Below, piece by piece: positions 1 through 64,000 of a stretch of DNA of 64,000 nucleotides. Numbering within the stretch: the first letter of the stretch is position 1; every line of letters begins with the position of its first letter. This DNA comes from Alloascoidea hylecoeti (lineage: Eukaryota). The stretch covers positions 620,001 through 684,000 of the forward strand of contig BCKZ01000002.1 in NCBI GenBank assembly GCA_001600815.1, written 5' to 3'. The translations under genes and the position numbers were made by a program. Under the pieces are notes generated by a model. The model saw only the letters and a list, made by a program, of their open reading frames with translations. It searched no databases and was not told where the DNA came from.

Positions 1-719
1 AAATATTTTAAGGTGATAACTAGCATGTTATATCATCTATTTTTACACATATAATCACATTAAATATTAATATAAGCACACTGAGTACAGTAGCAATTGA
101 TTTTTAACAAAAGGGTATAAAGACAATTGAAAGAATTATATTTTTTTCCAATCTTAAATCTAAATTCAAATTCTAGCTAGATCTATATATCTTATAGTCC
201 AATAGAATCACCATCGAGTTCCTTAGAATTGAGCACCGTATTTTTTTCGAATTCAGACTAATACCTCCATGGATAACTCTTTTAGCAAGAAAAATATTTC
301 CATCATCAACCAGGGTACATAAAATAACTTAATTAACTGGAGTACTTGAAATTGGCTTAGTATTTAAGCTACTTCATCTTGATACATCATAATAATCCTT
401 ATGATTACAATTACTAGTAAACCGATATCCACTCTCTTGTCTTTTTGATTTATCATTTCCATCATCTTAATACTCATGGTCATCCATATTAAGAATCCTA
501 TTGAAGTCCCAGTTAAAAGTATAATTTTCCAAAACATCAGTGATATGAATTCAGATAAAGTTGAAACTTCTTGTAGGGGAGGAAACTTAAGATCGTTGTA
601 AAGAATTATTGATATCATTTTGGTGAATTCAACGAAGAGTAATATAATGAAACGTAAACGATATTAAAACTGTAGAGAAGTTTAGCCCTATTTATACAAC
701 TAAGTGAGGCAGATATATA

Positions 720-1930
720 TACGGGATTTTTAGAGAGTTTGGTCATGGGCTTGAAGGCAATTTATGCGGAATGGTTTTATGTAGTTGATATCATATTATC
801 AAATCTATAAAAAAATCAATAAAATATGTGGGATATTAAAGTTACACCAGGAAAATGTCTACTTTTACAAAAAGCACTCTATGGGCTACCTAAAAGTGGT
901 GAACTTTGGCAGAAACATCTAAATAATAAATTGGTCAACTTAAGTTTCCATCCAACTATTGATGCCAATTCTAAGTATGAAATACTTGTATATAAAATCT
1001 CATTGATAGCTTTTAAAATATCACCAACCAATCTTGACTTTATTTTAAAATTATTAAAACAAGACTTTAATATTCAGGAGCTAGGTACATATAATAAAAT
1101 ATTTTTTAAGAATTCATTTTTATTATGATAAATCTGAAAATCTAAGATTACAGCTACATTACATTAAAAATGTTGTTGACTAGTTTCGTAATAATATTCA
1201 TAATCCACCTTTAAATGGAGATTTTGCAGAATATTGTCTAAAATTCGAAAGGTTGTATCAAATAGTTCTGGACTGTCTCATCTAGACAGTGGACACAATG
1301 TTCTCGACCAGATATTCTCTTTCGATCAAATTATTTGGCGAAATACATTTGTAAATTTTGGTCGTGTAAATTCTACAGCCCATATCTATTATGTAGAATT
1401 GTGATGTTTCTTCAGCAGCATCATAAGGAGATAATTTTTTACTATGATATTGCAATTCAGATTGATATTATGCCCTATGCCGATTTTGCATCTGATCCTT
1501 TATAAAGATACTCAGGATCTGAGTATATTGCCTGATCTGGTCATAACAATATCTTATCAATAATAACACCAAGATGTATTTATTATTGTCTCTACATTTA
1601 ACTGAGAGTGATAACATTTTAAGGTGCATTAAAGAGAGATATTCCAATCATAAATTTATACGAGAACCTGATGTATTTAATTATAACATAAGTGTGTTTC
1701 ATGGAAAACATTATATTATGATAACTCCAGCACTATCATACAAGTTTTATTGGTAAATGTTATCAAGCATGCTAAACACTTGTAGATAAGAAAATTATAT
1801 TTAAAACAATATTAATAAACAAATTGAACTTCTAAACATTCTGAGTCAATAAAACCTAGCAAATATTCTCACTAGACCAACCAATTTGAAAGTGTTTCAA
1901 AATTTATCATTCTTATTGTTCAACAATTAT
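720..1930 (+). mobile_element. Degenerate Ty1/copia LTR-retrotransposon pol remnant (RT + RNase H)
   Basis: ORF 826-1128 has LLQKALYGLPKSGELW (copia RT LKKALYGLKQSGRxW). Broken frames downstream give SRPDI (~1302), YADFASD (1476), HAKHL*IRK (1768) and NLANILTRP (~1853), the copia RT/RNase H motifs in the correct order, with many stops and frameshifts. Confidence 0.85.
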
Positions 1931-3216
1931 ATCTGAATTATATTTAGATGTTACTCACTTCACGCGATTTGAATTCACCCTCTATCGATATAAGTCTGAA
2001 TAATAGTATTGAGAGGTAGTCCATTCAAAAAGTCCTTCATTGCCCTAGCGGTATCTGTTTTAAATTAAAGAGGGATAGTTGTGACCTAATTTGAATCATA
2101 AATCAATGTGATGAGACAATGGATATTCATGTTTATTTGAAAAATAAGGCTCTATGGTGTAGATCACTTAAAATAAATGGCTTTAGGAAATCCAAAGAAC
2201 ACCTCTTGCGCAAAATATGACCGAAACACTGAAATTAATTTCCTCATATATCAAAGACAACAAAAGGTAAATAAATGGACAATAGATCTAGATAATATAG
2301 GGTCGAACATAAGCAATATTAATTACCCTATCCAGATGATTGCATACATATTCATACTACGATATTTCCACATAGCGTAATATAAAAACAGCTGCATGCA
2401 TATTACTAGAAACCAAAAAATTTTGTGAGAAAAAGAAAGCTGTTCATTTTCAGTGACGCGAACCATATTAGTACTACAGCGGTTAGTAATGCCGTATTCA
2501 CATTCAAGATTGAGTACTTCTGATCATTATGTGATTATACTCAAATTGAAGTTAATTATTGAGTGGCAGGTGTATGATAATTAAACTAGTGAATAATATT
2601 CCAAACTTTAATTATGGCCTGTAACTAATCTTATTATACATGTAAGCTTATGGTATCATAAAAATGCAAATAACAGTATTATTAATAGTAATTTTACGGA
2701 TCCAAAATCAATTGGTGGTTGGAAAATAATATAAAATATGATTGATCATAATCATACAAAAATCTTAACTCAGATTTTTGCAATACAATTCACATTTCTA
2801 TCTTTGTTGGTTTTCAGCTTTGGAAAATAGTCAACTAATTAAGAGATACGTAATTCGTAGATTTTAATAATAATTTCACTGTTTAACTTGTATATACAGA
2901 TATATTACAGTCGAACTCATGACTGCTATTGCCTCTTATAAAGTTTACGCTTATATTTGATTATTTCTTTCTTTCTTTTTAATGAAACTCTTATTTTTCC
3001 ATTATTATTTTTGGTTAGGAATTGTCATGTTCTGGTAACTACTTTTGTGTAGTAGTCTAAAGATGGTACACAGTGCTACACTGTTGTGTTTCCCAACACT
3101 CACCACACATGGTTGTAAGCAAAATAGCTTAGTTATAATTTGCAATTTTAAGGTAAATATGATATTAAAATTTATACTAAATCTAAGAACAGACTATTTA
3201 AAATAAACAATTTTAA

Positions 3217-4241
3217 TTATGCACCCTCATATTCATCGGGATAAAACACGAGTCTTTCGATACCCTGTTCGGTCAAAACAACCATTCGAATAACACCACC
3301 AGAACTTCCATCCCACTTGATGGCTTGTGATAATGCTAGATTCAAAATTGTGGTTAGAAATAATTCAAAAGAATAAAATAAACTGGTTTACACATACAAG
3401 TTTTCATGAATTTAACAGTTTCCTCCTGTGTCATTCCGGGTTTGAAGTTTTTATTGCAGAAACCATAGATATAGGCGGAACCGCTACCTGCTATGGCGTA
3501 TTCCTGGTTATGAACACTCCCACCAAGGGGGAGACTGTATATCTCTCCTCCTCTTTTGCTATCATATCCAGCAACTATGATACCTGCCGAGAGATTGTCT
3601 TTATTATTATAACAAAGTTCTTTGAAAACCGAAGCTGCAATTTTAGTTGAAGGTGGCTTTCCATGTTGAGAACCAAATAGTTCAAGATAATGTTTCACAA
3701 TATCGGCGACCGCTTGAGTGTCAGCGGCAGACCCAGATCGACCTTATAATTAGAAGATGTTAGAGTTTGAGGGAATCGACACAATTGCGGGAGATTCTAA
3801 TACTTACAACACCAGATCTTTTCGTGAACCTGTGTCAATTTATCAGTAACACTTCAACAAAAGTAATCGTTAGATAATCAACGTTATGTGCTATGCAGGA
3901 TTGTTAAATTCATACCGATTGGCAATAAAAGCTCCGGTTGTTGTACGACTATATTAACTGTTAGAAAAAATGTTGATTAATAAAAACAAAGGGCTATATA
4001 CATACCTATCTGCACCCAATATAACACCATCTTTGAATTTAACAGCCATACTTGAATAATTGAAGTTAGCTATATTAATGACACCAAGCATTTAAGATGT
4101 AGTACCTACATTGATGTTCCTAAACTATATTATCGTATGTTAGTTTCACCCATCAATTGATGTCACAATTGAAAATTCTCTATGAGCATACCTGACTTCG
4201 CCCTTTTTTAAGGCACTCATATCAACAGTTACTCCTACCAT
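3217..4241 (-). CDS. PRE3: 20S proteasome beta1 subunit; 7 exons (4241-4192, 4124-4110, 4050-4006, 3948-3916, 3851-3808, 3742-3398, 3335-3217), 216 aa
   Basis: Manual splicing gives [72 protein letters not shown]...AIAGSGS...AIKWDGSSGGVIR. Six 57-67 nt introns, each with GTA(T/A/G)G donor, CTAAC branch and AG acceptor; frame is preserved throughout. Confidence 0.95.
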
Positions 4242-4291
4242 GATTGTTATAATGGTTTGAAAATGAAGAAGAGGTTGTGATGAGACAAAGT

Positions 4292-4349
4292 AGTGGCGAG
4301 TTTGCCTTCAGATTTGGGTACACCCGTACATTAGCTGCTTGTTACCCGG
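4292..4349. promoter_or_regulatory. PRE3/eIF3d bidirectional promoter: Rpn4-type, Rap1-like and Reb1 motifs
   Basis: GAAGGCAAA on minus strand (4301-4309) and AGTGGCGA (4292) resemble Rpn4/PACE variants; ACACCCGTACAT (4320-4331); TTACCCG (4342-4348). Confidence 0.5.
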
Positions 4350-4412
4350 AAACAGAGTTTCAAAATTTTTCACATTTTTAGTTTTGCTTTGATTGATCTT
4401 CTTCATATAAAC

Positions 4413-6104
4413 ATGCCCCAATCAGCTCCTTTTTCGTTGGCCGACTTAGCCAGTCCTCTAGATCCATGGGGCCCACCGGCATCCGTCCCGAGTGCATTGC
4501 GGTTTTCAGATGTTCCATACGCCCCTTTCTCAAAGGGTGACAAGTTAGGAAAGGCTGCAGACTGGTCCACCGATGCAGCTAAAGACACGAAAGACCAAAA
4601 GAGAACTCAGTACAACCGTGGACAACGTGATCCATTCCATGCCTATGGTGCTTCTGTTGCTTCATCTTTTAATGCAAAGGAGATTGATGAGGGCTCTGCA
4701 TTTTCTGTTGTGGATAACAATAAAACTTCCAGCAAGCCACGCACACAAACTGTTTTACGACGGGGTGGTGCAAACCCTTCAAACCGTGGTGGTAGTTATA
4801 ACAACAATAATACCCGTGGTGCCAATAACCAAAGATACAACAACCAAAGCACCAGAGGAGGACAACAAGGAAGATTTAACCAGAACTATAACAGAGGCGG
4901 TGGTTATCGTCGTTTTGGATGGAGAGATTATGATAAACCTCAAAGAATTCGTGATTCAAGTGTTAAGATTGGTGAAGACTGGAGATTAATAGAGAGTGTT
5001 GAGTTTAGTCGGTTATCCAAGCTGCGTCTTGATGTTAAAAATGGCGAGGATATTGATGATTACGGCCATGTTTACTATTACAATAGCAAAATTGATAGAT
5101 CAAATGGTGCAAAACTGGCTGTACTGGATAGAGGCATTTATAACCCAACAACTTCAGAAGACCCAATTATTCAACAAATTGCTAAAAAGGACACTGCTAT
5201 CGCATATGGTACAGATGTCATTATATCTCAATTGATGTGTGCTGCAAGATCAGTCATATCATGGGATATCATAATCACTAAGGTTGGAAACAAAATTTAT
5301 TTTGATAAAAGGGAAGGTGTTCCATTGGAGTACATTACTGTTGATGAAAATGCCGCAGATGCCCCTCCAGATACCAACGATGATAATGTTAATAATTCTT
5401 CGAACTTAGCTTTAGAAGCTACATTTATTAACCAAAATTTCACAGTAAATGCTGTGGATGAGAATGGCCCCAAAAAGGAATTCGCTCATGAGAACCCATT
5501 CTACAACCCTGAAGAGGAAACCGACCCTGTTCTAGCTAAAGGTTATAAGTACAGGAAATTTGCTCTTCCTTCTTCTGATCCAGAAGCTGAACCTTTACAC
5601 ATTGTTTTAAGAACTGAAGTTGATGCTGTTCAGAAAAACCCCGTCTCAGGGGCAGAAGTCGAGATTTCTATCAAAGCTCTTAACCAATATTCTTCCCGAA
5701 ATGGATTTGATTGGAAGACCCAGTTGAATTCACACAGAGGTGCCATTGTTGCAGCTGAAATCAAGAAGAACTCTAATAAATTTGCTAGATGGACAAACCA
5801 AGCCTTACTTGCTGGTGTTGAAACCATTAAACTTGGTTTCGTAGCTCGTGCGAACCCTAAACTCAATACAAAACATGTTATTCTTGGAGTCGCTTCATAC
5901 AGACCACACGATCTGGCGGTTCAAATGAATCTGAACACAAACAATGGATGGGGTATTGTTAGATCAATAATTGATATTGTTTCAGCTCAAGAAGATGGTA
6001 AATTTATTGTTGTTAAAGATCCTAATAATCCTGCTATTAAATTATACGAAGTTCCTAACGGTGATATATTTGTTGTTCCAGATGATGATGACGACGAAAA
6101 TTAG
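4413..6104 (+). CDS. EIF3D: Eukaryotic translation initiation factor 3 subunit D
   Basis: WGPP...DVPYAPFSKGDKLGKAADW, RRFGWRDYDKPQRIRDSSV, RSVISWDIII, ATFINQNF and KFARWT motifs typical of eIF3d. First ATG at 4413 (the track start 4389 is TTG). Confidence 0.93.
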   Translation: MPQSAPFSLADLASPLDPWGPPASVPSALRFSDVPYAPFSKGDKLGKAADWSTDAAKDTKDQKRTQYNRGQRDPFHAYGASVASSFNAKEIDEGSAFSVVDNNKTSSKPRTQTVLRRGGANPSNRGGSYNNNNTRGANNQRYNNQSTRGGQQGRFNQNYNRGGGYRRFGWRDYDKPQRIRDSSVKIGEDWRLIESVEFSRLSKLRLDVKNGEDIDDYGHVYYYNSKIDRSNGAKLAVLDRGIYNPTTSEDPIIQQIAKKDTAIAYGTDVIISQLMCAARSVISWDIIITKVGNKIYFDKREGVPLEYITVDENAADAPPDTNDDNVNNSSNLALEATFINQNFTVNAVDENGPKKEFAHENPFYNPEEETDPVLAKGYKYRKFALPSSDPEAEPLHIVLRTEVDAVQKNPVSGAEVEISIKALNQYSSRNGFDWKTQLNSHRGAIVAAEIKKNSNKFARWTNQALLAGVETIKLGFVARANPKLNTKHVILGVASYRPHDLAVQMNLNTNNGWGIVRSIIDIVSAQEDGKFIVVKDPNNPAIKLYEVPNGDIFVVPDDDDDEN

Positions 6105-6347
6105 AAATTTGTTGTGTATCATTTTATAGATTTGTTATTAATGCCATGATATTGACTCTTAAATTTATTTTACTTTTATCATTTTTTGTAATAGTTTATG
6201 TAAAATACATCTAAATTTAATTCAAAAAGGTAGTATACATGGGTACATATTGTACAAACATTATTATAAAGTCATTCATTATATGCTAAATCTTCCTCCA
6301 AAACCAAAGCTCACATAAAAAAATTCAAAAATTTACTAACTATATCA

Positions 6348-8882
6348 TTATCTTCGTGGAGTCTCGATTTCAGTTTCGGTCTCAGAGTCTTCACTAAAGG
6401 ATTCTGCTGCCGATCGACTGGCAATTGTAGTTTCTGATCCTGTTACTGCTGAAAAATTCAATTCCCTTCTATGTTGAATTTGCGAAGCTTGCCGACTTGG
6501 ACTAACAGGCTGGAAAAATTTCGGTCTGGAAGGAGTAGTACCTATATCAATAAGTTTTCTTCGAATAAAAGGGGTATATGAATTGGTAAATACATCTTTT
6601 CCTTGTATTCTTCTAGCTGAGTTTGACCCAAAAGGGATTTTACGAGTAAGAGCTGATACTCGAGGATTTGTATATGGCGGATTCTGATATTGTTTTTCCT
6701 TGTTATTGTTTTTACGTTCCTCAAATATTAATCTCCATGTGTGCCATATACTCTTGAACTTTTCATTATTCCACCTTTCATGAAAATCTTCAGATTTTCG
6801 TAATTCTACTTTTAGTTTAAGCATTTTCATCGTCCATCGACGAAATATTTGTTGCTTCAACGCTAAATCTGTAGCGAATAATATTCCCTGCAACTTTTCT
6901 TCCAAATCTATTACATAACTATACTCTGATCTCCATTTCTTGAAGAAAGATTCCAATAGAAAGGAGTTATAGTACATATCAGAAGTGACCTCATCATCTT
7001 TGATCTTTATATAACTTTGATACCACCCTGAACAATACATGTTCTTAATCTGAAGTGCAATTCTATCCTCGTAAAAGTCAACAGCTCGAACTCCGTTTAT
7101 TTCAATCACTCTAACTTTATCTCTCCACGTATCGATTGTTTTTTTTACGAGAGATGTAGTCTTTTTTTCGATGAATTCTTCGCAAAGTGTGGCTAGCCTT
7201 TGTTGTTTATGATCCGTGGTCTTCTGCTTCCAAGAAACGATAAATTTATAAGCAAGATGTCTACCATAATTCTCATCTGCATTAATTTCCATTGTCGAAA
7301 TATGTTCACTTTTTATTTTCCATTTTTCCCATAATTTGAAAAATATATTTGCATCGTAATAATCATCTGCGTATTTTTCCCTCTCCATCTCCGTCATAGT
7401 TCGTTTAACCCAGAAATCCAAAAATCTTGTTGCAATTTTATAAGTATCTTTACGCAAAGAATTGATTAAAATATCACGTTCAACATCTTTCCATAAAATT
7501 GCTTGATTCTTCCATATTTTTATCATTACTTTTGCGGTACAAGCTAAATGATAACGTTCAAAAAGTAACGCCCGTTGCATCATAAACCATATTTTAAAAT
7601 AAAGAAAAACAATTTTTTTATCACGATATGTTTCGAAAATTGAACGCATGTATTCAAGTTTCAATTGACGGAAAAAATGAGTCTTTAAATTCTTGGTATA
7701 CAAATTATCGGCAATAATATTATCCTGTGTATAGTGGGTCCATACTATTACAGTTTGTTCTGCAATCAATTTGGATTTTTTTCCATAAATATCCCTTTCT
7801 ATCTCTGAAAGTTGAGTCAATTTCCTCCATTTTGCTAGGTACTTGGATAAGAATGCTATATCAGCACGAGTGGTGGATAACAATTCTCGAGTTTTATTAC
7901 CTAAATACTTCGCTCTCCAAGAAACATAAAATCTTAAAATTAATTTACCATTATCGAAACTAGCAGCAACACTTTCCAATTTCTTAAACTCTTCAATTTT
8001 GTTAATCCATGTATTTATTGTCTTTTTCTGTAAGACAATATTATATTTTCTAGTTGAGAAATTCTCACAACTTAGATATACCCATTCTTTTAAAAATTTA
8101 TGACAAATTCTTGCTTGTGAATAGATAATTGCTTCTTCTTCATTCTTCCTCAGTAATGCTAATTTATCTTTCCATCTCCTGAACAAACAACGCACTCTAA
8201 ATATAACAGCCTCTTCCTCTAACCGTTTATAGTAAGCTAAGTTTTCCCGCATTTTGACCCAATATGATTTCCTTAAGGTAGTACCTTCCAATATTTCCAT
8301 AAAATGATAGCATTTCAACCAGCCGTCAAACTTGCTTGTCCAAACCGATAATGACATCTTAGCTAAATTTTTGTTGTGACATGCAATAGCGGTTTTGTAA
8401 TCAACCCTTTCTTGATAAATATCTATTAATTTTCTGAAATAAAGGATCCGCCGTTTTGTCTTCCAGTTTGAAAAGGCTGATTTCAACATGTCCCTTCTCC
8501 CTAGCGGAGATGTGCTGTCTGGGTACACATGTAGGTCCTTCAAAAGAAACGTGAACTTTTCGCTTAAAGTGGTACCAGGATATTTACCCAGCATCATGAT
8601 AACAGCAAAATATTTTGTCTCCTCGGGATTTATTCCATAGTCGTTTAGAACCAAGTTGTACGCTTGGATAATGGCTGTTGAGCTTCCTACATCATCAAAT
8701 CTGTTTGCGTAATTTATAATTGTTTTGATTATTTTGATATCTTCCCCTGTATAAAGAGAATTGTGATTAACACCATCTGTCAAACCTTTCTGTCCAAGTC
8801 TCTGTAATGCTTTATTAAAAATGGCGATATCGTCCTGGTCCGGCTCATTGGAAGTGTCGCTGTGATGAGTCGCAGCATTCAT
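6348..8882 (-). CDS. SFI1: Sfi1 spindle-pole-body half-bridge protein (centrin-binding repeats)
   Basis: Long helical protein with periodic Trp repeats (A-x7-L-x3-F-x2-W-K/R, roughly 30-35 aa spacing) and an S/TP-rich C-terminus; first ATG at 8882. Confidence 0.8.
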   Translation of the reverse strand: MNAATHHSDTSNEPDQDDIAIFNKALQRLGQKGLTDGVNHNSLYTGEDIKIIKTIINYANRFDDVGSSTAIIQAYNLVLNDYGINPEETKYFAVIMMLGKYPGTTLSEKFTFLLKDLHVYPDSTSPLGRRDMLKSAFSNWKTKRRILYFRKLIDIYQERVDYKTAIACHNKNLAKMSLSVWTSKFDGWLKCYHFMEILEGTTLRKSYWVKMRENLAYYKRLEEEAVIFRVRCLFRRWKDKLALLRKNEEEAIIYSQARICHKFLKEWVYLSCENFSTRKYNIVLQKKTINTWINKIEEFKKLESVAASFDNGKLILRFYVSWRAKYLGNKTRELLSTTRADIAFLSKYLAKWRKLTQLSEIERDIYGKKSKLIAEQTVIVWTHYTQDNIIADNLYTKNLKTHFFRQLKLEYMRSIFETYRDKKIVFLYFKIWFMMQRALLFERYHLACTAKVMIKIWKNQAILWKDVERDILINSLRKDTYKIATRFLDFWVKRTMTEMEREKYADDYYDANIFFKLWEKWKIKSEHISTMEINADENYGRHLAYKFIVSWKQKTTDHKQQRLATLCEEFIEKKTTSLVKKTIDTWRDKVRVIEINGVRAVDFYEDRIALQIKNMYCSGWYQSYIKIKDDEVTSDMYYNSFLLESFFKKWRSEYSYVIDLEEKLQGILFATDLALKQQIFRRWTMKMLKLKVELRKSEDFHERWNNEKFKSIWHTWRLIFEERKNNNKEKQYQNPPYTNPRVSALTRKIPFGSNSARRIQGKDVFTNSYTPFIRRKLIDIGTTPSRPKFFQPVSPSRQASQIQHRRELNFSAVTGSETTIASRSAAESFSEDSETETEIETPRR

Positions 8883-9039
8883 TCTGGAGTAGCCTATTCC
8901 TACACTCCTAAAGCCATCTTTCTTTTTTTTTGGTTTTCGTTGATGGTTGGAAATATAAACACCCGTACACCACGGCAACATTACCAACAACGTGTCTTTC
9001 TGTATTTTTCAATATCTTCTCAACATCGATAATTGAAAA

Positions 9040-10529
9040 ATGTGGGATTTGTGGAAGACTTTGCTGTGTATATCGGCTTTGATTTCACTGGCTTCAGCAG
9101 GGGCATTCACTCCACCTAAAAGCTTCATTCATACCAAAAGTCACACAGAAATTGACTTATCCTATTCTTATGTGAAGGTGATCCACAAATTGGAAATAAA
9201 AAATATTGCTGAGGAGCCCCAGGATATCTATTATTATCCAATTGATAATGAATTGGTACCCCATTTGGCTTTGTTTGAAGCTACTTTCAATAAAGCTCCT
9301 TTGGGACATTCTCCTGTTGAGGAATCTGGCGGGTAAGCAATCATATTCTTTGCTCGTTGTTTTATTATTATTCACTAACTAATTTACAAAGTGCATACAA
9401 TTACCATAAAGTCAAGCTTAATGACTTAAAACCGGGACATACTTTGGAAATTACAATTGGTCTCATTTACACCGATGTTTTAAAACCTTATCCAGCTGAA
9501 TTATCTCTTGAGGAAAAAGGAACCTTGTACTTTGAAGGTTCAGTTTATCCATTATCTGCTTATGATCAAGAAAATACTTTAACAACTATTAAAGTTCGTG
9601 ATCAAAATGCTAAACAGGTTATTATTGATAATGGTAAATCATCTGAGCCTTCTCTTTTTGGACGTATCAATAATGGCTTCCTTATTTATGGTCCTTATGA
9701 TTCTGTAGATGCCTTTTCGACGTCTAAATTTGGTGTTTTATATTCCCACAATTATCCTTTGACACACGTTACAAAACTAGAGAGAGATATTTGGGTTTCC
9801 CATTGGGGCGCTTCTCTTTCAATTGAAGAAAGATATCAATTAACAAATCATGCTGCTAAATTAAAGGGTACATTTTCAAGATTGGATTGGACTAGAAACT
9901 TACCAACTACAGCTCAAAGTAGTGTGATTAGTGCAATTGAAGTTCAATTGACTGAATCTGCAAGAGAAATTTATTATACAGATCTAGTTGGAAATGTCTC
10001 CACGAGCCGTGTTGCCCAAAGAGGTGCCGTCAAAATTTTACAATTGAAACCTCGTTTCCCTATTTTTGGTGGATGGCATTATAATTTTACTATTGGTTGG
10101 TCTTCAGACCTTGCAAATTACGTTAAATCTTTAACTACATCTAAAGATTCATATATATTGAGAGTACCAATTGTAGAAGGACCTTTAGATACAACATATG
10201 AGAATGTTGAATTATCCTTCTACTTACCTGAAGGTTCAATAATCGAAGATTTAGAAACCCTTGTCCCATATGATTCAAGAGATGATTTAATTGTCAAAAG
10301 TTTTTTGGATACAAAAGGAAGAACAGTTGTTAAATTACATTATTCTAAAATGTTTGATTATTATCGTGTGGCAACAGTTTTGGTTAAATATAAATATACT
10401 TCAGAAGTTCATTATTCAAAACCTTTAAAATTGGCAAGTATAATATTTACTGGATTGTTAACAATTTTCTTATTTTCGAAAATTGATATAAGTATTTCAA
10501 AGAAGAAAGCTAAGGAGATTCAATTTTGA
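9040..10529 (+). CDS. OST1: Oligosaccharyltransferase subunit ribophorin I; exons 9040-9332 and 9392-10529
   Basis: Signal peptide, VSHWG, YYTDLVGNVSTS, PRFPIFGGWHYNFTIGW and a C-terminal TM helix. Intron 9333-9391 (GTAAGC...ACTAAC...AAG) joins the two track ORFs in frame. Confidence 0.93.
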
Positions 10530-10685
10530 TTAATAATAATACGTTTTAATGTAATTTTTTATATATATATGCTTTAAGAATCTTGAGGTTTCTACCAATT
10601 TAAAAAATTAATATTGTAATGTATTACTTATTTTGACTAGAATTTTTGCTTAAATATATGATTTATAGGATGAATAAGCTACAAA

Positions 10686-11260
10686 CGTCATTTCACTTAA
10701 TTTCGACCTTACGGAATACTAAATATCGGCGATAAAAATAGCTACCGGTACTTTTTGGGCCCATTAATTATACATGTAAGGCTTGTTGTGATTTGGTAGT
10801 TTTTAGCCCAATTAAACCTGACATTCCCCAATCACTGCCACAGGTTCAACTATTAACTCTCAGAATAGAAAGGATTCATGGAACGGGTATAATAGAAACC
10901 TCACAACAAACTTTATTCTTTGTCTTCTCCTTAATTCCTCCTTTTGGGGGAATATCAAAAGAACATCAAGCTACTAATAAATGAAGGTACTTTAAGGATC
11001 ACTATGATCACAAACATAAAGTAATTATTAGTCTAGCCTCTCCAACTTCTCATATATAGATAATTAGTATCTTTAATTAATATTGTCTTTGACATCTCAG
11101 AATGTGTTTAACCTGAGTGCTCACAACAAGGCTTATAGTATATATGATCCATTAATATGCAGAGATGTAGAACAACTACGGGTGTCAAACCCGGCTTAAA
11201 TTTAGCTATGGGAGTGGCCTATATTTGGTAGTCAACATGGCCTAAATTAAGTGAAATTAT
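10686..11260. mobile_element. Non-autonomous pogo/Fot1-like DNA transposon derivative (copy A)
   Basis: Imperfect TIRs CGTCATTTCACTTAATTTCGACC (10686) and TGGCCTAAATTAAGTGAAATTA (11238). Internal CDLVVFSPIK (~10787) resembles the pogo/Fot1 QPLDVGVFSPLK motif. The same TIRs flank a second element at 52037-52383. Confidence 0.7.
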
Positions 11261-11335
11261 TATAAAATATCTTGCTATTTAAAGGACATACCCCATGATT
11301 ATATAGTATAGCGTTAATAAGTTAGTGATATTAAA

Positions 11336-12868
11336 TTATTTACTTCTTTTAGAATTCGGTATTGCAAACTCACTTTTCCGTTTTAAATTTATTTTCAGAT
11401 TCTCATCTTTATTAGTATTTTCACTTCCTTTCAATTCAATTTGACCTGCTATCTTTTTTGGAGCTATCGAAGTGAAAGTCCCAGATTTAAACCATTTATC
11501 TTCATTGTCATGGCCAATCTTTCTTGATTGTAATTCTGGATTTATCAATTGTATACCTTTAGAAACGGATAAAGTACTAACAAGACCATCAGTTATTCCT
11601 TTACTTGCCCCAGGTGCAATACTTGCTAAACCAGATAATCGTTGTTGCATACCTTTTGAAAGTTTTGGTGTAATTTTTTTATTATCATTAATTATACGAA
11701 CTTTACCACTACCAACACCATCAATCATTCCAAGACCAATTTCTTCATCATAAGAATCAATAGTTGATTCAGGTTTACCAAAAACCATTCTATTTGCAGC
11801 TTTTTGTAATTCGGTTTGTTTAAATTGTTCTTTCATTTTTCTAATTCTTTTACCACCACGTTTCTTTGATTTTGCTTCATCTGGTATTGGTAATGCTTTA
11901 GGACCTTTATTTTCTGGAGGTTCTGCTAATTTATCTAATTTTATCATAATATCTTTATGGTATTTTTGACCCATTTCACCATTTCTTGAACTATTACTAT
12001 AATCAATTCTTGATGCTAATACTATTTTACCAGCAACAATTCTTAAAGCTTGTGTTCTTAAATCTCTTGGAACAGTTTGAATTAAATCAGATTGATATAA
12101 ATAACCTTGTTGTCTACCACCAACATCTTTTTTCGAACCCAAAGCAGCAATGTTACAAGATGGAGTTGAAGATAATGCTGCTAAACCACCAGTAATACCC
12201 ATTAATTGAGCCGCTGTATGAGGACCGATTATAGCGGTTAAATTAGGAGCGAAAGTGACTAATCTAGATGAAACAAAAGTTATAATTTCATTTTTAGCAT
12301 CTATTATAGATAATAATATATCACAAGCCGACATTACAGTTTGCAATTCTTTATCATTTAATATTCGACCAGTTGTTTGGGCAGCAGACATCGAAATAAC
12401 CATAAAAGTAGAACCCGATAGAAAAGATTTAAGTTGTGTGAGTTTCGCGACATTCTGGATATCATTTCCAATTATTTTCACGGCCTTTGTATAATCTGAA
12501 GGATTTCTTAAAAGTGTATCAAGTTCAGGGAAACAAGGCCGATAGTTTAATTTGATATATCTATGAAGAACCAGTATTTCATTATCGATTTCAACAATAT
12601 GATTATTTGCATCCACTAAAAGCTTATACTCAGGATCATCTGAAGCATCCTTAGATTTCTGGAGTCTGTCATTGAAGGACGATTTGGAGTTTTGGTTGTG
12701 AAAAGCTATTTGTTTCAATAACGGGTGTATTTTGGAGAAAAGAATGGATACCGAGGGTACTTCTTTGAACTGAAAATCATCTTCTACTTCCATCACGGCA
12801 TTTCCCTCATCTGATTCTGACTCTGGGCCTGAGTCCAGGTCTCTCATGAACTGGTCTGCCAACGACAT
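11336..12868 (-). CDS. PRP31: U4/U6 snRNP protein Prp31
   Basis: NOSIC/Nop domain (FPELDTL, APNLTAIIG, PSCNIAALG), KALPIPDE..KKRGGKRIRKMKE and NRMVFG. Confidence 0.95.
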   Translation of the reverse strand: MSLADQFMRDLDSGPESESDEGNAVMEVEDDFQFKEVPSVSILFSKIHPLLKQIAFHNQNSKSSFNDRLQKSKDASDDPEYKLLVDANNHIVEIDNEILVLHRYIKLNYRPCFPELDTLLRNPSDYTKAVKIIGNDIQNVAKLTQLKSFLSGSTFMVISMSAAQTTGRILNDKELQTVMSACDILLSIIDAKNEIITFVSSRLVTFAPNLTAIIGPHTAAQLMGITGGLAALSSTPSCNIAALGSKKDVGGRQQGYLYQSDLIQTVPRDLRTQALRIVAGKIVLASRIDYSNSSRNGEMGQKYHKDIMIKLDKLAEPPENKGPKALPIPDEAKSKKRGGKRIRKMKEQFKQTELQKAANRMVFGKPESTIDSYDEEIGLGMIDGVGSGKVRIINDNKKITPKLSKGMQQRLSGLASIAPGASKGITDGLVSTLSVSKGIQLINPELQSRKIGHDNEDKWFKSGTFTSIAPKKIAGQIELKGSENTNKDENLKINLKRKSEFAIPNSKRSK

Positions 12869-12992
12869 GTTTTTGGATGGTGATGATGGTGTAAATATAT
12901 ATTATATTGGTACATCACATGACCGACCACAAACCTCCAGTTACCCTGCCTCTACCCCCATCCAAATTTTCACTGTCTGATTTCCCGAAAGC

Positions 12993-13091
12993 ATGAAGCC
13001 GTTTGGACTTTTGCGTGCCTCCAGACTTCTGAAACCTCATAGCTGCTTACTAAGAACAACCCGCATCCGTGGATCCTCGTGCCTGCCCAGC
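12993..13091 (+). CDS. VAS1: Predicted upstream exon encoding a mitochondrial presequence for ValRS (spliced 13091^13211, in frame with ATG 13259)
   Basis: MKPFGLLRASRLLKPHSCLLRTTRIRGSSCLPS (Arg/Leu/Ser-rich, no acidic residues), GTATGT donor 13092, CTAAC 13181, TAG acceptor 13210, then 16 open codons FYIDSHPRSFHYSKIK into MSDQ. Confidence 0.75.
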
Positions 13092-13258
13092 GTATGTTCC
13101 TCCTCGCCCAATTGGGTCACGTGCGTTCCATCGCATGTGATCTGTATCTGACTCTTTGTGTCTGTTGTCTGACTCATTTTCTAACCTTTAGTTTTTATAT
13201 TTGTTACTAGTTTTATATTGATTCTCATCCTCGTTCTTTCCATTATTCAAAAATAAAA

Positions 13259-16200
13259 ATGAGCGATCAAACGACAACACCTCCTTCCGCTGATAACTCA
13301 GCTGAAATTGTTATAAACCCAATTGATGAAAATGGGAATCCAAAATCTGCAAAACAAATCGAAAAAGAACGTAAAAAAGCTGAAAAAGAAGCAAAATTTA
13401 AAGCAAAACAAGCTAAAAAAGCAGCTGCTGCTACGAAAGCTAAAACTGCAAAGCCAAAGGAGAAAAAGAAAGAGGTTGAACCAATTCCAGAATTTATTGA
13501 TGAGACCATTCCAGGAGAAAAGAAGATCTTGGTATCTTTTGATAACCCTGCTTTAAAAGCTTATAATCCAAAAATTGTTGAATCTTCTTGGTATGAATGG
13601 TGGGAGAAAAGTGGATTTTTTGAACCTGAGTATACTGCTGATGGTAAAATTAAACCAGAGGGTTTATTTGTTATCCCCGCTCCTCCTCCAAATGTAACTG
13701 GTGCTCTTCATATAGGACATGGTCTAACAATTGCTATTCAAGATTCTTTTATAAGATATTATAGAATGAAGGGTAAAACTGTTTTATTCTTACCTGGATT
13801 TGATCACGCTGGTATCTCTACACAATCTGTCGTTGAAAAACAATTATGGAATCAATCTCAAATAACACGTCATGATTTAGGTAGAGAAGCTTTTGTCGAT
13901 AAAGTTTGGGAATGGAAAGAAGTTTATCACAAAAGGATTAAAAATCAATTGAAAAAATTAGGTGCTTCTTATGATTGGAAGAGAGAAGCTTTTACACTTG
14001 ATCCTCCATTATCAAAAGCTGTAATTGAAACTTTTGTTAAATTACATGATGAAGGTACAATTTATAGAGCAAATAGATTGGTTAATTGGTGTGTTCATTT
14101 AAATACAACATTATCCAATTTAGAAGTTGAAAATAAAGAAATTCCTGGAAGAACTCTTGTTAATGTTCCTGGTTATAGTGAACCAGTTGAATTTGGTGTT
14201 TTAACTTCATTTGCTTATCAAGTTGAAAATTCAGATGAAAAGTTAATTGTTGCAACCACACGTCCTGAAACATTATTCGGTGACACTGGTGTTGCTGTTC
14301 ATCCAAATGATCCAAGATATATTCATTTACATGGAAAATATGTTCTACATCCATTCTTGGATAGAAAATTACCAATCATTACTGATGATGAAGCTGTTGA
14401 TATGGAATTCGGTACGGGTGCTGTTAAAATAACACCTGCTCACGATCAAAATGATTACAACACTGGTAAAAGACATAATTTAGAATTTATTAATATTTTT
14501 ACTGATAATGGTTTATTAAATGAAAATTGTGGCTCTGAATGGAATGGTATTAAACGTTTTGATGCTCGTAAAATTGTTATTGAAAAATTAAAGGAAAAAA
14601 ATTTATATATTGGTCAAGAAGATAATGCAATGACAATTCCTTTATGTGCAAAATCGGGTGATATAATTGAACCAATTTTAAAACCACAATGGTGGGTTGC
14701 CCAAAAAGAAATGGCTGATGCTGCTTTAGATGCTGTTAAATCTGGTGAAATTACAATTACCCCAAAAACATCTCAACAAGAATATTACCATTGGTTGGAA
14801 AATATTCAAGATTGGTGTATTTCTAGACAATTATGGTGGGGGCATAGATGTCCTGTTTATTTTGTAGATATTAAAGGTAAAGAACAGGAAAAAGAAGATG
14901 GAAAATGGTGGATTGCTGGAATCACTGAAGAAGATGCTCAAACAAAAGCAAAACTAAAATTCCCTGGTGAATCTTTTACTTTAGAACAAGATGAAGATGT
15001 TTTAGATACTTGGTTTTCTTCAGGCTTATGGCCTTTCTCAACATTAGGTTGGCCAGATAAAACAAAAGACATGGCTGATTTTTATCCAATGTCAATGTTA
15101 GAAACTGGTTGGGATATTTTATTTTTTTGGGTTGCAAGAATGATTATGCTTGGTATTAAAATGACTGGCAAAATTCCTTTTAAAGAAGTCTTTTGTCATT
15201 CTTTGGTTCGTGATGCCCAAGGTAGAAAAATGTCAAAATCTTTAGGAAATGTTGTTGATCCTTTAGATGTTATAACTGGTATTTCTTTGAAAGATTTACA
15301 TGCTAAATTACAAGTTGGTAATCTAGATCCAAGAGAAGTTGCAAAAGCTAGCGAAGGCCAAAGATTATCATATCCAAATGGTATTCCAGAATGTGGTACA
15401 GATGCTTTAAGATTTGCCCTATGTGCTTATACAACTGGTGGTAGAGATATTAATTTGGATATTTTACGTGTTGAAGGTTATAGGAAATTTTGTAATAAAA
15501 TCTATCAAGCTACAAAATTTGCCTTAATTAGACTAGGTGATGATTATGTACCACCAGCACAAATTATTAAAACTGGTAAAGAAAGTCTTGTTGAAAAATG
15601 GATTTTACATAAATTGGTTCAACATGCGAAAGCAATTGAACAAGCATTTGAAGATCGTGATTTTGTAACTATCACAACTTCAATTTATACATTTTGGTTA
15701 AATGAATTATGTGACGTTTATATTGAAAATTCAAAATCTCTTTTTGAAGGCACCCCAGAACAAAGACAATCTGCAAAGGATACTTTATATACTTGTATTG
15801 ATGCTGCCCTTAAATTCATTCATCCATTTATGCCTTTTGTTACCGAAGAATTATGGCAACGTATCCCACGTCGTTTGAATGATACAACTCCTTCAATCAT
15901 TAAGGCTTCATATCCTCAATATGATGCACAATTTGATGATCCTGAATCTGAAAAAGATTATGAACTTATCATTGATATTGTTCGGTCTACCAGATCTGCC
16001 CTACATACCTTCAAAATTAACAAGAATGGTCAAGTTACTGTCCAAGTATCTGATGCTTCTGAATTGGAAATGATCACTCAGCAATCCGCTAGTATTGTCG
16101 CATTGGTTAAACCTATTGATAATATTACAGTCATATCATCAGAAGATTCTGTTCCATCTGGCTGTTACTTGGAAACTGTTACACCATCTGTTACTGTTCA

Positions 16201-16435
16201 TGCTTTAGTTAAAGGTCTTGTTGATTTAGATGCTGAAATTAAAAGACAAGAATCCAAATTATCAAAAACTATAAAATCAAAACATGATTTGGAGAAAACA
16301 ATCAGTAAAAAAGATTATAATGAAAAAGCAAGTGAATCTGCAAAAGAATTAAATACTAAAAAATTAGAAGATTTAGATGCTGAAATTAGTGGTATACAAG
16401 TTATGATTGCCAATTTTGAAAAATTGAAATTGTAA
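13259..16435 (+). CDS. VAS1: Valyl-tRNA synthetase (cytosolic start)
   Basis: PPPNVTGALHIGH (HIGH), DWCISRQLWWGH, GRKMSKSLGN (KMSKS) and a C-terminal coiled coil. Confidence 0.98.
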   Translation: MSDQTTTPPSADNSAEIVINPIDENGNPKSAKQIEKERKKAEKEAKFKAKQAKKAAAATKAKTAKPKEKKKEVEPIPEFIDETIPGEKKILVSFDNPALKAYNPKIVESSWYEWWEKSGFFEPEYTADGKIKPEGLFVIPAPPPNVTGALHIGHGLTIAIQDSFIRYYRMKGKTVLFLPGFDHAGISTQSVVEKQLWNQSQITRHDLGREAFVDKVWEWKEVYHKRIKNQLKKLGASYDWKREAFTLDPPLSKAVIETFVKLHDEGTIYRANRLVNWCVHLNTTLSNLEVENKEIPGRTLVNVPGYSEPVEFGVLTSFAYQVENSDEKLIVATTRPETLFGDTGVAVHPNDPRYIHLHGKYVLHPFLDRKLPIITDDEAVDMEFGTGAVKITPAHDQNDYNTGKRHNLEFINIFTDNGLLNENCGSEWNGIKRFDARKIVIEKLKEKNLYIGQEDNAMTIPLCAKSGDIIEPILKPQWWVAQKEMADAALDAVKSGEITITPKTSQQEYYHWLENIQDWCISRQLWWGHRCPVYFVDIKGKEQEKEDGKWWIAGITEEDAQTKAKLKFPGESFTLEQDEDVLDTWFSSGLWPFSTLGWPDKTKDMADFYPMSMLETGWDILFFWVARMIMLGIKMTGKIPFKEVFCHSLVRDAQGRKMSKSLGNVVDPLDVITGISLKDLHAKLQVGNLDPREVAKASEGQRLSYPNGIPECGTDALRFALCAYTTGGRDINLDILRVEGYRKFCNKIYQATKFALIRLGDDYVPPAQIIKTGKESLVEKWILHKLVQHAKAIEQAFEDRDFVTITTSIYTFWLNELCDVYIENSKSLFEGTPEQRQSAKDTLYTCIDAALKFIHPFMPFVTEELWQRIPRRLNDTTPSIIKASYPQYDAQFDDPESEKDYELIIDIVRSTRSALHTFKINKNGQVTVQVSDASELEMITQQSASIVALVKPIDNITVISSEDSVPSGCYLETVTPSVTVHALVKGLVDLDAEIKRQESKLSKTIKSKHDLEKTISKKDYNEKASESAKELNTKKLEDLDAEISGIQVMIANFEKLKL

Positions 16436-16540
16436 CACTACTACTACTACTATTGCATTATAAATAGTAAATAGAAATAGAAATATGAATGATATAAAAC
16501 ATCAGAATACATTACACACAAGAATAATATTATATAATTA

Positions 16541-17288
16541 TTAATATCGCCATATATAATCTTTTTGTAGTTTTTCAGAAATAACACTTCTAAAAGATTG
16601 ATGTTTCTCTTCGCATTTATCTGTTGCAACACTCAATACTTTAAAAAATTGTTCTTCAGTAAATGATCCATTACTTTCAGCTAACAGTAAGCTTGTAGCC
16701 TTTGCTTCTTCTATCTTAAAAGCAATGACATGAAAAGATTTAGCTTTACTAATTTGTTCCTCATCTGGCTCTGCAATTATTTCATTTGAATCTGTAATTA
16801 CAAGACAAGTAGCAGAAAATGATGCTCTCAGTGGAACCCCGGCATCAATTAATGCTAAATAAGATGCATTTATAGCAACAGATAATTCTTTTATAGTGTA
16901 AATACTGTTTTCACCCGATTGTAAGACTTGTATAACAATTTGAATCAATGTTCTTGGAAAAAGATGTCGTAGAATTAAAGATGATAGTATAGTACTGATT
17001 TTATCTTCAAACAATCTTTCTCTTGTAGCTAAAACAAGAATTAGTACATTATATCTGAATAATTGTTTGATTATCTCAATTTATTTATTACTTACCGGCA
17101 ACCCCTGTAGCTGGTCTAACAATTATTTCTAAAGCAGTAGCAGTTGGAATTTCCATCCTACTTTTAGCTTCTATAGGTCCTGTAACAGAACAAATTACCA
17201 TTGTTGGTCCTGTTTTCAGCGTAGCAGAACCATCTACTTTGTTGAGAATTGATAAATTTGCACCGTCTTGTTCTGTTATGGTAGTCAT
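16541..17288 (-). CDS. RRP46: Exosome core subunit Rrp46; exons 17288-17096 and 17028-16541
   Basis: LSILNKVDGSA...VICSVTGPIE...LEIIVRPA, FPRTLIQIVIQVL and AINASYLALIDAGVPL (RNase PH fold). Intron 17095-17029 GTAAGT...TACTAAT...TAG. Confidence 0.92.
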
Positions 17289-17442
17289 TGAATTTGATAT
17301 ATAGGAGAGTTCTAAAGTTTTTCAGGTTTTGATATACATTTTTTATGCGGGTAAATACAGTACCGTTCTAGATATTACTTACATAAATTTATCGATATCG
17401 CATACAATCGTAAATATATATATTAAGTCTAAAATTATACAT

Positions 17443-19059
17443 TTACCAATCGTATCCTTTAACATAAGGCTCTTCACCTTCTGTTTGGGATTCACCAATA
17501 ATCGATCCCCATCTCTCATATTCTAAATCTGCACCATTGCCATTTTCCTTAAACCTTTTGCCATGTTCAAAACTGGATAATTCCTTTTGAGTATGATCTA
17601 AAAAGTCTTCCATCCCATATCGTGGTTTATTGAATGGTTTCGAAAACATGGTAGATAAGTCGGCAAGTTTAGGGTAATAATGACGTTGTAATTCAGAGAT
17701 TTCCCATAATGAACTACTAATTGCATTTGTCTTACTTGGATCCGCTTCAGAATTATCAAATGGATCTTGATATCCTAAAAGGTCTCCTGAATCAGCTCGT
17801 CTGATAAGAACTGTAACCACGGGATGAAGTTGCATAAGATTATAAATAAATGGTGGTATAATAACACCAGCAGATGGTTGTGCATGTAAAGCTATGCGTG
17901 CCAAACGTTTAATGAAAGAGGCAACAATTGCAGAAGATAAAGTGGGTGAAGACAACATTGTCTCTAGTATTCTGAAAAATCTCGATCTATATTCCATTTG
18001 TAAAATAGAATCATCTAGTAATGAGTAGAGTTTGGTATAAATTCCAGCATAATCAAGATTATATTTTCTAACCAATTCATATAAACCGTTCATAGCTAAA
18101 ACTCCAGAAGTTCCTCCGTTATCGACATTTGCTGTGATATAATCCGTTAACAGGATAGGTTGGACCATATAAGGCATTATTCTCTTATGTATAATTAAAA
18201 GGACTTTATGGTGTTGTTCATCTTTTAAAGGAAAGGACAATGCATGTAACCAAGCTGTTTGAAAAGCCTTTTTCATGAGACGCTCATCATACTTTTTTAA
18301 AAAAGGTGGATTTTTTACCCACAAATATTCAGGATTATTGATAGCTTCCGGGTTTAGCTCAATAGTTTTAAAATAGGATAATATATAATATACTTTGTCG
18401 AATATTTCTTGTAATTCATTATTAGTATACTTAGTTTCACTTTTCTGGTTTGATTCTTCCTCATCTAAACCAAAGTCAATTTTAGAGAATACCGTAAAGA
18501 AATAGTATCTGAGATCATGATAAACAGAAAGATATTTGTCTGTCAGTTCTACAATCACATCATCTGTTCCTTTTGTTGTAAGAATACCTTCTATAAGAGA
18601 GCGATAAGTCAGAATTGGAAAATACGCTTCTCCTTTGTGAGGTCCCAGATGTTTTGCTTCTGCCCTTATCAATCTAATATAAATTTGTAAGCTAATAATA
18701 TCGACCATACTTTCGTCAGTTCTAGACAAAAGAGTGATCAATTGTTTTTTAAATTGTTCATAAATTTTCTTCAACCATGTTTGTACAGTTATCTCGTTTT
18801 CAGTTAAATTTTTTCTGCTAAATCTACCTTCTCTCAGTAAAGTTCCAAATATCCGAAATAAAGCTGCTAGTAATGATTCTAGGATATCCTTGGATTTGTT
18901 TTTCTTTTGTGATTTAATCTCATTGATGAGGTCTACTATGCTATTGTAATTTATCTGTGATTCGCATATGTCGTTTTCTAATCTTTGAATATCTTCAACA
19001 GTTATATTTCCCGTGAATTTTTTCTCATGCTTATTTTCATTATTATTATTTTGAGTCAT
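17443..19059 (-). CDS. NOC4: Nucleolar complex protein Noc4 (CBF/Mak21 domain)
   Basis: YHDLRYYF, KAFQTAWL, NLDY..IYTKLYSLLD, YRSRFFR, VASFIKRLAR and AISSSLWEI; likely start ATG 19059; RRPE-like TGAAATTTTT upstream at 19288. Confidence 0.92.
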   Translation of the reverse strand: MTQNNNNENKHEKKFTGNITVEDIQRLENDICESQINYNSIVDLINEIKSQKKNKSKDILESLLAALFRIFGTLLREGRFSRKNLTENEITVQTWLKKIYEQFKKQLITLLSRTDESMVDIISLQIYIRLIRAEAKHLGPHKGEAYFPILTYRSLIEGILTTKGTDDVIVELTDKYLSVYHDLRYYFFTVFSKIDFGLDEEESNQKSETKYTNNELQEIFDKVYYILSYFKTIELNPEAINNPEYLWVKNPPFLKKYDERLMKKAFQTAWLHALSFPLKDEQHHKVLLIIHKRIMPYMVQPILLTDYITANVDNGGTSGVLAMNGLYELVRKYNLDYAGIYTKLYSLLDDSILQMEYRSRFFRILETMLSSPTLSSAIVASFIKRLARIALHAQPSAGVIIPPFIYNLMQLHPVVTVLIRRADSGDLLGYQDPFDNSEADPSKTNAISSSLWEISELQRHYYPKLADLSTMFSKPFNKPRYGMEDFLDHTQKELSSFEHGKRFKENGNGADLEYERWGSIIGESQTEGEEPYVKGYDW

Positions 19060-19305
19060 GATGTCTTTTCGAAGCTTTATGGGAAGAAAAAAAAAGTTTA
19101 TATGCATATTTCAATGTCTATAAAAATATTTCAATATTTAAGTATGAAATATACGCACATTCGTGCTGTAATATACTGTATTGTATATAATGAGTTACCC
19201 CACCTTTACAACATGCTATAAAAGTAGAATTTTTCTTCTTATTTCTTTTTTTTTCTTTAATGACCTTCCAAGTTTTTAACCATATGATGAAATTTTTGCG
19301 TTTAA

Positions 19306-19508
19306 ACTCACTCTACCCCATTGGTCGAGTATCTTCGGATATTCCCTTTGAATGCTGCTGACACGGCTGCGGTGATATATGGTGACGGCGTTCGGCGCAT
19401 TACCTTGTTACAACGGATGCTCTAAAGATCTGACCCTTTAAAACTTGGATTGAGTCGTTTTAATTGAGAAGGACAAATGATTGGGGTGTGAATACCATGA
19501 GTACAAAT
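19306..19508 (+). ncRNA. Candidate structured ncRNA (H/ACA-like)
   Basis: GC-richer island with no ORF; C(UUCG)G hairpin 19327-19344; terminal pairings ACTCA/TGAGT and ACCCCA/TGGGGT around an internal loop; ACA at 19503. No family recognised. Confidence 0.3.
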
Positions 19509-20853
19509 ATAAGTAACTTTTAATAAAAAATTTTTAATTGGCAACATTTAAAATTTTTGAATCCAAACTGATTTGGTTTTGTGTTTTGAGTTTCTGTAAA
19601 TTTTTTTTTTTCATTCGCCAGTTCAGGTGAAATTATAATGGAGATTGTATTATTTATTTCGTATAGCCGGCGATAGATCAATTAAGTGTTAAGGTATCCC
19701 TTTACAATATTACAAGTATAAAATCTTGACTTTTGCTGTTTTGTTCTATAGTATTTCAAGATTTAAAATTAAGCTTGTGATGAACAATTACGATTTTTTA
19801 ATTGCAACCCCCATTAATATCATTTATACCTATGTGTTGTTAGCTACTCGTTCCTATAATTATATTTAGGTTCAATTAACTAGACTTGAAAATCATTGTC
19901 ATGGATTTCTACTACCAGTACAGTACCAGTTGTATGTCAGATCTTATAGCTATTAGTTTAAATGTCGTGGTGTAGTATGAACCATAATAGTCCACCACCA
20001 GTGTAGACCAAAAAGTACTATACATGTATATGTCGTTGTCGCATGTAAATCCCAAGCTCACTACCAAATTTGATTTCAGCAAATAACGAAATGCATCTAC
20101 GGCTATGTACGACTTAAGCCCTTACAATTTTGCCAAAATATTTGATATTCAATACCAATTACCTATAGTTTTTCTGCCGACTTCCGATATTTTCTCTCCA
20201 TGATGTCTCATATTTCATGTTCCAGTTTCCGAAAATAACAGGAAACACTGTAGGTGGAAAATTTATCAAAGTAGTTAAATAATATAGTTAGTGGGTCTAG
20301 AAACCTCTAGCTTGGTATGATGGTATGAATATTCAAAACTCTTACAATTGAGGCTAAGACACTTTAGGTAGCATGAATGACGGTGCCAGCATTTCTAACT
20401 AATTGTAATATTGAGATAGACACACATTATCTAGATCTTATAATTATAACTTAATAAAGATTTAGCTGTAGCATTAGCATTAGATATAAGAATTTGCCGT
20501 ATTTAAAATATGGGGGAAATCTCAAGCGCTAGCTATAGCCTCAACGGGTGGTTTGTAATTAAAGTAAATTACAACTGAGAGGATAATTTTTAACCTATAA
20601 TTAATTCCTCATTCCAGTTAACTAGTTTGGTATTTCAAAAAATTTACATTTATATTATAACTGCACTTAATTCTGTTCATACAGGCCTAGGCCATATTAC
20701 TATGAACTTAAGACAATTCTAATCGTAAAGAATGAAGAAGAGAAAACAATTACTGTATGTATATTTATTATATAATCAATATCAAAACATTAACGGAGTA
20801 CTATATCCATCTTGACCCGAGACAGGTAATTATAATTAGATGTTTAAGTAAAT

Positions 20854-22545
20854 TTAGTATAGGGTTGTAAACATATCATCCTTTCTATTATTCCCATATA
20901 CCTTATTAATACTATTACTGTTTTCTCGCAAACCTTTATGTTTAAATGTGAAACCAACAAATGATCTTTGAGGTGGTCCTTTATCCTCCAACCTTTCTAG
21001 TTGTAGTTGCTTATTCACAACTTCTTTATACTTTTCCATATCTTTTTCATTTTCAAAATCATCAAAATAACCAGCATCTTCATCATTATCCAATTGAGGA
21101 ATGAATGGTGGTCTCTTTTCTCTAATATTCTCCCAGTCAATATCGTTAAAGTACTCACAAGCTTTAATATCTGCAAAACTTCTAATACGCTCGTTTGGGC
21201 CTGTAATCAATCTTGTGATTAAAAACCAAGTACGATCACTCAACATATAACGACCATCAAGCCTTGGTCTTCTTAGAGAGTTTTTCCACCCTCTTAAATT
21301 AGCATATGTTTCTTCCGAAGTACCGCCAGTAAAGGGAGGAAATCCCATTAATGATTCAAATAACATACAACCCAATGACCAATAATCAATAGTATAATCA
21401 TATTGTCGTCCTTCCAAGACTTCAAGGGCCATATAATCTGGAGATCCAACAATTGAACTCGCGAAATTGATATCTTTTAATCTTAATGATCTATAAATAA
21501 ATTGTCGCTCTTTAATTGATCTACTTGGTACTTGTAAATCCTTAACATCATTAAGTTTAATTTTCATACTTTCGATTCTTTCCTTTGAAACAGATCCAGC
21601 AGCAAGACCAAAATCTGTAAGTTTGATATGACCATTAGAATCAATAAGGAAATTTTCAGGTTTTAAATCTCTATGCGTAAAGCCAAGTTTGTGAAGGGCA
21701 TTAACTGCGCAAAACATTTCACTGATATAAAATCGAGTATGTTGTGGTATAAGTGAACCAGTATTATTTAAAAGAGTTCGATAATCTCCACCAGGAACAA
21801 ATTCCATAGCTAAATAAACATTTGATGGGTCTTGAAAAGCATAAAGTAATTTAACCAACCAATCACTTCTTGTATTTGTTAAAATATCCCGTTCGGTTAA
21901 AACATGTCTTGTTTCATTTAATTTATGTAATAAGCGTTTATCTAAAACTTTCAAAGCACAAACTTCTTTAGTATCAATTTTTCTTGCAAGAAAGACTTGA
22001 CCATAACCACCTTGACCAACTTTTGTAATAAGTTGAAAATCTTTATGCTTTGGTTTAATACGTTTTTTCCTTAAAACAACTCTTTCTCTACCATTATATG
22101 ATTTTAATTGTTTTAATATATCTTCTGATGATAAATCTTGAATTGATTTTTGAAATATTTCAAATCTTTGTTTTCTTTTAATTGTATAATCAAAAAGATC
22201 ATAATAATAATCAAGAAAATACATTTGACAAACATTAACCAATCTTTTAGTTTTAGGTTCATTTGCCTTTATATAAAATTGTCTTGGTAGATTAATATTC
22301 ATAGATGTGTTATAATTATTCAGTTTATGTGAATGATATTCATTTTCAATTCCGCCAATAGGAGGTTTATCTAAAGGACGAACGAAATTATTAACACGAT
22401 CAGGTAAACAACTCTCAATATTCTCAGATTCAGAACCAGAAAACTTATCAGTGATTTCCATATCTTTCATTGCATCAGTAATGTCAACTTTAAGTGGAGA
22501 TGAACCACGTGGACGTGGTGGAGTAAGTAATTTTCCAAAACTCAT
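20854..22545 (-). CDS. DBF2: NDR/LATS-family mitotic exit kinase Dbf2/Dbf20
   Basis: VCQMYFLDYYYDLFDY N-terminal regulatory region, GQGGYGQV, HRDLKPENFLID, DFGLA, SIVGSPDYMALE and FVGFTFKH hydrophobic motif. Confidence 0.95.
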   Translation of the reverse strand: MSFGKLLTPPRPRGSSPLKVDITDAMKDMEITDKFSGSESENIESCLPDRVNNFVRPLDKPPIGGIENEYHSHKLNNYNTSMNINLPRQFYIKANEPKTKRLVNVCQMYFLDYYYDLFDYTIKRKQRFEIFQKSIQDLSSEDILKQLKSYNGRERVVLRKKRIKPKHKDFQLITKVGQGGYGQVFLARKIDTKEVCALKVLDKRLLHKLNETRHVLTERDILTNTRSDWLVKLLYAFQDPSNVYLAMEFVPGGDYRTLLNNTGSLIPQHTRFYISEMFCAVNALHKLGFTHRDLKPENFLIDSNGHIKLTDFGLAAGSVSKERIESMKIKLNDVKDLQVPSRSIKERQFIYRSLRLKDINFASSIVGSPDYMALEVLEGRQYDYTIDYWSLGCMLFESLMGFPPFTGGTSEETYANLRGWKNSLRRPRLDGRYMLSDRTWFLITRLITGPNERIRSFADIKACEYFNDIDWENIREKRPPFIPQLDNDEDAGYFDDFENEKDMEKYKEVVNKQLQLERLEDKGPPQRSFVGFTFKHKGLRENSNSINKVYGNNRKDDMFTTLY

Positions 22546-23499
22546 CGAATACAAAATGTGATAATAGAAAAAGAGGTTGGAATAGGACAGTGCATATAAT
22601 ATAATAAATAAACAAGAGAGAACAATATTAATGCAGACCGGCCGTTCTCAGATCTGATAATTATTTATCATTTTCCGTTTTGGGTTCTATTGCTGTGGTT
22701 GTCATAGCAATCATCCCTTCCTATAAAGCCATACACATGCGCGTTAAGCTTAAGCTTGCTAAATTGCTAAACAGTGAACAGTATCGAAATTAACTAGACT
22801 TTCAATTATAATCAATATAAACGTATTCGTAATATATATAATATCTTATTACGCTTTATAACTTCCATAATTAAAAGCTTGGGTAGAGAAACTAAAGGAT
22901 ATCGATATCGAATCGTTTTTATCGATAGTTGGATGATCTATGATTCTATACAGTATAATTACACTGACTAGAACAATCTATTTAGTGCGTGGTAAGGATA
23001 TAAGGGTTCCCTTGGAAATGATTTGTGAACATTATTATATTAATATTACTTAAAGAAGACGTATCCTCCAATTAATACATCATAGCAGAATATTTAATTC
23101 AAACATTAATCGATTGACATTTAAGAAAGACATATGGTGATGGTTAATTCATCAGTAGGAATAACTATGTAGATAATTGCAGTTGGCGCTGCAAGATAAT
23201 CCGATGTATGCTCATGATCAATATATGGAATTCGGAATAAATGGCAAGATATTTGATAGAATTGAATTAAAAGTAGCAAGAAATAGTATATGAGATAATC
23301 ACCACGCCATATATACATCATAATTATATGCATACGTAAGAGATATAACTTTTCGGAAAAACAGGAAGCATTATCATATTTTCAAATGATCATGAGATGT
23401 AAGGGGAGTACATTAATATTAATATTAATATTAATATTGCAATTGTGAATTTTCTTAATCATGATTAACCCATGATCATATAGCTTATAGAACTAAAAA

Positions 23500-23710
23500 A
23501 CCTACCGCTACAAGTTGTGTGTGATTTCATCCAGGTTCTCTAGATCTACCAAAGGCGAACATTAATGAACCTCATTGTTTCGATCAAGATGTTTGATCTC
23601 AACTTAATCATGAAGTTAACCTCGTCAGTGTACAATTCAAACTCCGGATCATTCCATAATTTATCCACAATTCTCCAGAATATTTGAGACATTTATATTA
23701 ATTGAAGAAA
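23500..23710 (-). mobile_element. Possible degenerate PIF/Harbinger transposase fragment
   Basis: Minus strand reads ...YKMSQIFWRIVDKLWNDPEF..., reminiscent of the F-RMS---F--L---I--DPVF N-terminal segment of fungal Harbinger transposases; stops nearby; short match only. Confidence 0.3.
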
Positions 23711-23964
23711 ATTAAAGTAGAGGGGCTCGGAAAATCTGCCGAGTTGGCAATTAATTGACACTTTAGTTTTAACTTATATTTTAATTAACAATATATTACG
23801 TTTCGGAAAATCCTAGAAACGGCTATAAACTTATTAGTATAAAGGTAATTATCTACACACCACCACACTAATCATATTAATATTAACTCTTTTGATATGG
23901 TTCTACTATTGAAAAATATTGTGACATCTCATGCTACACTCAATTGGAATCCCCCCAATTTATT

Positions 23965-24021
23965 AATTAGCAATTAGCAATTAGCAATTAGCAATTTATT
24001 AATTAGCAATTAGCAATCAGC
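23965..24021. repeat. Heptamer tandem repeat (AATTAGC)n
   Basis: About 7 imperfect copies in two blocks, directly visible. Confidence 0.85.
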
Positions 24022-25003
24022 ATTGGATTTCTCTTCCATTCTGAGAATTTAAAAATTATGTTTTCCCGGAATAACTTTCTCCTGTATACATGCATGTGTC
24101 GTAAGATTTTCGGAACAATTAATATTTCGAAAAGTCAAAAATAAATATTTTAACTAGTTAACGTTAGCGGCTATTTTGGTAATATTTATGTTTTATGTTG
24201 CAATTTCCAAGCATTTATACCTTAGTTATATCATTATAAGTGACCAACTAGATCCTGATCATTTATAGTTATCATTCATTCGTGGCTCACGTATTAGACA
24301 ATGTATTATAATTCTACACATCAAATCACCATCTTTTAAAAGCAGTTTTAAATATTAATTAAACATATTGTTTGAAAGATATAGCCCTGAAAAGGTTACT
24401 GTATAAAACCCCATGATCCGTATTATTACTACAACTAGCTATACTTCCAGTGATACAACAGGAAAGCCTTACGGTTTAAGATGACCCAAACATTTTAAAT
24501 GTAAATTTAATATTAATTAGTAACATGATTCGAGCATATATCATGTAGCTGACCGTTTAAAAGTCAGTGTGCAATGCATCTCCACATTTTTTAAAAGCAA
24601 ATATTCAAGATTTTTTAATTGAATTAACATTGCTATTGTAAATCTTAATGAAATAAGAACAGAAATAGTGAGTTTTATGGGATTATGTATGTACGTGCGT
24701 GGGGTATTAAATTAATAAATATTTTCTTCTTTTGATTATATAATTATAGCTATTTAGTAACGGGGCATTGCTCTATACTCAAAAACTTCATTGCAATGTG
24801 AAAAATAATCATTTTGTGGGGCGCTCTCTTTAATTTTAAATTTATTATGATGACCTTCGGTTATATGAAAATGATCATGAACATATAAGCTTATTTAGAG
24901 TTTCGAAGACAACTTATAATTTGTCAATAATATTATATAAATTATAGGGCATGTGTTTATAATTAGCTATATATAGAATTTTTTTATATGCATATGCATT
25001 TTG

Positions 25004-26808
25004 TTAATTTTCATTTTCATTTTCATTTTCATTTTCTAAAGAAGGATCGAAATCTTTAAAAGATTCTTTAAATCTATTAGCATCGTTTGTTTCTTCAGTT
25101 TCTGTTTGTTGACATTTTCTCCAATCCCAACGTTGTGGTAATTTAATAGCATTAACAATTAATTTTCTAATGAATTGTAAATCAAATTTTCCATTAATAG
25201 ATGATACTAAAGTTAATGGTTGTTTATTGATTGATGAAGAAAATATTGTTATTTTAAAATAATTTGAAGATAGTAGAGATTCTTCATATGAATCATTTGA
25301 AATTGTAGTGAAATTGGAATTGACAAGAGCTTTATTATCAATATTTTGTGAAATTACTTGATTAAATTCTAAACCTGCAAGTTTATCATTTAATTTTATA
25401 TCTTTTAAAAGTCCATCAATTAAATCATTTGGAATAACAACAGATTGAGTATGTAAATGAATTCCATGACTTGTACTAATTTGCCAAAATATAACAGCAA
25501 GATCAGGAAATTTTTCATTATACATTTTAACAATATTCTTTTCATATTGGTTCATTTCTTTATATAAAGGTAAATCAATAATTTTTTCATTGTTATCTGC
25601 TTGTAATGAATTTGATAAAGTTGGAATATGAGCAATTGGAACAATAATAATATGAGCAGGGAAATTTGGTAATTTATAATTATGTTCATTATTAAATTCA
25701 TTCCAATTATTTAATGGACCTTTAGCTAAAGCAATATAACATGAATTACCAATTGAAGTTATTAGATGAGTTTCAATTTTTGGATTTGATAAACAAAAGA
25801 AACAAGAACTTGGATCAATTGGTTCATGTTGTCTATTTCGTTTTTGACGTTTTCTGTTATTGTGTGAAGAATCATAATCATTATAATCATTATTTAAAGA
25901 TTGATTTTGATTTTGATTTTGATTTTGATTTTGATTTTGATTTTGAAGTCGTAAAATTTTCCGTTTTAAATAATAAGGATTTTTCATAAAATTTATATTA
26001 TTATCAACTTGATTATTTTGTTTTAAATTAATATTAAAAGCATAAAACCATTTTTGTTTTGGTATTGAATTAGATTGTGATAAATTAACAAAACGAGTAT
26101 AAGAATTTGGAGACCATTTAAAAGGTTTAAATTCTTTAAAAGAAGATTTTTCAAAACCAACTGCAAAATGATATTGAGGTTTTAAAATTGGTATTAAATC
26201 ATCTAATAGATTTGATCGTTCAATTAAATTGATATTTTCATAAGTATTTGTTTTATCATTTTGAAGATATTCAACCATTGAGGTTGGCCATTGATAGGTT
26301 ATTAAAATATCAACTAAAGGATTATCTTTTGTTCTAAAATCATAATTTGATGAATCCGCTTTAACACCAAGTAATTCAGTTATTTTAAGCAAAGATATGC
26401 CTTCATCTTTTAAGATGTGACCACTTATGAAGGCTATTCGTAAACCGGATATCAATTTAATAACACCGACTCTGCCCATATAAGTGAAGTTAGTAGATAC
26501 ATCAATGGAGTTTGAGTCCTTTGTGCTGAGGCTACGTAATCCTTCGGTGAAGTAAGTCGGACAAACAATGGAAGTTGGTGAAGATAAAGTGCTGATATCG
26601 GATTCTGAAGGGATTATGTCTCCTAACAGCAGAACGGAATGAAAAGGACCGGATTTCTCATTTATCACGGCGGATTTTTTGAGGACGGAGTCCAGTTCGG
26701 ACGGGGCAGGGTTCAAGACGAGTCTGTTTAGTTGGTCAGCATCTGCGGTAGTAAACAAGCAAACAAACAACACAAAACTTACACTTTCAGTTTCGAAGAG
26801 TCCGCCAT
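25004..26808 (-). CDS. DRN1: Drn1/CWF19L1 lariat-debranching cofactor; exons 26808-26783 and 26723-25004
   Basis: Spliced N-terminus MADSSKLKVLVLNP...NEKSGPF, pseudo-metallophosphatase (VDILITYQWP, KPQYHF) and CwfJ domain (CFFCLSNP, AKGPL, HIIIVPIAH, HLHTQ, FKDFD). Intron 26782-26724 GTAAGT...GCTGAC...CAG. Confidence 0.9.
25902..25946 (-). repeat. (CAAAAT)n coding microsatellite giving a (QN)n tract in Drn1
   Basis: About 7 copies of TGATTT on the plus strand. Confidence 0.9.
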
Positions 26809-27113
26809 AAATTCAAGCAAATTTACAGCCCAAAAAAATCGAAATCAGCACTGGAAAAAGTGTAATGTTGTTAGAATATTATATTATTATTATAATACGT
26901 GTTTGTAATATTATAATACTGCAGGGTTTGTGCAGCAAACATACATGCACATGCATGGCTTATATTTTGAGCGTCTTCGGTATAAAAAAGGGCAAATTTC
27001 CTTTGTCTCTTCTCTTTTTCTTCTCCACAAAACATTAATATTGAGATTCAAACCTCCCTGGCTTGTTTTACTTTTATACTTATCACTTCACGACTTATTT
27101 ATTATACTACGAC

Positions 27114-28571
27114 ATGGTTCACTTAGGCCCCAAAAAACCCCCTTCCAGAAAGGGTTCCATGGTAGATGTCCCAAAAAATTTGATGCAAGAAATTGCTAAA
27201 TTGGAGGCCTTGTTCACAGTCGATGCCCCCAAACTGAAAGCCATCACCGACCATTTCGTCACCGAGCTGACAAAAGGCCTGTCCAAAAAAGGTGGAAACA
27301 TCCCAATGATACCTGCCTGGGTAATGGACTACCCTGATGGCTCAGAAACTGGTGATTACATTGCAATTGACCTCGGTGGAACTAACCTAAGGGTTGTCTT
27401 GGTTAGTCTGCTGGGAGACGGCAAGTTTGACGTTTCCCAATCAAAATACAGAATCCCCTCATACATCAGAACGACAAAAAACCACCAAGATCTATGGGAT
27501 TTTATTGCCGTTTCCCTGTCCAACTTCTACAAAGAAACTTTCCCAGATGGTACAACTGAAAAAATCCCCCTGGGTTTCACCTTCTCCTATCCATGCAGTC
27601 AAACTTCAATCGACACTGGCGTGTTACAACGTTGGACTAAAGGTTTTGACATTGATGGTGTTGAAGGCCATGATGTCGTTCCAATGTTGAATAATGCTTT
27701 GAAGCAGCATGATGTCCCCATTGAAGTTTTTGCTTTAATTAATGATACGACCGGTACTTTGGTCGCTTCAAGATATACTGACCCACAGGCGGAAATGGGT
27801 TTGATTTTCGGTACTGGTTGTAATGGCGCTTACTATGAAAAAGTTAACGCAATACCTAAATTAGAAGGAAAATTAGACCCAACTGTTGATTTAAATGGCC
27901 CTATGGCAATCAATTGTGAATATGGTTCGTTTGATAATGAACATTTAGTTTTACCAAGAACTAAATATGATATTATTATTGATAGAGATTCCCCAAGACC
28001 TGGTCAACAAGCTTTTGAAAAAATGATTTCTGGTTATTACTTGGGTGAAGTTTTCCGATTAGTTTTATTAGATTTACATGCTCAACGTCTTGTTTTTGAA
28101 GGACAGGATTTAAGAGATTTACAAGAAGCTTTTAAATTAGATGCTTCATTCTTAGCAACTATCGAAGAAGATCCTTTTGAAAATTTAAATGATGTTGAAG
28201 ATTTATTTACCGATGTTTTAGGTATATCAACAACTGATCCAGAAAGAAGATTAATTCGAAGATTAGCTGAACTTATTGGTACAAGAGCTTCAAGATTATC
28301 GGTTTGTGGTGTTGCTGCTTTAGCTAAGAAGGCAAATCTTAAAGTATGTCATGCTGCTGCTGATGGTTCAGTTTTTAATAAATATCCAAATTTTCAAGAA
28401 CGTGCTGCTCAAGGTCTTGATGATATTTTTGATTGGAATTTACCAATAGATCAACATCCAATTAAATTAGTTGCAGCTGAAGATGGTTCTGGTGTCGGTG
28501 CTGCTGTTGTTGCCGCTTTAACAGCAAAGAGAATTGCTGCTGGAAAAGCAGTTGGACAATTAGAAGCTTAA
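27114..28571 (+). CDS. HXK2: Hexokinase
   Basis: MVHLGPKKPPSRKGSM start, DLGGTNLRV, LGFTFSYP, WTKGF, INDTTGTL and AEDGSGVGAA. Confidence 0.95.
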   Translation: MVHLGPKKPPSRKGSMVDVPKNLMQEIAKLEALFTVDAPKLKAITDHFVTELTKGLSKKGGNIPMIPAWVMDYPDGSETGDYIAIDLGGTNLRVVLVSLLGDGKFDVSQSKYRIPSYIRTTKNHQDLWDFIAVSLSNFYKETFPDGTTEKIPLGFTFSYPCSQTSIDTGVLQRWTKGFDIDGVEGHDVVPMLNNALKQHDVPIEVFALINDTTGTLVASRYTDPQAEMGLIFGTGCNGAYYEKVNAIPKLEGKLDPTVDLNGPMAINCEYGSFDNEHLVLPRTKYDIIIDRDSPRPGQQAFEKMISGYYLGEVFRLVLLDLHAQRLVFEGQDLRDLQEAFKLDASFLATIEEDPFENLNDVEDLFTDVLGISTTDPERRLIRRLAELIGTRASRLSVCGVAALAKKANLKVCHAAADGSVFNKYPNFQERAAQGLDDIFDWNLPIDQHPIKLVAAEDGSGVGAAVVAALTAKRIAAGKAVGQLEA

Positions 28572-29433
28572 CACTTTTTTTCTAATTTAATTATAATCTA
28601 ATGATACCTTTTTGGAAATAACTTTTTTTTTTTAATGAATTCACTTACTTTAATTTAATCTTGCCTTTAAAAACTTGAGTTTGAATTTTGAATTTTTTTT
28701 TTCTATTTTTAACCCTTCATATTTTTTTCTTTTCTTTTCTTTTCTTTTACTTTTTTATTTTTATTTTGCTCAAACTTATAATTATCAGGTAAATAGATAG
28801 AATTTTTTTTATAAATATTTAGATTTTAATAATAAAAATTAAACTTGAAAATTTAAACATACAAATATATAATTATAAATAAATTTAAAGTACATGTCAA
28901 TTAAACCATATCGATACTTGTTCAATAGAAAACTGGGGATGAGATATTAACGGCGCTGGTCATTTATCCGTGATTATACATTTCGAATTTTCTAGCTTAA
29001 AAAACATAACAAGCCTTATCATCATATACTTTATATAATTATAAAAGTATAGAATCACTCTCTTTTTTCTTTTTCCTCGAATTCGTACTGATATGAGATA
29101 TTTAATGTTATTATGATAGTTGTAGATATCCTTATAATTACACATTTTAGGTATATAAACTAGAAATATTAATAATAAAAACTAATTGTATAATTATAGA
29201 TTGTCGGACAGATTACTATTTTTGAAAAAAAATTGAAATGTGCAAAAATTATTTAAAACAGTTATTTAAAGCAATTTTTTTTTATTATATAAATCCCTTT
29301 AAATTTTAAATTTTATTAATCGGATATGAAATTTTGATATTTCTACTTCCCTAATTTACCCGACTTTAGGCTATCTAGACCAATTTATTTGCAAACAAGT
29401 TTATTTTACACAAATAGAAAGATAACAATATTA

Positions 29434-29876
29434 ATGGCTTCAATCGCAAGAGTATGTTTTAAATTTACTCCTTTGTTTATATATTCGTGACCAACCTTTT
29501 AAAATTGTTTCTAACATATTAAATAATTTTTTTTTAGTTACGGACAACCGAAGAATATCCGATTCTCTTTGTTAAAAATCTTTCATATACTGTAACAAAT
29601 GAAGACCTTTATGGATTATTTGGAAAATTCGGTGGTATAAGACAAGTTAGAATTGGTAATGATGATAAAACAAAAGGAACTGCTTTTATAGTTTTTAATA
29701 ATTTATCTGATTCAAAAGTTGCACAAGATAAATTATCTGGTTTTCAATTTCAAGGAAGATATTTAGTTGTTTTATTTCATTCTATTGATAAAATGAAAAA
29801 TCTTGAAATGGAAAATGATTTACAAAAAAGAAAGGAAAATTTAGAAGCATTAAAAGAGCAATACGGAATTGAATAG
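29434..29876 (+). CDS. SF3B6: SF3b p14 branch-site RRM protein; exons 29434-29451 and 29538-29876, 118 aa (not in ORF track)
   Basis: MASIAR|LRTTEEYPILFVKNLSYTVTNEDLYGLFGKFGGIRQVRIGNDDKTKGTAFIVF...DKLSGFQFQGRYLVVLFH...LKEQYGIE follows the p14 pattern end to end. Intron GTATGT...CTAAC...TAG. Confidence 0.92.
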
Positions 29877-29902
29877 AAAAAGATTATATTATATATTTAC
29901 AA

Positions 29903-32268
29903 TTATAATCCTTTCCAAATGGCTTTTTCTACACACTCAAATTTTCTTTTACAATGTTTAACAAGCCCAAGATATTTCATTTCTGCTAATCGCCTCAAGA
30001 ACCAACCAAGAGTAAGCTTATCCCAAATTTCATCCTCTGAATTCAAATCTTTATCAAATAATAACAATAAATCTTTTGTATCTTGAGTTATGTCATCACC
30101 ACTTTGTTCTACTTCCTCTTCTTCAAATTTTAATCGACGATTTAATTCTTTCTTCAATCCTTCAACTATTCTATCTCTTTGTAAATTACCTTTAAATGCT
30201 TGATACCAATCATAAATATTTACAAAAGTACCAGCTTCACGATATAATGTATACATTTGTGATATCATTGGATCAAGAGATCCTAATATAGTTTTTGGTA
30301 TATGATGGTTATCCAAATAATGTTTTGGATTTGTTAATGCTGCTTCTAAAGAAGGTCTATATTTTGGATAAAATGCAAAACTATCCAATGATGTATCATT
30401 AATAATAAATAATTCCCAATATAAAAATCGTTTATATGGTTTAAGATTTTCAGATAAAAATTTCATAATTAAATTTGAAATTTGATTTAATGTTTCAGGT
30501 AATGTTATCATTAAATTATCATCATTATTATTATCATTTGAATTATTAAGTAATGAATTAATATTAATTTCAAATTCTTCTTTAATTTGTTTATATAAAT
30601 ATTGTTCTGATTTATTATTTGAAATTTTCCAAATTTCAAGAATTTTAATAAAACTTTTTAATGAATTTTTTTTAAAACATGATATTAATTCTCTTAAAAA
30701 TGAACTATCAATTAAATTATTTGATATAATCATTGAATAAATATCTAATTTTGAAATTTTATAACTTATTGTTGGTATAAATAATTGTAATGAATTAATA
30801 ATTTCAATAATATCAATAATTTTTTTTGAAAATTTTTGAAAATTTAAAATTGATTTAATAATAGATTTTGAAATTATTTCTTTATTTTCATCATTTAACC
30901 ATTTATCTTTTAAATTTGTTAAATTAATTTTACCTGATTGAACTTCTGATTCTATAAAATCTATAAATGATGGTAACATTCTAATTGATTTAAAATGTTC
31001 AATTGTAAAATATTCTTCAATAATTAATTCAATATCTTCTGTTTTTCGGTGTAAATTTGTTAATATACTAAATGGTGATGAATAAAAATGTGTCATATAT
31101 GTATATTTTAATGATGAAATGAATCCATCTAAACTTTTTGTATTTTGTCTATAACGATTTAATAATGATAAAATTAATTTTGGACCAAGAAATATACCTT
31201 GATTTGTATCATTTGATAATAATAATTTTTCACCTAATTCATTTAATAAAATATCACTATTTTTTGGTTTAAATTTTTTACCTTTTAACACTTTAATACA
31301 TGACTTTGGTAATTTATCTTCAAATATTTGTAAAGAATTTGAAATTCCAATAATTATTTTAAATGGAATTTCAAATAAATAAGAATGTGATAATTTCAAT
31401 AATGATGATAAAATATATGGATCAAATGTATCACCATCTTCAATAATTATAACAATTCTTAAATTTTCTCTTTTAAATTTTTTTTTATTTGAATTTAATT
31501 TTATTTGAATTTTACACCAATCTGATAAAATATCATAATCATATCTTAAAGTTTGATGATATTTTTTACTTAAATCTTCATCTTCTTTTGAATCATAAAA
31601 TTCTTCATTACCTGAATCATCATCATCATCATATCTAGCTTTTAATCTACCTTCAAGATTATCATTTTCAGTTATATCAATAACAATCTTTTTTAATATT
31701 GATTTAAGATTACCACATTCTTTAGAATTTAAAGAAACTGAATAAATATTATCATCATTTTTTAAAAGTGTTGAAACTTGAGTAAATAATCGAACATGGT
31801 TTGCAAAATTTGAACCAGGAAATACCATAGCAAGATCTAAATATCTATTATTCTTTTCAAATCCTAATTTAGTAAATGATATTATATCTTCAATTAATTG
31901 TAAAGAAGAAGATTCTCGAAATTTATTAATAACATCTTGTTGAATACTCCATGCTTCATTAAACATTTCCCATCGTAATTTCACATTCTCAGTTGGTTCC
32001 TTTCCACCTAATAGTTTAATAAATGGAATATCTTTATCAATGATTGAAACTTCCTCTTCATATCTATTAAGAGGTTGCTCTATGTCATCGTTGTCTTCTT
32101 CATTTTCTAAAATGTCGTGTTTACCTACTAAAAAATATGTTGTCTATTAATTTGATTAGCCTTTTGACACTATTTCCTGATATATCATAACAGAAACAAA
32201 CATACCTTTTGATTATCCTCTTCATTATTTCTGGATCTTTTCAGTCTTTTGACTCTCTCTGAAATCAT
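29903..32268 (-). CDS. ORC3: Origin recognition complex subunit 3; exons 32268-32206 and 32143-29903
   Basis: PFIKLLGGKEPTENVKLRW, LKYTYMTHFYSSP, LYREAGTFVNIYDWYQAF and C-terminal VEKAIWKGL. Intron 32205-32144 GTATGT...GCTAAT...TAG. Confidence 0.92.
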
Positions 32269-33583
32269 ATAAGATATATTTAAGATATATTTTGTTTTGA
32301 TAAAAAAACCATTTTCCAAACGCATTTAGATCTCCTTACACCCACACCTCTGTTTACTTTTTTAAACCATCGATATCTCTCAGGTTGAAAGTTGCCTACC
32401 CAATCCATGTCCACAAGTCATAGACATGGGATCAAAAGCCTTTTAAACGAGTACACCCACTTCGTATGTTTATCTTTTATATGATCCTATCAAAAATTCA
32501 TAGCAGTATGTCGCCAACCGGGGTAAGGTTTCCTTCTCAATTAGCCTCATAATTCTACATGTATACTCAGTATGATATTTCAACATCCATAAATTCCAAT
32601 CCCAAAACGCTACAGGTCTAAATTTTAACTCAAATATACAAATCTAATTTTAATTATAAAAAGTGGAGAAAGATTTCTCACGGACAACTGAAACCCGAGA
32701 CACTTCACTAAAAGAATAGTAAATCTGTAGTATACGAAAGTTAAAGGAATTGGGCTCAGGATTTCTAAAAAAATCAACACAACGCGTCCCGGAATCCAGT
32801 GAGTATTTTATTAACGCGATCAAAGGGTCAAAATCCCTCTATTCCGATTACCGAAACTCCTATTTAGAACATCAAAGCACACTCAATAATGCCATACTCA
32901 GATATGAGAATCTGAATCAAAAAAAGTTAATGGAAAAAGACAGCTAAAAATCAATACCATCTGGAAGAACTTTAACAAGCATTGATATTATAATGAATGT
33001 TTTTCTGATCATTTACTAACAAATTTATCACTAGTCCTGAAGTTGTTAAACTTTATATACCTAGCAAGTACCTTTTTTAGCTGTCTTTCTCCATTAACTT
33101 TTTTTGATTCAGATGTTGCTGGAAGATCCAGTTCAGTTGTCATCTCGGAGTTTGACATTACTGAACGTGTTTTGATGCCCATGCTCTTAATAATATGAGG
33201 ACCTTGGACTAAATGTTTATATTTTTTACTTATTAGGATCAGCAGTACGGTTAACATAATTGAGGAGGTATAATAACTATTAATAAGTACTGATAGCAAA
33301 ATATTACCAACAATATTTCATATAAATAGCATGAACACTTCGTTACAAAATCTTTTGTTAACACTTTTCCTAATATTCCTACATATTACGTCAATACCAG
33401 ATCTAGATACTATTGTTGGAAATGTTAAATTTAAACAAATGATTTATATTATCTATACTCTAAAGTTTTCAGTAAATAACAAAAATAAAAGGACATAATT
33501 ACGTATGTGAATAACAACAATCTAATATATAAATAAATAAATAAATAAATAAATAATAAAGTAACTTTCAATTGATATTTAAT

Positions 33584-35278
33584 TTATTCGGCATTTGTCT
33601 TTTCAGAAATTTCAGCTTGTTTCTTTAAATTATCAGGAGCATCTAGTTTTGGAATCATAACTTCAATCAATTTAATTTGATTTGGTTCTTGAAATGTTGC
33701 ATCTTCTAAATATTTATTAAATTCTCCAGTTGTTGAAACAGTAGCAGTTAAATAATCTTTAGCGCCAAAAGCAGGTAATAAAGCTTTATGATCCCAACCT
33801 TGAACATCATTATAAGAAGCAGTTAAACCATGAATCAATCTTTCAATTGTATAACCATCATTATTTAAAACAAACAAATATGGTTTTAAATTCCATTTTA
33901 TCATTGTTGAAATTTCTTGTACACTTAATTGTAATGAACCATCACCAACAAATAAAATAACTCTTTTTGATTTATCTAATTCTTCTGCCGCCATTACAGC
34001 ACCAAGACATGAACCAACTGAATAACCAATTGAGCCCCATAAAACTTGAGAAATACCGGTAGTATTTGGAGCAAATTTTGTTTGAATAACTCCAAATGAT
34101 GAAGTACCAGTCTCAGATATAACAATATCACCAGGTCTTAACCATTTAGAGAATCTATTCCAAAACCAAGTTTGGCTAATAACAGAATCATCAGCAACTT
34201 GAGTATTGAAAATCTTTTTCTCTGGTACAGCAACAGGACTGTAATTTGAAATAGCACTATCAATTGAAGTTAATAGTTTTTGCAAAACATATTTCATTTG
34301 AACGCCAGGGAATGAAGCTGTTTTAATTTTAGTGTAGTCAGAATGTAACTCAACAACATTTTTCGTAATACCATAAGACCATGCACCAGTATTATAATCA
34401 GATAAGATAGATCCAACTGAAATAACCAAATCAGCACTTTCAACAGCTTCTTTGACATCTGAGGTTGATAATTGACCAACATAAACACCACCAAATCTTG
34501 GATGGTGTTCATTAATAGAACCTTTACCTAAAGGAGTAACATAAACAGGAAACTGGGTAATATCAATTAATTTTTCAACTTCATCTATTACCTTATGTCT
34601 TGACGCACAAGAGTCGACTAAAATAATTGGGTTCTTTGCATCTTTGACCAATTCTAAAATAGTTTCAACGACCTCTTTTTCAGATTCAAGATCATTTGAT
34701 TTCAGTTCTGTTTGGAGTGGAATATCTAGTAATGAAGCTGGTACTTTAATATCGAAAAAATTTGATGGAAAACCCAAATAAGTTGGTCTTTGATAAATAT
34801 AAGCATCACGAATGACTCTATCGATTTCAGAAGGAGCAGAATGAGCATCAGTCAAAAATGCAGTTGAATAAGAAATTTCAGAAAATATTCTATGAAAAAC
34901 TTGATAATCCATATTTCCTAAAGTATGATGGAGGAATAATTTTTTAGCTTGTGAAGCAATTGTTGGTACACCGACAACATGAAGTAAACCAACATGTTCT
35001 GAATAAGAGCCAGCATGGGCATTGGTTGCAGATAATTCACCGACACCGAAAGTTGTAACAATACAACCCATTCCTTTAACACGAGAATAACCATCGGTTG
35101 CATATCCTGCATTCAATTCGTTGGCGTTACCGACCCATCTTAAGCCTTCAACATTATCGATATAATCAAGAAGAGCTAGATTGAAATCACCAGGAAGACC
35201 AAAAATAGATTTAACGCCCAATTGACGAAGTCTATAGAATAAGTATTCAGATAATGTAATTTGCTTTGTTTCCGACAT
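33584..35278 (-). CDS. PDC1: Pyruvate decarboxylase
   Basis: FGLPGDFNL, NELNAGYATDGY, LHHTLGN, LWGSIG and the TPP motif GDGSLQ...NNDGYTIER. Confidence 0.96.
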   Translation of the reverse strand: MSETKQITLSEYLFYRLRQLGVKSIFGLPGDFNLALLDYIDNVEGLRWVGNANELNAGYATDGYSRVKGMGCIVTTFGVGELSATNAHAGSYSEHVGLLHVVGVPTIASQAKKLFLHHTLGNMDYQVFHRIFSEISYSTAFLTDAHSAPSEIDRVIRDAYIYQRPTYLGFPSNFFDIKVPASLLDIPLQTELKSNDLESEKEVVETILELVKDAKNPIILVDSCASRHKVIDEVEKLIDITQFPVYVTPLGKGSINEHHPRFGGVYVGQLSTSDVKEAVESADLVISVGSILSDYNTGAWSYGITKNVVELHSDYTKIKTASFPGVQMKYVLQKLLTSIDSAISNYSPVAVPEKKIFNTQVADDSVISQTWFWNRFSKWLRPGDIVISETGTSSFGVIQTKFAPNTTGISQVLWGSIGYSVGSCLGAVMAAEELDKSKRVILFVGDGSLQLSVQEISTMIKWNLKPYLFVLNNDGYTIERLIHGLTASYNDVQGWDHKALLPAFGAKDYLTATVSTTGEFNKYLEDATFQEPNQIKLIEVMIPKLDAPDNLKKQAEISEKTNAE

Positions 35279-37444
35279 TTTAATGTAACGTTTTTGAATT
35301 TGTATATGAAGTTAGATTGTAATTGATAATCTGATGGAAAAGGGTTAAAAACAAGAAAAGAAGTGTCTCTTTATACAACAATTATACAACATTATTTTTA
35401 TGATCATATTTCTTGACACTTTACAAACACACAAAAGTAAGAAATCTCTTAAAGTTTAACAGTGTAGTCGCATAGAATATTCGGATATGCGGTCTTGGGT
35501 AATATTAAAGTTTTTCCGAGTGATGCGATGTCAATTCAAAATCAGCCAATTATCAGTTGATCCGGATCGCAACATCGTTACTAATTGCAAAAATAATAAT
35601 AAACAAGAAATGAGTCTATTTTTATGCTTAAATCAGCCGTTGCAACTGTTATATCTTTCAGTCACCTTCTTTGATGCCGAGTTTGAAAAAAATATGCTGT
35701 TACACCACAATACAGTAATGCACCGCGAGATTTTTAAGCCCGCCATCACCTTATGATATTCCGAGCTCTTATCGCATTAATCCAAAGATTCCAAACTGAA
35801 AAATAAGTAATTAATTCTTATATAATTTCTGGATCATATAGTAGTAATGAGAGAGCTATTAATACTCGGAATTTAAATTAGTTCTTTGAATTCTAGTAGA
35901 TAATTATTTTACTCACGACAGTTTAATTTCCAATTAGTATTTATCAAAATAATGGCTTAAATATATGATACGAAATATCACAGAAGGATCAGGATTCAGG
36001 ACCACTCATATATTGTAGTTATTCTTATTGTGTCTTATAATGAACAATATCTTATATGTACCGATAATATATATATCAACAGTAAAATTGATGTTGGATA
36101 CTATACCACCCTTAGAACAGTTCACAAGAGGTAAATTGGCTTTTTGGCGTACCCGGAAGAAACAGTCACTTGTAACTTTAACAATTAATATCCTTCTTAG
36201 GCCAGGATTGACGACAGAAACATTTCCATATTTATATTGTGAAAATAAGTCTATTTTTAGCATTCAGATCACTCCATCATTTAGTCTTCAAATTAGTCGA
36301 ATTGGTTTAACTCATGTTGTACCAGTTTTTTTGTTTTCGTATATATATCAAATTAAAATTTGTTTCCTCATCGCTAGTGTTCAATTATTTTGTGTTCATA
36401 GCGGTCCTTATGTTTTTATATTGCCATAATGAGTTACATTTTTCGAATTACCAACCCATACAATTTACTCTTAAGCTCCACTTGAAATGCAATTGCTCCT
36501 TTAAAAAAATATAAAACTGATATTAATGATGAAACAATATCCATAAATGTAACGTGGGTTGAATAACAATCGTGAGAGCACATAAAACACTTTTTAAAAA
36601 TTAACAAATTTATTTATTGCTTACAATCTTATAAGAGGTACTTGTTTTACATAGGAGAATCTTTTAGTAGAATTTACAAGCATTTGGCGTCGTTCAATCA
36701 AATTCTGGATGCAATGGTAGAAACTGATCCAGCCGGATGGTTGATGGAGTCATCAGGGATGGGTATAGTCTTACCAATTTCTTCCTGTTCAATGAAAAGA
36801 TTATAAACTTTTTCTTTTGTGGCATTGGCAGCCTTTTTTACTTTTTTGTTTTTGATAATCTAAGTAATTCAAGTGTTTATGATTTTTTTAAAAAAAGAAA
36901 TAGCCTAAGCCCGAGGAATCTGATTATTTCATTAACAATAGCCGTAACATTAAACGGAAGTAACGTTAACACCTAACAGAAACACTGTGATAGCCTTGTC
37001 TACTATTGCAACCTCGAGCTCTGCACCCTAAATGATGAATTAGCATTTGCTTGTGATCTATAAAAGTTAGGTATTTCTAAGTTGATGTTTTAAGAAAGGC
37101 AGTATTCAATTAAGCATAAGCTTGGGTACTTAGGTTTGTCAATCAATAATGGCTCTACCTTTAAGCTCATATATTACGACAATATTACTGCTTTGTTTCA
37201 ACTCTAATCTTAATTACTCCATGCTCTCTATAAGTAAACTCTCTACGAAGTCTCATACCTCAATTATTTGTTACCTTAATACCACTTTAATTGTTCAATG
37301 ACTCTAGTAATTAGCTCTTAGTTTGCAAATGCAATTGTTAATTTCAACTACTTAAATAGATTTTTAATTTCAAATATAAAAATGGTAAATATTAATAAAG
37401 TTATATTAAGGTATACATTATATAAAGTAGGTTATAAAGTGTTA

Positions 37445-38617
37445 TTATAACAGATCATAATTAATTTGGGCTCTTAATTTCATTTTTCTCATTCCAAGGG
37501 CCATAATCTCAACTATTATCCTGTCAATTTGATAATGATCAACAATTCCAGCATAAATATCTGATTTATCATCTATTAAATTGTTTATATGAAGATATTC
37601 AACTGCTTCTTTTGAAAATGATGTATTATTAATCATAGAATCAATAACCAAATCAATTCCATCATTGACTATTTCTACGTCGTAAAGTGATGATTCCTTA
37701 TCAATGATTATTGAAGGTGAGTAATTAGACTTTTTGGAAACCAATTTCAATCCTGGTTCTAAAATACCTTCCTAGTCATTGAGAAATAAGTTAGCATCCT
37801 CTTCTGTTAAATTAATTAAATGTAATAATGAAGGTGGAAAATCCTCGACCACTTCAAAGGCGATTTTAATCCCCTTCAACTCGATTAAATCAATCAAAAG
37901 TAATAATAAATTTGATTTGTAGTCGGTATTATTAAAAACAGTATGAATGTTTCTTTGCTTTGAGCCAATATACATATTTTTTAATAAGTGAAGAACTTGT
38001 TGTTCTTCTTTTGAGTGGAATTGTAATGTTATCTCTTCGTAAGAACTGGTGGAACAAGAAGGAATTTGTATTTGAGACTCCTTAACATTAAGATTTACAT
38101 TTACATTTGAATATAAATATTTAGAAATTTTTTCTTTAGTGGAGTCGAAAGGTCTAGGATTGATAATAAGATAGTAAGAATTCACTGAGCAAGTAAATGC
38201 ATATGATTCATTATCACATTTACCAAAGATGTTAATGGGAAGTTTAGAAACAATAGTGAATGGTTTAACATCAACCATGGTGAATGATTCGGCATAAACA
38301 TTAGGTAACTTATGAATAATGGAAAATGGTTTAACATGAACATTGGGAAATTTAAAAACAATGGTGAATGATTTGGTATAAATGTTGGAAAGAGTTGAAG
38401 CCATGGCAAATGATTCGGCATGAACATTTGGATAATTATAAACAATAGTGAATGGATTGGTATAAACATTGGAAAAGGTAGAAGTCATGGTGACATGAGC
38501 ATTGGGATACTTCGAAATAATGACCGGTTTCAAGGTGAATGATTTTTCATAGATATTGGGGTATTTAAGAGTTATAGCGAATGAATTAGCCTTAACATTT
38601 GGAAAGTTAAAAGTCAT
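37445..38617 (-). pseudogene. Orphan 14-aa tandem-repeat reading frame (about 390 codons) interrupted by one in-frame TAG at 37772-37774
   Basis: Track ORFs 38617-37772 and 37750-37445 share one frame, joined by TAG GAA GGT ATT TTA GAA CCA GGA. The N-terminus has about 9 copies of F(T/A)I(V)xKxPN(V/I)(Y/H)xx(S/P). No family recognised. Confidence 0.55.
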
Positions 38618-40182
38618 GATAATGGTAATATTAATATTAATATTGATCTGAATGTTTTTATAATTTGAGAAATGGCACTAATACGATTTTATAAGACTAG
38701 TTTCTGTTGGAGGTGGAAGGATGAAAAAATATAAAGAAAGAAGAAAACAGCAGAAACCTCTCCTTTTATTTGGAAACTTTTTTTGTGACTGGCCAATGGC
38801 AATCCGACTAAGAAATAGGCTCTATGTTTTTGTTCTTTGAAAAACTTCCTGTCTTGATTAGGACAGTCGCGACGTCTAAATAAATAAAGAATTCGAAGGC
38901 AGACAACTGAACAACGGCTGAGACATGCATACATGCATCCTACTAAAGTAGGCAATTGAATAGATTCCAAGAAATTCTATTGTGCTGCCACTTTCCAAAA
39001 ATACAGGATACCTCTCCATCTGCAAATTTCGTAAAATGTCTGCAACTAATACTTCTACAAACGGCAGTAGCATAATAAAGGAAACATTTAGGTATCAGCC
39101 AACTTTAGGACTGGATTTTATGAGTACCCAGCTGGGAATAATTCTTCAATCATCTGTCTTCTTCAGTCATTTTAGAGCTTGAATTCAAGTATCATTCAGC
39201 TTCAGGACTAGTATTCTTGTTGTTTCATGAATTGTACGTAGTTATCGTTTAAAATCCGGTACTCTATCGATGACTTTTTGTTTAGAGAAACAGCACTTTT
39301 GTCTGTTTTATTCACACTTTTCAGTGGATAACTGGATATCCAATGCGAAAGCATCAGCTCATAACCTGTTGGAGTGGAACTACGGAAACATTATAATTAA
39401 AAATATTTAAAAATTTGTTTATCCAAACATAATAAATATCCCAAACACAGTGTAGAGCCCAAACACAAGCCCTAATAACTCTATTCCAGACAAAAACAAA
39501 GAGACCAGATTCTGGATATACTAAAGATTCCGGTACTGAAACATCCTCAATTAATGAAAATGATACTGATTCATTAATGAACGATTTATCTGATGTAGAA
39601 TTAGAGTTAGATGATACTGTTATCATGAAGCTATTGGAGACAAAACTAGAGTACCTAACTAAAGTCATAGGAAAATCAATACAGCAATTCATCGCTTTAA
39701 TAAAAGTGAAAAAAGGTTCAAAGCAGAGAATAAAGTTAAAAAAAATGCTTCCTCGTAGTCAGAATCAGATAAATTGAGTTTACATGGCATATTCTCAGGA
39801 CCCTAAATCATGCTTAACGTATTCTATGATATTTGAAATTGTAATTTTAAAATGTGTGATGAGAAGAGCCGACCAAGGTGTAAAATCCTCATTCTTTTCT
39901 AATGATATGCCATGTAAACTAAGATTTTCTAATATTTACTGCATTGAAAGTGTTATAATTGGTGAGTAGTGTGTTGCTGAATAGTTTTAATTACGTTACT
40001 TTCAGTTAATCATAATTAATTATATTCGTACTTTGGCAATATATATTCACATATACAATAAATAAACTATTTACAAATGCTAGTCTTTAAACAAAACACA
40101 TCCTTCTGAAAAAGCACTATATATATTGGGTAACTTTTCATCTTGATGATTTTAATATCAGTGAGTTATGTGACAGGTGTTT

Positions 40183-41898
40183 TTACATCATACCACCCAT
40201 ACCGCCCATACCGCCCATACCACCAGGAGGAGCAGCAACTGGATCAGCAGGTATAGTTACAATAGCACATTCAGTAGTAGCCAATAAAGAAGCAACACCA
40301 GCAGCATCGACTAAACCAGATCTAACAACCTTAAAAGGATCAACAATACCAGCAGCAATCATATCTTTAAATTCAGAAGTTGATGAATCATAACCTTTTC
40401 TGAAGTCATCACCATATTCATCAGCAATTTTACCGACAATAACTGCACCTTCTTCACCAGCATTTTCAATAATTGTTTTTGCAGGTTTTGTAATTGCAGA
40501 TTTAATAATATTTACACCCAATCTTTGATCGAAATTGTCCGTTTTTATAGAATCTAAAACTTTTGTTGCTTTAATCAAAGCAGTACCACCACCAGGTAAA
40601 ATACCTTCTTCAACAGCAGCACGGGTTGCATTTAAAGCATCAACATATCTATCATTCTTTTCTTGAACTTCAACTTCGGAAGATCCACCAACTTTTATGA
40701 CAGCAACACCACCTGATAATTTAGCTAAACGTTCTTGTAATTTTTCCTTTTCATATTCACTTGTAGTTTCTTCCATTGCAGATTTAATTTGATCACATCT
40801 TTCAGAAATATCTTGTTTTGAACCTTCACCATTTAATATAATTGTATCATCTTTTGTAATTACAATTGATCCTGCAGAACCTAATAACTCAGCAGTTATA
40901 GTTTCTGGTTTAATATCTAATTCTTCATTACAAACAACACCTTTTGTTAAAATACCAATATCACCAAGGATAGATTTTCTAGTATCCCCAAAACCAGGTG
41001 CTTTAACAGCAGCTACTTGAACTTGACCTCTTAATTTATTTAAAACACAAGCAGCTAAAGCTTCACCATCAATATCTTCAGCAATAATAAATAATGGTCT
41101 TCTTAATTTATTTGAAATTTCTAAAGCTGGAATAACTTCACTAATCGATGAAATTTTCTTTTCAGAAATTAAAACTAATGGTTTTTCAAACTCAACTTTT
41201 GATGATTTTGGATCTGTGATGAAATATGGTGATATAAAACCTCTATCAAATCTCATACCTTCAGTAATTTCTAATTCATCTTCAGTTGTTGATCCAGTTT
41301 TAATTGTAATAACACCATCTTTTCCAACTTTTTCCATTGCACTTGCAATAAATGAACCAATATGTTTATCACCATTTGCAGAAATTGTAGCAACTTGACT
41401 AATTTCTTCAGATGTTGTAACTTCTTTCTTGTTTTTTTGTAAAAATTCAACAACTGCATTAACAGCAGCTTGTGTTCCTTTTCTTAAATCCATTGGATTA
41501 CAACCAGCAGCAACATTTTTAACAGATTCAGTAAAAATGGATTTTCCTAACACAGTTGCAGTTGTGGTACCATCACCAGCATTATCATTTGTTTTAGTGG
41601 CGACATCTTGTAATAATTGAGCTCCTAAATTTTCAAATTTATCTTTTAAGGTAATTGCTTTTGCGACAGTAACACCATCTTTTGTGATTTTAGAACTACC
41701 ATAAGATTGTTCAATTAAAACATTACGACCTTTTGGACCTAAAGTAACAGAAACAGCTTTTGCTAAAGTATCAACACCTCTTAATAAGGCAGCTCTACCT
41801 TCAACACCGAACTTAAGTTCGTTGTATTGAGTGGCAAGGCCTCTTGACAATTTTAATTGTTTAGCAGTACGTAAAATTGGACGAGAAGATCTAAGCAT
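40183..41898 (-). CDS. HSP60: Mitochondrial chaperonin Hsp60
   Basis: Presequence, [27 protein letters not shown] and a GGM tail. Confidence 0.98.
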
Positions 41899-42000
41899 TT
41901 TTGAAAGTGGTGGTGGGGAAAAATGAGATTTGTTTCTTCGAAAGTTTTGGGAAGATTTGTGTCAATTTATAAATCTTTTCATAAAATTTTCATGAGTAAT

Positions 42001-42036
42001 TTCGAGAACATTCGAGCACGTGGTTTATCTTACCCG
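42001..42036. promoter_or_regulatory. HSP60 promoter: heat-shock element, E-box and Reb1 site
   Basis: TTCgaGAAcaTTC (42001-42013, three-unit HSE), CACGTG (42017) and TTACCCG (42030), about 100-140 bp upstream of the ATG. Confidence 0.75.
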
Positions 42037-42877
42037 GACATTCATAATTACTTAGATACCCCATACTTTTTGCTATTCTGTAAAAATTATTCAAAAGGTA
42101 TATGATAAATATATAAATAACTATATGAATTTCAATAAAAAAGAGAGATAAAAACAAGACGATAAGTATAATATATAATGATACTAAAAAACAAAAATAA
42201 GATTTATAATAAAAAAACAACATCACAACAAAAATTAATTCAATTTAATTTTTAAATTAAGTGTATTTTATTTAGTATTATATACAATTTTCAAACAATT
42301 TTATATTTATTGTTAGGTATTTTTATTTTTTAAATTAAAAAAAAAATCACCAAATATAATATAATCAGCAACATTCCCTCTTTTAGGAAATTTTTATTAA
42401 ATATCCAAATCTAAGGTTTTCCATTTTTTAAGTTTTAGATTTGTTGAAAAATAAAGTTGAGATCTGACTTGCTAGGAATTTGAATTTGACGACTTTTTAA
42501 CATTTAATTTGCGGGTGATTTTTTATATATATTTATAGGGGTAATTTATTTCATATCATATCGTATCGTTTCATTTCATCAAAAGATTGTAGAACAGTAA
42601 AATAATATAAGAAAAATGAGAATAAGAGTAAATATATATATATACTTTTATTTTTATCAGTTAAAAAAAGATTGAGATATATAAGAAATTTATAGATGGA
42701 ATAAAAATAAGGAGAAAATCAAGATTTTTGGATAAAAAAGGAAAAGAGATAAAGATTGAGCATAAATATAATCAATCAATTAAAGGGGTTTATAACATGT
42801 GTATCGGTAAATAAAAATATATAAAAAATAGGCAGAAAAAAAATGTATAAAGTTTATAGTGATATTATTATGATAAA

Positions 42878-44062
42878 TTATCTTCTTTGATCATAATATG
42901 CTCTATTATCTTGTGGTGGATAACCTTGATATTGTTGAACAGGATTAGGAAATACTTGTTGTTGAGGAAATCCATTACCATAGCCACCAACATTATTGTT
43001 TTGTTGTTGTTGTTTACGATCTTTACCCCAACCAGCTTTTAATAACCTACCACCAAAATTAACTCCTGATAATTGAACAATTGCTAATGCAGCACGTTCA
43101 TGAGAATCATATCTAACGAAAGCACAATTACGATCAGGATGATGTTTAAAGTCAACAATGTAACCAAAATTTTGTAATAATGGAATTAAATCAGAATGAT
43201 TTGTATATCTTGGTAAATTTCCAAGATAAACAGTTGTTTGCCAATTAGGAGTTTGTCTTAAAACGATATCATAGGTTGGAGGGACACCAGATGATAATTC
43301 AGCATTAAATCTTTGTTGTTGAAGTTGTTGCTGTTGTTGCTGTTGATTCATTTGTTGTTGATTCATTTGTAAATGTTGTTGTTGTTGTTGCTGTTGTTGT
43401 TGCTGTTGTTGTTTATGAGAAGCCCAATTACATCTTATAGCTCTTCCACCAATCCATTCATTATTCATTGTTCTTAGAGCATCTTCAGCATCTTCTTTTT
43501 TATCAAATGAAACAAAACCATAACCTCTTGATCTTCCAGTTTGCATATCCCACATAACATGAGCAGAAATCATTGAAGACCATTTTGAAAAAGATTTTGA
43601 TAATAAATCATCATTTACTTCACTTGATAAATCACCAATAAATATAGAGAAAATTGGCAGGTCAGATTTTATAGCTTGTGATTGGAACGCCCTTGCTAAT
43701 TTTAAAGGAGAAGAAGCTAAAATTCTATTTTGTAAAGCATGTAAAGCTAAATCAGCAAATTGTGAAGATTCATATTCAACGAATGCATAATTAAACCCAC
43801 GTCTGTTTTTATCGGGTAAAATTTTAACAGAAGATACTTTTCCAGTAACACCAAACAATTCACGTACCATATCTTCAGTTACGGATTGATCAACGCCGCC
43901 GACGTATAAAACAGTCGGAGAAACTTCTCGTCCGCCGTCTGTTGCAATAGCAGGGACGGGGGTTGGAGGAGAAGAAGCATCAGCCGGAGAAGAAGCTAAG
44001 GTAGGATCTAAGCCAGAATCCTGAGACTGAGACTGGGATTGGGACAGAGAAGAATCCTGTAA

Positions 44063-44101
<39 letters not shown>

Positions 44102-44137
44102 TTGTTGTTGTGCCTGATTGGCTTGAGATTCAGACAT
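42878..44137 (-). CDS. PUB1: TIA-1-like poly(U)-binding protein with three RRMs and polyQ tracts
   Basis: GGREVSPTVLYVG, FNYAFVEY, AHVMWDMQTGRSRGYGFVSF and IRCNWA. Confidence 0.93.
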
Positions 44138-44498
44138 TTTCAAAACAAATTTAAATAAATATTAACTGAATTAATTAAAAAGAAGGAAATAATTATAAAC
44201 AAAAAAGAGAATATAAATAAAATCGAATAAGCAAAATTAAATTAAATTAAACAAAATTAAATAGAATAGAAAAATGCTGATTTTTTCTTAATTTTTTTAT
44301 AAACTATGTTAAAAGAAAAGTGAGTGAGTGAAAGTGGAAGAGAAAATGGATTGGAGGTGTTGGCAGTAAAATTTGCTGAGGTTTAAAATTATTTAAAAAT
44401 TTAAAATTATAATTTAAAATTAAAAATAAAAATAAGAATTAGCGTGTTTACAAAATTCAGAAAATCCCCAAAAAGACCTAAGTTACGTAATGCTTATG

Positions 44499-47243
44499 TT
44501 ATGTAATGTCCGGAAGCGTCAGTTCCGGAAAGTACTGCCGGATAATTCCGGACAGCTCTTCTTTTTCCTCTTCTTCGCGCGCAGCCCGCAAACACTCCTG
44601 TCCTGTGGACGTCTGTAAATGCCGCTGGAGCGCATCTTTACGCGCAAATTTCTTCTTACACCCCAATTCACGTCCATCCCGCAGTTTGTAGCAACATTGA
44701 AATTTGCGTTCCCCATGGATCGAAGCTTTATGGCGAGTACAGTCACTTTTCCGAGCGAAGTATTTTTTGCAAATCTCACACAAAAATGGTTTGGTTCCTT
44801 TATGTGAATTTATATGATACCCTAAGTTGTAGGAACGCGTGAAAACACTATCACAATCTTTATAAGGGCATGCAAATATCTTATCATTATCATTTCCATT
44901 TCCATTACCAATACCGTTTCCATTTCCATTACCATTGCCATCGGAATGTGTGTGTAGTTGGGCTGGGGATGCAAGATCAATTATATCTCGAGGGTTCATT
45001 ACTGATGATGATTTTGCCCGACTTCTTTTATATTTGGTACCGCCTTTATCCGTTTTCGCCATGATTATTGGCGAATTGTGGAATCCATGCGGACTTTTGT
45101 CTCTTACTTCATTTACTTCACTCTTTGGTTTATCATTGGTACTATTAATATCAATAGTATCTAACATTATATCAACTGTTCGATTCAATACATTCTTATT
45201 ACTTTGATTCCCACCAAGATATGAATTTGTTTTATCATTTTGTAATATTGATGAAAATCTAAAATCATAATTCATATCTGATAATGTTCCAACATCAAAG
45301 TTTAAACTTTTTGATCGTTGATGTCCATATGATGGTGGTGGACTTAATGAATTTCCATGATATGATGGAACTCCTAAATATTTTTTTATATGAGTAGCTC
45401 CTGTAAATGGTAATTTTTGTATATTATTTTCAAATGTTTCTTTATCTATTTCATTTTCTTTATCCGTTTCATTATTATTATTAGTATTATCACCATTTTG
45501 TATACTTAATCTTTCATCAATTGATCCTTCTCTATCATTAATCCTATTAACAAGCTTGTCCATTTGGTAATTTGATAAACATCCTTCATCATCATAATCA
45601 CCTCTTGATCTTGATACATTTCTAGATATACTATTATCTCTAGAAGATCCAGGACTTGAAACTGCTGATAATTTTGGACTTTTATAATTCCAAAGATCAA
45701 ATGATGATGTTCTATCATCATCATTTTCCAACTCGTGCATCATTAATGAATTCGAATTTGAATGTGAACGAGATCTAGAGATTGAACGACTTAATTGACG
45801 AGATCTTGATCTTGGTCTTTGAATTGTAGGACAAGAAGGTGATTTTGGTCTTGATATAAATAATGATCTTGGTGAAAATTGATTATTATTACTATTAATA
45901 CTATTATTAGGTGATTGTGGTCTTCTTATAATTGGAATCTCAACTGGTGATTCTTTTGCAATTGATGCTTCTAATGGTTGTTTATATATAGGAGTTATTA
46001 CTTCATATTCATGACTAACATTAGAAACTGTAATTGTTGGTTTCCTAGGTCGTACTTCTAAAGATCGTGATCTTGATCGTGATCGCGATGATCTATAATT
46101 AGATTCACCATCATCAATTGATGTAATTGTTTGAAATGGAAAACCGATACCGTTGTGATACGTCGTTCCTGCATTTTGTGGCAGTTCTGAATTCGAAGAA
46201 TTTAATTGTTTTGTAGTACCAGTAGAAAGGTTGTTATTGCCATTATTATTGATTAGAACTGCCTCGGGCATTGCATGAATTGAAGTTTGAAAATTAGAAG
46301 TATTTGCAGTGCCCATATTCAAATCTACTAGTCCTAATCCTGAAATTGGTTCTGGATCTATATCTGTTCCTGTTGCTACTAAAGTGCCCATTTGTTCATC
46401 AATAAAAAAAGTTGGTGACAAAAATGACCCAAATTCAAAATCTTTAAAATTTATATCTTCAATGCCATTTCCATTTTCATTTCCATTATAATTTCCATTT
46501 CCATTTCCATTTCCATTTATATTCATACTTCCAGTTATATTGTTATATTCTGTGGGTTTTAATGGATCAAATGATTCATACTCTCTTTCTAAAAGAGAAC
46601 CAGGGGTATTAACACCAGAACCATTACCATATTCATTATCATATCCATTATAATTATTTAAAAATGGTGTTCCTTGCTGTTGGTATCTAAGCCGAGAGTT
46701 TGATCGTGAATGGCTTAAATATGTTGAAGCTCCTTCATTATAGCCAAAATTAAACGCATTTACGTTTGGGGAATTCCGAACAGATGAATTATCAGAGAAT
46801 ACCGATAATGCCGCTGATGAAGGGACTCGAAATGGACTTTGAGTATTTGATGTTGGTGGTGAGAATATCAACGGATTTGAGTTTGGATTTAAGTTCAAAG
46901 GCGTAGCGTTATTCGGAGTTTCCAAATTGCTCAAACTATCGATATCTTGATGTGTATTAATATTAGTATTAATATGATCTAACATGGGGATGGTGTTCAA
47001 GTTTTCAAATGATGTTGAATGAGTACTAAATGCTAAATAATCAACGTCCAAGAGTAAATTATTGGAATATGAATTGGAGTAGGAATTGGAATTAATATTC
47101 TTATTATCATAACCAATATTGTGATTTTGATTTGGAATGTTAATGGGGATTTCATTTAACGTTGGATTCTGTTGGTCGCTTGAGCTTTTGTTTGAGCTCG
47201 CAATTGAATGTATTTGAAACCCCTGATCTGCGGTCGAGGTCAT
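44499..47243 (-). CDS. Crz1-like C2H2 zinc-finger transcription factor
   Basis: Three C-terminal fingers incl. the Crz1-type expanded third finger (C..KLRDG..LGCKKKFARKDALQRH), TRSYNL helix, PTITVS (PxIxIT-like docking site) and Ser/Arg-rich low-complexity region. Confidence 0.75.
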   Translation of the reverse strand: MTSTADQGFQIHSIASSNKSSSDQQNPTLNEIPINIPNQNHNIGYDNKNINSNSYSNSYSNNLLLDVDYLAFSTHSTSFENLNTIPMLDHINTNINTHQDIDSLSNLETPNNATPLNLNPNSNPLIFSPPTSNTQSPFRVPSSAALSVFSDNSSVRNSPNVNAFNFGYNEGASTYLSHSRSNSRLRYQQQGTPFLNNYNGYDNEYGNGSGVNTPGSLLEREYESFDPLKPTEYNNITGSMNINGNGNGNGNYNGNENGNGIEDINFKDFEFGSFLSPTFFIDEQMGTLVATGTDIDPEPISGLGLVDLNMGTANTSNFQTSIHAMPEAVLINNNGNNNLSTGTTKQLNSSNSELPQNAGTTYHNGIGFPFQTITSIDDGESNYRSSRSRSRSRSLEVRPRKPTITVSNVSHEYEVITPIYKQPLEASIAKESPVEIPIIRRPQSPNNSINSNNNQFSPRSLFISRPKSPSCPTIQRPRSRSRQLSRSISRSRSHSNSNSLMMHELENDDDRTSSFDLWNYKSPKLSAVSSPGSSRDNSISRNVSRSRGDYDDEGCLSNYQMDKLVNRINDREGSIDERLSIQNGDNTNNNNETDKENEIDKETFENNIQKLPFTGATHIKKYLGVPSYHGNSLSPPPSYGHQRSKSLNFDVGTLSDMNYDFRFSSILQNDKTNSYLGGNQSNKNVLNRTVDIMLDTIDINSTNDKPKSEVNEVRDKSPHGFHNSPIIMAKTDKGGTKYKRSRAKSSSVMNPRDIIDLASPAQLHTHSDGNGNGNGNGIGNGNGNDNDKIFACPYKDCDSVFTRSYNLGYHINSHKGTKPFLCEICKKYFARKSDCTRHKASIHGERKFQCCYKLRDGRELGCKKKFARKDALQRHLQTSTGQECLRAAREEEEKEELSGIIRQYFPELTLPDIT

Positions 47244-48268
47244 TGTAAATGTAAGTCAAATAATATTTATATGTTTATAGAAATTAATATATAATAAAAA
47301 TTAAAGTAAACGAATATAAAGAAAGGATGAATAAAGGTAGTAAATGTAAATAGAAGTATCAATGAACTCGAGAAATTTCTAATCGTTCTTCTATTTATAA
47401 AATATGTTATTCTCAGGACAAATGAGATAACCAGCCACGTGCACCCGGTGAAAACCTAATCGGAAGATCGAAAATCGATAATCTTGAACTTGAACGTGAC
47501 AACGATAAAGTCATGGAACCCCGTTTCCGCGTAGGAAAAGACAAAGCTTAAGGCTATATCCCATTTATCAAACTTTGATTAATAGATTGAAAAAACTAGT
47601 AGTCAGTTTGAATGTTCAGATGAACCGTTATTTGTAGTTGATTTTTGATGTTATATTCAATATTTAGAAGTTACTAAATACCACGGGAATACAAAATGAA
47701 ATCGCCAGGGGAGACTACGAAAAGTTCGTTCACTATTACAACGTAAATCAGTCATATAGGCATATGCATGAAGCAGTTGGCAGGTGAGTCAAAAGCACAT
47801 TTGAAATCACTACCTATTTCGATTAGACAGATCATTATAACATAGTTCTTTTTTAGCTTTCAACAGTGTTAACCTTTTGAAATCTACACTGCAAACCTTA
47901 TACTGTTTATAATAGTGTGCATTCAAACTTATTTATATATATTAGCTGAGTGGGGTAGTCAACGATAAACAAAATTCGTAGTGAATAAATATATATAAGC
48001 TTGGTCATGAAATTGTTTCGAAAATTTCACTGACTATTTTTGTTCTTCGTGGTGCGGGACAATTAAAATGAACAACTTTTCTAAACCGCACCATATACTT
48101 ATACAAACTGTTCCAGATTGTGCAAAAGCATTAATGTTATAGCTATTTATAATTGACTATTATACCTACCACATATTAAATAGTAAATAAAATGTTTATA
48201 TATCCGTAACTGTTTAAGCACGTATTTTGGTATGTACTTTGTGAACTCAGCATATACTATCGATATCA

Positions 48269-49735
48269 TTAATAAATGGAGATTAGATAATCTCCACATA
48301 CGTGCCAAACCGAGGGTGCAAATGTTTTTATCCTGTTTAAACTTATTTTTGAAACTGAACTCTTGTATTCATTTTGAGTTTTTAGTTTTTTGATGTTGTG
48401 TAAAAGAAGGGTTAATAATTCATTTCTTGTATCTTCATACCATTTCTCTAAATCTTCTTCCGAAACATTATCATGAACATGTACCATTACTGATGATAAT
48501 TGATTATGATATAAATTTAATAAACTTATGTTACAAGAAATATCCCAACTTGGTTTACTTGTTGGTAATAATCCCAAATTAATATGTTTTATTGTTCCAA
48601 TTTCAAATTTATTTTCGTTTTCAAAATTTTGAGAAAACATTTCATTTAATCTTTTAAATGCATTTTCATTAGATTCATGAAATACAAATAATCTAACATC
48701 ATGTAATTTTAAATAATCATTTAATTTAAATGATTCATTTTGAGAAATAACTTTAATTGTCCATTTATTTAATTCTGATCCTTTTTTAATTCCTTCAATA
48801 CTCCATGGATTAATTTCCCATCCAAAAACTTTACAATTATTATTATTTTTTAGATAACTAAATGTAAAATATCCAATCCCACAATATAAATCAATAATTA
48901 TATCTTTTTCTTCATTTGATTTAAATTTTAAAATTCGTTCTTTTTCTTTTATATTACCTCTACTAAACATTGTGAAACGTGGTGCCCATACTTGATTAAT
49001 ACCATTTTGAATACTTTTAACCCAAAATGCATTTTGAAAATCTTCAATTGTTGGTGATTCAAACATTGAAGGTGTTGGTTCTGGTCCAAAATCTCCATAT
49101 AATGGTATTAAATTAAACGGTCTTCGCATTATATCTTGTTCAATTATTGGATTGTTTGTTGCTATATGTGTAAATGTTTTAAAAATTGGAAATTTGAAAA
49201 TCATATATTTGAAGAATAATATCTGTTGCTGGGACTCATGTTTATGATCATTGCTTGAATTGAAATATATTTTCCAATCTGATGTTGTGAATGAATTCAA
49301 AGGGAATAAAATCATTGGATCATATAAACTATATCTTTTAGGTATTTGTGATAATAATTTTTTAGTTAATATTAATGAATTATCATTTTCAATAGGATAT
49401 TGTTTAAAAAAATTTATAATTATTGTTTCTAATGTAATTTTATTTGTATCTATATTCACATTTATAATTGATTGATCTTCATCTCTAAATTGATACCATA
49501 TATTCTTCTCTTCTTGTTGTTTTGTTAAATACAAAATTTCACTCGTTTCTAGTTCATTGTTTTTTGTTAAATCAATACTTGAAAGATTTGTAGGTATAAC
49601 AAAAATTGATTTATTTACACTACCATCATTTTGAGTTATGATTTTTCTTGATTTGTCTAATAAATTTTTTGATTCAAGAAGAAGTTTAATAGGTTTGATT
49701 AATTGTGGTTTATCTGTTAAGATATTTATCGCCAT
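48269..49735 (-). CDS. TRM12: tRNA wybutosine biosynthesis aminocarboxypropyltransferase Tyw2
   Basis: PLYGDFG, QNGINQVWAPRFTMFSRGNIKEKERI, DLYCGIGYF, HINLGLLPTS and IKTFAPSVWHVCGD. Confidence 0.93.
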   Translation of the reverse strand: MAINILTDKPQLIKPIKLLLESKNLLDKSRKIITQNDGSVNKSIFVIPTNLSSIDLTKNNELETSEILYLTKQQEEKNIWYQFRDEDQSIINVNIDTNKITLETIIINFFKQYPIENDNSLILTKKLLSQIPKRYSLYDPMILFPLNSFTTSDWKIYFNSSNDHKHESQQQILFFKYMIFKFPIFKTFTHIATNNPIIEQDIMRRPFNLIPLYGDFGPEPTPSMFESPTIEDFQNAFWVKSIQNGINQVWAPRFTMFSRGNIKEKERILKFKSNEEKDIIIDLYCGIGYFTFSYLKNNNNCKVFGWEINPWSIEGIKKGSELNKWTIKVISQNESFKLNDYLKLHDVRLFVFHESNENAFKRLNEMFSQNFENENKFEIGTIKHINLGLLPTSKPSWDISCNISLLNLYHNQLSSVMVHVHDNVSEEDLEKWYEDTRNELLTLLLHNIKKLKTQNEYKSSVSKISLNRIKTFAPSVWHVCGDYLISIY

Positions 49736-51176
49736 TATTAAGTAGATTGATGATCATGAATGAAAAGTTTTGAAAATATTATGATCACGTGATGCATACA
49801 CAGGGCCGTAGGTACATATTCTGAGTGAAACACACGAACTTTGATCAAGTGACACCAACCAACTGTAATAAGAATATTTATTAAATCTGAGTAACTAATA
49901 CAAACAGGTTCGCTGACTGTAGCTGCATTAAAGCAAAAAGTCAATTCCGATAAATAATTCAATTATACACTTTATCGGTAGGTTTCATTCCATTTCCATA
50001 ATTTCTTTGCATTTTCATTTTTGAAGTCTGTACCAACGTGCAAGGCAACAATTGAGACTTGAAAATTTCTCCAATAACTTTGTGTCGATTAATTTAGAAC
50101 TATAGAAAGTTGTGGGGATTAATTAATTATGTAAGCAAGTTAATTGGCCAATTCTTCGAAAACCTAATTAACATATTCCAAAAACTATAATTAATTTTTC
50201 AAGAATTATCATTAATTTTCTGATCTTAAGTTAAAGTTAGCTCGCTTATTTTTAGTGATGATTGGATACAATTGATAGCCTCAAATTAATATTAATTGAA
50301 AACAAAGATACTGCCATTTAGTTTGTAAAAGAAACCCGCACAGCCGATGAAAATCAATTGCGCTCGTCCGCGCTTATATTAATCTTGGATGTGTAATATT
50401 AAATAGATTTTGAAGTAGAAGTTCACCCTGAAGCACTCCCTGTATTTAATTATATGGTGGATAGGCATTGGGCTGGGTCACTTTGCCATTCCATATATAA
50501 TATGATCATGAATCATGATGACATTGACCACTTCCAAATTGTTCCAATTGCAGTTGAAAGCTTCAACAATAGATTTTATTATAATTATAAACACAAACGT
50601 ATATGCATATTTGGTTAATCCATCATCATACTCCCTCGAAGCCCCATTAACTACACCTCATGACTATTTAATGTAGTATCCATACATAACTAGAGAGTGC
50701 GAATCTGAATAAAATCAATTGTCTATGTCAGTTATATCCAAGGAAGTTTATACACGATCTACGCAGATTCTACGTTTTATCTGTCATAACTACCATTAAT
50801 ATTAATAATATTGTTCTTACATCGGCACCATTCATATATTTTAAGAGCCATATGATCATCAAGATCATGAGTCAATTAAGCTTAAGTGAGAAATAAATTT
50901 AAGCTATTAATATTAAGTTCATGCAATGTAATTATTTAATACTATGTTAATACAACAATTCAAAACCTTCGATCGAACTTAAAATATATACACCATTTAT
51001 AGAAGTTTGAGAAGGGAGAGGACAACCGCATTTAGCTAAACATTGAATATAGCACCTAACCCATGTAAAAAGTGGGGCTCGATGAGAATCAGGCAATTAA
51101 TGTAATTGTAAGAATATATAAATAAGAGAGGAATTGTCTTAAATTTCAAACTCTTCTTAGTTCTGTACAACAAAAC

Positions 51177-51755
51177 ATGACACAATCTCAAGAAATTAGA
51201 ACACCAATAAAGTATACCTCAATTGTTCAAGTTCAAATAAATAAGAGCGATGATGGAAGTAAATCAAATTCTCTAAATATAATTCGTGATATTAAAAAAG
51301 GTGAATCAATTTTGAGTTTAGTTGGTGAAGATTTCATAATATCTCCAAACGAAATTTTCTCAGTACCAAACTTCAGAACTGTTCAAGTTAGAGATGATGT
51401 TCATATTCTTCTTGATTCAGAATTCGAATATATGAATCATTCATGTAATCCTTCGGTTAAAATTGTTATTACCGATTCGTTATCCGATGATAAAAAATCA
51501 GGGTTCATAAAAATTGATTATATTGCATTAAAGGATCTTCATAAAAATGATGAATTGGCTTTCTTTTATCCATCAACTGAGTGGGCAATGGATGAACCTT
51601 TCAATTGCTGGTGTGGTGATTCAAAATGTTGTAAAGAGATTAAAGGGGCAAAATATCTTAAATTTCAGAACGATCAATTGGAATCGATTATTGCCAATTG
51701 GGGATTTAGTGACTTTATTGTTAAAAAACTTAAGACATTGAAATCGATCAATTGA
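51177..51755 (+). CDS. Small stand-alone SET-domain protein with post-SET cysteines
   Basis: MNHSCNPS, DELAFFYPSTEW and FNCWCGDSKC; TATATAAA about 60 bp upstream. Confidence 0.85.
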   Translation: MTQSQEIRTPIKYTSIVQVQINKSDDGSKSNSLNIIRDIKKGESILSLVGEDFIISPNEIFSVPNFRTVQVRDDVHILLDSEFEYMNHSCNPSVKIVITDSLSDDKKSGFIKIDYIALKDLHKNDELAFFYPSTEWAMDEPFNCWCGDSKCCKEIKGAKYLKFQNDQLESIIANWGFSDFIVKKLKTLKSIN

Positions 51756-52036
51756 TTTTGTGCTACTTCATTATTGCTACAGATCCCGGTAGTTTAACAC
51801 CTCAGGTCTTGCAAACATAGACGTCAACTACATCTGAATTTGAGATGGAGAGATCGAGTACATATAACTTATATAGACTATAGCGCTGTTATAACTATAG
51901 ATGTAAAATTTAAAGGATTGCAGTTGTTTTAAAGATTTATTTTCTTCAAATTTCAAATCAATTATAATAAATAGCGATGTCGACGTGTAGTTTATGTTAT
52001 AATTATAATCTTAAGAATAAATTTAAATCGCATTAT

Positions 52037-52383
52037 CGTTATTCCACTTAATTTCGGCCAGCTTTGAATTAAGTAATATATTTGATCCATATATATATAT
52101 GTATCATGGTGTATCAGCCACGTGTTGCACTAATGTTAGGCCATGTTGAATTCGAATTCAACGTAATTGACCAAATAATCGTCGAAGAATTCGGCCACAT
52201 TATGCCACCATCAGAACCAACGGAGTTAACTTATTAACTATGGCGCAAATCTAGAGAGTACTGTGTTAAGGTTATTACTAAAGGTGAATGCAAGTGGAGT
52301 AAAACAACTCGAAAGAAAGCAATACAAGACCGAGTATAGTTCATTAGATCATGTTCAGATGGCCTAAATTAAGTGGAATGACC
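52037..52383. mobile_element. Non-autonomous pogo/Fot1-like derivative or MITE (copy B)
   Basis: TIRs CGTTATTCCACTTAATTTCGGCCA (52037-52060) and TGGCCTAAATTAAGTGGAATGAC (52360-52382); shares ATGGCCTAAATTAAGTG with the right end of copy A. Confidence 0.75.
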
Positions 52384-52693
52384 TAATTAATTGTAAAATT
52401 ATACAGACCAAGAATTATCCCTGAATCTTACGATGTAGTTCGCATAATTTACTTGAGCTTAATTAGCAGAAAATAGCGAAATACAAGACAGTTCGACACC
52501 ATGAACAATTCGTTATAACGTTCAATTCGAAAGCTGTAACTGATTAATTCAATTACCAACCAATCATACAGTGCGTTTCATGCTAATTTCAACTCGTTAA
52601 CCCGGAGACAAATTATCTGCAAAACATTAAAATATGTGATTGCTTGACAGTGTAACTTGACAGTAACACCCAAACTTCTAGGAGGAGAGCCAT

Positions 52694-52833
52694 TTAATAT
52701 TCGACAAAATATTGGATAAATATTCGACAGAATGTCCTTATCATTATCTTCTGCAAGAGTGAAAAGTTGAGAACGGAGGAGCAGAAAACCGAGGCTAGGA
52801 CTGATAAAATAATGAAAATATGTCGAATATTAA
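52694..52833. repeat. 13-bp perfect inverted repeat bounding a 140-bp segment (MITE-like)
   Basis: TTAATATTCGACA (52694-52706) and TGTCGAATATTAA (52821-52833), plus an internal direct copy AATATTCGACA at 52719. Confidence 0.45.
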
Positions 52834-53982
52834 TCGTTCTTTGACAGATCGTTTGTTTTTATAATTATGTTAACTAAATGGCCATGGTTTGATCCAGTTT
52901 TCAAAATTGATCAGAAACAGCGTATTAATTATGGATTGTGGTGAACGAACACAATTGGACTTAAGTAATGAACAATTCTGGTTTTTATTTTGATTAGTTT
53001 CATTGTAATTTAGATTACCGGTATGGAATTGATATAATGGTAATAAGTTACTTCACATTCTAAAATAAAAAGATAAGATATCGATATCAATAATTATCAT
53101 CACAATTATCAGTTTTAGTTTTATCTACATACTTTATGTGAATCCAGGTTATATCTTTATCTTTATCTTGGTTATCTCAAGCACTAGGTATGTTAGTTGA
53201 GCGTACTATCATACTTTTTCCAGTATCTAATTATGATATAACATAAGTACTTAAACAATATAACATAGCGCTAATATGTATTATTAGCTTATATAATTAT
53301 AATTATTGCATATTTCCTCGCCCATGATGATAATCACTTTTCCGCGTGGGGTCTATTACTCAACATCTTGGCCTCGGTATATGGCACGTTTTTATTCGAG
53401 GATCATGTCTTGTAGTGTGTTCTTTTTGTGTTACTTAGCTAGTAGGCCTGGGTCCAAGTAGAAGAAGCTCAGATTAACGTTCGATCTAGGTTGATGATAT
53501 TATATAGCTGGGAAAAGTCGGACATGGTGGATAAGGGATTATTTCATGAAGATCCTAATAAATCAACTTGCACTCGATGCATTAATATTGTTTCCAGCTC
53601 TTACAAGAATTTTTTACAACAAATTCTAAAAATTCCCTTACAGTCTCTTACAAGTGACGTCATTCCTGGGGTCGAGGGTTTGATCCTACTCATTCCAAAA
53701 ATACAATTTCTATATATTGTTTAATAGAAGAACGACGCCATCTTCATCGCATATTTATATTTAAATTTATATTTAGATATGCGATATCTTATATAATTAT
53801 ATACGGTTTTCCTTTTTCGCTTTCTGAAGCTTCTTCCCCGCTGTTGGAAATGCAATTAGCTGATCTTGAATATTCGTATGTGCATAATTCTGTTATTTGG
53901 ACATCAATATAAATATCCCTCATCTAGCTAGCAACCCCATAGCCAGTGAAAAATAGCTATAGCTAGTACTATCAAATAAGAT

Positions 53983-55167
53983 ATGTTACGAATTTTATCA
54001 CAAACTATAAAAGTGAAGGCTTTCGCCCCTTTGACTCCCGCTCGTTCTACGTTTAGTACTACATCAATAATTCGCACAATGTCTGTTGCCAACCTAAAAG
54101 ATTTAAAAACAACTGTTAACCCATCTCTTGTCCTTAAACAGGCCCATGAGATCGTCTTTGAAGACCGTCCAATCCCAACTCTACCAGATCCACATTATGT
54201 CAAGTTAAATATCAAGAAGACTGGTATCTGTGGTTCAGATGTTCACTATTTCACCCATGGTTCAATTGGTAACTTTATTGTTAAGGATCCTATGGTTTTA
54301 GGTCACGAATCAGCTGGTATTGTAACCGAAGTTGGTTCTGCTGTTACCTCCTTGAAAGTTGGTGATAAAGTTGCCATTGAACCTGGTATTCCATCAAGAT
54401 ATTCTGACGAGTACAAAGTTGGTAAATATAATTTATGCCCACATATGGCTTTTGCTGCTACCCCACCATACGATGGTACTTTAGCAAGATACTATACTGT
54501 TCCAGAAGATTTTTGTGTCAAGCTTCCAGAAAATGTTTCTTTAGAAGAAGGTGCTATGGCTGAACCACTTTCTGTTGCTGTTCATGTTACAAGATTAGGT
54601 GGTGTTACATTTGGTTCTAAAGTTATTGTATTTGGAGCTGGTCCAATTGGTTTATTGGCAATTGCAACTGCTAAAGCTTATGGTGCTACAGATATCATTG
54701 CAGTTGATATTATTCCATCAAAACTTGAAGTTGCAAAAGAAATGGGAGCAACACATACTTTTATTCCATCAAAGGATGATTCGTCAGAAGTAAGTGCAGA
54801 AAAGATTCAAAAACAAGTTGGTTTTGCTCCAGATATTTGCATTGAAGCTTCGGGTGCTCAACCATCTATTCAAACAGCCGTTCATGTCCTCGCACCAGCC
54901 GGTGTTTTAGTTCAAGCAGGTCAAGGTAGAGATTATGTTAATTTCCCAATCACAATGGTTTCTATTAAAGAGCTTGTGTTAAAGGGATCATTCAGATATT
55001 TCTACGGTGATTATAAGATTGCTGTTGGTTTAATTGCCGAAGGAAAAGTTAATGTTAAGAGAATGATTACTCATAGAGTTAAGTTTGGTGATGCTGTTCA
55101 AGCTTTTGAACTTGTTCGTGATGGAAAAGCAATTAAATGTATTATTGATGGTCCAGAAGATGAGTAA
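53983..55167 (+). CDS. XYL2: NAD-dependent xylitol/sorbitol dehydrogenase (MDR family) with a 32-aa N-terminal extension
   Basis: TGICGSDVHY, VLGHESAG, VAIEPG, YNLCPHMAFAATPP, GAGPIG and GSFRY; second Met at 54079. Confidence 0.93.
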   Translation: MLRILSQTIKVKAFAPLTPARSTFSTTSIIRTMSVANLKDLKTTVNPSLVLKQAHEIVFEDRPIPTLPDPHYVKLNIKKTGICGSDVHYFTHGSIGNFIVKDPMVLGHESAGIVTEVGSAVTSLKVGDKVAIEPGIPSRYSDEYKVGKYNLCPHMAFAATPPYDGTLARYYTVPEDFCVKLPENVSLEEGAMAEPLSVAVHVTRLGGVTFGSKVIVFGAGPIGLLAIATAKAYGATDIIAVDIIPSKLEVAKEMGATHTFIPSKDDSSEVSAEKIQKQVGFAPDICIEASGAQPSIQTAVHVLAPAGVLVQAGQGRDYVNFPITMVSIKELVLKGSFRYFYGDYKIAVGLIAEGKVNVKRMITHRVKFGDAVQAFELVRDGKAIKCIIDGPEDE

Positions 55168-55989
55168 ATGTAAATACTTATTTATAAATATATCTTTATT
55201 TAGAAGTTTATACCTATAGTTTATGATATATTATGTTTGTGAACCTTTTTAATTAATATCACATCAGTTAGGTAAATTCGTCAAATCAGTGGATGTTAAT
55301 TCGACTATTTTATATTTCGCAACATGATTCGATCATAGTTAAGTACTGCCATCCAACTTATCCAACCTGCCCGTGCATACGGACCTTCCCCGACATTCTT
55401 TTGAGATCGTTGACACTAGCCACTAACAGCGCTGAATGACTTATTAAGGACAATAGCGGATAGATGAATGGCAGGTAACATTGGTTATTATACTTTTAAT
55501 GAGTTGTGCTCAGGCTATCAAAACAATTCAAGTATTGAGCTTTTCCTTGATCAGCAGAGCATATATGCAACAATTATGCACTTGGACGTGCATAAATGCC
55601 AAATTAGGCGATATATTGAAAGTTTTTTATATGCATGCCATGTATGTTATGCATTCCCATATACAGTAATTATGCATTTATGCGGATCTATATAAGGTAG
55701 TTATGTATATGTGTATATCCAAATAAGGTAGTTATTCTTTTATGGAAGATTTACACAGTTTGAACCACTATTTTTTTAAAACAGCCTTCCAAAAACCGTT
55801 TATAACTAGTCACTAAATACCTAACAAGACCTCAAACTGTTCTTAAAGTAATTCATAATGTTCCGTACTAAAGATTCTATCAGACTATATATAATAAAAT
55901 GACATTTCAAAGTTAGTATTAGTGTTGGCACCCTTCACGCCATAGACGGTTAGCATCCACCCTACAAGGCATAGAGTCAATCAGATTAT

Positions 55990-56930
55990 CAATGGTATCC
56001 TGATTCATGAGGCCTCAATAATTTGAAAAAGGCAAAAATATTAAGTCTTTCCTCACTTCCACAAAATATATAAGTGAATACTGGTAATTCCTGGATTGAT
56101 ATGCGCTTTTATAAAGAAATTCAAAAAGCTCTCAATTGGATTCAGGTCCGGTGAAAAGAGCGGTCACTTTAACACCTCTATCTCCTTCTCACAAAATCAA
56201 CTTATCGTGATTCCAGCTTTATGGATAGGTATGCTATCCAGCTTGACTATGGCGCCCTTATCAATCTATTCAAAGGCCATTTCCTGAAGTTCTATCCAGG
56301 TGCCTTTCTTCTGCCATTAGTGGTTCCGACCACTATATACAGTTAAGTACAGCCTCCTTTCCAAATTTCAGTCTATACATATGACTCAAAGATTCAAACT
56401 TCTATATGCTATAAGTATTTTTGATTCGAAGACTTGGTGTGACTTGTGAACAATGTGAAGCATATAATCTTCTAGATCCGATTTCTGTAACGAGTAAACA
56501 TTCATCACTAAATACAACGGGATCTCAAATGCCCTGAGACCATTCCAATTGCAATATATCTTTAAATTATATAAATCTCTTCCATTTGTTCTTCTCATTC
56601 AAATAAGACCTTTTACATAACGAAAATATTCCATATTGATCTTTTTATACAAGGGTTCTTATGTGATCTTTGAAAATACAATATTGAACTTTGAAGTCAT
56701 CTTCTCAGACGTACAAGGAGGAAGGGGTTTCAATCTTCAGAATTTGATTCAATGCCCTTTCAGAAAGTGTTTTTAGGCTTTCCTAAGAAGGTTTTACACC
56801 AGAGGTTATCGCTATATTTATTTACGGTGAACCGCACAGGAATATTAAGCCTTTTTACTCATATTGCAAATTTTAAATCGCTTAGGTCGTCACAGATGGT
56901 TTTTAGAATTAGAATTACGTGAAATTTCGC
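55990..56930 (-). mobile_element. Degenerate Tc1/mariner (DDE) transposase remnant
   Basis: Minus strand ~56235-56130 reads LDSIPIHKA...EIEVLK*PLFSPDLNPIE, matching the Tc1 DNAPxH...WPxxSPDLNPIE catalytic motif; many stops; boundaries approximate and TIRs not found. Confidence 0.8.
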
Positions 56931-58745
56931 TTAACGGAATCTCGAAGTTATTCTATATATATTTAAAAATATGGGGTTTAGGATGGTGGTCTAGTGTTAT
57001 GGCGCCTAGGGGCCGGTTCTCTGGTACCGTAACTTTTTCGACACTTTAAAATCATCCGTTCAAGTTTCCGTAAACATTAATTCCATTTCAGTTTGGTGGT
57101 GTGATTCACTAATTTTTCGGCCATGCTGATCACAAATTATCGGACGCCCCCTTTGCTTATTTTTGGACGCCTATACGTTTCTTCTAGATTTTCAGTTTAT
57201 AGATATTCCAGGACCTTTCGTAACCGTTTCCTAAACGATTTTATAAGGGGGTAGACGATGATGGAGCAAGTTATCATGGTATGGTTCTGATAATTAGTTA
57301 AACATGTGGCCTCAATTAAGTAGAAGTTAGAAATGGTTTACTTATAATGATCATGATCATGATGTTTTCTGGATAAATGTTCTTTGCATGATTTTTCCGG
57401 GGATATAGCATACACGATGCACACAATACAACACATCTAGTATTATAATTAAATGGTATTGGATCTGGAAGAACACATAAATGATAGCTATATCCTATAA
57501 TAATTATAGACAACACAACTAGTCACCAGTTTTAAAACTTAAGAGTCAGTCTTCGTCCGTATTAATTCCAATTAGGGAGTACTATACTGTAGTAACATAA
57601 GAAAATGGTCATGGGTTAGGACATAAAACAGTCTAAATTTTATCCCGAAAATATATCTATATTTTATATCACTATATCTTTAAATATGTAAAGCTTAATT
57701 ATAAAGTTACTGAGAAATCTTCGGATCAAAATTCCGATAGTCGTTGTATTAATTTTATAAAATTATAAGTTCTTATATTATTTATTATGATAATGTAAGT
57801 GACTTTATTTTGTATATTAACGTGTGTTAATTTCTCCAGTTCCGTTAATTTTGCATGTGGGGAATGCGGGTCATTAACTGGAGAAATTCTTATATAATCA
57901 AGATATACTTTTTTCCACTCATTCAGTTGGTATTATATATTGGAACAATAATATTATACCCTTTAAGCTTTTAACTGAAATTGGCCGTGGGATAGGGCCT
58001 CTTTTGATTTATAGTATGCGTATTGATTCGGTGGTCTACAGTCAGGTATATAGCCCTAATTATCCTTATAACTATGATATTAGCTATTTCAGTTGGACTC
58101 TGGAACAACACAAATACTCATACGGAAAATTGTAAAAGCCGGATCCAATATTTATGATTTTCGTTATATAGAAATTATAATATACGGATCTACCGCGGGA
58201 TCACACATTTCTGAATCATGGTTAGTTAATTATAATGTTATACGTCTATGGCCCTATGGTATCTTCCACTTCATCCGAACATATACTGAATCGCATATTT
58301 TTGTAACTATAACTAGTACTGTGTTCATCTTACTAAAATTAATTCAGCCTAAACCTTTAAGTTAATTTCTAACATATGTATACATGTATTACCAATATAA
58401 GGTACCTTAATAACTTATTTATGGTTAACGTTGTATTATTCAGTTGGAAAAACATAGTTATATCATATATAAATTTATAATTATAATTCAAGCCATATTC
58501 ATAATATTGTAATAAAGTTTTTTAATACTATACATAGGGCGTAAAACTATTAGCCTGACTTTATGTTCAATTTAAATATTAGCATTTGATCTTATTATCA
58601 TAATTGAAATTGCAATATTAAAGTGAATATACTGTTTAAAAAAAATCTCGAGCTTATTGATATAGTTATTAGTAATATATCATGATTGTATGCATCTGCT
58701 AAGTTGCTAGCTATATAAGATTACTAGATATAAGCCTATAGTATA

Positions 58746-58901
58746 GGGTAGTGTATGTACCAACCGCGAGTTCAAAAAATCATCTCGAAATTCCATGCCA
58801 CGCCCCGTAAAACCTAACTTCTTACCCTGCCCCATGCAAAAATGGCTAGAAACTGAGAAAAGCTTAAAAGTTAGAAGACGCGGTTGGTACGTAACTTACC
58901 C
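58746..58901. mobile_element. MITE with about 28-bp TIRs and TA target-site duplication
   Basis: TA|GGGTAGTGTATGTACCAACCGCGAGTTC ... GAAGACGCGGTTGGTACGTAACTTACCC|TA. Confidence 0.8.
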
Positions 58902-59718
58902 TAGATTAATGCTTCTAGCTATCTAATTAACAGTGTTAGTATTTTTATACACATCATGATATCGATATCGGAGGAAACACTATAACTTTAATGCAAGTTT
59001 AATGCTGAATATAGCGATAGCTATAAATATATCAAATATTAAAAATCGTTATTGAAATTCAGGGTACTCGTACACAAAACATTCATGCATATACCCCAGA
59101 AAATATGTGTGTCGTTGTAGTTAGGTTATACTGTAATTATATTTATGGCTAAATATTGTTTTACCGAACACTTTTTCCGATATGATAATTGCATTATTTA
59201 TTATGTGTTGTTAACAATTCACGTCTATTATATAATACCAATCTAACCGAACTTTGAGATTACGATATAACTACCAGCTACAATCGAACATTAATGCAGG
59301 GTACCAATATTGGTAGCTTTAGAAGTTGGAGTATGCATATTACAATACGCAGTCAAAGACTTTCATATGTGGATATAAATCATATTTATATTCCTTATAA
59401 TGATGACACACAGTTTTAATTATAATAAGAATAAAATACCAGCCTACAACTGAGAGGCTTCATTCAAGAGGCTCCAACCGATTAAACAAGGAAACCTTTC
59501 CCCGGATTATCCTTTGATTTTCCCGTGGTGTTATATATTTTCTATTCGTTGTAATTAATTGAAACTGATGCTTATACCCATCAATATTAATACTATAAAA
59601 GCCCTCTCTTGGAACCTTTTTGTTACTTCCAGTTGTTCAAGTTATATTTTCACATTTCCTAGGAGTTATATTACTCTTCTATTTTCCCCACTATATATAA
59701 CTTTCTATATTGATATAA

Positions 59719-61266
59719 ATGATTACCTTCTATAATCCATATTTAGTCACCGCCATTTCCTGTATAGGCGGTATGTTATTTGGTTTTGATATTAGTTCAG
59801 TATCAGCATTTGTCAGTGATGATAACTATCTAAGTTATTTCCACAGTCCCGATTCGGTCACTCAGGGTGGTATTACCAGCAGTATGAGTGGTGGTTCATT
59901 TCTTGGTTGTTTTGCTGCTAGTTGGGTTTCTGATAGATATGGTAGAAAATTACCAATTATGATCTCTTCAATTATTTGGTGCATCGGTGCTGCTATTCAA
60001 TCGTCGTCTCAAAATAGGGCCCAACTTATTTGTGGAAGATTGATCTCAGGTATTGGTATAGGGTTTGCTTCCTCACAAGTTCCTGTTTATGTTTCTGAAC
60101 TTGCACCTAAGAGAATTAGAGGTAGACTTGGCTGTAGTTTCCAATGGTCTGTTACAATTGGTATTTTACTTATGTTTTACATTAGTTATGGTTGCTCAAA
60201 AATTAATGGCGTCGGCTCTTTTAGACTTGCTTGGGGTTTACAAATTATTCCTGGTTTATTGTTACTTTTTGGTGTTTTGTTTTTACCAGAATCACCACGT
60301 TGGTTAGCGTATCACGATAGATGGGATGAAACCGTTGAAATAATTTCAAATACACAATCGAATGGGAACACAAATGACCCTGATGTAATAATAGAATTAG
60401 AGGAAATTAAGGAAGCTGTTAGGGTTCAACAGGATGCTGCTAAAATGTCATACTTAGAGCTTTTTGATAAGCATTCGATTAAAAGAACATTTGTTGGTAT
60501 TTTCTGCCAAATTTGGCAGCAATTGACAGGTATGAATGTTATGATGTATTACATTGTTTATATTTTCGAAATGGCTGGTTATTCTGGTGATACAAATCTT
60601 GTTGCATCCTCAATTCAGTATGTTATTAATATGGTGACGACAATTCCGGCTTTAATTTTCTTGGATAAATGGGGTAGAAGACCACTACTGTATTGTGGAT
60701 CATTTATAATGATGATTTGGTTATTTGCAGTTTCGGGGTTATTGGCGGTGTACGGTAATCCTGTTGATTCTGTTGATGGTAATTCAAATGTTAATATAAC
60801 GGTTTCAAATAAGAATGCATCAAGAGCAATTATTGCATGTTGCTATTTATTTGTTGCAACATTTGCTCCAACATGGGGGCCAGGTGCTTGGATTTACTGC
60901 GCTGAGTTGTTTCCAACAAGACAAAGATCTAAAGCAACTGCTTTAACCAGTGCAGCTGATTGGATTTTAAACTTTGCAATTGCAATGTTCACACCACCAG
61001 CGTTTCATAACATAACATGGAAAACATATATTATATTTGCAGTTTTTTGTTTTGTTATGACGATTCATGTATTTTTAATGTTCCCAGAAACAAAAGGTAG
61101 AACGTTAGAAGAAATCGATCTTATGTGGTCGGCAAATATACCAGCTTGGAGAACATCGAGTTGGAAACCAGATATTCCAGAGGCTCTTGATTTGGAAGAA
61201 GTTAAGAAAGCTCCAGAGGCCGAGCATTTGGATCATCAATCAAGTAGTGAAACCGCAGAAGCTTAA
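59719..61266 (+). CDS. HGT1: HGT1-like MFS sugar porter (intronless)
   Basis: GGMLFGFDISS, DRYGRK, VPVYVSELAP, PESPRW, QQLTGMNVMMYY, DKWGRR and PETKG. Confidence 0.9.
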   Translation: MITFYNPYLVTAISCIGGMLFGFDISSVSAFVSDDNYLSYFHSPDSVTQGGITSSMSGGSFLGCFAASWVSDRYGRKLPIMISSIIWCIGAAIQSSSQNRAQLICGRLISGIGIGFASSQVPVYVSELAPKRIRGRLGCSFQWSVTIGILLMFYISYGCSKINGVGSFRLAWGLQIIPGLLLLFGVLFLPESPRWLAYHDRWDETVEIISNTQSNGNTNDPDVIIELEEIKEAVRVQQDAAKMSYLELFDKHSIKRTFVGIFCQIWQQLTGMNVMMYYIVYIFEMAGYSGDTNLVASSIQYVINMVTTIPALIFLDKWGRRPLLYCGSFIMMIWLFAVSGLLAVYGNPVDSVDGNSNVNITVSNKNASRAIIACCYLFVATFAPTWGPGAWIYCAELFPTRQRSKATALTSAADWILNFAIAMFTPPAFHNITWKTYIIFAVFCFVMTIHVFLMFPETKGRTLEEIDLMWSANIPAWRTSSWKPDIPEALDLEEVKKAPEAEHLDHQSSSETAEA

Positions 61267-62184
61267 ATCTTAAATTTTTATTATGATGAGAAATTGTTTT
61301 TGTTAACGTTGGTTGATTGATTATGAGGTTCGATATAAAGTTTTCTGTCGAAACATAAATATGTAATTGATTTATTGATATTGTTTTTATTGACCTCCTT
61401 GAGTCATATGATTTATGATTTTATTAGTATTAATATTTATATAGATAATGAAATTCAATATATATTCGATGTATATAAAATCAAGCTCATTTACCATATA
61501 TATTATATTGGAGTATGATAGTGCAGGCACTTTCAACTTAACTTGGAATTGCATCAGCAATATAATTCTGGATCGTATAGATCGATATAGTCCTGCTGAT
61601 TAGAGATTTGTTACAACAATCTATATGTTTTTTGTATAACGGTTAGGTATATATTTCTTCAGTGGTTATAATGTTTTGTGATTCTATGGTAGTATTTTTT
61701 ATATATTGATACCATATAAGTTATAACTAGAAAAACGGCCATAACTGATCCATAATTATATTGCTCTTATACAATTAAAGAAACTATAATAGTTCCTATA
61801 GATGAATGCACAAACCTACAAATAATACGAAATAATTATTTATGATTAGGCATATATATTATGTAGGCCTATATATAATCATAATGCCAACTAAACTGCA
61901 GCTGTCAAATCAGATAACTTCCGATTTAGGCTCCTGGTTCCATTTTTTATCCAGTAATAGCCCAATTAAAATACCAAGCCTTATTTTCCATTGTGCATAA
62001 TACGCATTACATTTCGGCAAAGCCAAAACTTAAGACAATCTACAGCTGCAGATGACAAAGGTCCTTCTATAACTTTACAAAATTCCCTATGCACTTTAAA
62101 CTCAACCCTGTCACCCAAATATACCGGAGTGTCTGAAATACTTCCGGTCTAGCTGGTCTTGACTTTCATCCTGAGAGTTTTATA

Positions 62185-63792
62185 ATGTATATTATTTATA
62201 ATTCTGCGTGGATTACTGCTATCGCTTGCTTGGGAGGCACCCTATTCGGGTTCGAGGTCAGCAGGTAAGATTCTAATTTCATTATAAACTTTTTTATAAT
62301 ATTCTTTTTAGCATTCGTGAGATTAACCATTGGGGATATTTATAGTACTTCAGTCTTTGTGAACAATTCAACATATAGGCGCTATTTCGATTATCCGAAT
62401 TCAATCACACAGGGAGGTATTACGGCAAGTATGGCCGGTGGATCTATGCTATCTAGTTTATTTGGTGGACCAATTTGTGATAGATATGGAAGGAAAAAAC
62501 TGATACAAGGAGCTGCCGTTATATGGATAATTGCTGCGGCAATTCAATGCTCATCGCAGAATAAAGCACAGTTGATATGTGGAAGAATTATATCTGGTGT
62601 AGCCGTTGGGTTAACCTCATCACAAGTTCCCGTGTATGTATCAGAGTTGGCCCCAAAATCGATCCGTGGACGTCTTGTTGGGGTGTTTCAATGGGCAGTT
62701 ACATGGGGAATAATGGTTTTCTTTTATATTTCTTATGGATGTACTTACATCCCAGGTAATGCTTCATTTCGAACAGCATGGGGCTTACAGATGGTACCAG
62801 GCTTGTTTCTACTAATAGGCACTTTTTTCCTTCCTGAATCTCCAAGATGGTTGGCAACGCATGACCGTTGGGAGGAGGCAATTGATACTTTAGCAAATAT
62901 TCATGCAAAGGGAAATAAATATGATCAAAAAGTGATTACAGAAATCAAAGAAATGAAGGAAATGATATTAATTGAACGAGAAGCAAATAAACTGAAATTT
63001 ATAGATCTATTAGGGAAACAATCCATAAAAAGAACTCTTGTTGGAATATGGTGTCATATATGGCAACAATTATCAGGTATTAATATAATGATGTATTATA
63101 TTATTTATTTATTCAATATGGCTGGCTATACTGGTAATATAAACCTTGTAACATCATCAATAAACTATGTTATAAATGTTATCATGACAATACCCGCATT
63201 ATTATTTATTGATAAAGTTGGCCGAAGGAAGATATTCATGTCAGGATCGTTATTAATGATGGTGTGGCTATTTTCAACAGCTGCGATATTTGCAGTTTTT
63301 GGAGAAGCTGTTGATAACGTCGAGGGAAATCAAGAAATTAGAATGATGATTAACCACAAACAAGCATCAAGAGCAGTTATAGCATGTTCTTATCTCTACA
63401 TTGCTTCATTTGCTCCTACATGGGGTCCAGCAGCTTGGATTTACGTATCAGAAATATTCCCCACCAGACAGAGAGCAAAAGCTACCGGTTTATCTACCTG
63501 CGCTAATTGGGCTTTTAATTTTGCTCTGGCATTATTTGTACCTACATCATTTAAGAATATTACCTGGAAAACATTTATAATATTTGGAGTCTTCTGTTTT
63601 ATTATGACCATCCATGTTTTTCTGCTATTTCCTGAAACAGGAGGTAAAACATTGGAAGAGATTGAACAGATGTGGTTAGATGATCCCCCAGCCTGGAGAA
63701 GTGCCAATTATCTTCAAAATCGTAAAGAACTTTTGGTCCCCAAAGGAAAAGTTAACCACAGTTATGATAATAGCATATCCGATATGTCCTGA
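62185..63792 (+). CDS. Second HGT1-like MFS sugar porter; exons 62185-62264 and 62346-63792
   Basis: Exon 1 MYIIYNSAWITAIACLGGTLFGFEVS; intron GTAAGA...GATTAAC...TAG; same porter motifs as the upstream paralog. Confidence 0.88.
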
Positions 63793-64000
63793 TTTAAATA
63801 TAGTTTACATTAAGAATACAACAAATACCCTTCATTCTCTACCTTTTTCTTTATGTAGATTTTATCTTTTTACCTTTTACAGTGAAATCTTTAGAGGTTG
63901 TACCGCTATGCCATGCTGATGCATAAAAACGTGCAAAAAGCATTCATTTGCAAACATAATGTTGCTGTTTTAGCGCTGTCATATAGGTTAAGAAGTATAT

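Follow-up and report, generated by a model that had tools for sequence, protein, structure and literature searches.

The ValRS locus and its divergent neighbour

The window, by which we mean the whole 64-kb stretch of DNA that was analysed, contains a valyl-tRNA synthetase (ValRS) gene transcribed divergently from a homologue of PRP31 (Table 1). The long ValRS reading frame is a class I valyl-tRNA synthetase and the orthologue of VAS1: in Pfam it carries the catalytic core tRNA-synt_1 (PF00133, E 1.3e-161) and the anticodon-binding domain PF08264 (E 3.7e-35), and it is about 69-70% identical to yeast ValRS at 96-100% coverage. The cytosolic form starts at its ATG, 13259, whose surroundings are rich in A (ATAAAAATGA). 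Because the frame upstream of that ATG is closed by the TAG at 13208, a contiguous presequence is impossible. A non-AUG start within the 16 codons that precede the ATG was considered and rejected, since the in-frame TAG leaves room for no more than 16 residues. The 64-kb window holds no tRNA gene. A small RNA gene as the explanation of the GC-rich stretch in front of ValRS was also rejected, as nothing between 12700 and 13400 matches Rfam at the gathering score (best E 0.65).

Table 1. Features of the PRP31-ValRS region, with positions in the window
Feature	Position	Strand	Basis or remark
PRP31 homologue, divergent neighbour	11336..12868	-	Pfam Nop 6.6e-65, Prp31_C 1.5e-34
Cbf1/CDEI-type RTCACRTG, ATCACATG	12914..12921	+	upstream of exon 1
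Putative exon 1, coding part (ATG + 32 codons)	12993..13091	+	composition rank, charge, shuffle test
Predicted spliceosomal intron, 119 nt	13092..13210	+	splice signals, frame restoration
Predicted 5' splice site GTATGT	13092-13097	+	
Cbf1-type site GTCACGTG	13116-13123	+	in intron
Cbf1-type site ATCACATG	13134-13141	-	in intron
Gcn4-type site TGACTC	13149-13154	+	in intron
Gcn4-type site TGACTCA	13170-13176	+	in intron
Predicted branch site TTCTAAC	13179-13185	+	
Proximal AG	13190-13191	+	only 7 nt past branch A
TATAWAWR, TATAAAAA	13192..13199	-	sole consensus copy in intergenic region
Predicted 3' splice site TAG (distal)	13208-13210	+	
Putative exon 2 leader, 16 codons	13211..13258	+	in frame with ValRS ORF
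R-x-F-x-x-S (RSFHYS)	13232-13249	+	motif match
ValRS (VAS1 homologue) ORF, 1058 aa	13259..16435	+	Pfam match, yeast homologues

A predicted leader exon

How might this gene supply the mitochondrion? The initial annotation proposed a hidden leader exon, spliced to the ValRS frame, whose intron doubles as the promoter of the cytosolic form, and every element that it named was found where it had been placed. The ATG at 12993 does open 33 acid-free codons, MKPFGLLRASRLLKPHSCLLRTTRIRGSSCLPS, with seven Arg/Lys and no Asp or Glu, that end exactly at the GTATGT of 13092. An in-frame TGA lies four codons upstream of this ATG, which has A at -3 (GAAAGCATGA). Splicing to the TAG that ends at 13210 would, as was claimed, bring the exon 2 leader into frame, so that FYIDSHPRSFHYSKIK reads into the ValRS methionine; only one combination of ATG, 5' splice site, branch site and 3' splice site restores the ValRS frame. 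The other putative introns of the window have a GTATGT or GTAAGT donor and an NNCTAAC/T branch site, and the predicted intron has the signals of this genome, with a slightly long spacing from branch A to the distal 3' splice site (26 nt, versus 12-23 nt in those other introns). Both alternative outcomes end in a stop, again as proposed: the unspliced reading from ATG 12993 stops after 52 codons at the TGA of 13149, inside the first TGACTC, and splicing to the proximal AG leads to a stop after 9 codons.

It seems clear that such an arrangement does not arise readily by chance. Among 20000 dinucleotide shuffles of the intergenic region, 14 contained a spliceable in-frame ATG exon under strict signals and 292 under loose ones; the strict arrangement stands upstream of one of 20 long ORFs in the window, that of ValRS alone. 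The exon 1 peptide ranks second among 485 ATG-opened peptides of the window for a composition like that of yeast ValRS presequences. Its net charge of +7 is within the span of 36 ValRS presequences (+3 to +7), and its hydrophobic moment of 0.67 compares with 0.38-0.81 in ValRS presequences. The R-10-type motif of the matrix peptidase, R-x-(F/L/I)-x-x-(S/T/G), lies near the end of a presequence. RSFHYS in exon 2 fits this motif and is a predicted processing site, in agreement with the cleavage context suggested for it: R-x-F-x-x-S occurs in 18 of 36 ValRS presequence ends versus 5 of 824 control stretches. These observations concern sequence anatomy and its statistical improbability; from them we infer splicing and import, as well as the two transcription starts and any regulation.

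One might think, however, that the exon is a product of chance, and that 12869-13258 does no more than serve a cytosol-only ValRS as promoter and 5' UTR, the mitochondrial enzyme being encoded elsewhere or supplied by another route. Exon 1 has no detectable homology to other presequences: a profile built from 36 ValRS presequences misses it (rank 377 of 3093 six-frame peptides, E 77) and also fails to single out the joined exon 1 and exon 2 leader, and a word search for homology of the leader found none. Since the profile misses both, the likeness of 'RLLKPH' in exon 1 to 'RLLNCH' of S. cerevisiae is an impression without statistical support, and we set it aside. The codon usage of exon 1 is atypical and counts against the exon, with CTG for two of seven Leu (35 of 895 in 18 window ORFs, and 0 of 83 in the ValRS ORF, which lacks CTG codons altogether) and CGC for one of five Arg. 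Its GC content is 54%, versus 32%, and GC-rich local sequence tends to encode Arg, Ser, Leu and Pro whichever frame is read. Passages of PMC7049704 record a separate, diverged mitochondrial ValRS in S. pombe. Against a chance origin, independent improbabilities combine (14 of 20000 shuffles, rank 2 of 485, and 18 of 36 presequence ends versus 5 of 824 controls), so that the hidden leader exon of the initial annotation is well supported by sequence statistics. Furthermore, among the 120 ValRS matches listed, no named species pairs a presequence-bearing ValRS with a markedly diverged second one. We regard a chance exon as improbable, and the unannotated leader exon as real with considerable confidence.

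A further alternative takes the ATG at 12993 to open a regulatory upstream ORF of 52 codons, ending at TGA 13149 on an unspliced long transcript, that would throttle ValRS translation and encode no presequence. The frame is indeed open for 52 codons and ends in the first TGACTC, and upstream ORFs are common in fungal leaders, as PMC7049704 notes. This reading leaves unexplained the perfect GTATGT/TTCTAAC/TAG set with its restored frame, as well as the in-frame R-x-F-x-x-S, and the unspliced leader would have two more ATGs. We think it very improbable. A full HMMER search with the 52-aa read-through ORF gave three matches (E 1e-4 to 9e-4), all to long proteins with many matched stretches, which we read as probable low-complexity matches and not as real homologues. 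Three metatranscriptome runs from one study yielded only pieces of 33-54 bases at less than 95% likeness, in conserved parts and from other organisms, and no splice junction.

The intron as a candidate promoter

The initial annotation listed intronic motifs at 13116, 13149 and 13170, all of which were found; its list was incomplete, as RTCACRTG is also present at 12914 on the plus strand and at 13134 on the minus strand. There are five matches to RTCACRTG in 64 kb, three of them in the PRP31-ValRS intergenic region and two of these intronic. At least two RTCACRTG occurred in 26 of 20000 intron shuffles, at least two TGACTC in 24 of 20000, and both pairs together in none of 20000, figures that overstate significance somewhat because the motifs were picked after the sequence was seen. 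GC content is 21-23% in the exon 2 leader and in the final 34 nt of the intron, and neither contains an ATG. Aminoacyl-tRNA synthetase genes are Gcn4 targets; our literature search on VAS1 and synthetase genes in this role returned no usable passage. A Cbf1-/Gcn4-type cluster followed by an AT-rich, ATG-free stretch would fit a second promoter for the cytosolic form, a role that is supported but unproven.

The promoter part of the proposal thus stands in part: the clustering of motif pairs and the AT-rich, ATG-free stretch argue for it, and the only consensus TATA, being on the minus strand, counts against it. Read on the plus strand, the same position (13192..13199) gives a TATA-like element with one mismatch, some 60 bp upstream of ATG 13259. 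From the end of the last Gcn4-type site to ATG 13259 there are 82 bp, which would leave a short 5' UTR and also tells against an intronic promoter. The cluster lies 250-310 bp from PRP31 and could serve that gene instead. The PRP31 ATG and ATG 12993 are just 124 bp apart, which is tight for two core promoters and counts against the proposed model. Between the two starts (12993 and 13259) the spliced leader is free of ATG in all frames, whereas the intron has two; the absence of ATG is weak evidence for an intronic promoter (P 0.16-0.19 by shuffle).

Might a single promoter do? In this alternative the exon and intron are real, the only promoter region lies between PRP31 and exon 1, and the cytosolic form is made from spliced transcripts. 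These would either begin inside exon 1, downstream of ATG 12993, like the heterogeneous VAS1 starts of S. cerevisiae, or carry ATG 12993 and be read by ribosomes that scan past it, as in the Cryptococcus synthetases; the intronic motif cluster would serve PRP31 or nothing. Both routes need a spliced leader without an ATG between the two starts, and this the locus would provide. Both also have precedents. According to the review PMC9604717, S. cerevisiae VAS1, HTS1 and CRS1 are each a single gene with long and short transcripts and two in-frame AUGs, which bears out the initial annotation in deriving the two VAS1 isoforms from different transcript starts. Wallace et al. 2020 (PMC7049704) describe a single transcript with a weak first AUG for most dual-localised synthetases of Cryptococcus, among them ValRS. 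The present organism has eIF3d, which is also in line with a single promoter. On the other side, ATG 12993, with A at -3 (GAAAGCATGA), is not obviously leaky; the dense intronic cluster (0 of 20000 shuffles) would have no role for its own gene; and an abundant enzyme would depend on a shared 124-bp promoter. To our knowledge, moreover, yeast upstream activating sites are inactive from downstream of the start site. A single promoter seems to us a possible but rather unlikely arrangement.

Given the exon, we lean modestly towards a promoter in the intron; for the whole statement, a leader exon plus an intronic cytosolic promoter by which one gene yields two proteins, we would put the chances at even. 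The model is as follows. The organism belongs to an intron-rich, AT-rich budding-yeast lineage and has a VAS1-type ValRS gene, and very probably this one gene gives rise to two proteins. For the mitochondrial form, transcripts would begin upstream of ATG 12993 and be spliced from 13091 to 13211, removing the 119-nt intron. The spliced mRNA would place a basic, amphipathic presequence of 49 residues on ValRS and so direct its mitochondrial import, and the R-x-F-x-x-S of the exon 2 part would be the type of site that matrix processing peptidases cut. The abundant cytosolic form would start at ATG 13259, most likely from transcripts of the second promoter. Its upstream activating sites would be the two Cbf1-type and two Gcn4-type sites at 13116-13176 in the intron, and transcription would start in the 80 bp that precede ATG 13259, which are AT-rich and ATG-free. 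The terms 'starvation-inducible' and 'splicing-gated', applied to the two forms at the outset, denote properties that we only infer.

Known systems and the possible evolution of the predicted split presequence

How does this arrangement compare with those already described? The layout of a dual-targeted VAS1-type gene (in-frame AUG, presequence, cytosolic AUG) would be present only after the predicted intron is removed. Like S. cerevisiae VAS1, the gene belongs to the same enzyme family, has a predicted basic presequence of similar length (46 residues in VAS1, 49 here) with R-x-F-x-x-S at its end, and has a conserved MSD as its cytosolic start. VAS1 shares a contiguous presequence with 43 other listed homologues, whereas here the presequence would be split into 33 and 16 residues by the 119-nt intron. 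A parallel in gene structure is S. cerevisiae APE2, for which Hurtig et al. 2020 (PMC7491326) describe an optional first exon that carries a predicted mitochondrial signal, and transcription that probably starts in the intron. At both loci a 5' exon would give the AUG and the targeting signal, here as predicted from the sequence, and intron-started transcripts are the proposed source of a shorter cytosolic form. APE2 encodes a different enzyme, has RNA-seq support and is conserved across the Saccharomycetaceae, unlike the present exon, which is predicted from the sequence of one window.

The Cryptococcus genes, as presented in passages of PMC7049704, likewise serve both compartments from one gene, with an upstream AUG, a targeting sequence and a downstream AUG in strong context. 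They rely mainly on leaky scanning of one transcript, whereas in the present gene A occupies -3 of the first AUG, and the two starts are separated by a putative intron that contains a site cluster. Schizosaccharomyces, with separate cytosolic and mitochondrial ValRS genes according to the same passages, represents another fungal supply route, for which a second gene is needed.

Among the 120 ValRS matches listed, 44 have a contiguous presequence of at least 25 residues before the conserved MS(D/E/T) start; in 75, the alignment has nothing before the cytosolic start, or the model begins there. Some of the models that begin at the second methionine are plain annotation choices, as in Ogataea, where models of both 1045 and 1073 aa exist. 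A metagenome scan gave 80 loci, all at most 53% identical and therefore not yeast relatives. In the ValRS tree the present lineage falls between the Yarrowia/Geotrichum group and the Pichiaceae-to-Saccharomycetaceae clade, and in the early-branching Yarrowia/Geotrichum group all six named ValRS models among the matches listed begin at the cytosolic methionine.

A more extended reading, which we offer tentatively and consider doubtful, is that the intron is the main promoter of the gene and that the split presequence, in view of this tree position and these six models, could be the older state of yeast VAS1. Gcn4- and Cbf1-type factors bound in the intron would drive the abundant cytosolic mRNA, and the spliced mitochondrial mRNA would come from a weak divergent start, shared with PRP31, whose transcripts run through the intronic promoter. 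Under amino-acid starvation, promoter competition would then shift the isoform ratio, and the contiguous presequence of S. cerevisiae would be derived by intron loss.

What does the finding mean for the annotation of such genes? A gene caller that picks the longest ORF would label this ValRS cytosol-only and leave the organism apparently without a mitochondrial ValRS; many public yeast ValRS models likewise begin at the second methionine. The layout is already known in other genes, such as APE2 as described in passages of PMC7491326, and the finding is therefore an annotation fix and not a new mechanism. If the intron does hold the cytosolic promoter, the gene would be a compact budding-yeast case in which an alternative first exon and an alternative promoter control protein targeting.

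Anatomy of the putative leader exon

The ValRS (valyl-tRNA synthetase) ORF is about 70% identical to yeast Vas1 proteins over 96-100% of its length, and its ATG lies 390 bp from that of the divergently transcribed PRP31 homologue. The initial annotation placed a hidden mitochondrial-leader exon in this interval, and each element of that proposal is present, from ATG 12993 (124 bp from the PRP31 ATG) through the GTATGT donor at 13092 to TAG 13210 and the open frame into ATG 13259. The frame of ATG 12993 runs for 33 codons, with seven Arg or Lys and no acidic residues, and terminates exactly at the donor; the same frame has a TGA four codons 5' of this ATG, which is therefore the first possible start in it. 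From 13211 onward the translation is FYIDSHPRSFHYSKIK, which runs in frame into the Met of the ValRS ORF. A contiguous N-terminal extension of ValRS is impossible, since the frame 5' of ATG 13259 is closed by the very TAG of the predicted 3' splice site. As was also proposed, the alternative outcomes meet stops, after 52 codons if the intron is retained and after 9 if the proximal AG is the acceptor. That AG is just 7 nt from the branch A, which, judging by work in S. cerevisiae, is too close for use, so that the frame-restoring TAG, the next AG and 26 nt from the branch A, would be the first usable acceptor. The splice signals fit those of the window's other putative introns, which have GTATGT or GTAAGT donors, NNCTAAC/T branch sites (TTCTAAC several times) and 12-23 nt between branch A and AG.

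How often would such an arrangement arise by chance? A search of the 390-bp intergenic region required an open frame that starts at an ATG, is at least 10 codons long and ends at a donor, then a branch site lying 5-45 nt 5' of an AG whose use reopens the frame into ATG 13259. The arrangement described here is the single solution. Among 20000 dinucleotide-preserving shuffles, 14 gave a solution with strict signals (GTATGT/GTAAGT plus CTAAC) and 292 with loose ones. Such an arrangement lies upstream of one of the window's 20 long ORFs, the ValRS gene alone.

Coordinates of features in the window
Feature	Position	Strand	Remarks
eIF3d homologue	4413-6104	+	Pfam eIF-3_zeta, E 3.7e-184
PRP31 homologue	11336-12868	-	divergent neighbour
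RTCACRTG	12914	+	outside intron
Exon 1	12993-13091	+	putative
Intron	13092-13210	+	predicted, 119 nt
RTCACRTG	13116	+	in intron
RTCACRTG	13134	-	in intron
Four intronic sites	13116-13176		2 RTCACRTG, 2 TGACTC
TTCTAAC branch site	13179-13185	+	
Proximal AG	13190-13191	+	
TATAWAWR	13192-13199	-	sole consensus match of intergenic region
TAG, predicted acceptor	13208-13210	+	
Exon-2 leader	13211-13258	+	putative
ValRS ORF	13259-16435	+	1058 residues; class I; Pfam tRNA-synt_1, E 1.3e-161
CwfJ-family ORF	25004-26479	-	
GC-rich region upstream of CwfJ-family ORF	26555-26950	-	GTAAGT 26782, GTATGT 26944
ORC3 homologue ORF	29903-31966	-	
ORC3 upstream region	31967-32330	-	GTATGT 32205
ORF next to palindrome	48269-49735	-	
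Palindromic ATCACGTGAT	49784-49793		RTCACRTG locus
Dehydrogenase ORF	53983-55167	+	zinc-type alcohol/polyol; Pfam ADH_N, ADH_zinc_N

Three other genes of the window deserve mention. The Pfam ORC3_N profile matches the ORC3 homologue only from position 47; upstream, GTATGT and GGCTAAT, with an AG 12 nt on, delimit a 62-nt putative intron that would join a 40-codon open frame to the ORF, and an unannotated first exon is probable. The donor-like motifs upstream of the CwfJ-family ORF probably mark 5' exons and introns of that gene. The first 32 residues of the dehydrogenase ORF are presequence-like, Met33 and 'SVANLK' come next, and this is possibly a contiguous two-start, dual-targeted gene.

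Presequence-like character of the putative leader

In a ranking of 485 ATG-opened window peptides (at least 33 open codons, six frames) by how closely their composition resembles that of 36 non-redundant yeast ValRS presequences, the exon-1 peptide came second. Its net charge is +7 (presequences, +3 to +7) and its hydrophobic moment 0.67 (presequences, 0.38-0.81). The RSFHYS of the exon-2 leader, earlier likened to an MPP cleavage context, has the form R-x-F-x-x-S, which we take from the motif to be a predicted matrix-peptidase site of the R-10 type. The strict motif ends 18 of the 36 presequences, in most cases in the form R-x-F-x-M-S with the cytosolic Met inside it, versus just 5 of 824 control stretches (the 16 open codons preceding any window ATG).

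Several observations count against the exon. Three metatranscriptome runs yielded no sequence from this organism. The exon's codon usage is atypical, with CTG as 2 of 7 Leu codons (35 of 895 in 18 window ORFs, 0 of 83 in the ValRS ORF) and CGC as 1 of 5 Arg codons (8 of 450). A locally GC-rich stretch would be enriched in Arg, Ser, Leu and Pro codons whichever frame is read; GC is 31.5% in the window, 54% in exon 1, 49% over the intron's first 85 nt, and 21-23% over its last 34 nt and in the exon-2 leader. Window-wide, GC peaks of 52-56% lie mostly over gene 5' ends (e.g. 4363-4715, 12896-13214, 27164-27471, 43819-44145), for which biased gene conversion at promoter hotspots and nucleosome positioning are candidate causes. 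A profile from the 36 presequences does not single out exon 1, which it places 377th of 3093 with E 77. Searches of two very large protein libraries returned no real homologue of the 52-residue read-through ORF, and exon 1 therefore has no homology support; absent homologues are usual for presequences. With four lines of sequence evidence concurring, we nevertheless regard the leader exon as very probably real.

A presequence is to be expected for this gene, because in 44 of the 120 listed homologues at least 25 contiguous residues precede the conserved 'MS(D/E/T)' start; 75 have no extension, and the remaining one is a 14-residue piece. By analogy with Schizosaccharomyces, described as having a separate mitochondrial ValRS gene (PMC7049704), the mitochondrial enzyme may instead come from another gene. 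Absence of a presequence from a model is often mere annotation choice, as Ogataea shows with 1045-aa and 1073-aa models of near-identical genes. In a tree of 25 ValRS sequences, the window sequence branches between one group of Geotrichum, Yarrowia, Nadsonia, Blastobotrys and Tortispora and another of Pichiaceae, the CTG clade, Wickerhamomyces and Saccharomycetaceae (support 100/99 and 100/100). All six named early-branching models (two Geotrichum species, Yarrowia, Nadsonia, Tortispora, Blastobotrys) begin at the cytosolic Met, and hidden leader exons could exist there too. The window also encodes a homologue of eIF3d, a subunit that S. cerevisiae and C. albicans are reported to have lost (PMC7049704), and its presence fits an early-branching yeast lineage.

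The intron as a candidate promoter

Does the intron also drive the cytosolic form? The Cbf1-type and Gcn4-type motifs that the initial annotation saw in the intron are indeed there. RTCACRTG, presumably of the Cbf1/CDEI type, has five matches in 64 kb, three of them in this intergenic region; the window's sole other locus is a palindrome just upstream of the start of a minus-strand ORF. TGACTC occurs 18 times in the window, at chance frequency overall, and twice in the intron, 21 nt apart, the second copy being a full TGACTCA. Among 20000 dinucleotide shuffles of the intron itself, its higher GC preserved, at least two TGACTC arose in 24, at least two RTCACRTG in 26 and both together in none, statistics weakened by the choice of motifs after the sequence had been viewed. 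An AT-rich stretch with a TATA-like element lies 3' of the four sites, no ATG occurs from 13137 to ATG 13259 (weakly informative, P 0.16-0.19 by shuffle), and the start codon at 13259 is embedded in A-rich sequence, ATAAAAATGA. The succession from activating sites through a TATA-like element and a short leader to a strong AUG looks like that of a compact yeast promoter.

Yeast activating sites are not known to act when they lie 3' of the start site, so that starts 3' of the intronic sites are implied if these serve ValRS. The resulting 5' UTR would measure less than about 80 nt and probably less than 40. This shortness counts against an intronic promoter, as does the possibility that the cluster acts on PRP31, which is 250-310 bp away. 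A single promoter is also viable, with the cytosolic form made from starts inside exon 1, matching S. cerevisiae VAS1 as reviewed (PMC9604717), or by ribosomes scanning past ATG 12993, matching Cryptococcus as described (PMC7049704). Both routes would yield the cytosolic form because the spliced leader has no ATG between ATG 12993 and ATG 13259. The earlier two-promoter scheme survives in part: its predicted leader exon is highly credible and the intronic site cluster is unmatched in the shuffles, and, given the exon, an intronic promoter is on balance probable.

Relation to known dual-use genes

In S. cerevisiae a single ValRS gene serves both compartments by way of long and short transcripts, according to a review (PMC9604717, citing Chatton 1988) that supports the earlier statement that VAS1 makes both forms from alternative starts. 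S. cerevisiae APE2 is described as having an optional first exon with a predicted mitochondrial signal, a likely transcription start inside the intron and a downstream AUG for the cytosolic form, a layout conserved across Saccharomycetaceae (PMC7491326). The putative ValRS leader follows the same principle in a different gene and lineage, but its cytosolic AUG belongs to exon 2, and its presequence is divided 33 + 16 by the intron. Searches of the open-access literature turned up no presequence split by an intron in the genes for yeast ValRS or other synthetases. With the type of layout already known from APE2, the ValRS leader exon would matter chiefly as a pitfall for annotation and as a convenient test case.
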